Source: a virus. From it: a DNA stretch of 64,000 nucleotides. The stretch is taken from IMG/VR virus record IMGVR_UViG_3300010883_007299, positions 1 through 64,000 of that record; one strand, given 5' to 3'. Under the pieces are notes generated by a model that worked only from the letters and a program-made list of their open reading frames with translations, searched no databases and was not told the origin of the DNA. This document shows, one piece after another, positions 1-64,000 of the stretch. Every line of letters starts with the position of its first letter. Positions within the stretch are counted from its first letter, which is position 1. The position numbers were made by a program, and so were the translations under genes.

Positions 1-124
1 CCAGTAGCATTAGGACATCGAGTTCATCGCCTTTTTCGGTATTGCGTGTTGCGCCCCATAATTCATCAATACGGGTTAGAGCTTGTTTTAGCTGTGTTTT
101 ATTTTTAATCGGATTCAGTTTCAT
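1..124 (-). CDS. HigA-like antitoxin/transcription regulator N-terminus (partial, runs off window)
   Basis: Not in the ORF track. Manual translation from ATG 124 gives MKLNPIKNKTQLKQALTRIDELWGATRNTEKGDELDVLMLL, matching the HigA-type N-terminal pattern (PI..Y..AL..I..LW.A...T.EGDELDVL). Confidence 0.7.
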   Translation of the reverse strand, partial: MKLNPIKNKTQLKQALTRIDELWGATRNTEKGDELDVLMLL

Positions 125-219
125 TGTATTGATCTCAAATATTAGCAATATCCTTTATTTCATCCTTGTAAATCTTCCATCACATGGTATATTTGCAAGC
201 ATGCTTGAAAGAATACTTT

Positions 220-1470
220 TCACCGACCCACTTGTTCTAGATACTTTTCTTTAGTATCATCCCAAGACTTATATATTAGATCATCATAAAATAGTGATGT
301 ATTACTAACCTTATCATTTCCAATAAGAGATTTTATTCTCTTACTGGCATATTTATTCTTCCATAGGTCAACCAAATATTCTGTAGATGTATCAAATCGT
401 GGTATTAATTTATCATCTGTTATCTCTTGACGTAAAAACTCTGGAGTATTTTCATAGAGGTGTGAAAAATAAATACCACGTTGGTGTTTAGACTCTGTAT
501 TTTTTATCTTTAGTTGTGAATAAACAAAGCCCAACATTCTAAACTTATGGTCTCTCTTATACTTCTGTCCTTTATCGTTCAATGCAAACCATAACTCCCA
601 ATATCTAACTGGATCCTTTTTATGAACCCAATCTCTAATTTTATAGAGTGTTGGTCTAGTAGGTTCAAACACCACCTTACCAGTAGTCTTGCCCCTTTTA
701 TTCCAATGTCTTAGATTATTATACTGTGAGAAAGACCCATACAAGGATGTTGTAGTAACACCTACTAGAGTTTGGCCATACCTCTTCTTCCATGTGTTCT
801 GAATCTCATCAGACAAACACAATAGAGCAAGTAGTTTGCCGCCCACATAGTTATACCCTAAGGGTTGGGTTGGTAATATACTAGAGCCAATTGCAGTATG
901 CAATAACATTCCACCATTACGTTGTTCTCTAGTCCAACCAATAAAATTATCTCTCGGTGTTAGGTCTATAAAATCTGATGATATAGTAACAACGCCAAGA
1001 TACTTGCCGGTGGGTTTATCAACCACCAAGTAATACATATTTCTACCTATATTATTATGATTGCGTTGTGTATGGCACAACGTTCTTATAGTCTGGAACT
1101 GTTCCAACAACCAATCATTATAGTCTGTCAGAATTAACTCTGGTTCTAATTTCAGATAATCTTCCGGAGATTCTGGCATCCATATCATAGACTTTGCTTT
1201 GTCTATAGTATGTTTCTGTTTACTCTCTACCAAATGTTGCTCTTGGCCAAATAGAGTAGACACTTCCCTAGTGGGGTATTTTCTTTGTATCTCACACCAC
1301 TTTTGGTAGAGTACATATTCCTGGACAGACATAGCTGAAACATACTCCAACTCAGTCATAATAAGTTGGCGTAGTTCGTCATCGCTAAGACATTCTACTT
1401 TATTCGGGTCGTTATTTTCTAACCACTTTTCGTAGTCTTGTCTTAATCTATCGTTCCATGCATCTCTCAT
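220..1470 (-). CDS. DUF4338 / Druantia DruA-like protein
   Basis: Motifs GRNMYYLVVD..TGKYLG, RDNFIGW, P.GYNYVGGKLLALL and TTTSLYG..SQYN resemble DUF4338 proteins. Confidence 0.65.
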   Translation of the reverse strand: MRDAWNDRLRQDYEKWLENNDPNKVECLSDDELRQLIMTELEYVSAMSVQEYVLYQKWCEIQRKYPTREVSTLFGQEQHLVESKQKHTIDKAKSMIWMPESPEDYLKLEPELILTDYNDWLLEQFQTIRTLCHTQRNHNNIGRNMYYLVVDKPTGKYLGVVTISSDFIDLTPRDNFIGWTREQRNGGMLLHTAIGSSILPTQPLGYNYVGGKLLALLCLSDEIQNTWKKRYGQTLVGVTTTSLYGSFSQYNNLRHWNKRGKTTGKVVFEPTRPTLYKIRDWVHKKDPVRYWELWFALNDKGQKYKRDHKFRMLGFVYSQLKIKNTESKHQRGIYFSHLYENTPEFLRQEITDDKLIPRFDTSTEYLVDLWKNKYASKRIKSLIGNDKVSNTSLFYDDLIYKSWDDTKEKYLEQVGR

Positions 1471-2402
1471 TTAAATTTACACTGACTCATAATCTCTGTT
1501 AAACAAGCTAAAAGATTAATCTCTTGGTCAGCCACAAACGCTGACTTATATTGATACTCACCTATTGTAATAACGGCAGACGGTATAGTGCTGGGATCCA
1601 TATTATTATAAAGACTATCGTAAACCTTACGAAATATTTTCGTGGGGTCGTTGTCAATATTATCGACCACCCATTTACGAACTTTTGTAAACTCTTTCAT
1701 CTTTAGGTGGGTTATTAATTCTTTCATATTGACTTCTGAAAGATTAACAAGAATGCCAGAGTCTATTTCACCCGACACACTATACCGCTGCAATTCGTTA
1801 ATCACTCTCCGATTATCCGGAAAGTGTTTCATAATTAATTCTGCTACAACTTTGTTTTCATACTTAACATTCTCTTTATTAAGTATATCACCAACTCGTT
1901 TCATCAACTCGCTAGCCATCTTATCACGACTACCATTCAACTTAAACTCAATGACTGAACACCGAGAATGTAATGGCTCTATGATTCTATTCTTAAAGTT
2001 ACAGGTAAAAATAAACCGACAGTTACGATGGAATTCTTCTATGAACCCACGCAATGCTGGTTGTGTTGATTGTGGATTTAAATAATCAGCCTCATCAAGA
2101 ATGACTACCTTTGTTCCACCCTGCAATGATACAGTAGATGCAAACTGTTTTATCTTTGTTCTTAGAACATCAATACCAGATTCTTCACTACCATTTATAA
2201 TAATATAATCAGAATGTAATTCTTCACACAGAGCTCTTGCCACCGTGGTCTTACCAACACCAGGTCCACCTGACAATAGAAGATTAGGAATCTCCTTATT
2301 CTTTACGAATTCTAAAAACGTTTTCTTAATTGATGGTGAAAGAATACAGTCCTCAATCTTTTTCGGACGATATTCCTCCACCCATAGGATATTTTCCACC
2401 AT
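1467..2402 (-). CDS. gp44: Clamp loader large subunit (T4 gp44-like AAA+ ATPase)
   Basis: LWVEEYRP, Walker A GGPGVGKTT, Walker B VILDEAD, sensor HSRC. Likely start ATG 2402. Confidence 0.95.
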   Translation of the reverse strand: MVENILWVEEYRPKKIEDCILSPSIKKTFLEFVKNKEIPNLLLSGGPGVGKTTVARALCEELHSDYIIINGSEESGIDVLRTKIKQFASTVSLQGGTKVVILDEADYLNPQSTQPALRGFIEEFHRNCRFIFTCNFKNRIIEPLHSRCSVIEFKLNGSRDKMASELMKRVGDILNKENVKYENKVVAELIMKHFPDNRRVINELQRYSVSGEIDSGILVNLSEVNMKELITHLKMKEFTKVRKWVVDNIDNDPTKIFRKVYDSLYNNMDPSTIPSAVITIGEYQYKSAFVADQEINLLACLTEIMSQCKFK

Positions 2403-2589
2403 CTTCTGGATTCTCCACATTGTACTCTGATTTTTTACCACACCAAGGACAGAAAAACTCTCTTGAGTTTATTCCTAAGTCGGCATATAAATGATCTAGG
2501 TCGTTTGAAAAACCACCCATCGCTATACTCCACCATAACTTACACTCCGGGCAAGTAAAATGATAAAGTATTTCTATACTGTTTGACAT
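2353..2589 (-). CDS. Small zinc-ribbon protein
   Basis: CPEC and CPWC pairs; abuts the upstream pilin gene. Confidence 0.6.
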   Translation of the reverse strand: MSNSIEILYHFTCPECKLWWSIAMGGFSNDLDHLYADLGINSREFFCPWCGKKSEYNVENPEDGGKYPMGGGISSEKD

Positions 2590-2883
2590 TTATGAATCAC
2601 AAGGCACCTCTACTGTACCTGCATCACCAAGAACATAACACTTACCACCACCCGGTGGGGCGGCAGCTGCGGTAGTTGTACTTGCCATGGTTGTGCATTT
2701 TGGTAGATCAGACTCTAATGCACAATCTAAAACATCTATTCTGGACTCTGATAACAAGGCTGCTTCTTGAGCCCTGACAACATAGCCTTGATACATAGGT
2801 AGTGATATCGTGGCAAGAATGCCCATAACAGCAACTACTATCATCAATTCAATTAAACTAAACCCACCATGGTTAGTTTTCAT
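2590..2883 (-). CDS. Miniature type IV prepilin-like protein
   Basis: Class III signal [34 protein letters not shown] with Glu at +5; four Cys in the short C-terminal part; AGGAG ribosome-binding site. Confidence 0.88.
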
Positions 2884-2896
2884 TACAAGACTCCTT

Positions 2897-3541
2897 CTAG
2901 TCTACTGTGGCCTCCATGGCAATCCAATAAGATGCCACTTTACCTACCCAATTAGAAATCTTAGCAGTGGTTGAAATTTGCACACTATAATCACCACGTA
3001 CCATTTTAAGATTCTCTGATTTGAAATGAGCTGTAAACTCTGTACCTGAATGAGTTCCTAAATCTTCAGTAAAATTATTAGACGTAGAATTTTTTAAATC
3101 CGTTGCTGTAATCTTACCATTACTTAAAACTACATCAGGTAATTGCATCACTGCTGATGCTTTCAATACTTTATCCAAAACTGTTTGTGAAAGATCAACT
3201 GTCACATCACACTCTGGCGGATTAAAAACTTCAGGTGGAGTTGTTAGAATGGAAGGATCAGAATACATATATCTAATCTTTGTACTACCACCATTAACTA
3301 ACAAGTACTTGTCATTATCAAAATTGAGTTCTGCATCTGATGCTAAGGACAACACACCTAGAAACTCATTCAAATCATAAATGCCAAACTCTGTTGGAAA
3401 CGACTCTGAAACATTTGCTTCAGCCAAAATATTTTTCATTGTTGAAATTGTGCGGAGTTGATTACCCTCTTTCACCATAATGTTTTGATTGATGGTGGAA
3501 AAATTCTTCAACACACTTACTGTTTCACTACTTAATCTCAT
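2897..3541 (-). CDS. gp45: Sliding clamp (T4 gp45-like)
   Basis: [32 protein letters not shown]-terminal YWIAME. Likely start 3541. Confidence 0.95.
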
Positions 3542-3812
3542 CTTCACTCTCCGTGTCATGTATATGTAACATGATTATACCATAATGTAAAATTTTCATA
3601 AGATCGACTCTACTCTTTCCGTTCTTACGCCCATATCGTTGAGCATACTTTAAAATATTGCCCATACAAAAACCTTCACCGTGACCACAATCTTCTATGA
3701 ACTGTGTAGCCTGATACTTACGTTGGGCATAATGCTTATCATAAGTACCATCCACATATTTTTGTAATTCACGGATAACTTCATCTTCACTAAATGCATA
3801 ATTAATTGTCAT
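3528..3812 (-). CDS. DUF3310-like protein (T7 gp1.7-like nucleotide kinase family)
   Basis: HY...GFCMGNILKYAQRYGRKNG...DLMKILHY signature. Confidence 0.7.
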   Translation of the reverse strand: MTINYAFSEDEVIRELQKYVDGTYDKHYAQRKYQATQFIEDCGHGEGFCMGNILKYAQRYGRKNGKSRVDLMKILHYGIIMLHIHDTESEDEIK

Positions 3813-3817
3813 ACTAT

Positions 3818-3846
3818 ATTATCTCATAGTTTTAAACAAATGTCAA
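3818..3846 (-). promoter_or_regulatory. Sigma70-type promoter, probably giving a leaderless transcript
   Basis: TTGACA-N17-GATAAT with extended TG; ATG of the next gene is 5 nt after the -10 box. Confidence 0.75.
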
Positions 3847-3850
3847 GCGG

Positions 3851-3927
3851 AAAATGTGGGGTGAACAACCTTGGACTCTCTAGGTGTTTTGGTGTGGACC
3901 CTTGGTCGTATGGTTGTCACCCCAACA
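3851..3927 (-). ncRNA. Putative structured RNA / terminator-like element, copy A
   Basis: Stem TGTTGGGGTGACAACC / GGTTGTTCACCCCACA around a ~40-nt loop, followed by TTTT; loop motifs shared with the element at 15151-15260. Confidence 0.5.
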
Positions 3928-3932
3928 AACAA

Positions 3933-4415
3933 TTACTGGATAGAAATTGTCCGAGGTTTCTTTTCCTCTGGAATGACTCGTTCTAAATGAACGGTGAGCA
4001 TACCATTATCCATCTTAGCATCTTGTACTACCACATCGTCAGCCAAAGTCCAACTTCGACTAAACTTACGGTGAGAAATACCACGATGTAAAAGTTCACC
4101 ATCATCATCGTTGCTCCGAATACGGAAGCCTGAGATATCCTCCGACTTCTTCTCAACACTACGAACAGTCAAAACACCATCAGCCACTTCAACTTCCAAA
4201 TCATCCTTAGATAACCCAGCAAGAGCCAACTCAATAACGAAATTGAAGTCATCGTCTTGACGGATGTTATAGGGTGGAAAGCCAGAGTTTGTCTGGTGTA
4301 GAACATAGTGGTCATGTAACCGATCAAACATACGGTCAAAGCCAACTGTGTAGGGTGATAATAGACTCCGATCAAACTGATCGAATATATTTGCGATTGC
4401 TCTAGTTGTTACCAT
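3933..4415 (-). CDS. hsp20: Small heat-shock protein (Hsp20/IbpA-like)
   Basis: FPPYNI, IELALAG, HRGISHRKFSRSW, NGMLTVHLERVIPEEKKPR. Confidence 0.95.
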   Translation of the reverse strand: MVTTRAIANIFDQFDRSLLSPYTVGFDRMFDRLHDHYVLHQTNSGFPPYNIRQDDDFNFVIELALAGLSKDDLEVEVADGVLTVRSVEKKSEDISGFRIRSNDDDGELLHRGISHRKFSRSWTLADDVVVQDAKMDNGMLTVHLERVIPEEKKPRTISIQ

Positions 4416-4476
4416 TTTTAGGTCCTCCTTTTACTTCAAGCAAGGTTTAATGAAAGGCCCCAAAGGCACCTTTCTC
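4416..4476 (-). promoter_or_regulatory. ROSE-like RNA thermometer in the hsp20 leader
   Basis: Hairpin GAAAGGTGCC...GGCCTTTC, then CCTTGCT able to pair with the SD AAGGAGG; U(U/C)GCU opposite the SD is the ROSE hallmark. Confidence 0.55.
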
Positions 4477-4480
4477 CAAG

Positions 4481-4518
4481 TATTTATACAGCTTAACACA
4501 CTTTAGGTGGTTTGTCAA
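4481..4518 (-). promoter_or_regulatory. Tandem sigma70 promoter and T4 late promoter for hsp20
   Basis: TTGACA (4518-4513)-N17-TAAGCT (4495-4490), then TATAAATA (4488-4481). Confidence 0.8.
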
Positions 4519-5549
4519 CCCCCATAACTCTCCAATAACCAATTAGAAAATTGATTATTAATTAAATGATCTGCCTTATCATAATTCAAAATATCACTAG
4601 ACAACAAATTTAATTCCACTTTAAGAGTTTGTACAATATGTTTTAATTCATCCGTAGATAAATTCCAAATAGATAGATGTTCTGGATATCTAATGGTATT
4701 ATACCAAAGATCAACATTCTTTTCACCACACCACTTAACATAGTTAACCATTTCATCCCAATTATTCCTCATTGGATTCACCATAACACACAACCCAAAA
4801 GGAACTTCTTTCTTTCTATTTTCACTATAATTTTGTTTATTAATATACTCTAAAAAGATTTCAAAATTCTTCATCAACAAATCAAAATCACCATTGATTC
4901 TAATATCCTCATAGCGTTCTTTAATCAAACTATCAATACTAATATTTAAATATACGTTACAACTATCTAATAATTCTTTCACCCTATCATTATACACTGT
5001 ACCATTTGTGGCTATATTGATTTTTAAATCTGGTTTCAATATAGAAACTGTTTCACAAATCTCAAAAACTATCTTCTGTGCTAATGGTTCTCCACCATTA
5101 AATCTCAATTCTTCCAAATGTGGTATAAATTCTTCTAACTGTTTAACAAACGTATCATCATACATCATAGGCATTGGAGGCAATTTATCTCTATTCTTCC
5201 TTATACCGCTACTTAATTTTCCATTGCACATTATACATTCAAGGTTACATTGATTACTCAACTCCAACTCCATCATTGTTGGATACTTTGTAACAGAATA
5301 GGGTTCGTATGCTTTAGATAATGACCAAACATTATCATCAATATTTTTCTTACATATTCCACAAGGGCCTTCAAAAATATTATTAGATAAATCGTTTCGG
5401 AGTTTCTGGAACTTATCACCAAACCAAATATCACTAATAGAATTATCTTTACTCCATATCTCCTTCATATCCACAGTCAACCAACACGGTGCTACTGTAC
5501 CGGAGGTTGTGAAATACATATTATTAAATGGGGCTTTACAACTAGTCAT
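4515..5549 (-). CDS. Radical SAM protein with N-terminal SPASM/twitch-like domain
   Basis: CNLECIMC motif and NGGEP; N-terminal C...G.VAPCW...CGIC. Confidence 0.85.
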   Translation of the reverse strand: MTSCKAPFNNMYFTTSGTVAPCWLTVDMKEIWSKDNSISDIWFGDKFQKLRNDLSNNIFEGPCGICKKNIDDNVWSLSKAYEPYSVTKYPTMMELELSNQCNLECIMCNGKLSSGIRKNRDKLPPMPMMYDDTFVKQLEEFIPHLEELRFNGGEPLAQKIVFEICETVSILKPDLKINIATNGTVYNDRVKELLDSCNVYLNISIDSLIKERYEDIRINGDFDLLMKNFEIFLEYINKQNYSENRKKEVPFGLCVMVNPMRNNWDEMVNYVKWCGEKNVDLWYNTIRYPEHLSIWNLSTDELKHIVQTLKVELNLLSSDILNYDKADHLINNQFSNWLLESYGG

Positions 5550-5934
5550 CTTTTACTGTACAATTTGTTTTACAACACGGACTAATTTTTTCAGGATCAT
5601 CCCAAGACTCAGGTAAAGTTTTTGTATACCATTCGGAATTAATAATATCTTCTAAAGGTTTATTAAAAACATTATACTCATCTTTATTTTTATTATAATT
5701 CATCATCACTTTGTCTTTTGATGTATGATAAGCAGCTCTACCTATATCTACTAATTGATCTTCTATACCATAATGTTTTTTTGGTCCCCATTCTCCTTCT
5801 GGTACAAACACATTACCATAGAGATATAAATTATTTGCAAAATAACAACAAGGCAAAACTTGGCCATCTGGATTGACCAACAAACGCTTTGTAGTCATCC
5901 ACTCACACTTTATATTACAAGCATTCTTCTTCAA
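5542..5934 (-). CDS. Stand-alone SPASM/twitch-like Fe-S domain protein
   Basis: C...LLVNPDGQVLPCCY...CCKTNC; TTG start overlaps the upstream radical SAM gene. Confidence 0.75.
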   Translation of the reverse strand: MKKNACNIKCEWMTTKRLLVNPDGQVLPCCYFANNLYLYGNVFVPEGEWGPKKHYGIEDQLVDIGRAAYHTSKDKVMMNYNKNKDEYNVFNKPLEDIINSEWYTKTLPESWDDPEKISPCCKTNCTVKDD

Positions 5935-6721
5935 TTTCTCTCATTTGATCCAAATTATTTAAATCAAAACTCCTACAATAAAAATTTTTACCTGGCAAAT
6001 TTCTAACAGGTTTCAAAGTTTGTTTACTATCTATACTAATATCAGCTCTAATTAAAACTTTCTTTTTATCATTAGCATCTATAAGTGTAAATTCTCTTTT
6101 ATCTGGATGCCACCTATCAGATAATACATACCGTATTTTTTTCGCACCCTTCTTCTTACATATCTTAGCAATATCATATAAACTATTTTGATTATGTTGA
6201 AAGACCACACAAAATACACTAGTTGTTGATTCTGTAAAGGATAAAACTTCCATATTATTTAATATTTTCTTTAGATTTGTATTTTGTCTATAATGTGAAT
6301 GTTGTTTTTGTGTTGTACCCTCTATATCAAATATAATTTCTAATCTCTTACCGCCAAGAACACCCAAATTCCACCACCACTCTGTATCTCTGATACTACC
6401 ATTAGTGTTGATTTGAATCCATGATGAAGAATTTTCTATGATATACTTAACAATATTAAATATATCCTTATTCATTATAGGATCACCCCACGTACCACAA
6501 AGATCAAATCTTTTGATATGTTGCATTGTCGTTTCGGGAAAAGCTTTTACAAATTCTTCAAGAGACCATTGTATAAGAGGAAGCCAATCTACTTTATCAA
6601 GACCATTAGGATTTGTTCTGTGACACTGAGGACACTTAGCATTACAGTGGGTCGATATATCGAGCCACATTATTAGATCACGTTCTCTATAAAGTTCTGT
6701 GTAATCTAAAAAAGTATCCAT
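5915..6721 (-). CDS. Radical SAM protein lacking the SPASM domain
   Basis: CNAKCPQC motif, CGTWGDP, INTNGS. Confidence 0.85.
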   Translation of the reverse strand: MDTFLDYTELYRERDLIMWLDISTHCNAKCPQCHRTNPNGLDKVDWLPLIQWSLEEFVKAFPETTMQHIKRFDLCGTWGDPIMNKDIFNIVKYIIENSSSWIQINTNGSIRDTEWWWNLGVLGGKRLEIIFDIEGTTQKQHSHYRQNTNLKKILNNMEVLSFTESTTSVFCVVFQHNQNSLYDIAKICKKKGAKKIRYVLSDRWHPDKREFTLIDANDKKKVLIRADISIDSKQTLKPVRNLPGKNFYCRSFDLNNLDQMREIEEECL

Positions 6722-7089
6722 GCCATTATCAACCCCAGGCCACCGTACATAAAAATTCTACCGATGTTGTTAAAGAAAAAAGAATATGCTCTTATAGCTT
6801 TAAGATTGCCAGCAGTATCATGTATCTTCATCGCCCTTTCTAATTCTGTTCTAACAACAAGTGGTAGTGGTCGCATATCAACAGTCCATTCATCCCATGT
6901 CTGAATATAATCTATATAAGATTCTTTATAGGCTGTCTTATAAACTCTCTCTGGATCCCAATCTTCAAGCCAAGCCAAAAGACTAATGAAATCGTGGTCT
7001 GCCATAGCTTTATAATTCGGTATCTTCTCCGGTAGCACATCAGACAATTTTACAGCGACTTGATGTAAAACAGATTTTCTATTTAACAC
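6706..7089 (-). CDS. Hypothetical protein with C-terminal membrane anchor
   Basis: Overlaps both neighbours; hydrophobic C-terminus IFMYGGLGLIMAWILF. Confidence 0.6.
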   Translation of the reverse strand: MLNRKSVLHQVAVKLSDVLPEKIPNYKAMADHDFISLLAWLEDWDPERVYKTAYKESYIDYIQTWDEWTVDMRPLPLVVRTELERAMKIHDTAGNLKAIRAYSFFFNNIGRIFMYGGLGLIMAWILF

Positions 7090-7654
7090 TCTGAATTCTC
7101 CTTGGTGTTTGAGCTTTTGCTAACAGTCTACGTTTCTTCTTAGCACGTTCCAAATGGAACCTATTGGCTTTTTTATCCATAGTTATACCCATTAGATGGT
7201 CATATTCGTGTTGAATAATTCTAGATGTAATGCCTTCAAATTTTTCATTAAAAGGATTACCCTTCTCATCTTCCCACTTCATAAAAATTGTAGTTGGTCG
7301 TTTAACTTCTACTGCTAGACCTGGAAAACTTAAACAACCCTCTACCATATATACTTCATCACCTTCATAATGTAGAATGTCTGGGTTGAAAAAGGTTTGT
7401 TGATATTCTTCTGTACCTTCAGTTGAAAAGTTACTCATACCAATACACATAACCCTAGTAGACAAACCAATTTGGTTTGCCGCCAATCCAATGGCGCCAC
7501 CACCAGCTCTAAGAAATTGCAAACTCTCACTGAGTTCTTCTGGGTCTACAATTGGATTTTCAAAATCAAATTTATCTGCAACCTTCTTTAATATAGGATC
7601 ATTTTCTTTTACTAAAGATTTAAGTCCACCAATATCTTCAACTAATTTTGTCAT
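7079..7654 (-). CDS. def: Peptide deformylase
   Basis: All three motifs present: GLAANQIG, EGCLS, QHEYDH. Confidence 0.95.
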   Translation of the reverse strand: MTKLVEDIGGLKSLVKENDPILKKVADKFDFENPIVDPEELSESLQFLRAGGGAIGLAANQIGLSTRVMCIGMSNFSTEGTEEYQQTFFNPDILHYEGDEVYMVEGCLSFPGLAVEVKRPTTIFMKWEDEKGNPFNEKFEGITSRIIQHEYDHLMGITMDKKANRFHLERAKKKRRLLAKAQTPRRIQSVK

Positions 7655-9366
7655 GTTGTCATCCGTGTAAAATTCTGCATCTTTTCAAATCTAATTAAAT
7701 GGTCAAACTTATCTACATTCAAGTCGGACTTATGTGATATGATAAAAGTATTTTCATTACTTAAAGTATTTAGGATCTTCAAGAACTCATCTGTACCATT
7801 CACATCCAAACTGCTGTCAAATATCTCATCAAGTATTAATAGATTGGTGTTGGTACTATTCTTCATCTTGGCTATCTGTCTCCATGTAAAAAGAAGAGCC
7901 AAGTCTATTCGCATCTTTTCACCTTCACTAAAATTGGCATAACTAAACTCATCTCTATGTCTAGATTTAATCGTTTCATTAAACTGTTCATCTAATTCAA
8001 ACTTGACTTGAAACTCCAGCTGATTCAAAAAACTGTTTACCAACTTATTCATGATAGGTAGATACTTCTTAATGATCTTGGTTTTAATTCCAGAGTCCTG
8101 AAGCAACTGTTTCGCAATGTTGAGGTAGTTGGCTTGGTCTCCAATCTTTTCTTTTTCCTTCTGCAACTTCTTTAAATCATCACGGTACTCCAGTAACCGT
8201 GTCTTATCTTCCTCAAGAAAAGTTCCGGCCTTCTGTATATCATTTATCTGTCTCACTACCTGTTGATTAAAGTCCATAATAGATTCTATAGATGCTGTTT
8301 TCTTTGCAGTATCAACTTCATACTCCCTATTATCATTAGCGATCTTTTCATACAGACCAGTTCTAGCATCCATCTCTTTCAACTGTTCATCCAAACGCAC
8401 TAAAGAACAAGCACTGATAATCATTTTATCTGTACGTTCTTCTATTGCTGCACTCTTAAACTCCTCATCTATGTCTTGTTTACAAGTTGGACAGTTATCA
8501 TTATTTTGAAAAAACTCTATATCTTTTTTCGCTGTAGCCGATTTAAGGTCCATTTTATATTTAATATTATTCAGTTCAGACTTATCACCTTCCAATTTCT
8601 TTTGTTTGGGTAACACATCTGTTTCCCACTCTGTTATCAATCCTTTTAAAGAATTTATTTCTTTCTCCAACACAACCATATCATTTTGGTTTTTCTTCAC
8701 CTTCTTTTCTAGAGATTTAAGAGATGTCTTACTTGCATCTTTGGCTTCTATAATTTTATCCTCTTGCATTTGAACTTTATGATCGAGCATACTATTCTCA
8801 TAAGAAATATCTTTTAAACGTTCCTTATTATCCTTCGACCTCATTTTTAGAAGTACGTTCATCAGGGAGAATATCTTAATATCTAAAATCTCTTCCACCA
8901 CTTCACGCCGTGCAGAAGCTGTCAGTTGCATAAAAGGAATAAACGATGATGAACCCAATACCACCACTTGGGTAAACGACCGATGGTTTAATTTCAATAT
9001 GGTATTCTCTAGATGTTTCTGATAATCTCTAGCAGAAGCATCTTGATTTAAAAGTTTGTCATTAATATAAATCTCAAATTTGTTAGGTCTAATACTACGT
9101 CTTATTAAAAACTTCTTACGTCCTATAGTAAACTCAATTTCAACTTTACAATCCCGACCATTGACACTATTGACCAATTGATCCTTCTTAATACGTCTGA
9201 AAGGTTTACCAAAAAGTCCAAACGTCAATGCATCCAATACAGTAGACTTACCGCTACCATTGTCACCTATAACAAGAGTAGATGGATGTTTATTTAAATC
9301 TATTTGTATGGGTGTGTTGCCAGTTGATAAAAAGTTTTGCCAAGTTACGCTTTTAAATATTATCAT
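7651..9366 (-). CDS. gp46: Recombination endonuclease ATPase subunit (gp46, Rad50/SbcC-like)
   Basis: GDNGSGKS, CPTC zinc hook, FSEGEKMRIDLALLF, LILDEIFD. Confidence 0.96.
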   Translation of the reverse strand: MIIFKSVTWQNFLSTGNTPIQIDLNKHPSTLVIGDNGSGKSTVLDALTFGLFGKPFRRIKKDQLVNSVNGRDCKVEIEFTIGRKKFLIRRSIRPNKFEIYINDKLLNQDASARDYQKHLENTILKLNHRSFTQVVVLGSSSFIPFMQLTASARREVVEEILDIKIFSLMNVLLKMRSKDNKERLKDISYENSMLDHKVQMQEDKIIEAKDASKTSLKSLEKKVKKNQNDMVVLEKEINSLKGLITEWETDVLPKQKKLEGDKSELNNIKYKMDLKSATAKKDIEFFQNNDNCPTCKQDIDEEFKSAAIEERTDKMIISACSLVRLDEQLKEMDARTGLYEKIANDNREYEVDTAKKTASIESIMDFNQQVVRQINDIQKAGTFLEEDKTRLLEYRDDLKKLQKEKEKIGDQANYLNIAKQLLQDSGIKTKIIKKYLPIMNKLVNSFLNQLEFQVKFELDEQFNETIKSRHRDEFSYANFSEGEKMRIDLALLFTWRQIAKMKNSTNTNLLILDEIFDSSLDVNGTDEFLKILNTLSNENTFIISHKSDLNVDKFDHLIRFEKMQNFTRMTT

Positions 9367-10154
9367 TCTAAATTTGGAGAACTATGCTCACTTGGATCAC
9401 CATCTATATTAACATCTATAACTATATTACCAGACAAGGAAATTCTTGTGACATCAGATTGAAAAGAATGTACAAAGTGTTGTAGGTGTGATGGAAAAAT
9501 AGCTACATCTCCACTATTAGGCATTATCCATGTATTGTGTACATTAAAATATTCTTGATGTCCGTATTGAAAAACTATTACTCCTGGACCCTGATGGTTA
9601 GATTTCCATTCATGTTCTTTATGTTCTTTATGAATTTCCTCAGGTATATCTAACCATATTACAAAAGATACATCCGAGTCATGGGTGTGTGGAGGATTCC
9701 ATTCATGTTTCTTTTGATAATTAACCCACAACGAATCTAAAGCCCAACCATATTGTATATCTTGATTTGGTTTAAGTTTAAATCCTTTTTCTTTAGCTTT
9801 CTTTACAAGCAACTGACTCAACATTTCCTGACGGGGAACATTCATTAAAAATGCATCCATCCAACGTCTGAATTTATCTCCAAACCAGTCCAAATGATCC
9901 TCTAAATTATATTCTTCATGAATATTGCCGGCCAATTGGTCTCTATAGTCTTTACTGGCAAGAATATTGCCATCTTCACCCAACCCTTCGGCTCTTGTCT
10001 TATCACTAATCGTTATTAATTCTTTAAGAAATTCTGGTGTCAACTGTGAATATATCATCCAAGGACCCCAATAGGTTGTTTGAAATTTTACTTCAAAGTC
10101 TTGATCTTCCGGTTGTGCTTTCATTCCACCGGTATTTACTTCTGTTCTTTTCAT
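9363..10154 (-). CDS. 2OG-Fe(II) oxygenase superfamily protein
   Basis: WVNYQ...NPPHTHD, IFPSHLQHFV, RISLSGN. Confidence 0.8.
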   Translation of the reverse strand: MKRTEVNTGGMKAQPEDQDFEVKFQTTYWGPWMIYSQLTPEFLKELITISDKTRAEGLGEDGNILASKDYRDQLAGNIHEEYNLEDHLDWFGDKFRRWMDAFLMNVPRQEMLSQLLVKKAKEKGFKLKPNQDIQYGWALDSLWVNYQKKHEWNPPHTHDSDVSFVIWLDIPEEIHKEHKEHEWKSNHQGPGVIVFQYGHQEYFNVHNTWIMPNSGDVAIFPSHLQHFVHSFQSDVTRISLSGNIVIDVNIDGDPSEHSSPNLE

Positions 10155-11233
10155 TCTGATTCACTAGCCTCCACATATAAATTCTTTAACAGTTGTTTCA
10201 ATTTAGTTTTATTAAGAGCTGCACTATCAATTTCTTCTACATACCTATCTAACAATGTCATGGTATCTTCACCAACTTCCACAAGATCATCTGTAATAGC
10301 ACTAGGATCTAAATCTGAAAAATCTTCAACTATCTTTAGTTCATAAAAATTCCCTTCGCTATAACATCTATCAATAAATCTATCAAAGGTATAAAAATCT
10401 GTTTTCTGCACAACTATAATTTTAACATAACAATTTTCATATTCTGTTATATCATAATTCAACATCTCATCACAACTATGAGCGCCAACCAATGCATTGC
10501 CATCATCATAATAAATCTTTTTAAATAATTTATTAGGATTCTGATAAAATTCTAACTCTCTTGTTTCTGTATCAAATATATGAAATCCTTTCTTAGTGTT
10601 AAAATCATTCCAATATATTTCATACGGTGCACCCAGGTATCTAACATGGCCATCGTCCTGTTGTTGATGGTAGTGTCCAGAAAACACCCGTTCATATCTC
10701 TTGAACATTTCCCTATCCAACCCACCATCACAATAAAGACCAGGAGCCATTTCACTACCATTGATTTCCAAATGACCCATAACAATATCAGCTTTCGCTT
10801 TCTTTATTGTGTTCAAAGATGTAGTTAAATGTGCTGGTGCTATCCAAGGAACGAATAGTATATTACATCCACCTATCTCAACTAGTTCTGGAACATCCTC
10901 ATACAAGATTATATTATTATACTCTGCACAAGTTAATGATATAGAATTTACTTCATTATTATTCTTGTAATAACTATCATGGTTGCCAACCAACATATGT
11001 AATTTGAAATCCCTTGCGGGTTCAAAAAACATTTCTTTAGCTAGTTTAAGAGATAAGAAATTAGAATACTTGCGCCTATCAAAAGCATCACCCAAATGAA
11101 GTATCGTTGTAATGCCTTCCCTTGCAAGTATTGGGAAAAAAGTTCCTTCGTAGAATCTCCGCTGGAATTCGGAAAACGCCAAATTGTCATTCTTACCTCC
11201 GAAATGTGTATCGGTGATTATAGCAACCTTCAC
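10151..11233 (-). CDS. gp47: Recombination endonuclease nuclease subunit (gp47, Mre11/SbcD-like)
   Basis: DTHFG, GDAFD, GNHD, SGHYH metallophosphoesterase motifs. Confidence 0.96.
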   Translation of the reverse strand: MKVAIITDTHFGGKNDNLAFSEFQRRFYEGTFFPILAREGITTILHLGDAFDRRKYSNFLSLKLAKEMFFEPARDFKLHMLVGNHDSYYKNNNEVNSISLTCAEYNNIILYEDVPELVEIGGCNILFVPWIAPAHLTTSLNTIKKAKADIVMGHLEINGSEMAPGLYCDGGLDREMFKRYERVFSGHYHQQQDDGHVRYLGAPYEIYWNDFNTKKGFHIFDTETRELEFYQNPNKLFKKIYYDDGNALVGAHSCDEMLNYDITEYENCYVKIIVVQKTDFYTFDRFIDRCYSEGNFYELKIVEDFSDLDPSAITDDLVEVGEDTMTLLDRYVEEIDSAALNKTKLKQLLKNLYVEASESE

Positions 11234-11236
11234 TAT

Positions 11237-11728
11237 TTAGTCTTCCTCTGAATGAAATGTATACTTGTCCAACATATCAACAAACTGTTGTTGGTACTTG
11301 CCGTCATCATCATGTGCCTGTAAAGCTATTCTCTGTTCGATGTCAGATTCTTTTAACATCTTTTCTTTAATAGCCTGTTGTTTCTTTTCTTTTGTAATAC
11401 GTCTGACAAAAGCAAAATAAATGATTTGTGTAAAATATGCAAATGGGTTTTTTGATTTTTCTGGATCAAATCTATCCATATACTGAAGGCAATTTTCTAT
11501 GCCATCTGAAATCATTTCTTCTCGATAAGTGTAGTTAATAAAATTTGGACGATACGACAGATGATTTGCAATCTTTAGAATACACTCTCCCAAATAATTG
11601 GTAATCTGCGGAGGTCCTTCACCAACCGCTTCAGCCTCAGCTGTCAGTTCTTTTCGTTCTACAAGAGCAGCGAAAAACAATTTATTATCTACATAGTGTA
11701 CCGGGTCCTTTTTTGAACGCTTAGCCAT
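11237..11728 (-). CDS. gp55: Late-transcription sigma factor
   Basis: HYVDNK, NFINYTYREEMISDGIENC, NPFAYFTQI. Confidence 0.95.
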   Translation of the reverse strand: MAKRSKKDPVHYVDNKLFFAALVERKELTAEAEAVGEGPPQITNYLGECILKIANHLSYRPNFINYTYREEMISDGIENCLQYMDRFDPEKSKNPFAYFTQIIYFAFVRRITKEKKQQAIKEKMLKESDIEQRIALQAHDDDGKYQQQFVDMLDKYTFHSEED

Positions 11729-11752
11729 CTTGGTCTCCTAACGGGAGGCCTA

Positions 11753-12229
11753 TCAGTTGTATGCTGGTGCAACATAATCTCCAAACAACCCAACAATAAC
11801 ATCTGCAGCATCTTCTAGATTATCTAGACGCCATGATGCATTATGTTTAATAAGTGGATGTTCTGTGAGATATTTGTCATCAGAAACAACTATCAATGGT
11901 TTTCTCAATCCGATTGCCCAACCGATTTCAATGACTGTACCATATGATGGTCGTCTATCGTTTAACTCTTGTGGGAGATAAGCCAAGACTAGATCACATG
12001 ACTCTGTATCTAACCAGTTCTTTGTGGCAATAGCACGTGGGTCTGACCACATTTTTGGAGTGGCGCCTTCATCTGTATACGTCAATCCCTTCTTTAAAGG
12101 TTCACACCTCAAAGGAGAAATGCCCACTATTCCATGTGGGAAAAATGTGCATACATGGTCACGCCATTCTGTTGCTTCTGTTTCAGTACAACCTGCAATA
12201 GGTCCTGCCAAATATATATACTTCTTCAT
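11753..12229 (-). CDS. Nucleoside 2-deoxyribosyltransferase-like protein
   Basis: IYLAGPI, D.VLAYL, SYGTVIEIGWA. Confidence 0.8.
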   Translation of the reverse strand: MKKYIYLAGPIAGCTETEATEWRDHVCTFFPHGIVGISPLRCEPLKKGLTYTDEGATPKMWSDPRAIATKNWLDTESCDLVLAYLPQELNDRRPSYGTVIEIGWAIGLRKPLIVVSDDKYLTEHPLIKHNASWRLDNLEDAADVIVGLFGDYVAPAYN

Positions 12230-12265
12230 AGTTAAATGCCTTCTTTCTATTTTTAAGACACTATT

Positions 12266-12294
12266 AGCTTAACACACCTAAAGTGGAATGTCAA
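12266..12294 (-). promoter_or_regulatory. Sigma70-type promoter upstream of the deoxyribosyltransferase-gp55-gp47-gp46 run
   Basis: TTGACA-N17-TAAGCT with extended TG. Confidence 0.8.
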
Positions 12295-12674
12295 GTCTTT
12301 TTCTTTACATCTTCTAGTCCCGTAACGGACCAATTTACGTTATTCCAATCACCATCTCTCACTACTGGAATTGCATGACATTTCATTCCTAGATGAGGAC
12401 TAATATCATTAATCAATATTCTACCACTATCAGCATGACCCATCAATAAAGTATCAAATGGTATACCCAATCTTCGGAGCTCTGATTCTGTTCTTTCTCT
12501 TACGGACTCTCGTCTACCTGTCATTAAGACTATCTTATGACCTTGAGTTTCCCATAGTCTCATTCTTTCTAATACACCAGGCAACAATTCATGATCTTTT
12601 TCCATTATGGCCTTATGACCACCACCCATATATTTTGTTAGAGTGCCGTCAATATCAATTATTAGGGTTTTCAA
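12291..12674 (-). CDS. HAD-family phosphatase (PNKP phosphatase-like)
   Basis: IIDIDGTL, MTGR, LLMG...IND. Confidence 0.8.
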   Translation of the reverse strand: MKTLIIDIDGTLTKYMGGGHKAIMEKDHELLPGVLERMRLWETQGHKIVLMTGRRESVRERTESELRRLGIPFDTLLMGHADSGRILINDISPHLGMKCHAIPVVRDGDWNNVNWSVTGLEDVKKKT

Positions 12675-12692
12675 TTTATTTCCTCTTGGGGG

Positions 12693-12721
12693 TTGACAAA
12701 TGGAGAAATCTATGATAAGCT
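12693..12721 (+). promoter_or_regulatory. Sigma70-type promoter on the antisense (+) strand
   Basis: TTGACA (12693-12698)-N17-TAAGCT (12716-12721) with extended TG; same boxes as the promoters at 4518 and 12294. Confidence 0.65.
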
Positions 12722-12754
12722 AAACAGCATACCTCCGAAGGGAAAGAATATCCA

Positions 12755-13252
12755 TTAATGGAGTATCCTTTTGGACGGTATTAGTTCTTCAATCTGTTCT
12801 GGTATATCATCTTCTTCCTCTTCACCTTTCATTATCTGAGCTACCTTTTCCAAGTTCTCCTGTATCTCTAGCATTACATCACTTTCTTCCACATCTTTCA
12901 TATGTCCAGATTCCTGTCTAGCTTTCTTACTTAACATTTTATAATAAACAAGTACTTCTGGAGCTAAGTTACCAAATGACAATATACGATCTTTATATAT
13001 AACAAATGTGTCATCGTGGGTATAATTCATCCATCTATCTAAACCAGTATGTTCAACTACTCTTTTCTCTTTCTGTCGTTCATTAGGCATAACCACCTGA
13101 TGTTTAACAATAGTCATGGGCATTTCCACAACTAGAGCATCAGAGAATTCTCGAACAACTTTGCAGAAAACTTCATCACCACCCATAAGTTTTAACACTT
13201 TATAGTGTGATTCTGATAAAGCTTCTTGTTGGACTTCTTGAATGTCATCCAT
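12755..13252 (-). CDS. Conserved T4-like hypothetical protein downstream of uvsW
   Basis: KVLKLMGGDEVFC Sm-like N-terminus; AATAAATA box 5 nt before the ATG. Confidence 0.65.
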   Translation of the reverse strand: MDDIQEVQQEALSESHYKVLKLMGGDEVFCKVVREFSDALVVEMPMTIVKHQVVMPNERQKEKRVVEHTGLDRWMNYTHDDTFVIYKDRILSFGNLAPEVLVYYKMLSKKARQESGHMKDVEESDVMLEIQENLEKVAQIMKGEEEEDDIPEQIEELIPSKRILH

Positions 13253-13264
13253 AGTACTATTTAT

Positions 13265-14716
13265 TTAACCTTTTAGTTTAACAGGTATAATATCATAATC
13301 AAACTCTTGTTCGTTATATATCTTTATCCGTTCTTTAAAATGTTTTAAAGTGTAATTCTCTCTATTAGCATAACATAAATCATCTACAATGTCAAATACA
13401 TATAATTGGTCTTTGTCATCAGCCACTCGTAAACCACGTCCTATAGATTGTAGTACTTTTATTTGAGATTTATATGGTGATGCAAATACAATATTATGGA
13501 GTCTCTTTATATTAATACCTTGTGAGAATACACCATATGATGCAACAACTATAACATTATCTTCCTTTTCAACAATAGACCTAATCTCTTCCCTTTCATC
13601 TGTAGGTGTTCCACCATACACAAAAAATACAGTACGGTCACTAATTTCTTTCAGTATCAGTGTTATAGCTTCAAGTTGTTTTATATACTGTGCTAGAATT
13701 AGAATGTTACCATCTGTTGTTGCGGCCAGTTTACTTATGAAAATATTTCTGGAAGGTAGTGTTGCTAGAAAATCCATCTCGGCCGGGTACTGGAGTTTTT
13801 GTCTATGTTCTTTAATGTGGTCTAATACTAAACATCTAATATGTAAGTTTGATAATTGTTTTTTAGCTATCAATTCAGAGGTAGTAGTAACTCGTTTGTG
13901 TTTGTAAAATAAACCTTCGAGCACCAATCTATGTACCTCAGTACCATCTAGTGTTCCTGTTAGACCTATACGATATTTACATTCATGCAATTTGGCCATT
14001 ATACCAGTTATTGATTTTGCTTTAGCTTGATGAGCCTCATCTACAAACACAGCTCCAAATTGACTGAAGTATTTTTTATCTAGTTTGTAGATTGATTGCC
14101 AAGTGGAGATGACCACCTCTCTAGGAGTATTCTTATCTGATCCGCCATAAAGTTTGTGGCAGTATTCGTCTGGGAACCATCCATAGTCCGCAAAGTCATT
14201 GAACATTTGCTCAACAAGACCGGTAGAAGGAACAATAATAAGTATTTTTTTATCATCAAACTTTTGTAAATAATATCTTACTAGGGCATATATAATGAAA
14301 GACTTACCAGAGCCGGTAGGGCTAAGAATAAGACCTCTATTATTTTCCAAAATATAGTGTATAGCATCTATCTGATAATCTCTTGTTCGTATTCCTTTTT
14401 CTAATTTCCGTACAAATTTTTTAGTTAAGTTCTTGTCTAATTTCCGAGGGGTAACTATTCCTTCTCCGTATTCGATTTTCTGTCCTTGTTCCGCAAGAAA
14501 TCTCCGTACATACGGTAGTAATCCCAAATATATTTTACCAGTAGCAGGACTGAATAAACGTACACGACCATCCCACACACGACTTCGTACCGATGGCATA
14601 AATCGTGAATTCGGAACTTCAAAGGTAAAGAATTCTGAGAGTTCTTTTCCAACAGACGGTTCACATTTAACTCTGAGATAAACTTCATTAAACTTTTCAA
14701 TTAAAACTGACATCAT
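13265..14716 (-). CDS. uvsW: SF2 DNA helicase UvsW
   Basis: RDYQ, SPTGSGKS, DEAH, GLTGT, QSIGRGLR. Confidence 0.95.
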   Translation of the reverse strand: MMSVLIEKFNEVYLRVKCEPSVGKELSEFFTFEVPNSRFMPSVRSRVWDGRVRLFSPATGKIYLGLLPYVRRFLAEQGQKIEYGEGIVTPRKLDKNLTKKFVRKLEKGIRTRDYQIDAIHYILENNRGLILSPTGSGKSFIIYALVRYYLQKFDDKKILIIVPSTGLVEQMFNDFADYGWFPDEYCHKLYGGSDKNTPREVVISTWQSIYKLDKKYFSQFGAVFVDEAHQAKAKSITGIMAKLHECKYRIGLTGTLDGTEVHRLVLEGLFYKHKRVTTTSELIAKKQLSNLHIRCLVLDHIKEHRQKLQYPAEMDFLATLPSRNIFISKLAATTDGNILILAQYIKQLEAITLILKEISDRTVFFVYGGTPTDEREEIRSIVEKEDNVIVVASYGVFSQGINIKRLHNIVFASPYKSQIKVLQSIGRGLRVADDKDQLYVFDIVDDLCYANRENYTLKHFKERIKIYNEQEFDYDIIPVKLKG

Positions 14717-15141
14717 TAGTCACCGTGTAAGAATTTCTTCCATTCTATGGTGTTACGAATTGCCCAATTTCTATTATTGATCTCCCTCAATATCCTTTCT
14801 AGATAATCTGATATTTGTTTTGTGTATGCCATCTTCTGGCCCAACTGTTGTAGTTCACTATCAGCATCCAGATAAATGCCAATATCAACCTTCAAAACCT
14901 TTAGTTCAAAAGGTTTCTCCGCATACACTTCGGGTGGGGATTTGCCACCATAATACTCCCACTTGAATCTATACATCACTTTATAATCATCTTGCAGTTT
15001 TTTATACTGCAATGAGTATGTGGTGTACAACTTTAAATACTTGTTATGAAGCTGTGGTGTCCGAATAGACTCTAGGTCTAGCTCGGTATCATCAATCTTC
15101 AAATCTCTTTCTATCTCATTATATAATTCATCAATATTCAT
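14716..15141 (-). CDS. uvsY: Recombination mediator UvsY
   Basis: DLKIDDTELDLES...LHNKYL, R.WAIRNTIEWKKF; adjacent to uvsW. Confidence 0.9.
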   Translation of the reverse strand: MNIDELYNEIERDLKIDDTELDLESIRTPQLHNKYLKLYTTYSLQYKKLQDDYKVMYRFKWEYYGGKSPPEVYAEKPFELKVLKVDIGIYLDADSELQQLGQKMAYTKQISDYLERILREINNRNWAIRNTIEWKKFLHGD

Positions 15142-15150
15142 AATATATCC

Positions 15151-15260
15151 AAAACAAAGAAGACGACGACCAACTTGTACTGCTATGTTGTATTTAATTT
15201 ACATCTTCTATTTAAATACTAAACTTAAAAACTTGGGTCAGACCATTGGTCGCCGTCTCC
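15151..15260 (-). ncRNA. Putative late small structured RNA, copy B
   Basis: Starts just after TATAAATA (15273-15266). 15-bp stem GGAGACGGCGACCAA/TTGGTCGTCGTCTTC with two G-U pairs, inner hairpin GTATTTAA/TTAAATAC, then TTTGTTTT. Confidence 0.55.
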
Positions 15261-15268
15261 AAAATTAT

Positions 15269-15874
15269 TTATAAAACTTCCATATCGAACCAACTGTATG
15301 CAAACGAAACATCACACCTAACATAGTCCGTATCAGATTCTTGCTGACTATAATCCAACGAACTCATGCTGATAGGAAATCCCTCATACATGGTACATTT
15401 AACAATAGGATTATTTTTACTACTTAAAATTGTTAGGTGTATATCTGTATACAAATCTCTGTCACTAGTTTCGTAAAGTTCACCTGTTACAGTGTTTGCA
15501 GCCTTTTTACCTCTATTACTAAAATCAGGTCTTTCTAAAGAATTGAATTGTCTATGGTTGGATGGAAAACCAATGTTCTTCATCCAATTATAAATTTCTA
15601 TATAGTTATTATATTTCTCATCCACTAAAAATGTTAAAGAAAAAGGACTGTATGTAAGTTTATCTCCTACTATAGGCATATCTATCAATGGTGTCGGTTG
15701 TGATGCTTGTCCCAAATCAACACTTGGTATAGTAGCCCGCACAACAAAATATTCCGTAGTAGGAAATATAGGCAAAAATATTTTAAACTGGTTAGACTGT
15801 GCATAGTCCAACACTACAGGCTGTCTATGCACAGAACTAACCGAACCTTTTGTTACATTACTCGTACTTACCAT
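15269..15874 (-). CDS. gp3: Tail completion / tube terminator (gp3-like)
   Basis: GDKLTYSPFSLTFLVDE...Y.EIYNW, FPISMSSLDY; position between gp23 and uvsY. Confidence 0.8.
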   Translation of the reverse strand: MVSTSNVTKGSVSSVHRQPVVLDYAQSNQFKIFLPIFPTTEYFVVRATIPSVDLGQASQPTPLIDMPIVGDKLTYSPFSLTFLVDEKYNNYIEIYNWMKNIGFPSNHRQFNSLERPDFSNRGKKAANTVTGELYETSDRDLYTDIHLTILSSKNNPIVKCTMYEGFPISMSSLDYSQQESDTDYVRCDVSFAYSWFDMEVL

Positions 15875-15879
15875 TTATA

Positions 15880-16260
15880 TTACGCAGCCGCCGTTTCAGC
15901 TAAAGCGCCTGTTCCAAATTCTACAATTACAGTATAGTCTGATACACCCGTTTTAACAACAGTAACATCACCTGTTGGTGAAGTTGCATTGTTAGCAATC
16001 ACAGGAGGATTCTGTGTAAGATTCCAATTACCATTGCCTGACAATCTTGCTGCCACCGCATCGGTAGAACCATCCCATGTAATAGTGATCTGACCACTTT
16101 CTGTTGTCCACATAACTCGTCTAATAGTAGCTGTGCCATCTGCTGGCATACCACCAAGAGCCGAAGCATCTAGTGTTGTAGTATCTGCTGCATCACCTTC
16201 TATCTTTACAACAAAACTACCTTGTTTTTTATTTCTTAAAATCTGTGACGTACTTGCCAT
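15880..16260 (-). CDS. Hypothetical beta-rich protein, probably virion-associated
   Basis: Own TATAAATA (16325-16318), AAGGAG RBS, T/A/G-rich composition. Confidence 0.6.
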   Translation of the reverse strand: MASTSQILRNKKQGSFVVKIEGDAADTTTLDASALGGMPADGTATIRRVMWTTESGQITITWDGSTDAVAARLSGNGNWNLTQNPPVIANNATSPTGDVTVVKTGVSDYTVIVEFGTGALAETAAA

Positions 16261-16328
16261 TTTATATTCTCCTTTAGGTACCCGCAGAGCTCATCATGCG
16301 GAAAAATACCTTTCCATTATTTATAAGA

Positions 16329-16646
16329 CTACCATGGTCGTTTAAATTTTATTCTTAACCAAAGTCGTTCATGGCCATAATACAATCCCATTTTTGTGAA
16401 TACTTCTATGGAAGCTATTGTAGCTGCCCATGAAAAATAACCAGTAATAAACCAGGAGATTATAAAGGTATCTGTAGTTGCTAATACACGCCAACTGCAA
16501 GTTTTATATATAGACCTCATCTTGGAAACTTTAACAATCTGTTGAGCTTCCCAGGCATACTGTGTTTCTGGATTTTTCCAATAACCTTGTTCGGTTATCT
16601 GACGCTCTAAGTCTGAAACTGATTGATGTTGATTTATTTTCTTCAA
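16329..16646 (-). CDS. DUF2061-like membrane protein
   Basis: RSIYKTCSWRVLATTDT...KMGLYYGHERLW signature. Confidence 0.75.
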   Translation of the reverse strand: MKKINQHQSVSDLERQITEQGYWKNPETQYAWEAQQIVKVSKMRSIYKTCSWRVLATTDTFIISWFITGYFSWAATIASIEVFTKMGLYYGHERLWLRIKFKRPW

Positions 16647-16783
16647 GTGTTTATGACCTGTATCACTAACTTATGCGTTTGAAAATGATATACAAGCCAT
16701 ATTATGAATCCTAAACAGGACAGTATCATAGTCGTCACTGTTAGTTCGCCAATCAATCGTTTTGTAGATTCTTTAAATAACAT
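16643..16783 (-). CDS. 46-aa predicted membrane peptide (below the ORF-track cutoff)
   Basis: MLFKESTKRLIGELTVTTMILSCLGFIIWLVYHFQTHKLVIQVINT; AGGAGG RBS; stop overlaps the next TTG start. Confidence 0.6.
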   Translation of the reverse strand: MLFKESTKRLIGELTVTTMILSCLGFIIWLVYHFQTHKLVIQVINT

Positions 16784-16796
16784 TTGATTCCCTCCT

Positions 16797-16831
16797 AAAA
16801 AGAAAAAACCCCACTCCTTACGGAGCGGGGC
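16797..16831 (-). terminator. Rho-independent terminator after gp23
   Basis: GCCCCGCTCC-GTAA-GGAGTGGGGT followed by TTTTTCTTTT. Confidence 0.9.
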
Positions 16832-16875
16832 TTTCTAAAATCACCTTTGTTATTATAATATTATGGTGAAACTTA

Positions 16876-18177
16876 TTACATCAAGTTGGTAACCTGAACA
16901 CGACGGTAGTACACGTTAGAATCACGAGCACCCGGGCCATCTGTAGCAGCGGCTGTCTGAGCGAAAGGATTAACCTGCATACCATATCGAGTCTTGAAAC
17001 CAATCTTCGGCTGGAATGTGTTCTCACCAACCGCACGGACCATCTGCAACGGAACGTATGGGCAATAGAACAAGCCAGCATCGTATGGGGAAGCACCCTT
17101 ATAACCAACAACATAGTACTGGTTAGCGGCGGCGCCTGAACCTGTGTAAGGAACGCCCATGTTTGTATAAGGATCGACATAGACTTTAAAGCGACCATTC
17201 AATGTACCAGCGAATGTGTTGCCTGTGGAGTCTACTGTAAGATTGTCGGAAAGTCCACTTGTATAATCAAGCAGGCCGGCCATTGTAAGCGCAGAAGCGA
17301 CATCAGCGGAACAAAGGATAATGTTACCCTTTCCACGCCGTGTGTCACGGGCGATTACGTTAGCATCACGCTCTAGTGAGAACATGAGACCTTTGAACTT
17401 CTCAACAGACCAGCGACCATTGGAGTCTGTATCAAGATCGAAAATACCAGCAGTCGTTGTGTTGACCGCAGCACCTTGCTTCGAGTTGATATAGATAGTC
17501 CGAACGACCTCGCGGTTGATTTCCGCAAGAATCTCTGAGCTTAGGATGTTTGCCAGCTCAGTTTCGGCATCCAGACCGTGAATAGCCTTTAAGTCTTGTG
17601 CCAGTTCCATTGTGTATTCAGCTTTAAGAGCACGTGACTTTGCAGTTACGGTTGCTTTCTCAATACTGAATGCCATTTCTGCAAACTGATTAGCGGCGGA
17701 ATCGCCTAGTGCTTCAGCAGCAGCTGTGGTCATAGCGGTGCCTGAAGCGTAGTTGCCTGCGCTTAGGGCTTTAAGTACGTCTACACCGGTATGTGTTCCA
17801 GTACCAGCATGTGTAGTATCAGCTTCGTTGAATAACGCTTCTGTTCCAGCTTGAGAAGTGTAACGAGCCTTCATTGCAAAGATTAGCCCTGTAGGACCTG
17901 TCATTGGCTGAACGCCGCAAACATCATAAGCAATAAGAGAAGGCATCGCACGGCGCACCAGCGAAATTAGGATCGGATCCCAATTCGCTACTGCAGAACC
18001 AGTTGCGTTTGTAGGAGCTGCCTCTGAAAGAAACGCTGCATCTTCACGCATAGCCCTTTCTTGGTTTTCCAGGATTACTGTTGTAACGGCCCGACGGTAA
18101 GCATCATTGATCTCGGGGAGGTCAGGATGCTTTAAGACTGGCTGCCATTTTTCCTGTAGTTGTTCGGTTTGAAACAT
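16876..18177 (-). CDS. gp23: Major capsid protein
   Basis: DPILISLVRR, GVQPMTGPTGLIFAM, AKSRALKAEYT, FQPKIGFKTRYG. Confidence 0.98.
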   Translation of the reverse strand: MFQTEQLQEKWQPVLKHPDLPEINDAYRRAVTTVILENQERAMREDAAFLSEAAPTNATGSAVANWDPILISLVRRAMPSLIAYDVCGVQPMTGPTGLIFAMKARYTSQAGTEALFNEADTTHAGTGTHTGVDVLKALSAGNYASGTAMTTAAAEALGDSAANQFAEMAFSIEKATVTAKSRALKAEYTMELAQDLKAIHGLDAETELANILSSEILAEINREVVRTIYINSKQGAAVNTTTAGIFDLDTDSNGRWSVEKFKGLMFSLERDANVIARDTRRGKGNIILCSADVASALTMAGLLDYTSGLSDNLTVDSTGNTFAGTLNGRFKVYVDPYTNMGVPYTGSGAAANQYYVVGYKGASPYDAGLFYCPYVPLQMVRAVGENTFQPKIGFKTRYGMQVNPFAQTAAATDGPGARDSNVYYRRVQVTNLM

Positions 18178-18202
18178 TATTAGTTTTCTCCCTATTTGTT
18201 GT

Positions 18203-19441
18203 TTAAACTTTTGACGCTACGCCACGGGCTTCTGCTCGTGTGATAGCACTCATATACGCAGCCATTGTGTCGGTTACATCGAAATCTTCCGTACCTTCAT
18301 CCATTGGTGCTGTTGTGTCATCGCTGTTTGCTGTCGTTTTCGGAAAATATGAATTCATCAGTGTAGCGATCTTCTCACGAAAATCCTCTTCACCTGTATA
18401 CTCAACATTTTCTGTCAGGTCGGCAAACTTTTCTACTTCTGTATCCGCTAGGTCAGAAGCTACATCTAAAAGGATCTCATTCCTTTTCAACTCACCAACT
18501 TCTTTATTAAGTTCAATATTTCTTTCCATTGTCTCGTTCAATTTAGACTCGGTTTCGTCCGCCTTAGAGGCAGCTGCATCGAGCATATCAAACTGATCTT
18601 CAGGTATAGCAATATTGTGATCTTCAAATAAAGTTTTGAGTCCTTTGATAAAGCTCTCTGCGATTTCTGTTTTCATTTTATGTTGAACAGCCATCTCATT
18701 TTGCTTCATCCATTCTTCTACTACATAGTTAAGATAACCATCGACCTTATCAGTCATGTCATCTTTAGCTTCTTCAATAGCACCATCATACTTTGTCTGA
18801 AAAGCTTCAGTCATAGCTTCAAGCTCTGTCCGAATTTTTGCTTTAACAGCAGCTTCAAAAATTGTTGCGGCCTGTTGCTTAAATTCGTCTGAAAAATCAT
18901 CTTCACCTTCTGTTAGGGCTTTAACATCATTTGTAAAATCCATAGCAGCGAGGCGATCTTCTATTGTTTCCTCTTTTACTTCATCTTCTGTGTCGGCTTC
19001 TGCAACAACCTCTGCCTCAGTAGTCTCTGCTTCTGCAAAGACTTCTTCAGTTTCAGGTGTTTCAGTTTCAGCAATAATCTCATCGTTTTCATCAGCCTCG
19101 ACCCCTTCCTTTGCAGGTGGTCCACCAGGCGTCAGAGCTTTATCAGACTCTACTTTACCAGAAGCGTTAGAAGGTTTTCCCTTTCGGGGCAATTTATCAG
19201 ACTGCGAGGCCTTCTTTGAAGCTTCTTTTCCCATATCAGATGGGGCATCAGGAGAAACAACAGCAGGACCCATATCTTGGCGAGTACCGGGAACAGACTG
19301 CATCTTTTCAGCCGGAGCCGCACCTTTCTTGGGTTGATCCCAACTGATTTCGTCTAGTTGCTCTTCGCTTGATTGAGTTGCTTCGGTCTTCCCTAGCATC
19401 TCAGCTGCGACAGCTTCTAAACTTTCTTTAATATCTGTCAT
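18203..19441 (-). CDS. gp22: Prohead core scaffold protein
   Basis: Acidic coiled coil; FKQQAATIFEAAV, VDGYLNYVVEEW; between gp21 and gp23. Confidence 0.92.
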   Translation of the reverse strand: MTDIKESLEAVAAEMLGKTEATQSSEEQLDEISWDQPKKGAAPAEKMQSVPGTRQDMGPAVVSPDAPSDMGKEASKKASQSDKLPRKGKPSNASGKVESDKALTPGGPPAKEGVEADENDEIIAETETPETEEVFAEAETTEAEVVAEADTEDEVKEETIEDRLAAMDFTNDVKALTEGEDDFSDEFKQQAATIFEAAVKAKIRTELEAMTEAFQTKYDGAIEEAKDDMTDKVDGYLNYVVEEWMKQNEMAVQHKMKTEIAESFIKGLKTLFEDHNIAIPEDQFDMLDAAASKADETESKLNETMERNIELNKEVGELKRNEILLDVASDLADTEVEKFADLTENVEYTGEEDFREKIATLMNSYFPKTTANSDDTTAPMDEGTEDFDVTDTMAAYMSAITRAEARGVASKV

Positions 19442-19477
19442 TTCGGATAACTCCCTCTTGTGTTAATCTATATTAGT

Positions 19478-19485
19478 TATTTATA
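19478..19485 (-). promoter_or_regulatory. T4 late promoter
   Basis: TATAAATA upstream of gp22. Confidence 0.85.
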
Positions 19486-19489
19486 AAAT

Positions 19490-20140
19490 TCAAAGTTTAG
19501 ACATGAAGTCCGCAAAGACTTTTATTTGTTTTTCTTCTAAATGTTTAGAATTTTTTAACATTTCTTTGCGATACTTAGCAATTTCAACTTCTTTTACTAT
19601 GCCATTATCCCATACCCACTCTTTGCCTTCCATAATACCTTCTACGAAAGCGTTGGGGGCAGATGGATCTGCGACAATATCAGCAGCAGTTGCTAGATAA
19701 AAATCATCTCTAACAACCTGCATATCTCGGCGGGGTTCTAATGAACCCATACCTCTAGATGAAACTCCCAACTTGGCACCTTCATCTATAAGATTCTTTA
19801 CTATTTTACCATAGGGTGTATCCATAATCTTGGCTTCACCAATAAAGTTTTTGCCATCTGGATACAATTTTGTAATCATATGCGAAGCACGTTCTAGATT
19901 GACTACCGGCCCATCTGGATGTCCGAGTTCACCAAACGCACGATTTTGGTTGATATACTCTTTATTATATCTCATTACTTCCTTTGCAAGAACTTGCTCA
20001 GGATACATCCTATTGTTGCGATTCTTAATATCGGCCTGCATAAAGATACCTTTAATACTATATTTTTTAGGACCACCATCTTTTGAGTCCTCAAAAAGGT
20101 ATTCTATATCATCTAGTATATGTTCGCATATAAGTTTCAT
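19490..20140 (-). CDS. gp21: Prohead protease
   Basis: GELGHP, GVSSRGMGS, DIVADPSAPNA. Confidence 0.96.
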   Translation of the reverse strand: MKLICEHILDDIEYLFEDSKDGGPKKYSIKGIFMQADIKNRNNRMYPEQVLAKEVMRYNKEYINQNRAFGELGHPDGPVVNLERASHMITKLYPDGKNFIGEAKIMDTPYGKIVKNLIDEGAKLGVSSRGMGSLEPRRDMQVVRDDFYLATAADIVADPSAPNAFVEGIMEGKEWVWDNGIVKEVEIAKYRKEMLKNSKHLEEKQIKVFADFMSKL

Positions 20141-20142
20141 TT

Positions 20143-20358
20143 TTATTCCTCTGGTTCTCCTGTGATTCCAGTATCGAGTGGTTCGTATGTGACCTCAGGA
20201 GTAATTTCATCAAAAGCCGAACGTGCTAAAGTAAGCTTAGCATTATCCCACTCCGCCTGTCGTTTCATTTGGAGAGCAGAATCAAAATCGTCATTTGCTT
20301 TAGATAAATCACCGTCAACTATAGAGCTGACCATGTTTTTAATACTTTCTTTTGCCAT
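20143..20358 (-). CDS. Small prohead core protein (gp67/68 position)
   Basis: Small acidic ORF between gp20 and gp21 with its own TATAAATA (20381-20374). Confidence 0.6.
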   Translation of the reverse strand: MAKESIKNMVSSIVDGDLSKANDDFDSALQMKRQAEWDNAKLTLARSAFDEITPEVTYEPLDTGITGEPEE

Positions 20359-20386
20359 AATATATTCCTTTCCTATTTATAAGTTT

Positions 20387-22042
20387 TTAATTTTTCGCAC
20401 CATTACCGTTACCATTTTTGCGTGGAGTTGTTTCTGGTGGTGTATCATCCGCGTCAGGAAAATCATCATCGTCATCATCATCAAATTGGCCAACAGGTTC
20501 TCCAAAGCCACCTTCTGGTCCACCTAAATCTGTTCCTGCGTCTGTAGCAATAGTACCATCTGCCTTCTCAGCTGAAATTTGTGTATCAATTTCTTCTATT
20601 TCTTCATCTGTTTGTTTAAGGACATTCTTCCTTACCCACTCTACGGAGAAATATGTACCAATATATTCTGATACAGTGGTTAATTGATCCACCCTTTCCT
20701 TTAATAACTCAGCATCTTTGAGTTCAAAGAAATGGTTATCGTCTGCAAAGTCATAGATAACGTGTTCTTTAATAGAGTCCCAATCTTCGATGGTAATAAT
20801 ACCCTTCAATACCAATTGGGTCTTTAATACATCTTGGAAGATACCACAAAATTTCTTACGAATTCTCTGAATAAACTTTGCGAATTTTACCTCATCTCTA
20901 GTAATTTCAGCTGACCGTCCCATATTGAAACCACTGTCACTTATTAAACGAGAAATAGGAATATTCAAAGAACGCCAAAGTTTCTCTCTGAAATAAGTAA
21001 CATCATCCATTTCACCTAGATTTTGGCCACCACCCAATGTAGTAATCTCTGTACCACGTCCACCTTCACGGCGTGGCAACCAGAAATCTTCTAACATAGA
21101 CATCTGATTACGGTCATCTTTGACCTCACCAGTGTTCGCATCGTATACCACTTTGTTGCGGTAACGATTCATAATATCTTTTAGATATTGTTCTGCTTTG
21201 GGTTTGGGTAAATTACCAACGTCTATATAAAAAATTCTACGTTCTGGTGCCCGACTAATGCGGTAAATCACCAAAGAATCTTCCATCATTCGTAGTTGGT
21301 TTGTAGATTTAATTGCTTTGTGTAAGTGTCCGTATACCTGTTTGGTAGTTGGATTAAAAATACCAGATGTTACATAACAAATACTATCAGGTGAAATCTT
21401 TATACCTTGTTGGTTCTGTTGAAAACCTCCACCTGATCCTTGAAATGCTGGGTAGACACCCACCTCATTATAAACAAAGAACTCCTGAACTTTTTTAACC
21501 AAAGTAACCGCATCGGGTTTTTGTTTATCTTTTTCTACTACACGAACCTTCTTAATAAATTTAGGATCTATATACCGTAGTTCCGTTATACCTTTACGAG
21601 GTGAACTTTCCTCTATCATCTTATGGTAATGTATTCTACCATCTACATACCAACGTCTAAAAATATCGTGGCCTTTGTGTTTCCACTCCAACAGACGCAG
21701 CATTTCACCAAATTCAACGATAACTTTTTTCTTAATAGAGGTTGATAGGCCGGTATAATCTAAATTTACTTTAACCGAAAGATCGGTTTCATCCGCTGTG
21801 ATAGCCTCCTGAACTATGTCCTCAATAGCTTGGTCACATTCGGGTGCTTCTGATGTTGTGCGGTATTTACGAACAAGGTCCCAATCATTCTTTGCTGCGC
21901 GGTCTACATTTACATACTGGCTAAAAAAGCCAGTACCGCCAGCAATATCTAGTGTACCTTCTTCATCGGAAGGAGCGACGAAGGATTTACCCTTCGCCGC
22001 ATCCTTTTTCCTTTTTATTTCGTATCCAAAAAAATCTGCCAT
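20387..22042 (-). CDS. gp20: Portal protein
   Basis: YRISRAPERRIFYIDVGNLPK, EDFWLPRREGGRGTEITTL. Confidence 0.97.
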   Translation of the reverse strand: MADFFGYEIKRKKDAAKGKSFVAPSDEEGTLDIAGGTGFFSQYVNVDRAAKNDWDLVRKYRTTSEAPECDQAIEDIVQEAITADETDLSVKVNLDYTGLSTSIKKKVIVEFGEMLRLLEWKHKGHDIFRRWYVDGRIHYHKMIEESSPRKGITELRYIDPKFIKKVRVVEKDKQKPDAVTLVKKVQEFFVYNEVGVYPAFQGSGGGFQQNQQGIKISPDSICYVTSGIFNPTTKQVYGHLHKAIKSTNQLRMMEDSLVIYRISRAPERRIFYIDVGNLPKPKAEQYLKDIMNRYRNKVVYDANTGEVKDDRNQMSMLEDFWLPRREGGRGTEITTLGGGQNLGEMDDVTYFREKLWRSLNIPISRLISDSGFNMGRSAEITRDEVKFAKFIQRIRKKFCGIFQDVLKTQLVLKGIITIEDWDSIKEHVIYDFADDNHFFELKDAELLKERVDQLTTVSEYIGTYFSVEWVRKNVLKQTDEEIEEIDTQISAEKADGTIATDAGTDLGGPEGGFGEPVGQFDDDDDDDFPDADDTPPETTPRKNGNGNGAKN

Positions 22043-22047
22043 ACATA

Positions 22048-22055
22048 TATTTATA
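22048..22055 (-). promoter_or_regulatory. T4 late promoter (leaderless gp20 transcript)
   Basis: TATAAATA 5 nt upstream of the gp20 ATG. Confidence 0.8.
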
Positions 22056-22079
22056 CATCTTCACACAACGATTTTTTAA

Positions 22080-22610
22080 TTAAACACTACCGATACCAAC
22101 TCCTACGACAGGACCTGTGGTCATATAGTTGAACCTAAAGGTTACACCATACTCCTCAACAGCGTCATTTGTATCATAAGCGAGTTCAACAGCATCTATG
22201 GTTGTCGGCCAAACGTTGTATAGCGAAGCGCCCCAAACGGAACTTCCTTCTCTATTCAACTGCCGAACATTTGCAGTACCATAATATCCAGTACCCATCG
22301 CTGTAGTACTAGAACCAATATCAGCAATAGCGTGCATCCAAGTCTCTAGACCTGAACGAACTTGCCAGTTTGCATCATTGAATACTGTCACTGTCCATGC
22401 ATCATAAGTACGATCACCAGCAAGAAACACCTGACGACCACGATAGGGTACTGTTACTTCACCCAGTGTCATAGCAGGCATTTGTGCAGTTCTACATAGA
22501 AAAGAAAAGTTTTCTGTTAGAACTCCAATTCCAGTTAATGTAACTTCAAACTGATTAGCACGAGCGCCACCACCGGAGAGCCTGTTTACAAAAGCATTTA
22601 AATTAGCCAT
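22080..22610 (-). CDS. gp19: Tail tube protein
   Basis: GGARANQF, GDRTYDAWTVTVFND, WPT. Confidence 0.95.
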   Translation of the reverse strand: MANLNAFVNRLSGGGARANQFEVTLTGIGVLTENFSFLCRTAQMPAMTLGEVTVPYRGRQVFLAGDRTYDAWTVTVFNDANWQVRSGLETWMHAIADIGSSTTAMGTGYYGTANVRQLNREGSSVWGASLYNVWPTTIDAVELAYDTNDAVEEYGVTFRFNYMTTGPVVGVGIGSV

Positions 22611-22623
22611 GTCTTATTCTCCC

Positions 22624-24585
22624 CTATGCCCGACCAACCACTTCACTGAAATCAACACCAGTTCGTGTTGCAATGAAGGTTAGCGTAATGAAGTTAATGG
22701 AACGTGCAGGTTTAATGTATACATCAGCACGAAATTCGTTATTATCAATAACTTGAGGTGTATTATTCGTTTCGTCACATACTGTTAAGAAATCTGTAAT
22801 ACCTCTCCGACCTTGAATGTCTCGCAAATATGGATCAACCATCGCCTTAAAGTTGTCCCTTGTAAACTGATCGTTGAACTCAAAGAGAACAGAACGAGCA
22901 GCAATCTTACAAGCTTCCTCAACTGTGAGGAATAGACGGCGAACGTTGATACGACTAAATGCACTATTACGAGCAAGACCTGTCTTATCACCAAATAGAA
23001 GTGTGCCTTCTCCCGGGAACGTTACAATAGGATTGATACGAGCCCGATACAAAGTATCACGTTCTGTTTGTGTGGGATTGAATGCCAATCCAATAGAACC
23101 ACGAATCTGACCACGAGCTATACCAGCAGGTGACCACCATGGATCTTCTAGAGCGTCAGTACGAGCACAAGCACCAGCAATATGTCCGTTAAGCGGAACC
23201 CAACGGTAAACGTCATTATGTTTATCAAACTGTTTTGTATAACCACTATCAAATACAGTATAAGATGAACTTGATAGGGAATCAAAGAAACCCTTAACGT
23301 TCTGGGATTGTGTGTAACTTTTCGCAATGTTTACTACATCACTATAATCTGGTGAGATAAAACCAACGCAGTCTTTTCTCTTTTCTACCATGTCTGTAAT
23401 GAATACAGCGTGAGTTATTGCACCAGTACTTCCAACAGAAGCAGGACCTGCAATTAACAGGTTCACATCTTCAATATCAGAATCTTCAAACAGTTTGTAA
23501 GCAAGCTGTCTTTCGCCTTCTGTAGGTGCAGTTGTATCACCTGAACCACCAGCTCCAGAAGATTCTTCGACATCATCAGTAGCATCGGTAAACGTAGTAC
23601 CTGCAGCAGTTCCGCCCCAGTTTGTACCACCCGCCGAGTGCTCTAACCAATAAATGTATTCAGAAGAATCAGCAAGAACATCAACATAATAGTTCTTAGC
23701 ACCATCATCTGTAAGAGCATCTGAAGCTTTTGATAGGTGAGACCATTTCTCTAATACTGTGCCTGCAACACCACTAACCTTACCATCAATGTCCTTAATA
23801 AGGATATGCAATTCATCATTTGCACCAGAACGATCAGATACATACGCAGATGTACCTGGCGCCCGATCAAATTGATCAGCAAATTCCCACTCTCGGTCAA
23901 TGTTAGCACCATTAGCAATAGCAGAAGAAAGGCCTGCAGCACCACTAGTTGGATATCGAACAATAGTTAAGTCGTTAGAAGCAATGCTACTAATCTTGTA
24001 TTTCTGGCCGTCAGTTTCTTGAAGGTAGATAATATCTCCAACTTCAAAAACTGTGGCATCAGTTACGCCAAAAGTCGTATCGCCTATAGCAATTGATGCG
24101 TCACTTACTGTTGTGATTGTCGTACCGGAAAACCCGGCGGCATCATTACAGAAAGCAACTTTTAAACTATTTCCCCAAGACCCAGCTGTACGGGCTGCCC
24201 ACATTCCGTTAGCACTAGGAGCTGAACCATCATCATAAGGGCCTGTAGTTCCATCACCATCTGTATAGTGTGTTTTGTTTTTGATTAGAAGTCCTGTACC
24301 AGCAGCCGTAGCATTCTTAGCTCCAGTAACATTAATTCTAACTACCTTTAGTGTATTACTATACATCAAAAAGGATGCAGCACTGAACCAATATTGATAG
24401 TTTGTACCGTTTGGCTTTCCGAAAATACTTACTAAATCACTCTCGGAACTACACGTTACAGTCTGTTCAATAGGGCCTTTCTCTGACGCAATAGCAATAC
24501 CAGCGATACTGGTTGCTTCACTTCTAACAGAGGTGGTAAGATCCTTTTCTTTTATAGCAATACCAGGTGAAACTAGATCAACCAT
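22624..24585 (-). CDS. gp18: Tail sheath protein
   Basis: LVSPGIAIKEKDLT, WWSPAG, RINVRRLF, IKPARSINFI. Confidence 0.97.
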   Translation of the reverse strand: MVDLVSPGIAIKEKDLTTSVRSEATSIAGIAIASEKGPIEQTVTCSSESDLVSIFGKPNGTNYQYWFSAASFLMYSNTLKVVRINVTGAKNATAAGTGLLIKNKTHYTDGDGTTGPYDDGSAPSANGMWAARTAGSWGNSLKVAFCNDAAGFSGTTITTVSDASIAIGDTTFGVTDATVFEVGDIIYLQETDGQKYKISSIASNDLTIVRYPTSGAAGLSSAIANGANIDREWEFADQFDRAPGTSAYVSDRSGANDELHILIKDIDGKVSGVAGTVLEKWSHLSKASDALTDDGAKNYYVDVLADSSEYIYWLEHSAGGTNWGGTAAGTTFTDATDDVEESSGAGGSGDTTAPTEGERQLAYKLFEDSDIEDVNLLIAGPASVGSTGAITHAVFITDMVEKRKDCVGFISPDYSDVVNIAKSYTQSQNVKGFFDSLSSSSYTVFDSGYTKQFDKHNDVYRWVPLNGHIAGACARTDALEDPWWSPAGIARGQIRGSIGLAFNPTQTERDTLYRARINPIVTFPGEGTLLFGDKTGLARNSAFSRINVRRLFLTVEEACKIAARSVLFEFNDQFTRDNFKAMVDPYLRDIQGRRGITDFLTVCDETNNTPQVIDNNEFRADVYIKPARSINFITLTFIATRTGVDFSEVVGRA

Positions 24586-24702
24586 TTTCTATTTCTCCTT
24601 GATTTTGTTAAAATCATATAAATTATTTCAATCTTTCATTAGTTATTTATTATTTTGTCGTTCTTCAAAACCATTCTTTTTGCACATTTGTCTATCGGTT
24701 AG

Positions 24703-24710
24703 TATAAATA
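24703..24710 (+). promoter_or_regulatory. T4 late promoter for the + strand Zn-binding gene
   Basis: TATAAATA 21 nt upstream of ATG 24732, divergent from AATAAATA (24651-24644) serving gp18. Confidence 0.7.
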
Positions 24711-24731
24711 GTTTAAAAGAATATTGCACAA

Positions 24732-25004
24732 ATGTATACCAAAGGAAGAAAATTAAGGGTCATTAGTACCTTCAAAGATAAAATGTGTGAGGTTTGTGGT
24801 GTAACAGAAGAACACTTACTCATGTGGTTTCCTCACCACAAAAAAATAACTCACTATATGTTAAGGTATGGAAGAAAAACCAAAGAGCATCAAATAGCCC
24901 AACAGTTGATTGAAGAAAGCTTTCCAGTTTGTATGCACTGTAAAGCTAATAAAGACTACAACAAATTAATAAATGAAGAACTTGATCCTAGATGGCCACA
25001 TTAA
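24732..25004 (+). CDS. HNH-like zinc-binding small protein
   Basis: CEVC...HH...CMHC arrangement; fills the gp18-gp17 gap and has a late promoter. Confidence 0.6.
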   Translation: MYTKGRKLRVISTFKDKMCEVCGVTEEHLLMWFPHHKKITHYMLRYGRKTKEHQIAQQLIEESFPVCMHCKANKDYNKLINEELDPRWPH

Positions 25005-26647
25005 AGCCTATCTTCTTCAAAGAAATCTGGCATCTCAGTAGGTCTCCAATAATCTCCATCAGCATCAACAAATGGTACATCCATATCCTTAGTACCAGTT
25101 TCTATAAAACCAAAAGGTGACATATCATTATCAATACTTTCTTTTTGAGTTTCATACAAACGTCTACGAATATCCTCATCAGTTAAATCTTTAAAGTATT
25201 GTTGGTCTGTAAGCCAAGCAAAGAATACAAGACACATTACCAAATCATCTGTTGCACCTTCTTCAGCTTCAAAACTTTGAGCTTTTTGGACAAACGTAGA
25301 TAGTTCTACAATAACATCAAAATCATTTATCTCTAGTTTATCACCTTCTAATAATTGTTTAAGATTAGAACACCCGATACGTTTAAGAGATTTGGTAGTT
25401 CTCACACCTAAATCTACTGTACCGTCACCAAATCCACCACCAACAACTTGACCCAAACGACCTCTCATCTGTGTCATTATTATATTTTCATAACCCATAT
25501 CGTGGTGTAATGCATCCGCAACTTGACCACCTATATCATTTATCTCCACCAATAGATGAGCGTTATGATAATTCTTAGCTACTTGATAGATTATTTCTGG
25601 AAATACTAGTGGTTTAATTTCATTATTTCTATACTTAGCAACCATCTTATAAGGCATACTAGTAATATCAATAACTACAAATGCACTATAATCATTTGAA
25701 CCACCCCTTGCTACATCAACCGATATACAGTATTCATGGTCTTTTTCTGGTTGCACATAAACATCTAACCCACCACTCTTTTCAACTGGATCCCAATACG
25801 GCATCGCTTGTAACTTGAGCACAGAGATTAAAGTATCTACAGACCCTAAGAATGAACACTCAAACTCTTGTTGAAACTGTCGGTCCGATGTGTTCTTTAT
25901 GGTCTGTTCTTTCCACTTATCATCTCTACCAGGCACCTCTGACCAATGCACCTCGATAGGTGTAAAGTCACTCACCTTATTGACAGCATCCATCCACATT
26001 CTATAGTACATATTCATACCGTGTGGTGTAGATACTATCATAACCTTTGAAGATTTACCAGAAGTAATCGTTGGATATACAGATGCAAAGAATTGTTCTG
26101 CTATGTGTGTTGGCACAAATGCAAACTCATCAAGGAAGATGATATTGAATGTCATACCACGAATAGCAGATGCTGACGTAGACGCCGCTATAATTCTAGA
26201 ACCATTTTCTAGTTCAAGTGAACCTTTGTTCCAGTTCAAAACTCCCATCTGCAACCATGATGGTAGATTCTCATATGCAAGTTGGAATCTAGCCAACAAA
26301 TCTCTAGATGTGGATGCCTTATTAGCAAGAATAGCTACGTTGGTCTGTTCATTAAAGATAGCAAAGTGTATCAAATAACCAATGATAGTAGTAGACTTAC
26401 CAGACTGTCTAGGCAGTTTACATATGGTAAAACGATTATTATGGAACGTACCTACTATATCTTTTTGAAAGGGATATAGTTTAAATGGTATAAGACCGTC
26501 ATCCAAACTGATAATCTTAACATACTGTTCAATGAAATGAATAGGATCTTTCTGACACCTTATAAATTCCTTTACTTGATCTTCAGTATACTCTTGTTGT
26601 ACAAGAGCCGATTTTAATTGAGGGTTTCCTTTATATATGTCAACCAT
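25001..26647 (-). CDS. gp17: Terminase large subunit
   Basis: PRQSGKST, IFLDEFAF, STPHG, DVARG..DYS, DDLVM. Confidence 0.97.
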   Translation of the reverse strand: MVDIYKGNPQLKSALVQQEYTEDQVKEFIRCQKDPIHFIEQYVKIISLDDGLIPFKLYPFQKDIVGTFHNNRFTICKLPRQSGKSTTIIGYLIHFAIFNEQTNVAILANKASTSRDLLARFQLAYENLPSWLQMGVLNWNKGSLELENGSRIIAASTSASAIRGMTFNIIFLDEFAFVPTHIAEQFFASVYPTITSGKSSKVMIVSTPHGMNMYYRMWMDAVNKVSDFTPIEVHWSEVPGRDDKWKEQTIKNTSDRQFQQEFECSFLGSVDTLISVLKLQAMPYWDPVEKSGGLDVYVQPEKDHEYCISVDVARGGSNDYSAFVVIDITSMPYKMVAKYRNNEIKPLVFPEIIYQVAKNYHNAHLLVEINDIGGQVADALHHDMGYENIIMTQMRGRLGQVVGGGFGDGTVDLGVRTTKSLKRIGCSNLKQLLEGDKLEINDFDVIVELSTFVQKAQSFEAEEGATDDLVMCLVFFAWLTDQQYFKDLTDEDIRRRLYETQKESIDNDMSPFGFIETGTKDMDVPFVDADGDYWRPTEMPDFFEEDRL

Positions 26648-27065
26648 CAGAATTATCTTTTAAGAGCGCTTGAAGTTCTTTAGTTGAACCAACAAACAAT
26701 GCATTAGTAACATTTTTAGGTCCATGGTCTGGAACTTCTTTAAGTCTTTGCATTTTTTCTTGAAGATCGGCCAATCTTTCTGTGACTTCTGATACGGTCT
26801 TAATCAACTGACCCGCCACCTCGTATGTTCTAGGATGCTCACTCTCTTGTGCCAGTTCAAGTATGCCTGTAATGGCATCCTGACCACGCTCAATGAGATT
26901 GTAGAAGTTTTCCCGACTATACCTGTAGTCTGTATCAACATCTCCGGTCTCATCAGGACGGCGAGCTGGCATCGTCTGTGTGTATGGTTTAGGGCCTAAT
27001 ACCTCTTGTTTGATGCTTTTAGTTAAACCTAGGGCATCACCTATTGCTTCTTCAACTCTACTCAT
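26640..27065 (-). CDS. gp16: Terminase small subunit
   Basis: HPRTYEVAGQLIK, NALFVGSTKELQ. Likely start 27065. Confidence 0.92.
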   Translation of the reverse strand: MSRVEEAIGDALGLTKSIKQEVLGPKPYTQTMPARRPDETGDVDTDYRYSRENFYNLIERGQDAITGILELAQESEHPRTYEVAGQLIKTVSEVTERLADLQEKMQRLKEVPDHGPKNVTNALFVGSTKELQALLKDNSDG

Positions 27066-27832
27066 TATACCCACTCACTAGTTGTTTCATTAAATCCAAA
27101 GTTATCATCACCTTCAGTTGAAGGTGGTGTAGTTGCAGTAGCAGTATATCTCTGCACCCGTTGTGGTGTTTCATCTGGCAAATTAATATATGTATCCATT
27201 TGAACCTTTGTAATTGGTTCTGATGTAATAACAGGACCATATACATAAGCTTTAGCAGTAAAATCTAAACTATAAATTATAGCCCTACGTTCTTGGAAAT
27301 CACCAGCATAATTATCTTCATAAGATATGTTATTTAAAACTATAGGAACATCCCTAACTATATCCATCTCAGGAACTTCTTTAATTGATACAGTATATTC
27401 TGGTTGAAAGTATGGTAAAATCTGTTCTACTATCTGAATACCATCATCACTATTCTTTGTCATAACAAACAATTCAAAATTCACATTATAAGGAACAGGA
27501 GTATATTGTGTACTCATCTGTTTTAATTTCTTATCTGTTTCTTTAGAAACTTTCTTTTGTTTAATAATACGATTCAATTTTCTTTCAGGCGCATAACTAA
27601 AACCTTGAATCTCAAAACCTATACGAGGTAGAGTAGTTGCTATCTGTTGTGTTATGTTAGGATCCTGTTCCAATCTGGCTATGAATTTTTGTTTTGGTCC
27701 ATAGGCCAAAGGAACTTTCAAGCTTTGTGTTTTAGTTCCGGCCTGTCTAACAATACTAATATTGTTAAATAGAGCTCCAAAACCAACTACAACCTTTCTT
27801 ATTGATTCGTTATAGAAATGTTCTCCTAGCAT
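27065..27832 (-). CDS. gp15: Tail sheath stabiliser / terminator
   Basis: VPLAYGPKQKF, LPRIGFE, QIVEQILPYFQP. Confidence 0.93.
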   Translation of the reverse strand: MLGEHFYNESIRKVVVGFGALFNNISIVRQAGTKTQSLKVPLAYGPKQKFIARLEQDPNITQQIATTLPRIGFEIQGFSYAPERKLNRIIKQKKVSKETDKKLKQMSTQYTPVPYNVNFELFVMTKNSDDGIQIVEQILPYFQPEYTVSIKEVPEMDIVRDVPIVLNNISYEDNYAGDFQERRAIIYSLDFTAKAYVYGPVITSEPITKVQMDTYINLPDETPQRVQRYTATATTPPSTEGDDNFGFNETTSEWV

Positions 27833-28776
27833 CAGTATCTCTCCGTCGGTTCACCAAATGGATTCCTTTCTGTGAAATCCAATATAGCTTGATCGCCACC
27901 TTCAAAATCACCATCGCCTGTAGCAGCTTCTTCAAGAAACTCATTATCGGCCTGCGGCATTTGTGTAGCAATATCAAAATCTTCTAGTATTATATAGTAT
28001 TCGTCGCCTTCGGGATCTTCATGGAGTATAGCTTCTGGTCCAGTCTCATTTTCATTAACAAGATTACCAGGTCCAGTTGACGTTTCTAAAGTTAATAACC
28101 CAGTACTATATGGGTCTGTTCCAACTTCCAATCGTATATCCTCATTGTAAGTAAGCAAGGTTTCTCCAACAACTCTCCAATTTCTCGGATCCAATGTATA
28201 TTTGTCCTCAATAGTATTAATTTCAGCAATGTCTGTATTAATAGCTTCACTTGAGTATTCAAAAGTCTTACAATATAACTTATATACAGGAAGATTATCT
28301 ATTTGATAAAAAGGATCATCATGGTCAACAAAAGTTATTTCAAATAATTTTTTGACAGTTGGATGGTAAATTAAATCTCCCTCATTAGGTCGACCAGTTC
28401 CCAACATATCAGATAGATACTCTGTATCTGTTAGAGCTGTAGATGAACCTGTACCCGATGCGGCGATTAATATATCTTCCCAACGTCTACGGGAAACAAC
28501 AAATGTGGTCTCATCTCTTATCTCTAATCCAAATCTAGTTATCAATTCCTTCTCACCTTGATGACCTTCAGCAGTTTCCATCCACATTTCCATAGCAAAC
28601 GCATCTTCAAATTTGTTGAGAGTATCTTCACCAAAAAGGTCATCTTCACCTATATAAATTCTAGGTATATAATAGACCTCATGTCCATAAATTTGTAGGG
28701 CTTCTATTACTAAATCTTCGTAAAGTAATTGTTCGTTAGTCGTCCCTTTAGAAAAATATAAATTTGTTGTCGGCAC
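27832..28776 (-). CDS. gp14: Neck protein
   Basis: YGHEVYYIPR, RPNEGDLIY, PFYQ, DFTERNPFG. Confidence 0.92.
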   Translation of the reverse strand: MPTTNLYFSKGTTNEQLLYEDLVIEALQIYGHEVYYIPRIYIGEDDLFGEDTLNKFEDAFAMEMWMETAEGHQGEKELITRFGLEIRDETTFVVSRRRWEDILIAASGTGSSTALTDTEYLSDMLGTGRPNEGDLIYHPTVKKLFEITFVDHDDPFYQIDNLPVYKLYCKTFEYSSEAINTDIAEINTIEDKYTLDPRNWRVVGETLLTYNEDIRLEVGTDPYSTGLLTLETSTGPGNLVNENETGPEAILHEDPEGDEYYIILEDFDIATQMPQADNEFLEEAATGDGDFEGGDQAILDFTERNPFGEPTERY

Positions 28777-28781
28777 GATAA

Positions 28782-29597
28782 TTACCCAATATCAAAATGT
28801 AATGGTTCTTCCCACGTGGTTCTAGATTCTTCTTCTAATTTCAGAATAGTATCTTTAGCCTCATTAAAAATCATTTCACCATTCATAGTTACTCCACCCA
28901 GTAATTGAACTCCATTAAATTTTAAAAGATTCTCTCCCCATTGACGTTTGATAAGTGCGGTAGCATATTTCTTTAACCACAAGTCGTTGTAGATATCCGT
29001 AAATGTAACTGGATTTATTTTCTTATAACACTCTATAATAAGATGTTCACCAAGACTCATATCTTGACCCCAATCCATATTAAGATATAATCTGTTCGCA
29101 TGGACATTATACTGTATGGGTATCTCACCAATAAGAATCATATCTAGAAAATCTAAATGCATCATAGTCATTTGATATTGTATAATGGATTCAGATGAAA
29201 AATCATACAAGTCATTTAATCTTAATTGATAACGAACATCAAACATATTAAGATTACCACGATCACTAAAAGGCAGTACTCTCAATACACTTAAAACACC
29301 GTCAGGTATGACAAGGTATCCTTTACCTTGTTTCCATTCTGTAGATACTCCACTATCAGCATCATCTGTAACTGTTTCAGTTTCATTTGTATCTGCCCTA
29401 GCTACATCTTCAGTTGTAATAACGTGTTTTAGATATGCACGTTCCATACCGTTATACTGAAAAGTAAAAAAGTATTGTAATGCCTCGTCTAAACGATCAT
29501 CTACCTGGTCATCTTCTACGTTAATATCCAAAACTGAAGCGCCTAGTCTCCGTAGGCACCAATCTTTTAATGTAGTTTTTGAATTTGGTTCGGCCAT
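28782..29597 (-). CDS. gp13: Neck protein
   Basis: LRRLGASVLDINV, WLKKYATALIKRQWGENL.KF.GVQL.GG. Confidence 0.93.
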   Translation of the reverse strand: MAEPNSKTTLKDWCLRRLGASVLDINVEDDQVDDRLDEALQYFFTFQYNGMERAYLKHVITTEDVARADTNETETVTDDADSGVSTEWKQGKGYLVIPDGVLSVLRVLPFSDRGNLNMFDVRYQLRLNDLYDFSSESIIQYQMTMMHLDFLDMILIGEIPIQYNVHANRLYLNMDWGQDMSLGEHLIIECYKKINPVTFTDIYNDLWLKKYATALIKRQWGENLLKFNGVQLLGGVTMNGEMIFNEAKDTILKLEEESRTTWEEPLHFDIG

Positions 29598-32500
29598 TAA
29601 TATGTTCCACCATCTATTATGTTAGTCCAATCTGGAGTGCCAGCATTTGAATACAAGAAATATCCAGCAGTACCTGCAGCAGTTACTTTAAGGTCATTAG
29701 CATCATCACCATACATGACACCACCTGCCGCCCACGTTACATCACCCGTACCACCATTTGTTACTGGAAGTGTTCCTGAAACCTTCGATGCCAAATCTAT
29801 ACCACCAAACAACTGAGCACTTGTTACACCCAAGTTCTTAATAGTAACATCACCAGCAGTTACACTGAAATCAGCAGTACTAAATGTTGCTATACCTTTA
29901 TTACTAGAAGAAGCATCTTCGCCAGATACCGTTAATGTTCCAGCAACATCATCGTAAACATGGTTAATACCTTCACCTGATTGGAAGAGATTGTTACCAA
30001 CCTCATCATCAATCGCTTCATTACTAGCATAAATGTTTACAGTACCCTGAGCAATATCATCAGAGTCTAGGGTTACTGTAGCACCCAATGCAATAACGTT
30101 ACCGTTAATGGTAATAGAATCGTTAGCCAACTGTGCATTGTCAACGCCCAAGGACTTAATTGCAACTGCACCAGTTGTTACTGCAAAGTCTCCACTAGCA
30201 AACGATGCAACACCCTTATTAGAGTCTGTAGCATCTTCAGCAGCTATTGTGAATGTATTAGCAGCATCATCATACGTTGTGGTAATACCTTCACCATCTT
30301 GTACCAAAGAATTGATGCGGTCATCAACCCTTTCGTTGGTGAAGAATATGTTTGTACCCTCAGCAAAATCATCTGTATCTAATGTTAATGTACCACCCAA
30401 TTCTAAATTGTTGCTGTTTATTGTTACAGATTTATTTTGTAGTTTGTTATTACCAACCGTACTATTAGCAATCATCGAATTTTGGATGCCCAAGCCTTTA
30501 ACTTGCAATGCATCACCAACAACTTCGATAGATGCATTATCTACTGCAACATCCAATGTATTACCTGATTTGGTTAACGCCTCTCCAGCAATTACCTGAC
30601 CTGCACCTGAGAACTGTGATACTGGTAGAGCAGTCGTTCCGATTGTTGGTACACCATTGTGAGTAAATGTATATCCGTTGTCTTGAGCAATAGTACCTTC
30701 TTCAACAAATACGAATGTGCCACCATCTAGTTCTTGTGATGGATCACCATCAGCATCTATAGCTCTAGTCAATACCCAATTCGCAGCACCACTACCAACT
30801 GTTGTTACTGTATAGATACCATTCTCAGCCTGTGCAGTCTGATCTTTAACCAACACTCTATCATTAAGAGATGCTGTAACACCGTCTACTGCAAATGCAG
30901 CCTGAGTACTATTGTTGGTTAATGTTGCACCAACACCCGCTGTACCGTTAGCATATGCACTAGACAAGTTAGCTGTTGTTGCTATTCTTGCAGAATCTTT
31001 AATATCAAGACCACTCTTTACTGCATCAACATACTGTTTAGTAACAGCATCTGTTGTTTGAGTTGGATCGGCAAGATTAATAATTCTTGCACTATTGGCA
31101 TCTATTGATCCAGTTCCATTAGGATTAAATAGAATGTCTCCATCTGTATCTGTAGAACTAATCGTATTGCCATCTATTCTTATGTTGTCTACATCTAATT
31201 GTGTTAGACCATTAACGTCTGTAATCGTATCGCCTAGATTAACTGTATCTGTACCAAACACTATAGTTGAATTGACTAGTTTAGCATTAGCAATCGAACC
31301 AGCGAGTTGTGCATTAGATACACCAAGTGCCTTAATACCAACTGCACCAGTTGTTACTGCAAAATCAGTATTAACAAATGATGCCACACCCTTGTTAGAG
31401 TCTGTAGCGTCCTCTGCATCAATCGTAAATGTACCAGCAGCATCGTTATACGTTGTGGTGATACCTTCACCATCTACAACTAGGTTACTTACTCGATCAT
31501 CAACTCGTTCATCTGTATACCATATATTGGTTGAACCTTCAGGTACGTCATCTGTACTAACTTGATTTGTACCTGTACCCCAATCAATAAGAGTATCATC
31601 AATAGCATCAGCCTGTATGTTTACTGCACCGGTCGTTACATCAAAATGTGTTGATTGAAAAGATGCAACACCCTTATTGGTTGTACTAGCATCTTCACCT
31701 TCTACTGTTACAATATTACCTGTAGCAGAAGTATTCATGCCTTCGCCGCCAATAATAGATAACGTTTCAGAGTCTAGGTCAATAGATATTGTACCACCGT
31801 CTGTAGTAAGGTCTAAATCTTCAGCTGTAATCTGTGTGTCTACATAAGTTTTAATACTTTCCGATGTAGCCAAAGTCGTAGCACTTGCAGTTCCAAAAGT
31901 ATCATCATCTAGAACAGCAGTACCTGCAACATCTGTATTAAGAACAGCACTCTCAACTACAACTGTACCAGTGCCATTCGGTGTAAGATTGATGTGACCA
32001 TTAGAATCTGTTGATATGATTGTATTACCATTAAGGTTAATATTGTCAACATCAAGGTCGCCCGTAATATCTACAGCACCAGTTATCGTTGATGTACCAT
32101 TAATCTCTACGTTAGCATTAACATCTAATGTAGTACCATTAATTGTAGCATCACCAGTAACAGTCAAGTTATCATTGATAGTAGTTTCTGATGTTGTGTG
32201 TCCAATAGACACCGGAACAGCAGAAGTTGTAGTAGCAATGTTTAATGATCCAGTTGCATTATTAATATAAGAATCTGTACCATTGTGGTAAAGTTGTAAA
32301 TCATCACCAGTACCTAATTTGACATTTGCATTGTCTGGCATTGTAATGTGGGTTGTTGTTGAAACAACTCCAGTTACATCAAGAGTATCACTTAACGTTG
32401 TAGCGCCACCAACTCCTAGTGTTGTTGCTATTGTAGCACTTTCATCAACATCCAAAACATCAACATGAGCTGTACCATCTACATAGAGGTTTCTCCATTC

Positions 32501-35194
32501 TTGAGTCGTTGTACCTAAATCATATGCATCATCCGTATTTGGTATGATATTGGAGTTTACGTCTGCACCAAATACCACATTGTCTGTAGCAGCATCACCA
32601 AGTTGTAGTGTGCCTCCATTCAGAGTTGATAGTCCTTCGACAGTAAGATTACCACTTACTAATGCATCACCAGTAACAGTTAAGTTATCGTTGATAGTAG
32701 TTTCGGATGTAGTATGTCCAATAGATATACCATTTGAAGCTTCTGTAGAAATCTTTAGTATGCCCGCATCATTAGTTATGTACGAATCTGTACCATTATG
32801 ATAAAGTTGTAAATCATCACCAGTACCCAATTTGACATGAGCATTATCAGGCATATCAATATGACTTGTCTGATTAAGAGCGCCTGTAATAGAAAAGTCT
32901 CCTGTTACATTTGCACTACCAAGTACAGCCAAATCAGCATCAAGTGTGGTGTTGCCCGTTACATCTAATGTACCAGCAATATCTGTATTACCAGTTGCAG
33001 AAGCAATAGTGAATTTATTTGTTGCTATATCAAAGTCACCATCTATACCCGTGTTACCTGTGACGTCCAGTGTAGAACTTAACGTTGTAGCACCAGTGAC
33101 TCCTAATGTATTGTTTAACGTTGTGGCAGCAGTAACACCCAATGTCGAACTTAATGTCGTAGCACCAGTAACTCCTAATGTACCGGCAACTGTAGCATTC
33201 TCATCAACATCCAATGTATCAATATGAGCTGTGCCATCTAAATATAAATCTTTCCATTCTTGTGTAGTAGTACCTAAATCATATGTACCATCTGTGTTAG
33301 GTATAATGTTTGAATTAACATCAGCACCAAATACCACGTTGTCTGTGGCTGAATCACCAAGTTGTAGTGTGCCACCATTAAGAGTTGACAATCCTTCTAC
33401 TGTTAAACTGCCACTAACTAAAGCATCTCCCTGTACAGTTAGGTTATCTGCTATTGTTGTTTCAGATGTAGTATGTCCAATTACAACAGGAACACCAGAT
33501 GTTTCTGTTGCAACTTTTAAAGAACCTGTCTTATTTGTAATAAAAGAATCTGTAGCATCATGGTAAAGAGATAGATCATTACCTGTACCTACATGAATCT
33601 CTGTGTCATCTGGTAGATGTATAAACGAACTTGCACCCGCTATCTCAACAGGAGCATTAACATTTAACTGGTCGTTTAATGTTGTAACGCCAGTAACACC
33701 CAATGTACTATTTAATGTTGTAGCATCAGTAACACCTAAAGTAGAATTAAATGTTGCTGTACCAGTAACTCCTAGAGTACCAGTAATTGTAGCATTTTCA
33801 TCTATATCCAATGTATCTATATGAGCAGTACCGTCTATGAAGATATTTCTCCATTCTTGTGAAGCAGTACCCAAATCATATGCATCATCAGTATTGGGAA
33901 TAATATTAGAATTAACATCAGCACCAAACACCACATTATCTGTAGCTGCATCACCAAGTGTTAATGTGCCACCATTAAGAGTCGAAAGTCCTTCGACTGT
34001 AAGATTACCAGCAATATCTACATTTCCACTAATATCTACATTAGCATCTACATCTAAATTTTTAAGAAACTGTATTTTTTCTCCGGCGTCTGTAGTATGA
34101 TATACTGTATAATTTGTAGCGCCTTCTGAAATTGTAAGAGCCGTAGCATTATTATCAATAATATTGATGTCTGTGGCTTGAGTAGATGTATCTATATTAG
34201 CAGAATTAAAATCTATATCTCCATCTAGAGTTGTTGTTCCTGCAACAATAAGATTTCCAGAATCAATATCAATGCCTTGGTTAAAATGCCATCGGTCATC
34301 TGTGTTCGACCAAGCAATAGTTTTATCCGTGGCGCCTTTAAGAGTAAGGCCACCACCATCAGCTGTAACATCAGTTGGAGTTGTAACTGAACCTAATTCT
34401 ATATTTTTATCATCAACTGAAATGGTAGCAACATTAAGAGTTGTTTGTGTACCATTGACAATCAAATCTCCTGTAACTGTTAGGTTGTCATTGACGGTTG
34501 TTTCTGATGTTGTATGTCCAATTGAAATTACTCCGCCACTATTGGATGTACCCAACTGTAAAGCATTAACGCCAGTAGGATCTATCGACAATATACCAGT
34601 GGTGGATGTTATAGCATTAGAATTTAAATTTATATTATCAACATCAAGGTCACCTGTAATATCTACTTCACCAGAAAGGGCTAAATCACCAGAAAAGAGA
34701 GAATTGCCAAAAACTGACAAATCTCCAGTAATGGATAAATTATCATTAATGGTTGTTTCAGATACAGCATTACCTATACTAACAACAGAACCACTAGTAA
34801 GTGTTCCGAGATTTAGATTTTGTGTGCCTTGTGCATCAACATTTAAATGGCCATTTGAAGTATACTCATGGAAGATACCTACATTATTTCCATCAAGAGT
34901 TACTCTATCAACTCGCCATTCATCTACCTTTTTATCTTCATCTACTAGTACAGCAGAGTCAGCTGTTATTTGACCATGCAAATGGTCCAACATATCTGTG
35001 TAATATTTACCACCTAGTTCTTGTAAGAATTCAGCAACACCACTGTATTCGTCTCCAGCACCTATAAAAAGTCTATCGCCTTTATTCGTATGTGTACCTG
35101 CACCATACGTTAAAGCCAATTCACCTGTAGCCAAATCTGTGGGTGCAACTACACCCCCTGATCTTTTAATTTTAAATTTTGAAATGGTAGGCAT
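29597..35194 (-). CDS. Large repetitive tail/neck fibre protein (1865 aa)
   Basis: N-terminal KIKRS...L.TGELA fibre motif, G/T/D-rich repeats, DAVTKQYVD knob, C-terminal IDGGTY. Confidence 0.85.
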   Translation of the reverse strand: MPTISKFKIKRSGGVVAPTDLATGELALTYGAGTHTNKGDRLFIGAGDEYSGVAEFLQELGGKYYTDMLDHLHGQITADSAVLVDEDKKVDEWRVDRVTLDGNNVGIFHEYTSNGHLNVDAQGTQNLNLGTLTSGSVVSIGNAVSETTINDNLSITGDLSVFGNSLFSGDLALSGEVDITGDLDVDNINLNSNAITSTTGILSIDPTGVNALQLGTSNSGGVISIGHTTSETTVNDNLTVTGDLIVNGTQTTLNVATISVDDKNIELGSVTTPTDVTADGGGLTLKGATDKTIAWSNTDDRWHFNQGIDIDSGNLIVAGTTTLDGDIDFNSANIDTSTQATDINIIDNNATALTISEGATNYTVYHTTDAGEKIQFLKNLDVDANVDISGNVDIAGNLTVEGLSTLNGGTLTLGDAATDNVVFGADVNSNIIPNTDDAYDLGTASQEWRNIFIDGTAHIDTLDIDENATITGTLGVTGTATFNSTLGVTDATTLNSTLGVTGVTTLNDQLNVNAPVEIAGASSFIHLPDDTEIHVGTGNDLSLYHDATDSFITNKTGSLKVATETSGVPVVIGHTTSETTIADNLTVQGDALVSGSLTVEGLSTLNGGTLQLGDSATDNVVFGADVNSNIIPNTDGTYDLGTTTQEWKDLYLDGTAHIDTLDVDENATVAGTLGVTGATTLSSTLGVTAATTLNNTLGVTGATTLSSTLDVTGNTGIDGDFDIATNKFTIASATGNTDIAGTLDVTGNTTLDADLAVLGSANVTGDFSITGALNQTSHIDMPDNAHVKLGTGDDLQLYHNGTDSYITNDAGILKISTEASNGISIGHTTSETTINDNLTVTGDALVSGNLTVEGLSTLNGGTLQLGDAATDNVVFGADVNSNIIPNTDDAYDLGTTTQEWRNLYVDGTAHVDVLDVDESATIATTLGVGGATTLSDTLDVTGVVSTTTHITMPDNANVKLGTGDDLQLYHNGTDSYINNATGSLNIATTTSAVPVSIGHTTSETTINDNLTVTGDATINGTTLDVNANVEINGTSTITGAVDITGDLDVDNINLNGNTIISTDSNGHINLTPNGTGTVVVESAVLNTDVAGTAVLDDDTFGTASATTLATSESIKTYVDTQITAEDLDLTTDGGTISIDLDSETLSIIGGEGMNTSATGNIVTVEGEDASTTNKGVASFQSTHFDVTTGAVNIQADAIDDTLIDWGTGTNQVSTDDVPEGSTNIWYTDERVDDRVSNLVVDGEGITTTYNDAAGTFTIDAEDATDSNKGVASFVNTDFAVTTGAVGIKALGVSNAQLAGSIANAKLVNSTIVFGTDTVNLGDTITDVNGLTQLDVDNIRIDGNTISSTDTDGDILFNPNGTGSIDANSARIINLADPTQTTDAVTKQYVDAVKSGLDIKDSARIATTANLSSAYANGTAGVGATLTNNSTQAAFAVDGVTASLNDRVLVKDQTAQAENGIYTVTTVGSGAANWVLTRAIDADGDPSQELDGGTFVFVEEGTIAQDNGYTFTHNGVPTIGTTALPVSQFSGAGQVIAGEALTKSGNTLDVAVDNASIEVVGDALQVKGLGIQNSMIANSTVGNNKLQNKSVTINSNNLELGGTLTLDTDDFAEGTNIFFTNERVDDRINSLVQDGEGITTTYDDAANTFTIAAEDATDSNKGVASFASGDFAVTTGAVAIKSLGVDNAQLANDSITINGNVIALGATVTLDSDDIAQGTVNIYASNEAIDDEVGNNLFQSGEGINHVYDDVAGTLTVSGEDASSSNKGIATFSTADFSVTAGDVTIKNLGVTSAQLFGGIDLASKVSGTLPVTNGGTGDVTWAAGGVMYGDDANDLKVTAAGTAGYFLYSNAGTPDWTNIIDGGTY
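32150..34010 (-). repeat. Three tandem ~200-250-aa repeats within the fibre gene
   Basis: LTVEGLSTLNGGTL.LGD.ATDNVVFGADVNSNIIPNTD..YDLGT..QEW occurs three times; boundaries approximate. Confidence 0.85.
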
Positions 35195-35427
35195 TAGAAT
35201 GTTCCTCCATCAAAAAGGATTGTTCCTGAAGAATCTAAAACTGTATAATCAACATCAGTAATTAAGTCTTTTAATTCCCAACTATCTGATGTTGAATTAT
35301 AAAAAATAACTTTTCCATTCTGGGCCGCTGATAGTGTTCCAAAATTTGAATCGGTCAGTGTTCTCAATTTTAATTGAGATTTCACCACCTTCGCTTTTAA
35401 AGTAGTCCCACTTGAACTAATAGCCAT
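35194..35427 (-). CDS. Small virion/fibre-associated protein
   Basis: NGKVIFYNSTSDSW fibre motif; C-terminal DGGTF. Confidence 0.6.
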   Translation of the reverse strand: MAISSSGTTLKAKVVKSQLKLRTLTDSNFGTLSAAQNGKVIFYNSTSDSWELKDLITDVDYTVLDSSGTILFDGGTF

Positions 35428-35439
35428 TTATAACTCCCT

Positions 35440-35793
35440 CTACACTCTAGAAACGGAAGGCAATACTGTTAATCTTCCCTCTAAAGTTCTTGTTTTATTT
35501 CCCGCGGCATCGGTTAATTGTAAGTCCCAAACAAATCTCCCATCTTTAAGGGTTCCTGTTTGAACGTCAGTCAATTCAAGAGCTATCTTACCACTAGTCC
35601 TGTCTGCCGTAAAGGCAACAGTAAATGTTTCCGAAACACTACCAGAACCGTAGCGTTTCCTTATTTGTGCAAGAGCCGTATATCCAGTTAAGTCTAGTGT
35701 GGTAAGATTACCATCCGCATCTTCATTGGTTAGTTCTACAGTAACCGTAAAATCTGCATTAGCTTCAACTAGCAAGTTATTAATTAATGCCAT
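35440..35793 (-). CDS. Virion structural protein (fibre adaptor-like)
   Basis: LDLTGYTALAQIRK, GRFVWD, RTLEG...V.PSV; TATAAATA at 35825-35818. Confidence 0.7.
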   Translation of the reverse strand: MALINNLLVEANADFTVTVELTNEDADGNLTTLDLTGYTALAQIRKRYGSGSVSETFTVAFTADRTSGKIALELTDVQTGTLKDGRFVWDLQLTDAAGNKTRTLEGRLTVLPSVSRV

Positions 35794-35830
35794 ATAAACT
35801 CCGATCTTTTATACTCCTATTTATAAAAGA

Positions 35831-36430
35831 TCAGAAGTTATAGCCCAATATTCCCGCCACAATATGCACTCTATTTTGTTCACCACCATTAAAAAAGTTG
35901 TGATATACCGTATTATTTGTGATCCAAACAGAACCATCGGCCGGCATATGTCTACATTCATCACCAATTACCATACGGCAACCTAGATTAGTAACAATAG
36001 GAACGTGCAAACGTGGTTCAGGATCCCTATGCCAACTCAAACAAGACCTAGGTTGTTTCAATAACAAACGAACTCTACCTAGTTTAAAGCGACTGGTTAA
36101 CGTTTCATATACTTCTTTAAAATAAGTATTTTCATACTTGGGGATAAATTCTGTGTAAAGATGTTCTTCTACATAGACATCTCTTTCTACTTCTTTGCCA
36201 TCGGAGTCTGGAATAGTCCAATACTTAGCTCGTATTTTATTTCCTTCTACGGAACTTGGATCTCCGGGAATTCTATTTAATGGTATAGCACCAAAGTTAG
36301 TTACACCTGGGGTCTCAAACTGTTGTTTAGATAACACATCCGTTAGAGCACCTTGCAACTTAGCTATATCAAATTTGAAATCGAACAGATGATGATAATT
36401 ACCATAATCTATATAAGTTTCTATATTCAT
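35831..36430 (-). CDS. Aspartyl/asparaginyl beta-hydroxylase-like 2OG-Fe(II) enzyme
   Basis: RVRLL...LSWHRD..RLHVPIVTN...H...NGG...RVHIV. Confidence 0.8.
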   Translation of the reverse strand: MNIETYIDYGNYHHLFDFKFDIAKLQGALTDVLSKQQFETPGVTNFGAIPLNRIPGDPSSVEGNKIRAKYWTIPDSDGKEVERDVYVEEHLYTEFIPKYENTYFKEVYETLTSRFKLGRVRLLLKQPRSCLSWHRDPEPRLHVPIVTNLGCRMVIGDECRHMPADGSVWITNNTVYHNFFNGGEQNRVHIVAGILGYNF

Positions 36431-36436
36431 TTTAGT

Positions 36437-36460
36437 GTTCCTTTAAAGGAACTATTTATC
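36437..36460 (-). promoter_or_regulatory. Late-promoter variant GATAAATA plus RBS-sequestering palindrome
   Basis: GATAAATA (36460-36453) directly followed by the 16-bp palindrome GTTCCTTTAAAGGAAC, which contains the SD. Confidence 0.6.
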
Positions 36461-36464
36461 TAAA

Positions 36465-37280
36465 TTATACATCCAATCCTTCTCTTAACTTCTGAGCCAT
36501 ATCCCAACCACCAAAAGGTCTTTCTAATTCAATGATACCTGAATGTTTACCATCTTCAAACATTTCAGCTTTAAATATCATTTCTGTTGCATGGCCTGCT
36601 AATGCGGTGTGGCAATCTCCACCTATTTCTACTAATAGTTCCCTTTCCATTAAAGCATTAAGCCATGTCTCATAGTGATTAAATTTAATCATTTCATGTT
36701 TCCGATTTTGGTCATCTTCTCTAACTTGTATTGCAATAATGCCTTGACATATAGCAGGGATGGTATCTAAAGGTTTTTGTCCCACATCTATATTCAACAA
36801 ATTTAATCCAGCTGAAGCCAACACGATAGCATCATATTCTCCATCTCGCCACTTATCTATTCTAGTTTCAACATTACCTCTAATGTCTTTTACTTCAACA
36901 TCTTTAAACTTATTTTTTATTTGAGCCTTACGTCGAGGCGAACTTGTACCTACAACACAACCAGGAGTAATTTCTCCTATTAAACAATCTGTAGGATCAT
37001 TTCTCGGCAATACTGCCACAACAAGCAAACCTTCAGTTTTTTCGCTAGGCATATCCTTAAAACTATGAACTGCCACATCTATATTTTCATTCAACAATTC
37101 TTTTTCAACAGCATTACAAAATACAGCCTTGCCACCCATTTCCGCTATAGGAGTCTTTTGATCTTCATCACCCTCTGTAGTTATAATCTCACGGTCAAAT
37201 GACATCGCTGCCGTTTTCTCAAACAAATCTACTTGTGCTAAAGACAAAGCACTGCCTCTCGATCCTACTATCATTTCCAC
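36465..37280 (-). CDS. hemC: Hydroxymethylbilane synthase (porphobilinogen deaminase)
   Basis: GSRGSALSLAQ, AVHSFKDMP, GTSSPRR, IRGNVETR, GGDCH cofactor Cys. Confidence 0.95.
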   Translation of the reverse strand: MEMIVGSRGSALSLAQVDLFEKTAAMSFDREIITTEGDEDQKTPIAEMGGKAVFCNAVEKELLNENIDVAVHSFKDMPSEKTEGLLVVAVLPRNDPTDCLIGEITPGCVVGTSSPRRKAQIKNKFKDVEVKDIRGNVETRIDKWRDGEYDAIVLASAGLNLLNIDVGQKPLDTIPAICQGIIAIQVREDDQNRKHEMIKFNHYETWLNALMERELLVEIGGDCHTALAGHATEMIFKAEMFEDGKHSGIIELERPFGGWDMAQKLREGLDV

Positions 37281-37311
37281 TTCACCTCTTTGTTATCTAG
37301 TTTCGTAATTA

Positions 37312-38265
37312 TCATTGAAATCTTTTCCTAATAGTATCAATAAAAAGATGTACATTTGCTTCAGGAGTTTCTTTATCTATACCATGTCCTAAACCACATA
37401 CCCAACCGAGTCTATTTCGTAGTTGCATATAATCACAAAACGTATCAATTTTTTCTCGCAGTTCTTTTTTAGGTAACAGTAAATACTTTTCTTTAAAGTT
37501 ACCCTGTACAAATCCCTTATCACGACTCATCAATACTTTAGACATACTTTGAGATCCATCTATACCAACACCGCCCCAAGGATAATGAGTTGCTTTTAAA
37601 ATATCTCTATTCTTACAGTAGTATCCAACATTATCTCCCACTAAAGGTTTCAATAAAGGTATGTACTTCTTTTCCCAAAACCATTGGTTCATTATATCTA
37701 AAGTACTATCAAATATCATTACCTTTTCAGCACCCGCTTCTAATTGTAAATCTATATTTGCTTTCAATATAGGCACCATAATATTTTCTAACCATTCTAA
37801 AGGTTTGTCTTGAATACCTGGAACAAACGTTCTTTTCATTAACTGTGCCGTTATAGTATAAGGCCCACCAACAAATCCTATTAAACTTACATTGTTATCT
37901 AATCTTTCTCTAGTTGCTTTTATTACATCAGCTTGAAATTTCATATGTTCAATAGCTTTTTGAACATTGCCGTGTATGCTGCCACCAGTAAATTTAGGAC
38001 CTGGATCAAATTGTAATTCCATTCCCAATCCTTCCAATACAAACAATATATCAGAAAACATAATAGCAACATCTAGATCAAACTCCTTTACTGGGCCACA
38101 AGCTACCTCAGCAGCAAGCTCAGGAGTTTTACATAGTTGTTCAAATGTATATGTTTTTTTTAGTTCTTTGTAATGAGTATGATATCTTCCTGCTTGACGC
38201 ATATACCATATAGGGGGTGTGTTTTGTTCGATTCGTTCACAAGCATTATAAAAAGTTTTATTCAT
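37312..38265 (-). CDS. hemE: Uroporphyrinogen decarboxylase
   Basis: PIWYMRQAGRY, FSDIL, LIGFVGGPYT, QGN, LGHGI. Confidence 0.95.
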   Translation of the reverse strand: MNKTFYNACERIEQNTPPIWYMRQAGRYHTHYKELKKTYTFEQLCKTPELAAEVACGPVKEFDLDVAIMFSDILFVLEGLGMELQFDPGPKFTGGSIHGNVQKAIEHMKFQADVIKATRERLDNNVSLIGFVGGPYTITAQLMKRTFVPGIQDKPLEWLENIMVPILKANIDLQLEAGAEKVMIFDSTLDIMNQWFWEKKYIPLLKPLVGDNVGYYCKNRDILKATHYPWGGVGIDGSQSMSKVLMSRDKGFVQGNFKEKYLLLPKKELREKIDTFCDYMQLRNRLGWVCGLGHGIDKETPEANVHLFIDTIRKRFQ

Positions 38266-38942
38266 AGTTCTACTTTAGGAAAAAGCATATCAGAACAAAA
38301 TAAGTCTACATCATTTTCGTCTAGACCTAAAGACTTCATTACCCTTGGTGTATGTGGGTTCTGTCTTTGGTTATCACAATAATAATTTTGACGTTCTAAT
38401 ACTTCTTCCTTATCTCCGTCCCCATGTGTTTCAGTCACATGGTCAAAATAATAATTAAGGTTTTTTAATGTTAGTTGTATAATATCTAAAGACTCTCCTT
38501 CCGTCTTTACATTACTAGCAGCAATCATAGAAGGAGAAAATATATTTAAAGCCCATTCTGGCAACTCTCTCCTTTTAGTAGGAATAAAATCTTCTACTGA
38601 TTCAGCAAACCACTGTATCATAAAATGATTCTTATCCACTGTTGCAGAAAAGTCGTGAAATGCTCCAGTAAACTTTCTTTGGCCAGATATAACATCAAAG
38701 CCAAAAATAGGACTGGTGTTAGTTAGATCAGGAAAAATGCAAACGTGCATCATCCATAATTTCTTTGTATCACGAACATCCACAACATCTATATGGCAAC
38801 GTCTGGTCGATTCGGTTTGCCATACTCTATTCATCCATCCAGATTGGTTAAAATGATCCATACCAGGTTCAAAAATTTCAACACCCACATCATTAAATTT
38901 TCTTATAAATTCATTCTGTAAGTTAATAAGATTATCCCACAT
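38262..38942 (-). CDS. pcyX: Ferredoxin-dependent bilin reductase, PcyX/PcyA-like
   Basis: MHVCIFP....PIFGFDVI, GAFHDFS, RELPEWA.NIFS, QNYYC.NQRQNPHT.RV; adjacent to heme oxygenase. Confidence 0.85.
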   Translation of the reverse strand: MWDNLINLQNEFIRKFNDVGVEIFEPGMDHFNQSGWMNRVWQTESTRRCHIDVVDVRDTKKLWMMHVCIFPDLTNTSPIFGFDVISGQRKFTGAFHDFSATVDKNHFMIQWFAESVEDFIPTKRRELPEWALNIFSPSMIAASNVKTEGESLDIIQLTLKNLNYYFDHVTETHGDGDKEEVLERQNYYCDNQRQNPHTPRVMKSLGLDENDVDLFCSDMLFPKVEL

Positions 38943-38946
38943 CTAT

Positions 38947-39564
38947 CTAACTCGATGGATCTAAATCATTGCCCATCATAAGTTGTGAATGGGTGTCTTG
39001 CCAATCTTTAAGTTCATCAAACAAAGATTGTGCAAACATAAAACTCATTCTAGCTTCAGATTCCATATTATCATTCAATCTAGATTCAAGTTCTTTTATA
39101 GATTTTTTAAGATCAACAAAATCAAATACTGTTGCTTTACCTGGCACCAAATCTTTAATCATCTGACCACCATATAGATCACCACCATGTCTCACATAGA
39201 TATGAGCCATAAGTTTATCATCATCATTATTGATTCTCATAATTCTATCAATGTGGCTTCTAGTTGAAACGAATGTGGGAGGTTCTGCTTCCATATCTTC
39301 TTCGTAGATTTCATCCCACAATTCCAAATAATCATTATAAAGTCTGATAGCTCTACAAGTATCTGGGTCAATAAGATTTCTCTCAACAGCAAATCTTTCC
39401 ATCACATCGTATATTAAATGTAGATTAAAACAATATACGGCATAGACTTCAGCATCCATACCTTTTACTAATGTCATTGCCATGGGGTGTCGTTCTGTTT
39501 CCATGTGTATATCTCTAAGAGATGTCCGCAGGTTATCAGTACGCTCTGATTTAATATCATTCAT
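38947..39564 (-). CDS. hemO: Heme oxygenase
   Basis: Proximal His (RDIHMETE) and distal helix AHIYVRHGGDLYGGQ; GGAGG RBS favours start 39564. Confidence 0.9.
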   Translation of the reverse strand: MNDIKSERTDNLRTSLRDIHMETERHPMAMTLVKGMDAEVYAVYCFNLHLIYDVMERFAVERNLIDPDTCRAIRLYNDYLELWDEIYEEDMEAEPPTFVSTRSHIDRIMRINNDDDKLMAHIYVRHGGDLYGGQMIKDLVPGKATVFDFVDLKKSIKELESRLNDNMESEARMSFMFAQSLFDELKDWQDTHSQLMMGNDLDPSS

Positions 39565-39583
39565 TATGTAATACCTCCACCAA

Positions 39584-39622
39584 TATTTATCGGGCAATAT
39601 CCAGAAGGATATTACCCGATAA
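39584..39622 (-). promoter_or_regulatory. 16-bp hairpin with overlapping GATAAATA late-promoter variant upstream of hemO
   Basis: TTATCGGGTAATATCC-TTCT-GGATATTGCCCGATAA; GATAAATA at 39591-39584. Confidence 0.6.
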
Positions 39623-39642
39623 TCAAAAGAAATAAAATGTGA

Positions 39643-41907
39643 TTAGTCTGTAGGACCAGAGTGCATACAGTAAACATCACGGTGGTTATCATTTCTATTC
39701 CATTGGAACCAACTGTAATGATAACAACTTCTGTTAGTTCTATCATACCCAGCCCACATGACCTTACCTCTATCATCTAGGTAAGCCATATTGGGATAGT
39801 GTCCAGAACCAAAAGCCATTAGATTAACAAGTCTAGTACCTGACGGCCAAAAAGACTTTCTCTTATTCTCAAAGTTCAAGCCTTCAAATCCTGCATCGGA
39901 CGTTGCCGGCCAGTTATGACTGTTCCAACCAGTATCATTTCCACCATGTTGAAACCATCGAGAAGTATAACCATCTTCGCCTCTACCACCAGAATATATA
40001 GAACCATTATAATCCAAATACATCGGGTCACTATACTGGTATGAAGCATCACCACGATCCGAGTTCCATCCAGAAACCCATTTAACGTGTTGTGGACCTT
40101 TAATCATTGTAAACATATTCTGAATACCACCAGAAGTATACCAGTAGTTATTTGCTGTGACAGAACTACCTCTACCACCGTTTGCATAGCCACCATTCAT
40201 TTCCCAAGTAGCACCTGTACTCTTCTGTCGCATGGCGATCCAATCATCTTCGTTATCACCTCCGATCCAGAACTCATCAACATCTCCGTTCGGTCGGAAG
40301 TTCAATTTCTTAAATGATCCAAACTGGTGAGCTCCTTGATAACCAATCGGCGCCCAACCTGGCCAGTAACTCTGATCTTCATAACCACAAGCCCATAGCC
40401 AACCATCATTGGTTAAGATCCATGTTGAACCCCAGGTGTTGCCATCCATGACAGCAAACTGTTTGATTCCACCATAGTCATTCCAATCAATACCAACTCG
40501 TCTTGGATTGTAGGTGTGATATGTACCATTTCTATGACCAAGTCCTAATTCACCGTTATAGTTGTGACCCCAGGACCATAAGAAACCTTCTTCATCCATT
40601 GCATAGAATCTACCTTGTGTCGCACCGCCGGACCATATATCAATAATCATCTTACCATCAAACATTGATTGCGGAATCCGGAAAGGACGATTAAAATGTG
40701 AACTATACCAACCCCAAGGCCAAACAGATGTTCCAGTTTGGTTACCAACAACTTCTCTGGTACCCATTGTAAAGTCTAGACCATCTGGACCTAAAGAAGT
40801 AGTACCTGACCAGTTGCCATCATTCTTAACGTGTGGGTTACCAAAACCAAGTTGACCTTCGTTATTGTATCCCCACATCCAAACAGAACCATCTTCACCG
40901 ATAGCACCGGTTGAAGTTGAACCTGTATCTGTAGCAGAACCAGTATTAGTAACTTTAACAATCTTCGTTTGGTTAAAAGTTTTAGTAGGATTACCAAGCC
41001 AATCAGTTGTATCGTTAGCTGTGACTCTTTCTGTCCATGGTCTGGAACTTGTATGCCAAGATCCCATCTGACCATGTCCATTATATCCTGCAGAATAAAC
41101 TTCACCATTATTCATTACGAAATAAGAAGTATCATGTCCATTTACTATTTGCATAGTACGAGGACATTCTCCATCAGGAGTAGGTAATCCTTTATCATCT
41201 GTATAGGTGTTAGGATTAAAACTGGAACAATCAGAACTCATCAACCAATCTGTGAATGTAAATCCTGTATATCTGTGTTTACCATAACCATGGCCACCGA
41301 TCTGACTTTCTCCAAGTCCAGATTTGGATCCGTTATCATCTCCACCAATATGCATTACTGTTCCATCGGAACAAAGAGCCATACAATCGTGATACCATTG
41401 ATGTTGGAAAGACCTAGCATCAATACCCATATTGTATCTCCAACCTAATGGGGCGAAGCCGGCAAAAGTAATAACTTCGTGACGACCATCTCTGCCACGA
41501 CGAGATTCAAATACCTTTGTCCAATACTCTGATTCTTCAACCCAAGTATTTCTAAACCTAGTCTGTTTAATACACTGGTAAAATTTACCATTTGCTTTAC
41601 AGAATTCACCAGGCTCATATTGGCGATGGTAGTCCCAAAGCGCACAATCAGGTGCACCTCTCATGTGTAGTGCCCAGTAAGTTCTATTATCTGGACGATA
41701 ACTTCTTTGGACTGCTTCTGGATGTTCAAACGCATAGTTAGTTGTATTAACTGTACCCTCATTGTAGATTACAAAGTCTACAGGACAGTCCCTAATACAA
41801 CGATAACTCTTACCGTGCCACTGTACAACATCATTCTTGCTGTAAGCTTTACGAGGTCGCCATCTAGATTTCCAATTAAGTCTTAATTTACTAGTGTCTA
41901 AAGCCAT
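39643..41907 (-). CDS. RCC1/BLIP-II-repeat beta-propeller protein, probable receptor-binding/fibre component
   Basis: GEVYSAGYNGHGQMG, VWMWGYNNEGQLG, LWSWGHNYNGELG; N-terminal W...Y..NDVV repeats. Confidence 0.8.
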   Translation of the reverse strand: MALDTSKLRLNWKSRWRPRKAYSKNDVVQWHGKSYRCIRDCPVDFVIYNEGTVNTTNYAFEHPEAVQRSYRPDNRTYWALHMRGAPDCALWDYHRQYEPGEFCKANGKFYQCIKQTRFRNTWVEESEYWTKVFESRRGRDGRHEVITFAGFAPLGWRYNMGIDARSFQHQWYHDCMALCSDGTVMHIGGDDNGSKSGLGESQIGGHGYGKHRYTGFTFTDWLMSSDCSSFNPNTYTDDKGLPTPDGECPRTMQIVNGHDTSYFVMNNGEVYSAGYNGHGQMGSWHTSSRPWTERVTANDTTDWLGNPTKTFNQTKIVKVTNTGSATDTGSTSTGAIGEDGSVWMWGYNNEGQLGFGNPHVKNDGNWSGTTSLGPDGLDFTMGTREVVGNQTGTSVWPWGWYSSHFNRPFRIPQSMFDGKMIIDIWSGGATQGRFYAMDEEGFLWSWGHNYNGELGLGHRNGTYHTYNPRRVGIDWNDYGGIKQFAVMDGNTWGSTWILTNDGWLWACGYEDQSYWPGWAPIGYQGAHQFGSFKKLNFRPNGDVDEFWIGGDNEDDWIAMRQKSTGATWEMNGGYANGGRGSSVTANNYWYTSGGIQNMFTMIKGPQHVKWVSGWNSDRGDASYQYSDPMYLDYNGSIYSGGRGEDGYTSRWFQHGGNDTGWNSHNWPATSDAGFEGLNFENKRKSFWPSGTRLVNLMAFGSGHYPNMAYLDDRGKVMWAGYDRTNRSCYHYSWFQWNRNDNHRDVYCMHSGPTD

Positions 41908-41934
41908 TTGCTTATTACCTTAATTTAATTTGTT

Positions 41935-42348
41935 TTAGAATCCAAGCGCTGTAATGTGAGCTGCTTTATCTGTTTCTACTTGTGCCAAGCCATCAACAAT
42001 TGCCGTTGTTCCCGCAGAAACACCAGCCAGGATTTCAACTTGTGATTTGCCAGTCATAAAAGCATCTTCCATTGCTTGTAGTTCCTGCCTTAACTGACCT
42101 TGTGACATTGCCTCAACCTTGACTGCATCAAGGACTGCTTGATCGTCTGCTACTCCCTTATCATATACTTTAACTTCGTAGTCTCCCTGAGGCGCCACTA
42201 CAGTTACATTACTGTCATCGTAAGAAAAGAACTCTTTGTCATCATATGATAACAAGAAAACAGGTGTATCAGCTACATCAGAATACGCAGGTTGCACATA
42301 ATCGTTATTGAGGGCAGTAGCCTTGTGACTATAAATTTTCGCTGCCAT
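41935..42348 (-). CDS. Hypothetical late protein (possible fibre chaperone)
   Basis: TATAAATA at 42399-42392 and GGAG RBS; lies between RCC1 genes. Confidence 0.6.
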   Translation of the reverse strand: MAAKIYSHKATALNNDYVQPAYSDVADTPVFLLSYDDKEFFSYDDSNVTVVAPQGDYEVKVYDKGVADDQAVLDAVKVEAMSQGQLRQELQAMEDAFMTGKSQVEILAGVSAGTTAIVDGLAQVETDKAAHITALGF

Positions 42349-42402
42349 TTTATTTTATCTCCGTTATAAAAAATATTTTGTTTTGTTGTACTATTTATAT
42401 AG

Positions 42403-45168
42403 TTATCGGCCTATGCCTGGGTTAATCATTTGACCATTATTGTGACTGTTGTAAGTCCAATCATTATGTCCACCAGCATGGTTTCCATCATTACTACTAT
42501 GGCCACTGAATCCGATTACTAATTGTTGTCCATCTTCTGTGATGAACCAAGGCATCATACCATACCAACTGGCAGCTTGATGACCTCCTTGTGGTATAAT
42601 ATGTGAAATCTTAGTGCCAGCAGGTTGATAAACATGGTAAGGTTTATAAGTTCCATCTTCACCCGTCCAGTTATCGGCAGCATGAGGATTAGCACAACTT
42701 TTATAATTGTTTCGACCCTGTGTAAAGCATTCGCCTTCATCCGTAAGCCAATAACCCATATTGCCATCAGAATACGTACCGCAATAATAAACTTCTTTCA
42801 GGTTCTTAATCTTACCAATGAGTACAGGCGGATAGTTATTGCCTGTGCCACCATCACCAGAAGCATAATAAGTTCCAGAAAATCCAGCATGGTAAGTATC
42901 ACCATTCTGAGTTCTCATCCACAAACCGTGGTAAGAGTTAAAGTGTTGTCCCCAAATGTCAACAATATTACCATTAGGCGGACTTGTCATTTTTGTAGGA
43001 CTGTCTTGATGGTTAGTTGTATCCGCACCACTAGCGTTACCATAACCGTTATAGCCACCATGCCACACAAAGCCGTTGCCGTCTAATATATAAACACATG
43101 TGTTACTGGAATATCCAGCAATTTGCCAAGCGGCGATACCATTATTAGCAACAGGATCCCACGGTGTAGTAGATCCACCACCCCACTTCACAGGACGCCA
43201 ATAGTCAGTTGTGTTATTCTGATTGAACCAACCAGAGTTATTACTACCCCAACAATAGAGTTGATCGTCTGCTGTTCTTGCCCAACAACCTTGATAGTTG
43301 TCTCCGCAAGTAGCAATATCTACTATTCGTTTGTTCTCAAAGTATTCTTGAGGAATCTTATATGGAGCACCCCAACTTTCTGTACGTCCATTTCCTAACT
43401 GACCGTAACCATTGTAACCCCATGTCCAAACCTGACCCTTATCATCAAGAGCCATACAAGTATGTGTATCGGTCTCTTGCTGAGTACCAGTAGAAATCTT
43501 GATGATGTGAACACCTTCCAAGTTTTGTACGGGTTGCGGAACTGGATGATTTGTGAATTGTCCACCACCAGCCTGACCGTGGCCACCATAACCTTTATGG
43601 TGTACTTCGCCATTATCAAACAGCCAGTAATGAAAACCCCAACCTCTTTCTATCTGTACACATTTAGGTGTATGGAATTTACCAACTCGGTTTGTATGCC
43701 TTCCTCTCCATTCGCCACCTTTAATGCCAGAATCGTGAGCACCAAACCAGTTCTTATCTTCTGACTCATGCCAATCACGGAACTGGAAGTCCATTTCCAT
43801 CCAGTAACCAATTCCATCATCGGTGTGGCCATTCCAAGCTTCTGCGCCAGCAGTTGGGCCCCGTCCTAGATTCCATACCGTTCCGTTCTTATCAATCATA
43901 GCACGTGAACGATAGGTTTCAAAGTTACTATTGTTTACGTTCTTATAGGGCCAATTCATTCTGCCCATGTTGTTCGCCCAAATAGTAGCCTGTTGGTTTG
44001 TATTACCACCCGAAAGGTTTTCCCATCTCTGATCGAAACCTTGATTTTCTTCTGGAACACCTCGGTGATCCAATGCAGTTCCTATACCAGAAGTATTTGT
44101 AGTATCTTTAGCACTCTCTACCAATGGTCCGCCATGTCCACCTGTCTTACCCATATCAACTGACATAAGTTTTGAACGTGTCCTTTCCATTGATTGACTT
44201 GTCTGCGGCGGTGTACCGCTAGTATCAGCCAAAGCCCTATAGAATCCAACTGTAGAATATGAACGTTGGTCAGGCACGTTTAGGTTTGTTTGTGGTGTAC
44301 CACCTGTACCAGTGTGGTGTCTATAAGAAACTAGATCACCCCAATAATACTGTTTACTTGCTTCCCATACGCCTCGATAAGTTAGACCAGGCATTGTCAT
44401 TAGATCCCAATATGAATGTCCTATCCAACCTTGTTCAATAATGAGTCCTTTATCATACCACATATCAGCAGTAGCAACACTAAAGGGATAAACTCGTTCT
44501 TCTCCAGCAGGGACATGGAGCTCGACACGACGATGCCTATTAGCCATTGTGTTAAACAATGTTGCTGTTGCCATAGAAGCAACATAAGCTGTCTGTGTAA
44601 CTTCTTTTCTATTCAAGTAATATTTTAAAGGCGAATCAACAGTACTGTTCCAAATAGTTGTTCCAGAACCATGAGTACCATCAGCCGCTAAACTGAAGTC
44701 TAAAGCATAACCTTGGTTAGTGCTGTGGTTCTGATAAAAACTAAAATGACCACACTCATAGAAGTATGGTAGACTCTCAGAATTCATTGCATTACCACTA
44801 ACACCAGCAATTTTAAATCGCTGAGTGGTTTCTAGTTCTGTTTCAACCTCGTAATTATTTTCTACGGGTTTGAGGTTGTAATGAAAATTGCCATCGTCAG
44901 TCAAAGAATGATATGCATTAATATCTATATCAGATTCTAAACGACCCTTGGCCATATTTTCCCGTGTGTTCCATATAGTTCTATGATTTTTATATCCTAG
45001 ACCTTTGTCGCCCGGAGCGAATGTTTCAAACCCATTAGCGAGATAACCCTGAGTATTAATCCACAACTTACCACCCCACTGAACTACATCGTCCAATTCG
45101 TAGGTAATATTGGGATCCCATTCTCCTTCAAATGCGAGTTTAATTTTTCCTAAATCAATTTTAGCCAT
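42403..45168 (-). CDS. RCC1-repeat beta-propeller fibre protein
   Basis: GQVWTWGYNGYGQLG and related repeats; N-terminal LGKIKLAFEGEW. Confidence 0.8.
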   Translation of the reverse strand: MAKIDLGKIKLAFEGEWDPNITYELDDVVQWGGKLWINTQGYLANGFETFAPGDKGLGYKNHRTIWNTRENMAKGRLESDIDINAYHSLTDDGNFHYNLKPVENNYEVETELETTQRFKIAGVSGNAMNSESLPYFYECGHFSFYQNHSTNQGYALDFSLAADGTHGSGTTIWNSTVDSPLKYYLNRKEVTQTAYVASMATATLFNTMANRHRRVELHVPAGEERVYPFSVATADMWYDKGLIIEQGWIGHSYWDLMTMPGLTYRGVWEASKQYYWGDLVSYRHHTGTGGTPQTNLNVPDQRSYSTVGFYRALADTSGTPPQTSQSMERTRSKLMSVDMGKTGGHGGPLVESAKDTTNTSGIGTALDHRGVPEENQGFDQRWENLSGGNTNQQATIWANNMGRMNWPYKNVNNSNFETYRSRAMIDKNGTVWNLGRGPTAGAEAWNGHTDDGIGYWMEMDFQFRDWHESEDKNWFGAHDSGIKGGEWRGRHTNRVGKFHTPKCVQIERGWGFHYWLFDNGEVHHKGYGGHGQAGGGQFTNHPVPQPVQNLEGVHIIKISTGTQQETDTHTCMALDDKGQVWTWGYNGYGQLGNGRTESWGAPYKIPQEYFENKRIVDIATCGDNYQGCWARTADDQLYCWGSNNSGWFNQNNTTDYWRPVKWGGGSTTPWDPVANNGIAAWQIAGYSSNTCVYILDGNGFVWHGGYNGYGNASGADTTNHQDSPTKMTSPPNGNIVDIWGQHFNSYHGLWMRTQNGDTYHAGFSGTYYASGDGGTGNNYPPVLIGKIKNLKEVYYCGTYSDGNMGYWLTDEGECFTQGRNNYKSCANPHAADNWTGEDGTYKPYHVYQPAGTKISHIIPQGGHQAASWYGMMPWFITEDGQQLVIGFSGHSSNDGNHAGGHNDWTYNSHNNGQMINPGIGR

Positions 45169-45191
45169 TGCTTTTTTCCCTGTTTAAATTT

Positions 45192-47786
45192 TTATCCAAT
45201 AGGTGGCGGAGACATAACGTTTTCTCTGCTATTTCTCATGCCGCCATCCATATAATGTGATTCGTACCCACAATGTAGGAACCTGTTTCTATCTGTAATT
45301 ATACTACAACGCCAATAGTGATTGGTTGTATCATTAGATGTATAACCAAAAGGCCTAATACTTCTAATATGTCCTTGACAATCATTCATCAGTCGAGGCA
45401 TCTGGGCATAACCATTACTCCTATCTTCAATTCCGTTTGGTCTATCTTGACTTGCATTAGCATAAGTGTCAGACCAACCCATTGAAGATGAACCACGACT
45501 ATTTCTTCCACCCACAAACATATGTCCACCGTTTGTTAAGATAAAGACATTATGATAATCATAACCACTCATGCCCCATACACCCTTAATGTCTTTCATG
45601 GATACACCAAGGTTTGTGCCACCTACACTAAACTGTGGTATAACCGGAGCGTTTGTGTTTGAAGCACTTCCGTTACATAATTGATAATTTTGATTACTAC
45701 CACAAGCCTGCATATTTCCATCATCGCCTTTAACGTATATGGAACCATATTGGCCACATCCAATTAACCAGAAGTTTGCAGCTGTACCTGTACCAGAACC
45801 ATAACCCAAAGAAGCTTGAGTAAATATATTCTGTTGACTTGTCGTTCCTGACATAGCCCAACCTCTACCATTATATCCAGTGGTATAAATCTTCCCAGCA
45901 GATGTAAGAGCACAAGCCCTTCCATATGAAGCTCGTTCATCACACCAGAATTTTACAATAGTTTCACCCACACCCAATTCTAGATGTGCGCCACTACCAT
46001 CCTCACCAATAGCAAGTAATGGAGCTGTAGCCTGTGATGTACTATTAATTCCTAACTGACCGTAACCATTATAACCGCAACTGTAAATTCTACCCTGTGC
46101 AGTATAGAAATAACTGGATCCATATGAACCACCACACATCCACATATCTCTAATTTTCTGCAAGTTAAAGAAAGCGTTGTTAATCTTCTGAGGTCTATTA
46201 TGGTTAGTTGTACTACCAATTCCTAACTGACCGTAACCATTGTAGCCCCACATCCAAACATCACCATTCTCGTCAATAGCACCACAGTGGTGTGTACTAT
46301 CACCTTCACTAGACCAGTTAGAAAGATGAATGTCAGACATTCTTAAATCTCTCCAAACGTGTGTTGCTGTGTTTGTAGCGTCATAAATTTCTTGATATGT
46401 ACCACCAACTCGTTGCGGAAAACTTCTACTTGAGTTTGCCGCATCTCCATTCTGTCCATGTCCACCATAACCCCAGTGATACACTTCGCCATTGTTCATC
46501 AAGACCAAACCAGTTTCGTAACCTACCTGATACTTAATAACTTTAGGAGCTTTTCCATCTGGAGTATTATGTACACCTGTTCCACCATGATCTGTAGAAC
46601 GGTACCAATCCAAAAATGGAAAGTTTACATTACTCATTGTCATCATAGTTTGGTTGTGAGCATTCTGACCCGTAGAAGATGAACCCTGGACCATAATGTT
46701 ACCACGACCACCAATGAATGTTGGAAAGTTATGAGCCTCATATTTCTGATAGTTATTACCCAATCGTCGTGTTGGGTTATCCATACCCAAGACAGTTTCA
46801 TGCATAGGTTGTTCTATCGCTTCGATATAGTCACCAGTAAATGTTGCAATCTGTCCTTGTGCCTTATCAGAAGCAATAACACTGTCATCAAAATCTTCAT
46901 CAGAAGATACTAGATCCCAGTTAGCATTGTTGTTCCAAGGCAATGTGGTATTTGTTCCATCAGCTTGATGATCCTGTACACAAATGTAATTCGCCTTTGT
47001 TGTTCTTACCTGGTCATGCATCAAGAAGCCTGAGCCTCCAGTAGCATCACCACCAGAAAACTGTGAACCACCTAGTGTGTTATCATAAGGAACATCAATA
47101 TGAACTACATCGTTTACATAGTACTGTGTGGTTGCTGTATTAACGTGTGCTCCCTTCCAATCAAGACTTTCTCTAACAGTTCGCCAGTACATTGTAGCAT
47201 TAGTAACTGTAATTTCGTTACCCATGCCTGTACCGTGGACGCCACAATGATACCAAAGGTCTGCAGGTGATCCACCTGCAGGTGCAGTATCATGTACACT
47301 AATTTCTATTCGTCTTGTTGTAGCAGCATTAAAGTTTGTAACATTTTCGTACTGTGCCTGTGATTTCAACCTACCATCAAGATAGTAACGAACTCCTTTT
47401 GCATAATCTGCTACTGAAACATTACCGTTTGTTCCAAATAGCATCGGATGTCCGTCATTTGTAGAATCATCTTGATTAAAATGATGAAGTTCACCCCGTT
47501 TGAAAGTTAATGCTGGGTTAGTTATAGCAGCCGCATTTTGCATACCTTGACCAGCAAGAAAGAAAGTGTTTCCTGATCCACTTGGATATGTTGTACCAGC
47601 AGCGACAGTAACTAGATAATCAACTTCCCTGGGAATAGAGGGTAAGTTACCTGTACTTGGAGCAACACAAACAAAATCAGTGTTTCCTCTCTGCACTACA
47701 TCGTCAATGACATAAGCGGTACCAGCGTTGTAATCGCCCTTATAATTGAAATGCAAATTTCCTATATTTGTTGTTGTGACTGACAT
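45192..47786 (-). CDS. RCC1-repeat fibre protein with cupredoxin-like insert
   Basis: VWMWGYNGYGQLG repeats; GHP...YHCGVHGTGMG motif. Confidence 0.8.
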   Translation of the reverse strand: MSVTTTNIGNLHFNYKGDYNAGTAYVIDDVVQRGNTDFVCVAPSTGNLPSIPREVDYLVTVAAGTTYPSGSGNTFFLAGQGMQNAAAITNPALTFKRGELHHFNQDDSTNDGHPMLFGTNGNVSVADYAKGVRYYLDGRLKSQAQYENVTNFNAATTRRIEISVHDTAPAGGSPADLWYHCGVHGTGMGNEITVTNATMYWRTVRESLDWKGAHVNTATTQYYVNDVVHIDVPYDNTLGGSQFSGGDATGGSGFLMHDQVRTTKANYICVQDHQADGTNTTLPWNNNANWDLVSSDEDFDDSVIASDKAQGQIATFTGDYIEAIEQPMHETVLGMDNPTRRLGNNYQKYEAHNFPTFIGGRGNIMVQGSSSTGQNAHNQTMMTMSNVNFPFLDWYRSTDHGGTGVHNTPDGKAPKVIKYQVGYETGLVLMNNGEVYHWGYGGHGQNGDAANSSRSFPQRVGGTYQEIYDATNTATHVWRDLRMSDIHLSNWSSEGDSTHHCGAIDENGDVWMWGYNGYGQLGIGSTTNHNRPQKINNAFFNLQKIRDMWMCGGSYGSSYFYTAQGRIYSCGYNGYGQLGINSTSQATAPLLAIGEDGSGAHLELGVGETIVKFWCDERASYGRACALTSAGKIYTTGYNGRGWAMSGTTSQQNIFTQASLGYGSGTGTAANFWLIGCGQYGSIYVKGDDGNMQACGSNQNYQLCNGSASNTNAPVIPQFSVGGTNLGVSMKDIKGVWGMSGYDYHNVFILTNGGHMFVGGRNSRGSSSMGWSDTYANASQDRPNGIEDRSNGYAQMPRLMNDCQGHIRSIRPFGYTSNDTTNHYWRCSIITDRNRFLHCGYESHYMDGGMRNSRENVMSPPPIG

Positions 47787-47810
47787 CGTTATTCGTCCTC
47801 TATCCTTTTA

Positions 47811-50800
47811 TTATGATACGTTCATTTGTAGATGCCCATTAGCATCAATTTCTAATGTGGCAGCTTCACCAGCGGCAAACCAGAAAGCAGCGTTTCCGAA
47901 AGTAGCTGTTTGTGATGGAACATTATAGTTTGTGGATACAACGTGTGACAATCCACCTGTCTCACTATTATAAACCAATGCAGTAGCCGCAGGAGCGTCA
48001 TACTTATCTGCATATGTTTTATTAACTATATCGGCATCAACTGTCGGCACAATTGCAGTTTGTGTCTGGGCTTCTAGTAAAATCTTACCAGTTCCATTTG
48101 TCTGCACTTTCAAATCACCGTCTGTAACCGTGGTGATAAGAATATTACTATGTAGTTTTAACTGACCAACAAGAATTTCGTTGACTGTCAAGTTGTTACT
48201 ACCACCACCCAACTGGGTCTCAACATACGTTCTAATTGCTTTCTCTGTTACAAGAGCATTATCTGAATTTCCTGACAATGTTCCATCTGTTGAGAATTCT
48301 GAAACTGTAGCCCCAAAACTTCCCAGAGCAACAGATCCCAGTGACAATTCTTGTAGACCTGAAAGGTCAAAACTCTCAGCATTAAGTGTAGCCTTACCTG
48401 TGGCCTGATGTACTTTAAATAGGTCACCAACTCTGTAGTTACCATCTTGGTCAGTCGATGTGTAGAATACTCTACCACGATCTAACTCAACAACTTCATC
48501 GTCAGCATCAGATGCCTGTAATGGTTCTTCAGTCGGATAGTTGGTGTCTGCAAAACTACCAGTACCAATATCCAAGAAGTCATGTCCAGTCATTCTGATG
48601 TTAGAGTACTTATCCCTAAACGTAATGGCTGTATTGTCAGGCGGAGTTAATGACTTTGTTATAAGCGGCGAACACTGAATTGTTGCCTGTCCAAGACCAC
48701 CTGTAACTGCATTGGCCGTAGAACTAACAAACAAGTGTGCTGTTGTATTCGATGATACACCAACATTCACAGTAAGCGTTGTTGCAGCTATTGCTGTGAT
48801 GGACAATGATTTTCCTGATGCAGGATCACTGGCCCTTGGATATGTATGGTTACTACCATGACTATCATGAGCACAAGTAAATGTTAAACTGTTATTTACA
48901 ATCTCTATCGTTTGACCAACTGTCAAAGTGTGTGTTCCAACAGTCAATACTAATACACCTGTTATGGGATCATATGTTGCCGCAGACGGAGTAAACTTCG
49001 ACTGGCCCTGGTAATTAGTAGCTGCAACAACCAAGTAACTTGTATTGCTGTCATGTGCAAACTGAAAACTAGCTCCTTCTTTAGGTGCCTTAGATAGACC
49101 ATCAGCAACAAAACTGTTACCCACTGGGTTGATGTTTGAATAACCATCACCACTTACGGTTCCTGTTGTTGTTGCAGTCTTATATCCTGTACCACCCACA
49201 GTAATAGTTGATTGGCCAATTACTCCATTACCTATTACAGGAGTTGCAGTTCCTAATGTTGTTGCATTGGGGTCAGTAATTATTGCTGTTGGTGCAGAAC
49301 TATATCCTGCTCCGGTATCAAGAATAAAGATTTTCTGAATCTTCGATGATTTAACCGACACTCTAGCCAAAGCAGTTCTAGTAGGTGAACCACCGCCTGT
49401 AAAATGAATTCGTGGTTCAATTTCATAAGTCGTTGTGGCATTTAGTGATGTCTCAGCAGATGATCTGCCTCCAAAATAATCCCAACCAGAACTTGCAACT
49501 TCATTAACCATTGTACAGACTTTAGTTGATCCGTTATGGGCCTGAATAACGCCTGTCTGACCACAACCAGTACCATCGGTAATAGTCAATCTCATTCCAT
49601 TATAGAAACCAGTTACATTTGTATCTGACAGAGCAAGAGTAATAGTTGTTGCAGTACCAGTCTGAGCAGATGATGTAGTTGTTATATGGTTCTCACCAAC
49701 TGTTGTAACATCAACGTGTCTAACACCACCATCATTGATAGCAAGTGTAGCAGCCCCACTAGCGCCTGCACCCGAAAATGCGATTGTAGCGGTTTCTATA
49801 GTAGCAACATTAAATGTTAGTGCAGGTGCACCGCCGCCTCCCAACTGAGAGTCGTTGATACTAATTGTATCAGCTGCGACATGAGCATCACCACCACTAA
49901 TTAGGAGATGAGCCGTTACTTGACCAGAACTACCAATATCTATATTAACTATTAAGCCAGTACCAGAACCTGTTGTAGCGTCTTGAGTACAAGCAACATA
50001 AGAACCTTGAGTTCGTGAAGCGTGAGCCGCACCAAAAGTACCTAGTGTAGCGCCAACGCCATGGTTATAATTATTACCAGCGTATTCAAATTCGATTCTC
50101 TGTATAGCACCTGTGCCTGCAGTATTATGTCCTGCAAGTACTCGTCCCACTACAGCCTGTTGGCTTAAGTTATTAACAGTACCTGTTGCAGGTACTTCAA
50201 GTGGGTCTACACCAGAAGATACAGCTCCGTATTCTCCGTATGAGTTATTACAGTTTGCAGCTCGAATTGTACCACCCGAATCTGCAAGGTAACCCATGTG
50301 ACAGTAGTATGTAAATACAGAAACAATTTCTGATCTACCAGCATTTTTCATCCATACGCCAACACCATCGTCACATATTTGTGTGAAGTCATTAGAAAGA
50401 ATAGAATCATAACCCATGGGTTGTAATCCACCATCGACTTTAATACCTACAGCGCCCGAATAACTAACGTGTACTGCGTTCTGAACAAACGGTGACTGTA
50501 GATAAACAAGTCCGTTTGGATTAAGAGCAACAGCAACACCAGACCTTGTAGCGCCTGCTGTTTCTGTCGGTCGTTGTAGACCATCAGATGAAGCAGAAGC
50601 CAACTGACCGATAAGACCATTCATGGACACGCCACGAATAGTAGTCTTTTCGGTCATCTGGAACATATCAGAACGGTTGTTAGGTGTTGTACTATCGTCA
50701 GAAGTTCCTGGTCCAGGCCTGACTGTAACACTTCTCATCTCATCACCCATAACAGCAACACCTTCTGGTATTGCCATGGGTAACTGTTCGTCATATGTAC

Positions 50801-52916
50801 CTGACTTGATAAACAAAGTACGACTCGGCATGATTGGCAATGATCGGGCAGGCAATGTACTTAAATTACTTACCAAAGCATTTGTTTCAATCAACACATG
50901 AGCGGTGATGAATTCATCAGCCGCACCCTCAGCATTATTACCAGTCGTTGTCTGTGTAGTAATTACTGGTGACTGTAATGAACTATAAGCTGAATTTGTA
51001 AAGATGTAATTATTAATAACATCTCTTAATTTATTATGAATATCAACCTCGACCTGTCGAGCATTGTTATTTGCAGTAGCGCCGCCACCCTTATATGTAT
51101 CACCACTTGGGCCGCCGACGTATGTATCATTCGCCCAGAACATATGAGTAAAAGCTCGAATCCAACAGTTACCACCATAAGTCATATCGTGGTCTAGAGC
51201 ATCAATCATATAACCAATGTCTCTTTCGCACTTGGCGACATCGTATGTAAATCCGTACCAGATTGAACCTGAGGTAGATGCGTTAATAGCAACTTGCTGT
51301 GCAGCATAAGCAACCATTTCATCTTTCAACCACTCTTTATTAGCGCTCAACAAGGCGTGTGCATATGCTGGAACACCACCCTTAATAGCATTTGAAGTAG
51401 CACTAACAAATGTATGTGCATGAGTAATAGGTGCAACACCGACATTTATTGTAATTGTTGTTGCCGATACGGCATCAACAGCGATAGGTTTATTATAATG
51501 CGGATCAGTTGATCTCGGATATGAATGGTTTGAAGCATGACTATCTTGAGCACAAGTAAATGTTACAGCGCCTGAGTCCATTGTAATGTAAGAACCAGCA
51601 AGTATACTATGTGATCCTACAGTCAATTCCATAACACCAGATGTAGGTTCGTATGTTGCACCTGTTGTTGTAAGGAATGTTAAAGGATTACATTGTGCAG
51701 CCGCTTCTAATCGTACTAGGGCATACTTAATCGTAAGCCAAGGTTTGTCTAAAGAAGTTCCTCGTCCAGTTTGGGTATCATCTAAGCCGTTTTTGCTAAC
51801 ATAAAATATGTTAGGAACAACGCCCGAATATCCCCATTCAGGATCAAGACCCTCAGCATTAACTTTAAGTACTTGTCCTGAAGGACCTATCGGCAAACGA
51901 AAGTTAGCAGTAGCATTTCTGGAGAGTATATCACCCCGTGTGGATAATACTGCCGCAGAATCACCTTCAGCAACTAGGTCCCAATATACGCCAGCGGCAT
52001 CTGTTACTGGATCATTGGTTGCAGATGCAGAGGTGTGAGTTAATTTACAACGATATGAATTAGCAATGTGACCGACAACATCACCAGGACTATATACTGT
52101 AGCATTGGACCATGCATCTTTCCATGTCAAGCCTTCTACAACGAGTTCCCAATGTGTCGTCGAGTCTGGTGCATTACCTGTAGTATCAATCTTGGCGGCA
52201 AAAGAGTGGCCACCGTAGATTACTAAATCGCCCGGATTATAAGCCGTAGCGTTGTTATATGCACCTTTCTGTTTAAATCCTGTAGATAAAATATCCCAAT
52301 CTAGGGTATTGTTATAAGGAACAACACCAATATTCTGTCTTATCGCAACATAGTTATAACCGCCGTAGGTTACAACATCACCCTGTTGGTAGTTTGAGCC
52401 CACTACCCACGAATCTTCAAATTCTAAACCTGAAGCAAATAGTGCCCAGTTAGCATCTGTTAATGTGGCTCCACCAGTATGTTGTGTTGTACAAATGTAA
52501 GTTGAGGGACCATACTTAACTACATCATTAAGTTTATATGCGGTAGCATTTGCATAGTTACCTTTCCATGCAAAACCAGAGTTATACTCTGTCCATTTTG
52601 CTGTATCGTCATATAGACTAGCCTGTGATGTATGACCAGTATTACAAATATAATTCTTACCACCCCAAGATACTACTTCATCTACTTTGTAATACGTTGT
52701 TCCACCCCAAGCGCCTTTAAATTCTTGACCACTTGTAAACTTTTCAGTTTTACTAGCGGCAAGGTCTACATAAAAGTCCGCGTTGGCGGTATGGTTCTCT
52801 TTTACGACATAAACGTTACCACCGTACTTTACACAATCGTCTTTGATGTATACAGTACCGGTAACCCAGTCGCCTTTAAAATGGAATCTTAGTCTTCCTA
52901 ATACAAAATCTGCCAT
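47811..52916 (-). CDS. Large tail fibre/spike with chitin-binding-like repeats and a pectin-lyase-like beta-helix
   Basis: Multiple W...T.Y...D.V.YGG..Y repeats; FYVSKNG.D...KPWLTIKYA and IKSGTYDEQLP...GDEMRSV.VRP. Confidence 0.8.
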   Translation of the reverse strand: MADFVLGRLRFHFKGDWVTGTVYIKDDCVKYGGNVYVVKENHTANADFYVDLAASKTEKFTSGQEFKGAWGGTTYYKVDEVVSWGGKNYICNTGHTSQASLYDDTAKWTEYNSGFAWKGNYANATAYKLNDVVKYGPSTYICTTQHTGGATLTDANWALFASGLEFEDSWVVGSNYQQGDVVTYGGYNYVAIRQNIGVVPYNNTLDWDILSTGFKQKGAYNNATAYNPGDLVIYGGHSFAAKIDTTGNAPDSTTHWELVVEGLTWKDAWSNATVYSPGDVVGHIANSYRCKLTHTSASATNDPVTDAAGVYWDLVAEGDSAAVLSTRGDILSRNATANFRLPIGPSGQVLKVNAEGLDPEWGYSGVVPNIFYVSKNGLDDTQTGRGTSLDKPWLTIKYALVRLEAAAQCNPLTFLTTTGATYEPTSGVMELTVGSHSILAGSYITMDSGAVTFTCAQDSHASNHSYPRSTDPHYNKPIAVDAVSATTITINVGVAPITHAHTFVSATSNAIKGGVPAYAHALLSANKEWLKDEMVAYAAQQVAINASTSGSIWYGFTYDVAKCERDIGYMIDALDHDMTYGGNCWIRAFTHMFWANDTYVGGPSGDTYKGGGATANNNARQVEVDIHNKLRDVINNYIFTNSAYSSLQSPVITTQTTTGNNAEGAADEFITAHVLIETNALVSNLSTLPARSLPIMPSRTLFIKSGTYDEQLPMAIPEGVAVMGDEMRSVTVRPGPGTSDDSTTPNNRSDMFQMTEKTTIRGVSMNGLIGQLASASSDGLQRPTETAGATRSGVAVALNPNGLVYLQSPFVQNAVHVSYSGAVGIKVDGGLQPMGYDSILSNDFTQICDDGVGVWMKNAGRSEIVSVFTYYCHMGYLADSGGTIRAANCNNSYGEYGAVSSGVDPLEVPATGTVNNLSQQAVVGRVLAGHNTAGTGAIQRIEFEYAGNNYNHGVGATLGTFGAAHASRTQGSYVACTQDATTGSGTGLIVNIDIGSSGQVTAHLLISGGDAHVAADTISINDSQLGGGGAPALTFNVATIETATIAFSGAGASGAATLAINDGGVRHVDVTTVGENHITTTSSAQTGTATTITLALSDTNVTGFYNGMRLTITDGTGCGQTGVIQAHNGSTKVCTMVNEVASSGWDYFGGRSSAETSLNATTTYEIEPRIHFTGGGSPTRTALARVSVKSSKIQKIFILDTGAGYSSAPTAIITDPNATTLGTATPVIGNGVIGQSTITVGGTGYKTATTTGTVSGDGYSNINPVGNSFVADGLSKAPKEGASFQFAHDSNTSYLVVAATNYQGQSKFTPSAATYDPITGVLVLTVGTHTLTVGQTIEIVNNSLTFTCAHDSHGSNHTYPRASDPASGKSLSITAIAATTLTVNVGVSSNTTAHLFVSSTANAVTGGLGQATIQCSPLITKSLTPPDNTAITFRDKYSNIRMTGHDFLDIGTGSFADTNYPTEEPLQASDADDEVVELDRGRVFYTSTDQDGNYRVGDLFKVHQATGKATLNAESFDLSGLQELSLGSVALGSFGATVSEFSTDGTLSGNSDNALVTEKAIRTYVETQLGGGSNNLTVNEILVGQLKLHSNILITTVTDGDLKVQTNGTGKILLEAQTQTAIVPTVDADIVNKTYADKYDAPAATALVYNSETGGLSHVVSTNYNVPSQTATFGNAAFWFAAGEAATLEIDANGHLQMNVS

Positions 52917-52920
52917 TGTT

Positions 52921-53349
52921 TTATCCTATCCAGTTTTCTGTAGCGCCGTCTTGAGCAGCGGCATATGTAAAGTTATGTTGATATCGAGCTACGATATTTC
53001 CATCACTGTTCAAAAAGTATGTTAATTTGTTCTTATCAAATCTCATTTGTTCATAAGCCCTATCACCAGAATTTGTCTGATGTTGTAATCTTCCTGACTC
53101 ATATAGGCCATATTGTGATTCGTTTATATTATTATTGCCTGCGTCCGTATTTGTTTCTAATTCTTCTATACCGCCGAACGCATATCCTTCCCCACTATTT
53201 ATCGAAATTGCATCTGTACCATTAAAGTAAACTTTCTTATATGTAAGCAATCCCGTATCATCTCTATGCAAAACATGAAGTGCATATTCATCCGTAATAT
53301 CTTTTTCTCGGCTCTCATCTCGAGCCGCAGCACTAATTAGCATCGGCAT
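52921..53349 (-). CDS. Hypothetical virion protein
   Basis: Tightly packed in the late fibre operon. Confidence 0.6.
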   Translation of the reverse strand: MPMLISAAARDESREKDITDEYALHVLHRDDTGLLTYKKVYFNGTDAISINSGEGYAFGGIEELETNTDAGNNNINESQYGLYESGRLQHQTNSGDRAYEQMRFDKNKLTYFLNSDGNIVARYQHNFTYAAAQDGATENWIG

Positions 53350-53687
53350 TAGCTAACCTCCAATACACTTAAAAAACATTCTAGGTGGTTGACATCTCCA
53401 ACAACTCTTATTTTATCCCCAGCCCCCAAATTAACTGGCTTATCCAGTATCAAAGTATTTTGAGCTGCAATCTCTAAAGATTTACCTATATGTCTAAACG
53501 TTGTACCACCATCTACTGTTACTTTAACATCAACATTACCCACACTTGATAAATCTAAATTTGAAATATAAACAGCGTGCAATATAGCTCTAGAAGATGT
53601 CGGACTTGCTGGACAAGTATAGATATCCGCTGTACTGTTATCTATCTGTGCTACTGCCGCACCTGCGTTTTTAAAATTACTTGCCAT
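53349..53687 (-). CDS. Small virion structural protein
   Basis: MASNFKN...IYTCP...KPVNL..GDKI pattern typical of phage structural ORFs. Confidence 0.65.
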   Translation of the reverse strand: MASNFKNAGAAVAQIDNSTADIYTCPASPTSSRAILHAVYISNLDLSSVGNVDVKVTVDGGTTFRHIGKSLEIAAQNTLILDKPVNLGAGDKIRVVGDVNHLECFLSVLEVS

Positions 53688-53690
53688 ATA

Positions 53691-54065
53691 TTATAACGCA
53701 ATAGCAAATGCTATTATGTCTCCATCAGTAGCTAATGTTCCATCTGCATTAGGTAAGGTTAATACTCTATCAACATCTGGATCTTGGACAGTAAGTGTTA
53801 GCTCTGCCGCATCAGGTGTTGAACCTTCAAACACTATATTTGAACCATCTAAATGTATATCATTTGAAGTTGAATTGTTTGCTTGTGTTACATCATGGAG
53901 TGTGACACCAACCGCACCACCGACTTCCTTGATGTTATTACTACTATCTTTAATATAGAGTTTTTGGTCAGCGGTATTGATTGCAATTTCGCCAACTTCT
54001 AAATCACCAGTACCAGGAGGGGTACTAGCAATTTCGTTACGTTTTACCTTGATTACTTGAGGCAT
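53691..54065 (-). CDS. Short fibre-type protein
   Basis: IKVKR...DLEVGEIAINTADQKLYIKD N-terminus (T4 gp34-like); LTLPNADGTLAT. Confidence 0.7.
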   Translation of the reverse strand: MPQVIKVKRNEIASTPPGTGDLEVGEIAINTADQKLYIKDSSNNIKEVGGAVGVTLHDVTQANNSTSNDIHLDGSNIVFEGSTPDAAELTLTVQDPDVDRVLTLPNADGTLATDGDIIAFAIAL

Positions 54066-54093
54066 AAATTACCCTCTATGGTTATTATATATC

Positions 54094-54138
54094 TATTTAT
54101 ACAAAAAACCATCTTATCCACTGGTTTATTTATAAATA
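54094..54138. promoter_or_regulatory. Late promoters, including bidirectional palindrome TATTTATAAATA
   Basis: TATAAATA on - at 54101-54094 and 54134-54127, and on + at 54131-54138. Confidence 0.75.
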
Positions 54139-54143
54139 CTTTC

Positions 54144-54299
54144 ATGTCACAAAAATTAAAACAAAGTAGGCGTGTAGGAAAGAAACTTATAATAGTAATG
54201 CCGGCCAGTTCAGCTGAACGTCACAATGGATGGCCACCAGATAGACAATCTCGTAAGAAAGAACCAAAATTAAAAATACTATTTAAACATATCAAATAA
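54144..54299 (+). CDS. 51-aa Lys/Arg-rich peptide
   Basis: MSQKLKQSRRVGKKLIIVMPASSAERHNGWPPDRQSRKKEPKLKILFKHIK; ATG 5 nt after TATAAATA. Confidence 0.5.
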   Translation: MSQKLKQSRRVGKKLIIVMPASSAERHNGWPPDRQSRKKEPKLKILFKHIK

Positions 54300-56288
54300 C
54301 AATGGATCTCCTCTTTTAAATGTTGTTGCTATTACATCTCTAATATATGTTTCAGTTCGTTTGTCTCCACTATAATCTAACCATTTAAATTTAGATAACG
54401 TAGATGCATGATTGCCTGTCGTTTGCAATATGTCTTTAGAAACCTTTATTCTCTCAGGTTCATCCATTGGTTCGCTCCACCAATTAGATTTTGCTACTTT
54501 AAAATACTCTTGCCAATCATGTTCCATGGTAAATACAAACCCTTTAGTATAATCGTAATCCGGGGTTACTATTAAATCTAGATTAAATTTCATTATACTA
54601 TATAAGTTTTTTACGTCATAAGTATTTCGCATATATTGTTTTAATTCTTTTCTATATTCTGCAAAGTTAAGTAACAATAAAATTGTAATATATTCTTCAA
54701 CATCGTACATAGGTTTTAATGTTGGCACTTCTTCAACTTCATATTCCCAAAACCAATCATTTTCCAAATCAAATATAAAGTTATTGATATGTTCATTTAT
54801 TTTTGAATATATAGAATATACTGTGGGATATTTTGGATTCATAAAAAAGTTATTATGAAAATCTCTATAAAAATCTTCATATGATATATTGTGTGTGAGC
54901 TTTAAATAAATCGAAATGTATCGTGTAAATCCAAATCCATGAAAACTTCTTATCATAGCTGAAAAATTATATATATCTATATAATCTAATCTACTATATG
55001 TAGAAGTAGATATAACAAATTCGCCTGACGAGGTTACCTCTTTTGGATTATCTTTCTTTCGGCGTCGTTGTTGTGGGTGTCGTTCTATTGTTTCTATCTG
55101 CCATTTCTTTTTATAAGCTGGTTCATTGGCTGGTGAATTTGGTAAAATTTGGAAATGAAATACTATAAAGTTTTCTAGTATACCTTCATTCATTACATCA
55201 AAAAAGTTTTGTTGCCATCTATCATAATTATCTCCTGGCAGTCCCATTATAAAACAAGATTCAATAGGTATATTGTGATTACCAGTTTCTTTTGCTAATT
55301 TAATTAGTTCTTTATGAGGAATATTTTTCCGGTCAATAGCTTTTAATACAACATCGGATGTTGATTGTAAAGGTAATACACAAGTGGTTAACATCTCAGC
55401 GTCCCTAGCAATTTTTAATATTTCTTTTGTATAGTCCAATTTAGTTTTAGTGTGTTGTAAAAAAATTCTTGGTGGGTAACCACTCCTTTCTTTAACTTCT
55501 GCCATCTTGGATGTTATGTCTATATCTCTAGGAAAAATTCCAAAGTTAGCATTAATAACATCTATGAATCCAATGCCAGCTTCCCCAGCAAACTCTATAT
55601 CTTTATACACCACTTCTAAAGGAATCTTTCTAATTTTTTGTAGAGTAGCACTACCCCAATCACAGAATGTACAACCAAATGGACAACCCCTATCACTTTC
55701 TAACATGAGAGCAGTATTGTCTGAACTATGACAAAACTTTTTACTATCATGTGCAAGTTCCATAAATTCTTCAGCATAATCATGGAAATATGATTTAGTA
55801 AACTCTTTTTTTAATATTGGCATACCAGTATCACCACCATTCTTTAAAACCAATCCAGGAATATCCTCAAAATCCATAGTGCCTAATACAACTTCTTCAA
55901 CTATTCTAGGAAAGGAATACTCACCTTCATGTTTAACAACAATATCTATTTGTGGATTTTTATAGAAAAACTCTATGTCTCTGTAATAAGGTTCTGGTCC
56001 TCCTACAACGACAAGACAATTCGGGTTTTCTTTTTTTATTTCGGCTGCTAGATTATAATTAGTTTCCCTGTTCCAGGTATAAACAGAACAAGCAAAAATG
56101 TTTAGATTTTTTAAATCATATCTAGATAATTTAATATGGTTCTTCCTATAGTATATCGGTTTATACCAATTAACTTCATCACCCAAACCAGGAACATCAT
56201 CAACAGACCCTTTAAGAATTCCATGTATATATGGTAGATATTCAAAAGAGGTATATGAACATGGATTACTATATAATATATCAATCAT
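54279..56288 (-). CDS. Cobalamin-binding radical SAM enzyme (class B methyltransferase-like)
   Basis: B12-binding-type N-domain (SVYTWN, VVVGGPE, EGE) followed by RGCPFGCTFCDWG. Confidence 0.88.
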   Translation of the reverse strand: MIDILYSNPCSYTSFEYLPYIHGILKGSVDDVPGLGDEVNWYKPIYYRKNHIKLSRYDLKNLNIFACSVYTWNRETNYNLAAEIKKENPNCLVVVGGPEPYYRDIEFFYKNPQIDIVVKHEGEYSFPRIVEEVVLGTMDFEDIPGLVLKNGGDTGMPILKKEFTKSYFHDYAEEFMELAHDSKKFCHSSDNTALMLESDRGCPFGCTFCDWGSATLQKIRKIPLEVVYKDIEFAGEAGIGFIDVINANFGIFPRDIDITSKMAEVKERSGYPPRIFLQHTKTKLDYTKEILKIARDAEMLTTCVLPLQSTSDVVLKAIDRKNIPHKELIKLAKETGNHNIPIESCFIMGLPGDNYDRWQQNFFDVMNEGILENFIVFHFQILPNSPANEPAYKKKWQIETIERHPQQRRRKKDNPKEVTSSGEFVISTSTYSRLDYIDIYNFSAMIRSFHGFGFTRYISIYLKLTHNISYEDFYRDFHNNFFMNPKYPTVYSIYSKINEHINNFIFDLENDWFWEYEVEEVPTLKPMYDVEEYITILLLLNFAEYRKELKQYMRNTYDVKNLYSIMKFNLDLIVTPDYDYTKGFVFTMEHDWQEYFKVAKSNWWSEPMDEPERIKVSKDILQTTGNHASTLSKFKWLDYSGDKRTETYIRDVIATTFKRGDPLLFDMFK

Positions 56289-56943
56289 TGATTAGGGCCT
56301 CGTATTCTTTTTTTAATAACTCTGATTTATTTAAATCTATTTTCTGTAATCTTTTAAACTGTTCTAGTTTAGCTTGGTCGTTAGTACCTTTTATTTTTTC
56401 AAATAAATGTAAAGTAAATCGGTTAGCTTTCTGAAAATCTGATGAGAGCCAATCTTTACCAGTAACATATGTTCTACATTCAACAAATCCACATTGACAA
56501 TTTTCAAATTGCAGAACATCATCGTCATGTATAGTACCATAGTCTACAGATAGTTCCTCATCCTTTTTAATATTTGTTAGTGTTTTAATACACATTTGTC
56601 CACTAACATAGCAATTAGGTTTACAAGTATGATTGATAGTAGCGGCATATTTATCCGTACCCATTTGTAATAACATATGATTAGGATCAATCTGAACACC
56701 AGTTGCAAAGTTCCATCTTGATTTAACAGCGTTATATTCTTCAACTGTAAGTACTATACCACCTGCTAATACAACTGTTTCTCCAGCACCTATATCTTCT
56801 ATAGCAAATCTACCATTGCCTGCATTAGGAATTAATGATGGCCTTACTTCTGTTTGTGGTGACATCCAAGATAGACCAATTGGATTTTTATCCAACCAAT
56901 CAATCAATTCGTTTATTCTGGAAATTTTCATATAAGTGTTCAT
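56281..56943 (-). CDS. SET-domain lysine methyltransferase with post-SET motif
   Basis: AGNGRFA, INHTCKPN, EELSVDY, post-SET CQCGFVEC. Confidence 0.9.
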   Translation of the reverse strand: MNTYMKISRINELIDWLDKNPIGLSWMSPQTEVRPSLIPNAGNGRFAIEDIGAGETVVLAGGIVLTVEEYNAVKSRWNFATGVQIDPNHMLLQMGTDKYAATINHTCKPNCYVSGQMCIKTLTNIKKDEELSVDYGTIHDDDVLQFENCQCGFVECRTYVTGKDWLSSDFQKANRFTLHLFEKIKGTNDQAKLEQFKRLQKIDLNKSELLKKEYEALIND

Positions 56944-57889
56944 ACCCTATTGTTAAAGTTTTCACTTGTTCATCATAATCTGTCCAAAGTTCTTGAACAT
57001 TTCCCCAATGCGCTTGGAATTCGGTTCGCAGTTCATGTTCCAACTGCATCTCTGGTTTTGGGATATATTCAAATCCAGTATAGTCTGTATACCATCTTCC
57101 TTTACGGCACCAACTTACAATTCTAGGACGTGGTTTTAAATTAGGGAAATGTGATATGTACATTTCATTTTTATTATACTGCATGGCAACATCAGTATGT
57201 TCTATGTTATTAGCAAATTTAATTGTTTCCCAATCTAAAAATTGACTAGTCTTTAACTCTGGTGTATATTTAAAAAACGACCCAGCACCATTTCTATTTT
57301 TATGTCTCAAATATCGTTCTTGACATCTTAATATTTCTGTATCTATATTCCAAGATTTGGTTGCTATTTTTTTATTTCTATTTAAATCAGCTTCTCCATA
57401 TCCAATTACAGGAAAACCATCAACTAGTTCCATTGCCCATGGAAGAATACAAAATTGAGGAGTCCAAGATTGTATTAACGATCCAATATCCCATGCTTCA
57501 TTTTCTAAAAATTTCATATAATCTAAATCTAGAATAAGTGGTTCTATATTATATTCATCACACCACTCTACAGCAAATTTCATATCATGCCAATTCCAAG
57601 AATCAGTCAATCTAATAATAACTATTTTAAAAGGCACACCCGATAATCTAAATGATTCTGCTACTACAGCAGAGTCCATACCTCCACTAAAATAGATAGT
57701 GGGTATTTCTCCGTTAGCTTCATCATATATAAGTTTTGCTGTTGCTATACATTCTTCACGCCAAGGTAATGGTTCTCTAGTTAATCTTCCATACCTTACA
57801 AAAAATTCATCACTATCCTTTTCACGAAATGAAAATGGAATATCATTATAACCCCATACAAATGTATTTCTATAATTCACGAAAGACAT
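56900..57889 (-). CDS. PP-loop (adenine nucleotide alpha-hydrolase-like) protein
   Basis: YFSGGMDS motif. Confidence 0.6.
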   Translation of the reverse strand: MSFVNYRNTFVWGYNDIPFSFREKDSDEFFVRYGRLTREPLPWREECIATAKLIYDEANGEIPTIYFSGGMDSAVVAESFRLSGVPFKIVIIRLTDSWNWHDMKFAVEWCDEYNIEPLILDLDYMKFLENEAWDIGSLIQSWTPQFCILPWAMELVDGFPVIGYGEADLNRNKKIATKSWNIDTEILRCQERYLRHKNRNGAGSFFKYTPELKTSQFLDWETIKFANNIEHTDVAMQYNKNEMYISHFPNLKPRPRIVSWCRKGRWYTDYTGFEYIPKPEMQLEHELRTEFQAHWGNVQELWTDYDEQVKTLTIGYEHLYENFQNKRID

Positions 57890-58316
57890 AACAATTTACT
57901 CCCCAATCAGCCTGTTCAAATTCAGACTCTTTAGTAAATCCAGCTCGAATATATAAAGGCAGTACTGCTTCGTTAGGATAACCCCACACACCATCGCCAC
58001 CTAAATCTTTTGCTGTTTGTATTGTTTGATCCAATAACAATTTGCCAAAACCTTTGCGTCTATATTCTGACAAAACATAAAATGATCGAACACGATATAG
58101 GTTATTAGGAGTTAAATATACACTGAGAGTACCGCAAAGTTTAAATCCTATATACACTCCAAAGAATGTTACCTTTACTTCATCGTCAGATAAAGTCCAC
58201 TTTGCATCTTTTTTGTAACTCATTTTTGCATATTTTTTATGTTCTCTGCCAGGATGTAATAACTCTATCAATGGTAATGTATCTTTAAACTCCACTGTCC
58301 TCATGTCATAATTCAT
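57870..58316 (-). CDS. GNAT acetyltransferase
   Basis: FYVLSEYRRKGFGKLLL acetyl-CoA motif and LYIRAGF. Likely start 58316. Confidence 0.88.
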   Translation of the reverse strand: MNYDMRTVEFKDTLPLIELLHPGREHKKYAKMSYKKDAKWTLSDDEVKVTFFGVYIGFKLCGTLSVYLTPNNLYRVRSFYVLSEYRRKGFGKLLLDQTIQTAKDLGGDGVWGYPNEAVLPLYIRAGFTKESEFEQADWGVNCYVFREL

Positions 58317-58318
58317 AG

Positions 58319-58332
58319 TATAAATATTTATC
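58319..58332. promoter_or_regulatory. Overlapping divergent late promoters
   Basis: TATAAATA on + (58319-58326) and GATAAATA on - (58332-58325). Confidence 0.6.
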
Positions 58333-59331
58333 ATGGCCACCTATGAAGAAAAAATGTATGCTGCACTATCTAGAGATAAAATAAATTTAGATATACACAG
58401 TAAGTGTACTTTAAAATGTAGTGGTTGTGCTAGAAAACAATATAATGATTATAAAATAAAAGTACCCGGCGAAAGAATGTCTATAGAATGTTTTAAAAAA
58501 ATCATAGAATTTTTTGTTTGTGTAAATTTTTGTGGCCAAATATCAGATCCTATATTACATCCAAAATTTCCTGAATTTTTAAAACTTACTTATGAAAAAG
58601 GAACCGAGGCCAGAGTGGCCACTGCTGCTTCTCACAAACCTTTATCTTGGCATAAAAAATGTTATGAAGCAAATCCAAAGGCAAGATGGATATTTGGTAT
58701 AGATGGTCTTCCAGAAGAAAGCCATAAGTATAGAGTTAATCAAGATGGTATAAAGGAATTTGAAAGAATGAAGTTATGTGCTGAAATGGGATTAGATACT
58801 TTGTGGCAATATATAATTTTTGATTATAATGAAAATCATGTAGATGAAGCCAGACAAATGGCTACCGATATTGGTGTTTGGTTTGTAGAGTTACGATCTA
58901 CAAGGTGGAATAAACAAACCATACATTTAAAACCTAAACAAGAAGATTCTTTTGGAGAAAAAAATCTTATAGAAAAATTACGTCCAAAATGTATAGAAAA
59001 ATTAGATAAACTTAAACCAGAAAGTTTGGCTAGACATGGACCAAAACAATTAGGTCATTCATCACTTGGATATCTTCTTCCTTGTTGTTGGCAAGATCCA
59101 TCAGCTATTAGAATTAAAGAAACTGAAGATATAAAAGATTTATTTCAAGATCATTTAAAAATAGAGAATGTAGATACTATAGAAGAAATTTTATTTTCTG
59201 ATGAATGGATAAACTTTTTTAAAGTATTGGTAACTGATCCAGAAAATGCTCCATCTAGCTGTCAAAGACGTTGTAAGGAGTTGGTAGTTGATGAACATGA
59301 CCGTATAATAACAAATGTAATAGTCAAATAA
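58333..59331 (+). CDS. Radical SAM protein with fused SPASM/twitch-like domain
   Basis: CTLKCSGC, CGQISDP, GYLLPCCW, CQRRC. Confidence 0.85.
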   Translation: MATYEEKMYAALSRDKINLDIHSKCTLKCSGCARKQYNDYKIKVPGERMSIECFKKIIEFFVCVNFCGQISDPILHPKFPEFLKLTYEKGTEARVATAASHKPLSWHKKCYEANPKARWIFGIDGLPEESHKYRVNQDGIKEFERMKLCAEMGLDTLWQYIIFDYNENHVDEARQMATDIGVWFVELRSTRWNKQTIHLKPKQEDSFGEKNLIEKLRPKCIEKLDKLKPESLARHGPKQLGHSSLGYLLPCCWQDPSAIRIKETEDIKDLFQDHLKIENVDTIEEILFSDEWINFFKVLVTDPENAPSSCQRRCKELVVDEHDRIITNVIVK

Positions 59332-60037
59332 ATAAATGATAATCTTTCCAATCGTGTGGTCTATTTTCGGATCGTGTGAAGTGTACCATTTTAATAAGTG
59401 GGAAAAATTCTCCACCTAGATAAATGTGATCGTAGCCAGTAACATCATTCCATTTTTTAGTAATACTCTCTTGCCACATCCAAGAGTTACTGCCTGCGGG
59501 CCCGTAGGCTGAAAAGTCAACATGAGCATTCCATCTAGTAAACCATTCGTCTGGTAAAGTAATCAACTCTAGACGTTTCTTAACTTGATCTTCCACAAAA
59601 TACTGTTCACCATTTACAGGCCCCACAGTTGTACCATTTTTAATATAGTGTCTTTGCCACTTCATGGGATCTGACATAAATTCTTCCCAAATATACTTAC
59701 ACTCTTTTGGATAGTACTTAAAAAATCCACCGTTAATCTTATAGTCACCTTTAAGAGCTCCACCCCACCAACCAGGCATAGCAAGAAATTGGCCATGTTC
59801 TATTGGATACTCAAACACTTCTTTATAGTCATTCACCAAAAGAATATCAATGTCCATAACACAGATAGGTTCATTGGTATCTATATTCATGCCTATCATT
59901 TTATTCCATTGAAGCCATACATCATCTTGTATAGGTACTCGTATCCAAATGATTTCGTAATCCGATAACTTTTTCTCTAGGTAGGTCTCATATTCAGGAC
60001 CATACTTATCACCTATTCTAACTATTATTATTTTCAT
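59324..60037 (-). CDS. Glycosyltransferase-like protein (GT-A)
   Basis: VRIGDKYGPEY, WNKM, DID motif, GEQ, HFT. Confidence 0.7.
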   Translation of the reverse strand: MKIIIVRIGDKYGPEYETYLEKKLSDYEIIWIRVPIQDDVWLQWNKMIGMNIDTNEPICVMDIDILLVNDYKEVFEYPIEHGQFLAMPGWWGGALKGDYKINGGFFKYYPKECKYIWEEFMSDPMKWQRHYIKNGTTVGPVNGEQYFVEDQVKKRLELITLPDEWFTRWNAHVDFSAYGPAGSNSWMWQESITKKWNDVTGYDHIYLGGEFFPLIKMVHFTRSENRPHDWKDYHLFI

Positions 60038-60897
60038 TAATCTTTCCAATACATACTAAAACGTTTATTAATCATGTGGTATAATTTAACATCTGGATTT
60101 AATTCTACATCTATTTTTAAAACTCTAGCGTGCCAATAATAATCTAAAAGAGATATTGGTACATTATTCTCAATAACTCTATATCCAAAAACAGTTTCAT
60201 TATCGAAACCAAAGTTTTGTCTTATGTCTATAGGGTACATACTATATTCATCTTCTTGGAGTTCTTTCATATACTCCATCAAATTTTCAAAGTCATCAAA
60301 GTAATGTAACTTAGCTATAGCATCTTTTGTGCCACCCATGATTGCTGTATTCCAAGCCCTAACATCCAAAGTTTCGTATTCTCTATAAGCTAACATAGCA
60401 TGAGCATTCCAATATTTGGAGATAGGATTTCTATTGTCATGTGAGTCCATTCTACCAATCATTAAATTAAAACGAGCGTCTTGTTCCGAATCTGCTAAAC
60501 AAACAGTATCTTCCACATTCCAAACATCAAAAAAATCTTCTGTGGTATTTGGTATTACGTCAAAGTCCAAATACAAAACCTTTTCATACTTCTTTGCTGT
60601 TTCTACAAACAACCAAATCTTATAAAAATTTAAAATGTCATAATGAGACATTGTTGGTTGAAGTTTATGCAACCAATCATAAAATTCTCTATACTCTTTA
60701 TCATCTCCAAATAGAATATAGTCTGCTCCAATAGCTTTAGCATACTCTAGATGAGCTGCAGATAACTTATTAGCATACTTCTTTAACTCTAATCGAGTAC
60801 GTTCACTTTTATTAATAGTATCCCAAGAGTAAGGTTTCTGTTCATCAATCTCACCAGGAGGAATATCTATGTAAAGACTATAAACTAATTTATTCAT
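60037..60897 (-). CDS. Glycosyltransferase-like protein (GT-A)
   Basis: FYKI, VLYLDFDV, WNTAIM, DNET, HMINKRF. Confidence 0.7.
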   Translation of the reverse strand: MNKLVYSLYIDIPPGEIDEQKPYSWDTINKSERTRLELKKYANKLSAAHLEYAKAIGADYILFGDDKEYREFYDWLHKLQPTMSHYDILNFYKIWLFVETAKKYEKVLYLDFDVIPNTTEDFFDVWNVEDTVCLADSEQDARFNLMIGRMDSHDNRNPISKYWNAHAMLAYREYETLDVRAWNTAIMGGTKDAIAKLHYFDDFENLMEYMKELQEDEYSMYPIDIRQNFGFDNETVFGYRVIENNVPISLLDYYWHARVLKIDVELNPDVKLYHMINKRFSMYWKD

Positions 60898-61126
60898 CTG
60901 GTCTTTCCAATTCAGCTTCTATTAAATGTTTAATAAATTGTTGAGGAGTAATTTCACTTTGGACTGCAGCAATAATAAATTCTGCCATATGTATTTCTTT
61001 TTCAATCCAAAACTTCTTTCTTATTAAATCTTCTAGTTGAATTTCATAACCTTCCAGTTCCTTTTGTTTCCGAACTTTGTTTTCTATGATGTCCGTAATC
61101 GAAATAATATTAGTTTTATTATCCAT
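60890..61126 (-). CDS. Hypothetical coiled-coil protein
   Basis: Overlaps both neighbours. Confidence 0.6.
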   Translation of the reverse strand: MDNKTNIISITDIIENKVRKQKELEGYEIQLEDLIRKKFWIEKEIHMAEFIIAAVQSEITPQQFIKHLIEAELERPDE

Positions 61127-61757
61127 TTAATTTATTCTCAAAAAAAACTTTCCACTGGTCAACATCTTCTATATACTTTTCATAATTTATATTCATCGGT
61201 TCAAAATTACTATGAGGTGTATCGACACTAAAAAATTTATTCAAATAAGTTTCATTTAAATCTTCATATTGTAAAATAGTATGTACTTGTTCTTCCAAAA
61301 TAGTATTGATTAAATCTACCTTTTTTTTAAAATCGTCAATAAACTTCATCACCGAAACATCATCAACTATTATTTTAAAATCATCAGGAATAATAATTTC
61401 TTTACCCGTGTAGTTGAGAAATGTATTTGTTTGATTCGCATACCGATGACTTATAAACATATCCCAAGGGTTTCTTTTAATAGTTAGTATGTGGTATCCT
61501 CTAAAATGTCGTATTAATTTTTCAATAAAATCAGGATCATCTGCTACAAATTGATCTAGAATATTAACTATAATTGGATGATGGTTTCCCATACTCTTTT
61601 CATTTCTAAGCCAAGTCCACATTTCTTCATCGGTAACACCTAGTTTAGTCACACGCAAATGTGGTAAAAAGTATTCTCCAATATGTATATCTCCTTTAGT
61701 GTAAGTATAAAGATAGTGAGTTCCCGTCCTACTCTGTGAAAGTATTTGATAAGTCAC
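61119..61757 (-). CDS. Sulfotransferase-like protein
   Basis: 5'-PSB-like SQSRTGTHYL, 3'-PB-like KRNPWDMFIS, YEDL. Confidence 0.7.
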   Translation of the reverse strand: MTYQILSQSRTGTHYLYTYTKGDIHIGEYFLPHLRVTKLGVTDEEMWTWLRNEKSMGNHHPIIVNILDQFVADDPDFIEKLIRHFRGYHILTIKRNPWDMFISHRYANQTNTFLNYTGKEIIIPDDFKIIVDDVSVMKFIDDFKKKVDLINTILEEQVHTILQYEDLNETYLNKFFSVDTPHSNFEPMNINYEKYIEDVDQWKVFFENKLNG

Positions 61758-62605
61758 AATACATCTTCAAACCTTTTATTGATAACATGAATCATGCGTG
61801 CTAAAGGATTGAGATCACCTATCCTTTCTTGGTCATATATGTGATGCCAGTTATCATCCATAATGTGAACATTTATATTTTTACTATAGGTTAGGTATGA
61901 CATTATAGATTCATTGTTTATACTGAAACTTTCTCTAAGATCATTTTTTCCATATTTAGCTACCGTTCTTTTCCATACTATATCTTTACACATCGGCCAA
62001 AAGTAATCTCCAAAATAATCTAATTTATTTACATGATCTCTATTGATAGCTATTATCCCAGTATTCCATATCTCTGGGTCCATATCATTATTTAACAATT
62101 CTTTTGTAATAGCATATTTCATTAACGGCGATCTAGATGATGGTTTATATGTTGCTAAAAAATTACGTTCTTGAGTTTTATACAAATACTTTTCTCTCAT
62201 TTCATCCAGGCCCGTAGCATTCTGCGGTGCTAAACATATGCCATTGGACAAATCAAACTCCTCAAAAATATTTTCATCAGTATTTACCAGAACATCAGAA
62301 TCTAAATATAGTATTTCGTCATAATCATATTTGAGTTTATCTAAACATAGTATCTTAAAATTATTGATTGTTTGGTAATGTGTTACTTCTGGATCTATGT
62401 TTTTTAATTTCTGATAAAATTCATCATACCATGGAGCGTCACGTTGTATTATAACATAATTAGCATCACACTTCCATGCATAATCTTCCTGATTATGCCG
62501 TATAATATCATGGTACTCTTTGATTTTAGGAAAGTAATCTTTACCCCACGGTTCATCATCATACTCAGATAAATCTATATAAACAGAAAAGACAACCCGT
62601 TTCAT
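61754..62605 (-). CDS. Glycosyltransferase-like protein, paralog of 60037-60897
   Basis: VFSVYID, ILYLDSDV, WNTGII, NNES, HVINKRF. Confidence 0.7.
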   Translation of the reverse strand: MKRVVFSVYIDLSEYDDEPWGKDYFPKIKEYHDIIRHNQEDYAWKCDANYVIIQRDAPWYDEFYQKLKNIDPEVTHYQTINNFKILCLDKLKYDYDEILYLDSDVLVNTDENIFEEFDLSNGICLAPQNATGLDEMREKYLYKTQERNFLATYKPSSRSPLMKYAITKELLNNDMDPEIWNTGIIAINRDHVNKLDYFGDYFWPMCKDIVWKRTVAKYGKNDLRESFSINNESIMSYLTYSKNINVHIMDDNWHHIYDQERIGDLNPLARMIHVINKRFEDVL

Positions 62606-63264
62606 TTTTTAATTCCAAATGACATATATCTTTCATGGTCTCCCATAGAAGTGGGCCACGGTTTTGTCAAAGAAACATATTCATCAAAGTGCCAATGGTA
62701 TCTATCATTAAATTCTTCTTCTGATTCCGAACAGTTTATATGTTCTTGCAAACCAAAGAAATTATTGCTCTGAAAAATAAATATAGTTCCAGACTCAGCT
62801 GTATCTATTGTATGATTTACTATTTCTTGTTCCATATGTTCTGTTGATGTGTTTATAATTATATCATAAGAATCATCAAAATTTATTTCAGCAACATCTT
62901 TTATACGAAATTTAATAATATCTTTATCCAACGGTTGAAATCCTTTGTCGGATCCCACTCCATGTAGTATTTTTCCTACTTTCTTTGTCATATAATCCAT
63001 ATCAAAAGACTCTATTAGTTTTATTTCAACTCCTAATTCCTCTATAAGAATATGGGCTAATAAACCATACCACCCACCCAACAAAGCAATGATATAAGAA
63101 CCATCACGTTTACCATGTTTATAAAGATACAAGTTAAGTTCTTCTGCTAACCATCTCTTACTTAGCCATTGTGTTTCATTACAACTATTAAGATAATCCA
63201 ATACTCTACCTGGATATTTTCTTATTAATTCTTGTAATGCTTTTGTATTTTCAAAATCAATCAT
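62602..63264 (-). CDS. Class I SAM-dependent methyltransferase-like protein
   Basis: SKRWL, LLGGWYG, DIIINTSTEHM, QSNN...HINC. Likely start 63264. Confidence 0.7.
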   Translation of the reverse strand: MIDFENTKALQELIRKYPGRVLDYLNSCNETQWLSKRWLAEELNLYLYKHGKRDGSYIIALLGGWYGLLAHILIEELGVEIKLIESFDMDYMTKKVGKILHGVGSDKGFQPLDKDIIKFRIKDVAEINFDDSYDIIINTSTEHMEQEIVNHTIDTAESGTIFIFQSNNFFGLQEHINCSESEEEFNDRYHWHFDEYVSLTKPWPTSMGDHERYMSFGIKK

Positions 63265-63868
63265 AACGTTGGTTCCATAAAAATATAGGTGCTTCGTCAT
63301 TTGGTTCTTCTTGTTGCCAACTAGCAACATGAATATCTTTTAAAAGTTTATAAGATACATTTTCATTATAGATAAAACCATCTATGCCTTTATACAACCG
63401 CAAATAGGTATCACGATTGGACATAAACTGTTTAAAAATAGATTCAGAACTCCACCATCTCATAAAAGAACTATTAATTCTAGTATCATTGTACAATCTA
63501 AAACGAAAAATATCTTTATCAAACACAGTAGCTACATGAAGTTCATCACACCGTTTTGATTTCCATCTTGAAGAATCTATTAAAGTAAATTCTTGAAAAT
63601 CTGTAAACAAGAAATCTATATTCTTTTTTATCTCAATATCTAAATCAAAAAAGATAGATGGCCCAGTAAATTCTAAAAGAGCTAGTTTATGCCATACACC
63701 TCTCAAGTAAGGATACTTAACAGGTATATCATATTCACTTTCTGGCTGGTCAGTATAACACCAAAATTTTATATCTAATGTGGTATTAGATTCTACGTTA
63801 TCTTTTAAACGTGTTACAAAATCTCGGTTATACTTATCACCCCACTTAACACAATAAACATTATACAT
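63257..63868 (-). CDS. Glycosyltransferase-like protein, paralog of 59324-60037
   Basis: CVKWGDKY, WHKL, FFDLDI, NSSFMRW. Confidence 0.7.
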   Translation of the reverse strand: MYNVYCVKWGDKYNRDFVTRLKDNVESNTTLDIKFWCYTDQPESEYDIPVKYPYLRGVWHKLALLEFTGPSIFFDLDIEIKKNIDFLFTDFQEFTLIDSSRWKSKRCDELHVATVFDKDIFRFRLYNDTRINSSFMRWWSSESIFKQFMSNRDTYLRLYKGIDGFIYNENVSYKLLKDIHVASWQQEEPNDEAPIFLWNQRYD

Positions 63869-64000
63869 TCAATTTATCAAATTCTACAAGTACTTTAAGT
63901 TTGTTTGGAGCTTTTCTTATCTTGGCTTTTTGTTCTTTATTTTTATTCTTCTTCACTTTTTCCATTTCAAAAATAGCCAATTTTAATTTAAACAATTCTT
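63861..64000 (-). CDS. C-terminal end of a basic hypothetical protein (partial)
   Basis: Manual translation ...ELFKLKLAIFEMEKVKKNKNKEQKAKIRKAPNKLKVLVEFDKLNV*. Confidence 0.6.
   Translation of the reverse strand, partial: ELFKLKLAIFEMEKVKKNKNKEQKAKIRKAPNKLKVLVEFDKLNV

Follow-up and report, generated by a model that had tools for sequence, protein, structure and literature searches.

A head-less mini-pilin gene between gp45 and gp44 of a marine T4-like phage, a candidate mimic of the host type IV pilus subunit

Several viruses are known to encode pilins that engage the pilus machinery of their hosts. The prophage protein P-FimU is built into the Pseudomonas aeruginosa pilus and blocks phage adsorption (Sztanko et al., Cell Rep 2026, PMC12952977). 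Virulent phages also encode PilA-like proteins, including truncated forms of ~60 residues in six Pseudomonas phages (PMC12952977). In archaea, the pilins PilA1 and PilA2 of the Natrinema provirus SNJ2 are assembled by the host machinery (Xiang et al., Cell Rep 2025, PMC12426801). Phage pilin mimicry is therefore an idea already in print (PMC12952977) and not a new one. The preliminary description of the DNA studied here had held that the familiar anti-pilus proteins of phages act on assembly components and do not mimic pilin; P-FimU and truncated P-PilA (PMC12952977), together with the archaeal provirus pilins (PMC12426801), contradict it. Phage-made pilus subunits acting as anti-phage receptor mimics were shown just recently, and in Pseudomonas prophages only.

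The locus described here may bring the same strategy to abundant uncultured marine T4-like phages. It lies in a window of 64,000 nucleotides, the first part of the 96,473-base virus record IMGVR_UViG_3300010883_007299. The range initially singled out, 2353-2883, comprises two genes, a mini-prepilin ORF and a 78-aa Zn-ribbon ORF (2353-2589). The mini-prepilin has the following parts:

2590 to 2883, minus strand: mini-prepilin coding sequence, 97 aa, from the ORF list and the sequence; stop codon TAA at 2590-2592
2863 to 2883, minus strand: class III leader peptide MKTNHGG, read from the sequence, with the predicted prepilin-peptidase cut after Gly7
2716 to 2862, minus strand: alpha-1 stalk, residues 8-56, from the AlphaFold2 (AF2) helix 10-56 in both models and PDB profile matches
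2695 to 2724, minus strand: first Cys pair, C54-x8-C63, both Cys invariant in the family
2644 to 2694, minus strand: linker rich in Thr/Ser/Ala/Pro/Gly, residues 64-80, of variable length and sequence
2593 to 2643, minus strand: C-terminal hairpin tail, C82-x12-C95, a homologue of the tail that full-length PilA alleles carry
2891 to 2896, minus strand: Shine-Dalgarno AAGGAG, 7 nt 5' of the mini-prepilin ATG and abutting the gp45 stop

The protein has the N-terminus of a type IV prepilin. A short basic leader ending in Gly is followed by FSLIE, with Phe at +1 and Glu at +5, and by a ~20-residue hydrophobic stretch. The stalk has the residues typical of major type IVa pilins: Glu+5, Gly14, Pro22, Tyr24 and Tyr27 in mature numbering. 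Pfam N_methyl (PF07963), a match proposed at the outset as a check, was obtained at 33.3 bits (cut-off 21.2, E 3.2e-8), and TIGR02532 at 31.4 bits (cut-off 16.3). Further matches were to PHROG 27437 (9e-16) and phrog_3433 'pilin' (8.6e-8), and a profile search of the PDB gave P. aeruginosa PilA as its best solved relatives (8tum, 4.8e-13; PAK 1oqw, 3.1e-12). Over the first 35 aligned residues, the mini-prepilin is 69% identical to MDP6141665.1, the PilA of an Arenicellales metagenome-assembled genome (MAG). The globular-head profile PF00114 (Pilin), by contrast, gave no match to the mini-prepilin up to E 1. The features first noticed in this ORF thus hold up: the prepilin peptidase site G/FSLIE, a ribosome-binding site of its own, and two Cys pairs (Cys 54, 63, 82 and 95) split by a linker, described as T/A/P/G and better given as T/S/A/P/G.

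Pilus machinery, also reported absent, was sought across the entire record. Besides the mini-prepilin there is no other N_methyl protein in the 96,473 bases, and no match to PilD (peptidase A24), PilC or secretin; the PilB family gave a P-loop match below threshold only. Because the record has no peptidase A24 gene, cleavage would require the host enzyme. By sequence, then, the 97-aa ORF encodes a true type IVa-like prepilin, one predicted to depend on host machinery. Its target might instead be the type II secretion pseudopilus or another PilD-dependent system, given that the N-terminus weakly matches the GspG, GspH and GspJ models (6.7e-6 to 2e-3). We regard this as very unlikely, since major T4a pilins head the NCBIfam and PDB matches, and the alleles that sister phages carry at this locus are bona fide PilA with a Pfam Pilin domain.

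The mini-pilin gene sits among replication genes, as initially described, together with a zinc-ribbon gene between gp45 and gp44:

1467 to 2402, minus strand: gp44 clamp loader (PHROG 168, 5.5e-125)
2353 to 2589, minus strand: 78-aa four-Cys Zn-ribbon gene, whose ATG abuts the pilin stop and whose 3' end overlaps gp44 by 50 nt
2897 to 3559, minus strand: gp45 sliding clamp (PHROG 223, 3.9e-71; Pfam gp45-slide_C)
3818 to 3846, minus strand: sigma-70-like promoter TTGACA-17-GATAAT with TG, 11/12 matches in a consensus scan, a pattern match only

The likely gp44 start is the Met at 2402, by comparison with related contigs L006 and L044, and the frame is open to 2441. The promoter-like site precedes the series DUF3310-gp45-pilin-Zn-gp44, with no terminator-like site before the pilin, and the mini-pilin apparently belongs to an early operon. 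An Rfam scan of positions 1-6000 gave no match, and PADLOC holds no model for either the mini-pilin or the Zn-ribbon.

A survey of the gp45-gp44 interval found complete PilA genes there in sister phages. The two flanking genes, said to be normally adjacent, are so in Melnitz and HTVC008M, but adjacency is not the rule in this phage group: across 80 related viral contigs the interval measures between 5 and 2076 nt and most often contains an insert. Because the interval is hypervariable, an insert is not unusual in itself. Relatives of the Zn-ribbon occur in 16 viral contigs, most of them without a pilin. It is the sole insert at the site in L045-L048 and is missing beside the L044 pilin. Since either gene is found without the other, we rejected the idea that the pilin always needs the Zn-ribbon as its partner, and consider the Zn-ribbon an independent gene.

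The position inside a DNA-replication block could also be read as a sign that the mini-pilin forms a thin pilus of its own via the host machinery, with a benefit in adhesion or aggregation near new hosts, or in DNA uptake for nucleotide pools. There are precedents: virus-encoded pilins are the dominant host filaments in Natrinema (PMC12426801), and the solved relatives include short pilins like PilA-N of Geobacter (61 aa). Yet the hypervariability of the interval weakens the argument from neighbourhood, and the 96-kb record carries no accessory pilus genes, so that we think such a filament improbable.

The alleles of sister phages suggest where the mini-pilin came from. These phages, whose gp44 is 82-83% identical, carry complete PilA genes at the locus: 141 aa in L124-L126, and 161 aa in L044 (Pfam Pilin, 6.3e-19). 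PF00114 is matched by the L044, L039 and L124 types. At the DNA level, the mini-pilin and L044 genes are alike at both ends, with 81.5% identity over 65 nt and, at the gene end with the tail, 79.5% over 44 nt. The C-terminal hairpin tail is common to the mini-pilin, the L044 phage PilA and the metagenomic variant P0378, and the ~100-residue globular domain of the sister alleles is missing from the mini-pilin. Given the same Cys-stapled tail and the likeness of both gene ends, the sequence comparison identifies the mini-pilin as a phage PilA whose globular head has been lost. In the gp44 tree, the phages with the mini-pilin form a monophyletic group whose sister is the clade with full-length alleles. 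Close relatives L045, L046 and L049 are without any pilin gene.

The hairpin appears to be an extra tail, because in the full-length L044 allele it lies after the canonical C-terminal loop; in the mini-pilin family C82-x12-C95 is invariant. We considered whether this tail is a phage-specific addition and rejected the idea: it is also present on P0378 and P0381, bacterial-looking and probably bacterial PilA alleles on contigs of up to 228 kb. Its presence there argues against the hairpin being a phage-specific masking device.

The mini-pilin family numbers at least 16 variants, which are 49-100% identical and fall into three subfamilies; their frame is intact and indels are in-frame only. Gly-1 and Phe+1 are invariant in the alignment (16/16 members) and Glu+5 is also kept. 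All four Cys and the C-terminal hairpin are retained as well, and the linker is cut to ~9 residues in the P0037 subfamily. A Cys module, SRIDxLDCAxDPSLxKC, is common to the mini-pilin and the marine-phage pilin-like proteins P0038, P0039 and P0041. Relatives beyond this family were sought in several collections. The mini-pilin, the family alignment and P0037 found no matches among viral contigs other than the window's own record; related viral contigs were reached through Zn-ribbon, gp44 and P0378 queries only. Bacterial genome contigs gave N-terminal matches in unrelated bacteria only, and the mini head occurred in none of these genomes. A tblastn search of 50,697 deposited phage records returned five weak N-terminal matches and no relative beyond the N-terminus. 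One second metagenome locus (L004) was rejected as a relative, being an unrelated bacterial N_methyl protein.

Could the gene have no function and be what is left of a captured pilA, of host or phage origin, that is on its way out? Its dN/dS is 0.4-0.5 (0.42 against L003, 0.49 against L006), the highest in the block (0.05-0.31 for neighbouring genes); it is also a longer gene shortened from within, and some relatives have no pilin gene at all. The ratios are nonetheless below 1, the frame is intact, the Cys and processing-site residues are invariant, a strong ribosome-binding site is kept, and GC3 (0.29) is ameliorated, equal to that of neighbouring genes. The decaying fragment that the preliminary description had allowed for is thus not what we found; this reading is already largely refuted and we give it very little credence. 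Judged by its substitution ratios, the gene is under purifying selection, yet is the fastest-evolving of its block. The match in GC3 also indicates a long-resident gene. Recent transfer, which the raised GC of the pilin gene (43% vs 37%) might have suggested, is rejected on the same ground, and the GC excess comes from Ala, Gly and Pro codons.

Structure prediction recovers the stalk and gives a tentative view of the rest. AF2, run twice (10 and 16 sequences), returned mean pLDDT values of 59 and 56, with a low-confidence head. Both models show a helix at residues 10-56, a disordered linker and one hairpin, with pLDDT of 72-85 limited to residues 11-30 and below 50 in linker residues 64-80. 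The hairpin, also of low confidence, is predicted as strands 81-86 and 89-94 and is bracketed by C82 and C95. Foldseek against the PDB gave no match at E <= 0.001, just the N-terminal helix of the Neisseria pilin being found, and structures resembling the head in the ESM atlas, with scores below 0.9, serve as leads only. By likeness to solved filaments, pilin stalks in general are expected to pack with PilA.

Our preferred reading, to which we assign a probability of roughly 0.4, is that the protein is a phage pilin mimic, processed by PilD, that co-polymerises with host PilA and remodels or blocks host pili early in infection, giving exclusion at the receptor level. The gene would be transcribed early, along with the replication genes, and the mini-prepilin would insert into the host inner membrane, where the host prepilin peptidase would cleave it after Gly7. 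Its PilA-type stalk would then permit entry into host type IVa pilus assembly and co-polymerisation with host PilA. With the head absent and only a Cys-stapled hairpin left, we propose that pili would lose or change the surface seen by pilus-binding phages, or be destabilised. The infected cell would be shielded from superinfection and progeny spared futile adsorption. PilD cleavage, pilus incorporation and the benefit to the phage are all steps that we infer. A head-less subunit may be non-polymerisable, and shaft-binding phages may persist despite partial replacement of the major pilin.

A mini-pilin that stays out of fibres, processed or not, could act instead as an assembly poison. It would titrate PilD, the PilC platform, the alignment complex or the PilA pool, pili would no longer be made or retracted, and the receptor would be lost in a dominant-negative manner. 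The missing ~100-residue domain is compatible with such an action, a strong putative promoter upstream would permit high dosage, and Sztanko et al. raised the same alternative for the 60-residue phage PilAs (PMC12952977). A stalk alone would be enough for a pure jammer, yet the four Cys and the hairpin are nearly invariant. This invariance, and the sharing of the hairpin with full-length alleles, argue that an exposed, folded part matters, and we consider poisoning less likely than co-polymerisation.

The variety of alleles at the site also allows a broader and rather doubtful reading. The gp45-gp44 site would be a pilin cassette that tracks host alleles (complete PilA, tailed PilA, head-less form), the head-less form being a self-sufficient minimal subunit in a thin phage-specified fibre or one that re-surfaces host pili with the conserved hairpin. 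Infected cells would gain a surface property (adhesion, DNA scavenging) rather than merely lose a receptor. The hairpin would possibly carry glycans on its Ser/Thr linker or on the C-terminal Ser/Thr.

The preliminary description had also suggested a piliated proteobacterial host, and the full PilA genes of sister phages back it. One of them, the PilA of L044, shows 83% identity over 137 aa to the pilin of an Arenicellales MAG. A marine gammaproteobacterium of Arenicellales-like type is the likely host, as read only through this sister phage's gene; it offers a host lead for a phage group without a cultured member. The locus further displays, at a single site, a natural series of alleles, namely no pilin, a complete host-like PilA, a tailed PilA and a head-less mini-pilin. 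This series shows a possible origin of phage pilin stubs, with the stalk and C-terminal hairpin as the minimum kept. If the proposed function is true, phage-versus-phage competition at type IV pili reaches the open ocean.

Among known systems, P-PilA of Pseudomonas virulent phages and the Xylella prophage PilA resemble the mini-pilin as phage copies of a major type IV pilin. P-PilA and this locus are alike in involving virulent phages and both full-length and shortened forms, and the proposed role is the same: to enter pili or block their assembly and so exclude other phages. Unlike P-PilA, the mini-pilin comes from a marine T4-like (Kyanoviridae-type) phage with probably Arenicellales-like hosts. 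Unlike the truncated forms, it keeps both full-length ends, the head being replaced by a new Cys loop and a Ser/Thr linker. P-FimU, from F10-like prophages of Pseudomonas, is likewise a fast-evolving, phage-made subunit mimic, and for the mini-pilin action at the receptor level and acceptance by host machinery are proposed. What P-FimU copies is a minor pilin located at the tip; it is full-length, carries extra loops and is expressed from a prophage, whereas the mini-pilin follows a major-pilin model, has its head deleted and belongs to a lytic T4-like phage type. SNJ2 PilA1 and PilA2 are also virus-encoded type IV pilins without their own machinery, assembly by the host being proposed in the case of the mini-pilin. 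They differ in being archaeal and temperate and in forming dominant filaments that are a receptor for another virus, and the comparison holds at the level of the class III signal only.

Cellular pilins complete the comparison. Type IVa major pilins (PilA/PAK 8tum and 1oqw, Neisseria PilE 2hi2, MDP6141665.1) share with the mini-pilin the leader, Phe+1, Glu+5, Gly14, Pro22, Tyr24 and Tyr27, and its C-terminal Cys-x12-Cys loop, with a putative disulfide, is reminiscent of their disulfide-bonded D-region. The mini-pilin differs from them in having no alpha-beta head and no PF00114, and in a mature length of ~90 rather than ~140-155 residues. Geobacter PilA-N (61 aa; PDB 2m7g, 6vk9) is similarly dominated by its stalk and matches the family profile at 2.5e-9, with homology confined to alpha-1. 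Its partner is a separate protein, PilA-C, and it lacks the Cys hairpin that the mini-pilin keeps.

Sequence comparison establishes that the mini-pilin is a conserved prepilin with the stalk of a major pilin, and that its phage carries no pilus machinery. Its scores for Pfam N_methyl and TIGR02532 pass the curated cut-offs. Six PHROG families that begin with a prepilin N-terminus also match it, and one of these is annotated "pilin". In mature numbering, Phe1, Glu5, Gly14, Pro22, Tyr24 and Tyr27 are present as in major type IVa pilins, and the prepilin site and PilA/PilE-like N-terminal helix of the preliminary description are borne out. Among solved structures, the family profile best matches P. 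aeruginosa PilA (8tum, 4.8e-13) and PAK pilin; type II secretion as the target of such a protein is very unlikely. Across the parent IMG/VR record (96,473 bases, estimated 53% complete), we found no match to PilD, PilC or secretin and none to PilB above threshold, in agreement with the earlier statement that none of this machinery is encoded in the window.

Beyond the stalk, a C54-x8-C63 loop is followed by a Thr/Ser/Ala/Pro/Gly linker and a C82-x12-C95 segment, predicted as a beta-hairpin in both AlphaFold runs at low confidence (mean pLDDT 59 and 56). The protein has no match to Pfam Pilin (PF00114), and in a Foldseek search the model matched Neisseria pilin alone, through its N-terminal helix. 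Members of the window's subfamily end in Cys-x-Ser/Thr (CDS, CGS, CGT). This end (protein 93-97; 2593-2607) resembles the Ser at the C-terminus of P. aeruginosa group I pilin that is glycosylated, a likeness that serves as a lead only.

The mini-pilin gene lies in a tight run, here with the promoter pattern ahead of it:

3846-3818 (-), near-consensus sigma-70-type promoter TTGACA-17-GATAAT with TG, just ahead of the DUF3310 gene; pattern match only
3528-3812 (-), DUF3310 protein
2897-3559 (-), gp45 sliding clamp
2590-2883 (-), mini-pilin ORF, 97 aa
2353-2589 (-), Zn-ribbon ORF, 78 aa, four Cys
1467-2402 (-), gp44 clamp loader
220-1470 (-), DruA-like gene

An AAGGAG abutting the gp45 stop codon lies 7 nt ahead of the mini-pilin start, confirming the ribosome-binding site ascribed to the gene, and the mini-pilin stop abuts the Zn-ribbon ATG. 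No terminator-like site was found between promoter and mini-pilin, and an Rfam search of window positions 1-6000 gave no match. The putative promoter fits early mini-pilin transcription by host polymerase. Directly after gp44, the 416-aa DruA-like product matches Druantia DruA / DUF4338 (Pfam PF14236, 3e-19; PADLOC DruA, 4.9e-18). Kept in the related phage contigs L003 and L006 and in many of 80 related phage loci, it places a defence-system domain in the clamp-loader block as nearly a core gene of these phages. Further along (4515-6721, -), three adjoining genes of 344, 130 and 268 aa upstream of hsp20 look radical-SAM/SPASM-like by their Cys motifs.

The mini-pilin is maintained by selection in related phages. 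Eight close variants in the protein database (74-100% identity, 96-99 aa) are joined, through an exhaustive profile search, by two further subfamilies, P0036 (97 aa) and P0037 (88-93 aa; five members on >13 contigs). In the full set of 16, whose members are as little as 49% identical, Gly-1, Phe+1, Glu+5, Pro22, Tyr24, the four Cys and the hairpin frame CYV...G..EV.C never vary, and every indel is in frame and confined to the linker or hairpin turn. L003 and L006 share the window's gene order, with pilin and gp45 90% and 100% identical in the former, and pilin, gp45 and gp44 55%, 72% and 86% identical in the latter. Across these three DNA copies, mini-pilin dN/dS is 0.42 against L003 and 0.49 against L006, compared with 0.05-0.31 in the rest of the block, making it a constrained yet fastest-evolving gene. 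Its GC content of 43% versus 37% is due to Ala, Gly and Pro codons; GC3 (0.29) is like that of neighbouring genes. Intact frames, invariant residues, dN/dS below 1 and neighbour-like GC3 largely exclude a decaying host fragment, and a remnant of any kind is very improbable.

The site of insertion is less unusual than first proposed. In the nearest isolates, Methylophilales phage Melnitz and Pelagibacter phage HTVC008M (gp44 58-66% identical, gp45 45-50%), gp45 and gp44 do adjoin, but across 80 IMG/VR loci (gp44 63-84% identical) the interval spans 5 to 2076 nt and is usually occupied, as it is in cyanophage Bellamy. An insert here is therefore ordinary. In a more distant group (gp44 about 65% identical; L044-L123 survey), the inserts lack a prepilin motif. 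Among the window's closest relatives, interval contents are:

L049: nothing
L045-L048: Zn-ribbon gene alone
L124-L126: canonical 141-aa PilA and Zn-ribbon gene
L044: 161-aa PilA and a different small ORF
window, L003 and L006: mini-pilin and Zn-ribbon gene

By sequence, the mini-pilin and complete, host-like PilA genes are established as alleles of one series. In the gp44 tree, support is 97/90 for a clade of ten that takes in all pilin-bearing phages, and 97/91 for a subclade made up of the three mini-pilin phages; its sister subclade comprises the phages with full-length alleles and two without a pilin. The Zn-ribbon family also occurs in 15 other viral contigs without a nearby prepilin, and we treat the two genes as independent because each is found without the other. 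This family (CPxC...CPWC; 2353-2589, -, in the window) is found widely among marine viral contigs (16 loci), and in the window's clade the gene overlaps the gp44 start by 50 nt.

The L044 PilA matches Pfam Pilin (6.3e-19) through the normal disulfide loop, then extends into a further 20-residue tail. The mini-pilin gene aligns with it at both ends: 65 nt of leader and stalk are 81.5% identical in nucleotide sequence and 44 nt of the tail 79.5% identical (E 2e-7), and the stretch between them does not align. On this comparison the mini-pilin derives from a full phage PilA by loss of the head. Its middle is common to the marine-phage pilin-like proteins P0038, P0039 and P0041 (79-239 aa, unrelated C-termini), so the gene looks mosaic. 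Another five IMG/VR contigs carry genes of the P0038 type, with different surroundings.

Pilin front ends also occur elsewhere. Low-GC marine viral contigs (L038:5001-5699; L039-L042, about 5001-5945), one of 322 kb, encode prepilin-type proteins of 232-314 aa that have a large C-terminal domain in common, away from the gp45-gp44 site. In the longer form (L039-L042) the stalk is also followed by a Pfam Pilin domain; in the shorter (L038 type), residues 1-63 resemble the mini-pilin. A frame some 540 aa long on a viral contig of 30 kb (L127:about 4013, +) opens with the prepilin-type motif MKQQGFTLVELL and may be another such protein.

The full-length alleles point to a host. The L044 PilA matches Arenicellales MAG pilins (P0222, MDP6141665.1 and others; contigs up to 62 kb) at 83% identity over 137 residues. 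Full-length pilins with the tail also occur on 142-228 kb contigs (P0378, P0381), one labelled an Acidiferrobacteraceae MAG. Part of the mis-called N-terminal extension in P0381 recurs in the one on P0225, a tail-less Arenicellales-type allele, which suggests that both probably come from the same bacterial locus. Because tail-bearing pilins thus lie on contigs of probable bacterial origin, the tail probably belongs to host alleles and did not originate in phages. Marine metagenomes contain a very large, microdiverse cloud of the L124-type PilA (L124:3998-4423, 141 aa, L124-L126); the named pilins nearest to it come from Arenicellales or gammaproteobacterial MAGs (54-59% identity). Dozens of 90%-identity clusters lie at 83-96% identity to it, one with 215 members, a very abundant, microdiverse phage pilin population. 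We infer that the pilin-bearing clade infects piliated marine Gammaproteobacteria of Arenicellales type, which backs, for the clade, the earlier suggestion of a piliated proteobacterial host.

In the best reading, to which we give a probability of about 0.4, host PilD would cleave the mini-pilin, which would co-polymerise with host PilA through its stalk; the resulting pili would carry an altered or unstable surface, leading to receptor-level exclusion. Its closest rival, somewhat doubtful, is an assembly poison that is not incorporated. A pure jammer would not need the strict conservation of Cys pairs and hairpin, and we lean towards incorporation for this reason. A phage-specified fibre with a positive function is an unlikely third reading.

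The preliminary description held that known phage anti-pilus proteins act on assembly components and do not mimic pilin, and published work contradicts this. Prophage P-FimU is built into P. aeruginosa pili, to which tip-binding phages then fail to adsorb, and virulent phages encode PilA-like proteins, including truncated ones of 60 residues, for which the authors propose incorporation or assembly inhibition (PMC12952977). The pilins of one archaeal provirus are assembled by host machinery (PMC12426801). The phage-encoded pilin mimic as a kind is already in print; new here are the pilin cassette that a clade of marine T4-like phages carries at a fixed site, an architecture in which stalk and C-terminal hairpin stay and the head is replaced, the direct evolutionary tie of head-less to full-length phage pilins, and a host lead for the clade.

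Follow-up and report, generated by a model that had tools for sequence, protein, structure and literature searches.

Analysis of the genome of an uncultured marine T4-like phage revealed a cassette of four overlapping genes encoding a GNAT acetyltransferase, a PP-loop ATP-pyrophosphatase, a SET methyltransferase and a cobalamin-dependent radical SAM methylase (B12-rSAM), which in one clade is accompanied by a gene for a 51-aa basic peptide. We tentatively read the cassette as a portable protein- or peptide-modification module with the 51-aa peptide as its main substrate in this clade. Peptide-directed modification ranked as the most likely function, ahead of glycan or small-molecule tailoring and then of modification of other proteins. 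More doubtful is whether a presumably lytic T4-like phage from the sea produces a multiply modified cationic peptide of ribosomal origin by means of AsnB-type, TokK-type, SET and GNAT enzymes; if it does, the peptide would represent a RiPP-like class not yet described, and the phage would be the first tailed phage with a SET/GNAT "tail-writing" system.

The four enzyme genes

The window, a 64,000-nucleotide stretch of IMG/VR record IMGVR_UViG_3300010883_007299, contains genes of T4 type for the major head protein, portal, sheath and terminase, and the phage is presumably lytic; the full record is 96 kb and 53% complete. The features of the cassette and its borders are:

54094-54101 and 54127-54134, minus strand: late-promoter-like boxes TATAAATA, pattern matches, directed toward 53691-54065
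54144-54299, plus strand: 51-aa basic disordered small protein; conserved ORF with a coding signature
54279-56288, minus strand: cobalamin-dependent radical SAM methylase of the TokK/CysS/KedN5 clade, 669 aa; PF04055 and PF02310
56281-56943, minus strand: SET methyltransferase with post-SET zinc motif, 220 aa; PF00856, 8.9e-12, 45.8 bits
56900-57889, minus strand: stand-alone PP-loop ATP-pyrophosphatase of the AsnB/beta-lactam-synthetase synthetase-domain type, 329 aa; FSGGMDS motif and model
57870-58340, minus strand: GNAT N-acetyltransferase, 156 aa from GTG; PF00583, 1.9e-11, and phrog_1249
58325-58332, minus strand: GATAAATA box, pattern match
58333-59331, plus strand: divergent radical SAM gene, 332 aa; PF04055, 7e-4, and phrog_21308, 1.3e-16

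The first-pass annotation had proposed a string of four overlapping enzyme genes, and this was borne out by gene coordinates (GNAT, PP-loop, SET and B12-rSAM overlap successively by 20, 44 and 8 nt), by family matches for GNAT, SET and B12-rSAM, and by motif and model for the PP-loop protein. The box it placed ahead of these genes is present, but GATAAATA occurs at chance frequency (5 found vs 6.1 expected) and falls inside the longest GNAT ORF, among its initial codons; that ORF has alternative ATG starts at 58334 and 58316.

The PP-loop protein of the window had no Pfam, NCBIfam or PHROG match at E ≤ 0.01, and its 18 homologues gave only weak QueC/Asn_synthase motif matches. Within FSGGMDS, G69, G70, D72 and S73 are invariant and S68 is kept in at least 90% of these homologues. 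Its AlphaFold model (pLDDT 82.6) has a PP-loop fold, and Foldseek, the check suggested for this protein at the outset, returned E 3e-5. VIA Z was 14-15 to asparagine, beta-lactam and carbapenam synthetases, with 220-248 residues aligned, vs at most 9.5 to LarE, NadE, TilS and QueC, so that the closest predicted fold is the AsnB-type synthetase domain. Identity as a true asparagine synthetase B was ruled out: the N-terminal Ntn glutaminase domain is missing from the 329-aa protein, in which residues 1-33 are low-confidence and form no extra domain. The protein likewise differs from CarA and beta-lactam synthetase, whose N-terminal domain it lacks. The Atlas clusters nearest to it are viral.

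The SET protein carries the motifs NHTCKPNC and ELSVDY and the post-SET CQCGFVEC, which align to MLL1 (E 1.2e-7); NHxCxPN, ELxxDY and CxCx4C are thus all present, and all protein-lysine-methyltransferase signatures are kept. Its match to BurB, a SET enzyme that methylates free methionine (PMC12542666), is poorer (E 1.4e-5). SET domains had been called unusual in tailed phages, which agrees with the finding that this SET gene had no tblastn relative in 50,697 deposited phage genomes, among which none of the three key enzymes was matched. Chlorovirus vSET and the bacterial and archaeal SET lysine methyltransferases that act on basic chromatin proteins offer a parallel, for here too a small stand-alone SET protein whose catalytic and post-SET motifs are intact goes together with a candidate substrate rich in Lys and Arg. 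Unlike those systems, the carrier is a tailed phage, in which the SET gene has rSAM, PP-loop and GNAT genes as neighbors.

The B12-rSAM matches TokK (7kdx) at E 2.9e-66 over residues 14-597 and CysS at E 4.5e-34, and its CxxxCxxC motif, CPFGCTFC, aligns to that of TokK. It scores 47.8 bits against PF04055 and 32.4 bits against the B12-binding PF02310 (cut-off 32.1). The match to the NCBIfam KedN5 family (E 2.1e-45) reaches 155 bits vs a cut-off of 700, which makes it a homologue outside the curated KedN5 subfamily. TokK, CysS and KedN5 are iterative C-methylases of small-molecule pathways, and homology of the phage enzyme with CysS, KedN5 and the carbapenem C6 methylases TokK and ThnK is full-length, including the C-terminal domain. 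Its GNAT and AsnB-type partners presumably parallel ThnF and ThnM of thienamycin clusters, and the three B12-rSAM paralogues in each of clusters L027 and L028 recall ThnK/L/P. Unlike the TokK/ThnK systems, the setting is a presumably lytic marine phage. A complex carbapenem (thienamycin-type) cluster was not supported: G000 and the records that contain L010 and L015, all of them incomplete, gave no match to a crotonase (CarB/ThnE; PF00378).

The 51-aa peptide and its linkage to the cassette

Across about a dozen divergent marine contigs (among them loci L017, L020-L024 and L027-L029) the PP-loop, GNAT, SET and B12-rSAM families recur together in shuffled orders; they do not assort independently and, on this comparison, are co-inherited. 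The GNAT gene directly adjoins the PP-loop gene in the window and in L017, L018, L020, L029, L033 and L036, and it does so even in L014/L015, where the PP-loop relatives are only 31% identical.

The tail-to-tail overlap described between the last enzyme gene and the 51-aa ORF is present, the 3' ends of the ORF and the rSAM gene overlapping by 21 nt on opposite strands. The encoded peptide has 10 Lys and 5 Arg, a net charge of about +12, and invariant motifs KLK..R and WPPDR..RKK.PKL, in which Asp33 of WPPDR is the sole invariant acidic residue and the invariant lysines include Lys38, Lys39 and Lys42. AlphaFold predicted it to be disordered (pLDDT 66, pTM 0.15), as would be expected of an enzyme substrate. 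Homologues were found in L010-type contigs, L020, L021, L022, L023, L034 and P0020-P0022, and the ORF is conserved in six locus types. Variable sites in the gene number 4/5/14 at codon positions 1/2/3, and its synonymous divergence (0.26-0.35) is similar to that of the PP-loop gene (0.29-0.34). The ORF is a conserved protein-coding gene that is under purifying selection and diverges in step with the PP-loop gene, which answers the concern that the peptide might not be conserved. It forms only 3 clusters among 1.84 billion representatives, and neither this set nor further searches yielded a bacterial or longer homologue.

In every case with known context the peptide gene adjoins the cassette, as the first-pass annotation had suggested might be checked in viromes. 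This holds in 6 of 6 locus types and across at least four gene orders, and the peptide gene usually abuts the PP-loop gene. In IMG/VR the peptide occurs only in cassette-bearing contigs, and in metagenome loci only adjoining the cassette; all peptide-bearing loci belong to one PP-loop clade. An 8-nt overlap joins its stop to the start codon of the PP-loop gene in L022 and L034. A different small ORF overlaps the PP-loop start by 4 nt in a sister clade, suggesting that a PP-loop-coupled small protein recurs. All four enzyme families are retained in the complete sister-clade clusters L027 and L028, which have no such peptide or other K/R-rich small ORF. The PP-loop-SET-B12 block is 96-97% identical vs 83-84% for peptide and GNAT, a recent recombination having swapped this block independently of the other two genes.

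The perfect late promoter claimed for the 51-aa ORF was not supported. A TATAAATA box lies at 54131-54138 on the plus strand, 5 nt before the peptide ATG and too near it for a ribosome-binding site, and the window gene has no Shine-Dalgarno sequence. The same letters form part of the palindromic TATTTATAAATA, also readable as a minus-strand box toward the fibre-like gene at 53691-54065, and the TATAAATA word is not enriched in the window (13 found vs 9.0 expected). In a close relative, TATAAATA lies about 37 nt upstream of the peptide ATG and GAGGA 8 nt before it. The promoter boxes are pattern matches only and, taken alone, are not significant.

Candidate substrates of the enzymes

If the peptide is the substrate, the AsnB-type PP-loop enzyme would adenylate a carboxylate of the disordered chain, with Asp33 as the candidate, and the adenylate could be resolved with an amine to an amide or as an Asp-Lys isopeptide with Lys38, Lys39 or Lys42. 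Alternatively, the activated Asp might tether a small molecule in the manner of a carrier peptide. SET would N-methylate, and GNAT N-acetylate, invariant lysines or the N-terminus, and the TokK-type enzyme would C-methylate an unactivated carbon, possibly repeatedly. The product would be a late peptide, small and polycationic, that perhaps associates with the virion or with DNA or acts on membranes. We counted in favor of this reading the co-occurrence and linkage to the PP-loop gene, the 4/5/14 signature, the similar synonymous divergence, the 8-nt overlap, the different PP-loop-coupled small ORF of a sister clade, the TATAAATA and GAGGA of the relative, the lack of a bacterial or longer homologue in the searches above, the predicted disorder, the restriction to a single PP-loop clade, the SET lysine-methyltransferase signatures, and the invariant lysines with one invariant Asp. 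Counted against it were the peptide-less L027 and L028, the small-molecule homologues of the rSAM, the flanking glycosyltransferases, the recombined block, the missing Shine-Dalgarno sequence and the close spacing of box and ATG in the window, and the fact that AsnB-type enzymes also amidate sugars and metabolites. The N-terminal 40 residues of the PP-loop protein, conserved and low-confidence in the model, also do not differ between peptide-bearing and peptide-less clades, suggesting that these clades share a substrate.

The post-translational modification or RiPP-like system originally suggested stands in part: co-inheritance of the enzymes and a real, linked peptide gene speak for it, and the sister clades without peptide and the lack of an RRE speak against it. 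As in RiPP clusters, a short precursor-like gene adjoins the enzymes; PqqD/RRE (PF05402) had no match in the 96-kb record (53% complete), which counts against a RiPP. Lasso-peptide biosynthesis similarly combines an AsnB-like macrolactam cyclase with a precursor, here a short precursor-like ORF beside an AsnB-type enzyme, and GNAT-tailored lasso peptides exist. Unlike lasso clusters, the 96-kb record has neither PqqD/RRE nor a transglutaminase-like leader protease (B-type, PF13471; best 10 bits, E 0.045, inside a fibre gene), which speaks against a lasso peptide cluster. The NCBIfam lasso macrolactam-cyclase model matched one of the 18 PP-loop members, at E 0.35, and, unlike lasso precursors, the peptide shows no verifiable suitable spacing between an N-terminal residue and Asp within its conserved portion. 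RiPP and bacteriocin clusters on prophages, such as sublancin on SPbeta, also pair a phage-carried ribosomal peptide with modifying enzymes, but those phages are temperate, with exporter and immunity genes and known classes, whereas this one is T4-like and presumably lytic. The enzyme combination here is, as far as is known, undescribed.

Tailoring of a glycan or small molecule is possible, though we consider it less probable than peptide modification. The enzymes would then belong with the neighboring glycosyltransferase and radical SAM genes and carry out N-acetylation, carboxylate amidation, C-methylation and N- or S-methylation of a sugar or metabolite, and the basic peptide would be a separate late protein, merely linked. 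The cassette does sit in an island with GT8 and GT-like genes that matches a host recognition cluster (PMC7029224), its rSAM is homologous over the full length to TokK and CysS, both small-molecule methylases, its PP-loop fold equals that of beta-lactam, carbapenam and asparagine synthetases, and the enzyme set persists without the peptide in L027 and L028. BurB is a counter-example to the SET lysine methyltransferases, showing that a SET enzyme can act on a small molecule, free methionine (PMC12542666). Neighbors elsewhere include AdoMet decarboxylase, a glutamine-synthetase-like protein, a weak ATP-grasp match, 2OG oxygenases and a solute-binding protein. Set against this, characterized SET enzymes are nearly all protein lysine methyltransferases, and this one is nearer the MLL type than BurB. 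The PP-loop protein is unmatched by sugar-nucleotide or sugar-amidotransferase families: an N-acetyl-sugar amidotransferase of the WbuX/PseA type was absent among NCBIfam/Pfam matches of the 18 members at E ≤ 1. The crotonase of a carbapenem-like route was not found in the incomplete records, and it would go unexplained why two clades keep a conserved small ORF at the PP-loop gene and in translational coupling with it.

It is unlikely that the enzymes decorate the fibres encoded immediately downstream or host proteins; the peptide would then be a cationic late protein unrelated to them, one that binds nucleic acids or acts on membranes, for instance. The fibre-like genes 53691-54065 and 47811-52916 lie directly downstream of the cassette in the same orientation, protein modification is the classical role of SET and GNAT enzymes, and conservation of the enzymes while the small ORF varies (F4, F12 or none) fits a target common to all the phages; however, the remaining loci have no fibre genes beside the cassette in the sequence available, and folded structural proteins are not known targets of TokK-type or AsnB-type enzymes. 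Least probable by a wide measure is that the genes form no functional unit and a hypervariable island carries them as independent cargo, adjacent through cassette shuffling only. Such an island would be a mosaic with blocks at different identities and widely variable gene order, as seen here, but the same four families recur at 30-97% identity despite reshuffling, and their overlaps of 4-44 nt indicate co-translation.

The surrounding island

In the window the cassette adjoins tail-fibre genes and is flanked by GT8 and other GT-like genes in a glycosyltransferase-rich island. Variable, placed inside the structural module and carrying fibre genes, GT8 and rSAM cassettes, this island is of the same type as the host recognition cluster of pelagimyophages and cyanomyophages, for which GT8 genes and radical-SAM cassettes were reported in pelagimyophages and read as host-surface modification (Zaragoza-Solas et al., 2020; PMC7029224). 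That account describes neither the cassette of four enzymes nor the PP-loop family in it, nor the small protein coupled to it. Also found here, outside the four-gene string, was the divergent radical SAM gene at 58333-59331 (plus strand), relatives of which recur near distant PP-loop/GNAT pairs, including two homologues in L015; it has a 67% DNA match to a gene of Pelagibacter phage Mosig.

The enzyme cassette and its genomic setting

The window belongs to an IMG/VR virus record of 96,473 bp with an estimated completeness of 53%, and encodes T4-type major head, portal, sheath and large terminase proteins; its sole DNA match among deposited phages, a weak one, was to Pelagibacter phage Mosig. 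The cassette region is AT-rich (~31-33% G+C) and is flanked by a 1701-aa fibre gene on one side and by a block of GT8-like and other genes on the other. It corresponds to the "host recognition cluster" of pelagimyophages and cyanomyophages, for which GT8 glycosyltransferases and radical-SAM cassettes have been mentioned without analysis (PMC7029224).

Features of the cassette region
57870-58340, minus strand, GNAT protein (PF00583, 1.9e-11)
56900-57889, minus strand, PP-loop protein, 329 aa (fold from AlphaFold model)
56281-56943, minus strand, SET protein (PF00856, 8.9e-12)
54279-56288, minus strand, B12-binding radical SAM enzyme, 669 aa (TokK homology)
54144-54299, plus strand, basic 51-aa ORF, its 3' end sharing 21 nt with the 3' end of the radical SAM gene

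The four overlapping enzyme genes described in the first-pass annotation were borne out, with GNAT, SET and the B12 radical SAM enzyme recognized by family matches, the PP-loop protein by its model, and successive overlaps of 20, 44 and 8 nt. The SET protein can be aligned to MLL1 at its NHxCxPN, ELxxDY and post-SET CxCx4C motifs. The view that SET domains are unusual in tailed phages is supported for SET genes of this kind, as tblastn of the SET, B12 radical SAM and PP-loop proteins against 50,697 deposited phage genomes returned 0 matches.

TokK aligns with the radical SAM enzyme over residues 14-597 (E 2.9e-66), an alignment that spans the CxxxCxxC region as well as the C-terminal domain, and CysS matches the enzyme at E 4.5e-34. 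In NCBIfam the KedN5 family scores best (2.1e-45, far under the cut-off), and RiPP-type B12 methylases match much less well (1e-11 to 1e-13). The TokK, CysS and KedN5 matches indicate that its closest characterised relatives are iterative small-molecule C-methylases. A cobalamin-dependent phage enzyme needs a host able to synthesize B12 or take it up, and the presence of this gene (54279-56288) would therefore speak against hosts without cobalamin metabolism, narrowing the candidates to those with a B12 supply.

The 329-aa PP-loop protein had no Pfam, NCBIfam or PHROG match at E <= 0.01, and its 17 homologues (48-96% identity), which conserve the motif FSGGMDS, were all from marine metagenomes and all unnamed. 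The AlphaFold model (pLDDT 82.6, pTM 0.86) matches PP-loop enzymes, and in VIA-align the nearest structures by a clear margin were the synthetase domains of asparagine synthetase, beta-lactam synthetase, carbapenam synthetase and TsnB9, with Z scores of 11-15 over 215-248 aligned residues for these AsnB-type domains versus Z <= 9.5 for LarE, NadE, TilS and QueC. The protein is without a glutaminase domain, and its first ~33 residues are conserved and modelled with low confidence. Family scans of 18 members gave only weak matches in the P-loop region (QueC, Asn_synthase, NAD synthase), the closest ESM Atlas clusters were viral, and a motif scan of 185,579 species genomes found no relatives of the family. 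The proximity of the model to AsnB-type enzymes, the weak family scans and the viral Atlas clusters together identify a new viral PP-loop subfamily of AsnB type, predicted from the model to adenylate carboxylates and form amides.

Four close IMG/VR relatives of the window (the L010 type) encode PP-loop, SET and B12 radical SAM proteins 96-97% identical to those of the window (block 54279-57889 versus L010 10001-13608), and the neighbours of this block are far more diverged (GNAT 83%, peptide 84%, fibre-like p124 83%, second radical SAM protein 76%), which points to recent recombinational exchange of the three genes. In L010 an additional 389-aa radical SAM gene (8383-9552, minus strand; PF04055, 3e-10) lies between the divergent radical SAM gene and GNAT; its presence in close relatives and absence from the window mark it as a cassette indel.

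The 51-residue ORF

Homologues of the 51-aa ORF were found, at 84% identity, in the four IMG/VR contigs close to the window and also in five further loci (L020, L021, L022, L023 and L034). The family has two invariant motifs, KLK..R near the N-terminus and W-P-P-D-R-x-x-R-K-K-x-P-K-L, and is variable between them and at the C-terminus. Of the variable nucleotide sites, 4, 5 and 14 lie at codon positions 1, 2 and 3, and the share of identical-residue codons with synonymous changes (0.26-0.35) is similar to that of the adjacent PP-loop gene (0.29-0.34). These patterns indicate a protein maintained by purifying selection and diverging together with its neighbour, rather than a DNA-level element, and they uphold the ORF as a conserved protein-coding gene. 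AlphaFold predicts disorder (pLDDT 66, pTM 0.15), and the ESM Atlas gave no usable match.

Other identities for the locus were considered and rejected. Rfam was empty over 53600-54700, and the codon-position pattern and synonymous divergence, similar to that of the neighbouring gene, speak against a mobile element, whether of DNA or RNA. A host-protein mimic or fused homologue was set aside because the peptide forms just 3 clusters in 1.84 billion representatives and 3 in a 5.8-billion set; no longer, fused or bacterial homologue was found, and the two genome matches (L043 and L044) were chance, one inside an ABC ATPase and the other off-frame.

Linkage across loci and candidate substrates

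Linkage was assessed by tblastn and all-against-all clustering over 36 loci, with contexts taken from pattern-based locus searches; many contigs were short, so absences are weak evidence.

Gene orders in the window and in loci with homologues (PP, PP-loop; B12, cobalamin radical SAM; rSAM, radical SAM)
Window and L010 type: GNAT, PP, SET, B12, then peptide on opposite strand
L023: GNAT, SET, PP, then peptide and methyltransferase on opposite strand
L020: GNAT, GNAT, PP, then peptide and methyltransferase on opposite strand
L021, L022, L034: peptide, PP, B12-like, rSAM; in L022 then SET, GNAT, GNAT on opposite strand
L024: GNAT, SET, PP
L027: B12, SET, B12, PP, B12
L028: PP2, B12, SET, B12, PP, B12, GNAT
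L029: B12, PP, GNAT
L014, L015 (31% identity): GNAT, PP; B12 and further rSAM genes in the vicinity

Peptide-bearing loci form a single clade in the PP-loop tree, the peptide motif occurs in IMG/VR only in cassette-bearing contigs, and in L022 and L034 the peptide gene runs 8 nt into the start of the PP-loop gene. L025, L031 and L032, of a sister clade, have in its place an unrelated, conserved, acidic ORF that extends 4 nt into the PP-loop gene and may be a different small-protein partner. This ORF (L025 8455-8763, L031 2192-2503, L032 1017-1328) encodes 102-103 aa, is rich in Ser, Thr and Tyr, and ends in EEE or EEDI; in L025, as in L030, the gene that follows gives a weak ATP-grasp or L-amino-acid-ligase-like match. 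No small partner is recognisable in the third clade, L027-L029, and no other K/R-rich small ORFs were found in the peptide-less clusters. Among other neighbours, L028 encodes an S-adenosylmethionine decarboxylase (2105-2542; PF02675, 1.4e-11) directly upstream of its cluster of two PP-loop, three B12 radical SAM, SET and GNAT genes, and L025 has glutamine-synthetase-like (PF00120, 2.8e-16), IscA/HesB-like and staphylococcal-nuclease-like genes (5398-7334) upstream of its PP-loop gene.

The first-pass annotation had proposed a modification system that would fail if its genes assorted independently. The enzyme families instead recur together among the 36 loci in varied gene orders, which shows no such assortment, and the data favour a functional module; that the genes form no functional unit is very improbable. 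Modification of the peptide by the cassette is the leading, though tentative, reading, to which we assign somewhat less than an even chance. It draws on the lasting linkage and translational coupling of the peptide to a predicted amide-forming enzyme, on its predicted disorder, on invariant residues (one Asp, several Lys) that would suit AsnB-type, SET and GNAT chemistry, and on the fact that SET enzymes act almost universally on proteins. Action on other protein targets seems rather improbable.

Against the peptide as substrate, sister clades retain the enzyme set without it, conservation of the PP-loop N-terminal region does not depend on its presence, neither an RRE nor a lasso-type protease was found in the 53%-complete record, and the PP-loop-SET-B12 block appears to have been exchanged recently (96-97% identity) apart from GNAT and the peptide (83-84%). 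Further, pathways for small molecules and sugars are the usual setting of TokK-clade and AsnB-type enzymes, the SET enzyme BurB acts on free methionine (PMC12542666), and neighbours here and in related loci include glycosyltransferases, 2OG oxygenases, AdoMet decarboxylase, and glutamine-synthetase-like and ATP-grasp-like proteins. Tailoring of a glycan or small molecule, with which these last points are consistent, ranks second, conceivable and on balance unlikely. Two specific pathways were rejected: a lasso peptide, as no B protease or RRE was found in the record, and a carbapenem-like pathway (TokK-like, CarA-like, GNAT, three B12 paralogues), as the crotonase was missing from the incomplete records searched.

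If the peptide is the substrate, an AsnB-type ligase, a TokK-type C-methylase, SET and GNAT would together follow a new enzymatic logic in the modification of ribosomal peptides, located in abundant uncultured ocean phages, and would give a first handle on the function of the enigmatic radical-SAM cassettes of phage host-recognition islands. Even with a glycan or metabolite substrate, the new viral PP-loop family, the phage-borne kin of carbapenem-type B12 methylases and a SET lineage with no counterpart in deposited phage genomes would stand.

Promoter-like boxes and gene starts

The 51-aa ORF had been credited with a perfect late promoter. The box, TATAAATA, is present (54131-54138), but it is only 5 nt ahead of the ATG and is unenriched in the window (13 occurrences versus 9.0 expected). 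It is half of a palindrome, from which a minus-strand box towards the fibre-like gene can be read as well. In a close relative, TATAAATA lies ~37 nt upstream of the peptide gene, with GAGGA 8 nt ahead of the ATG. The GATAAATA box reported before the cassette likewise exists, but it falls within the longest GNAT ORF and is unenriched (5 versus 6.1 expected).

At 22042-22055, 54131-54146 and 58319-58335, TATAAATA precedes an ATG by only 5-6 nt, the genes being those for the portal, the 51-aa ORF and the divergent 332-aa radical SAM protein, respectively; if these boxes act as late promoters of the T4 type, their transcripts would have little or no leader. The divergent gene (ATG 58333) overlaps head-to-head at 58333-58340 with the longest GNAT ORF (GTG 58340 or ATG 58334), leaving no intergenic space for a promoter, so the real GNAT start may be ATG 58316.
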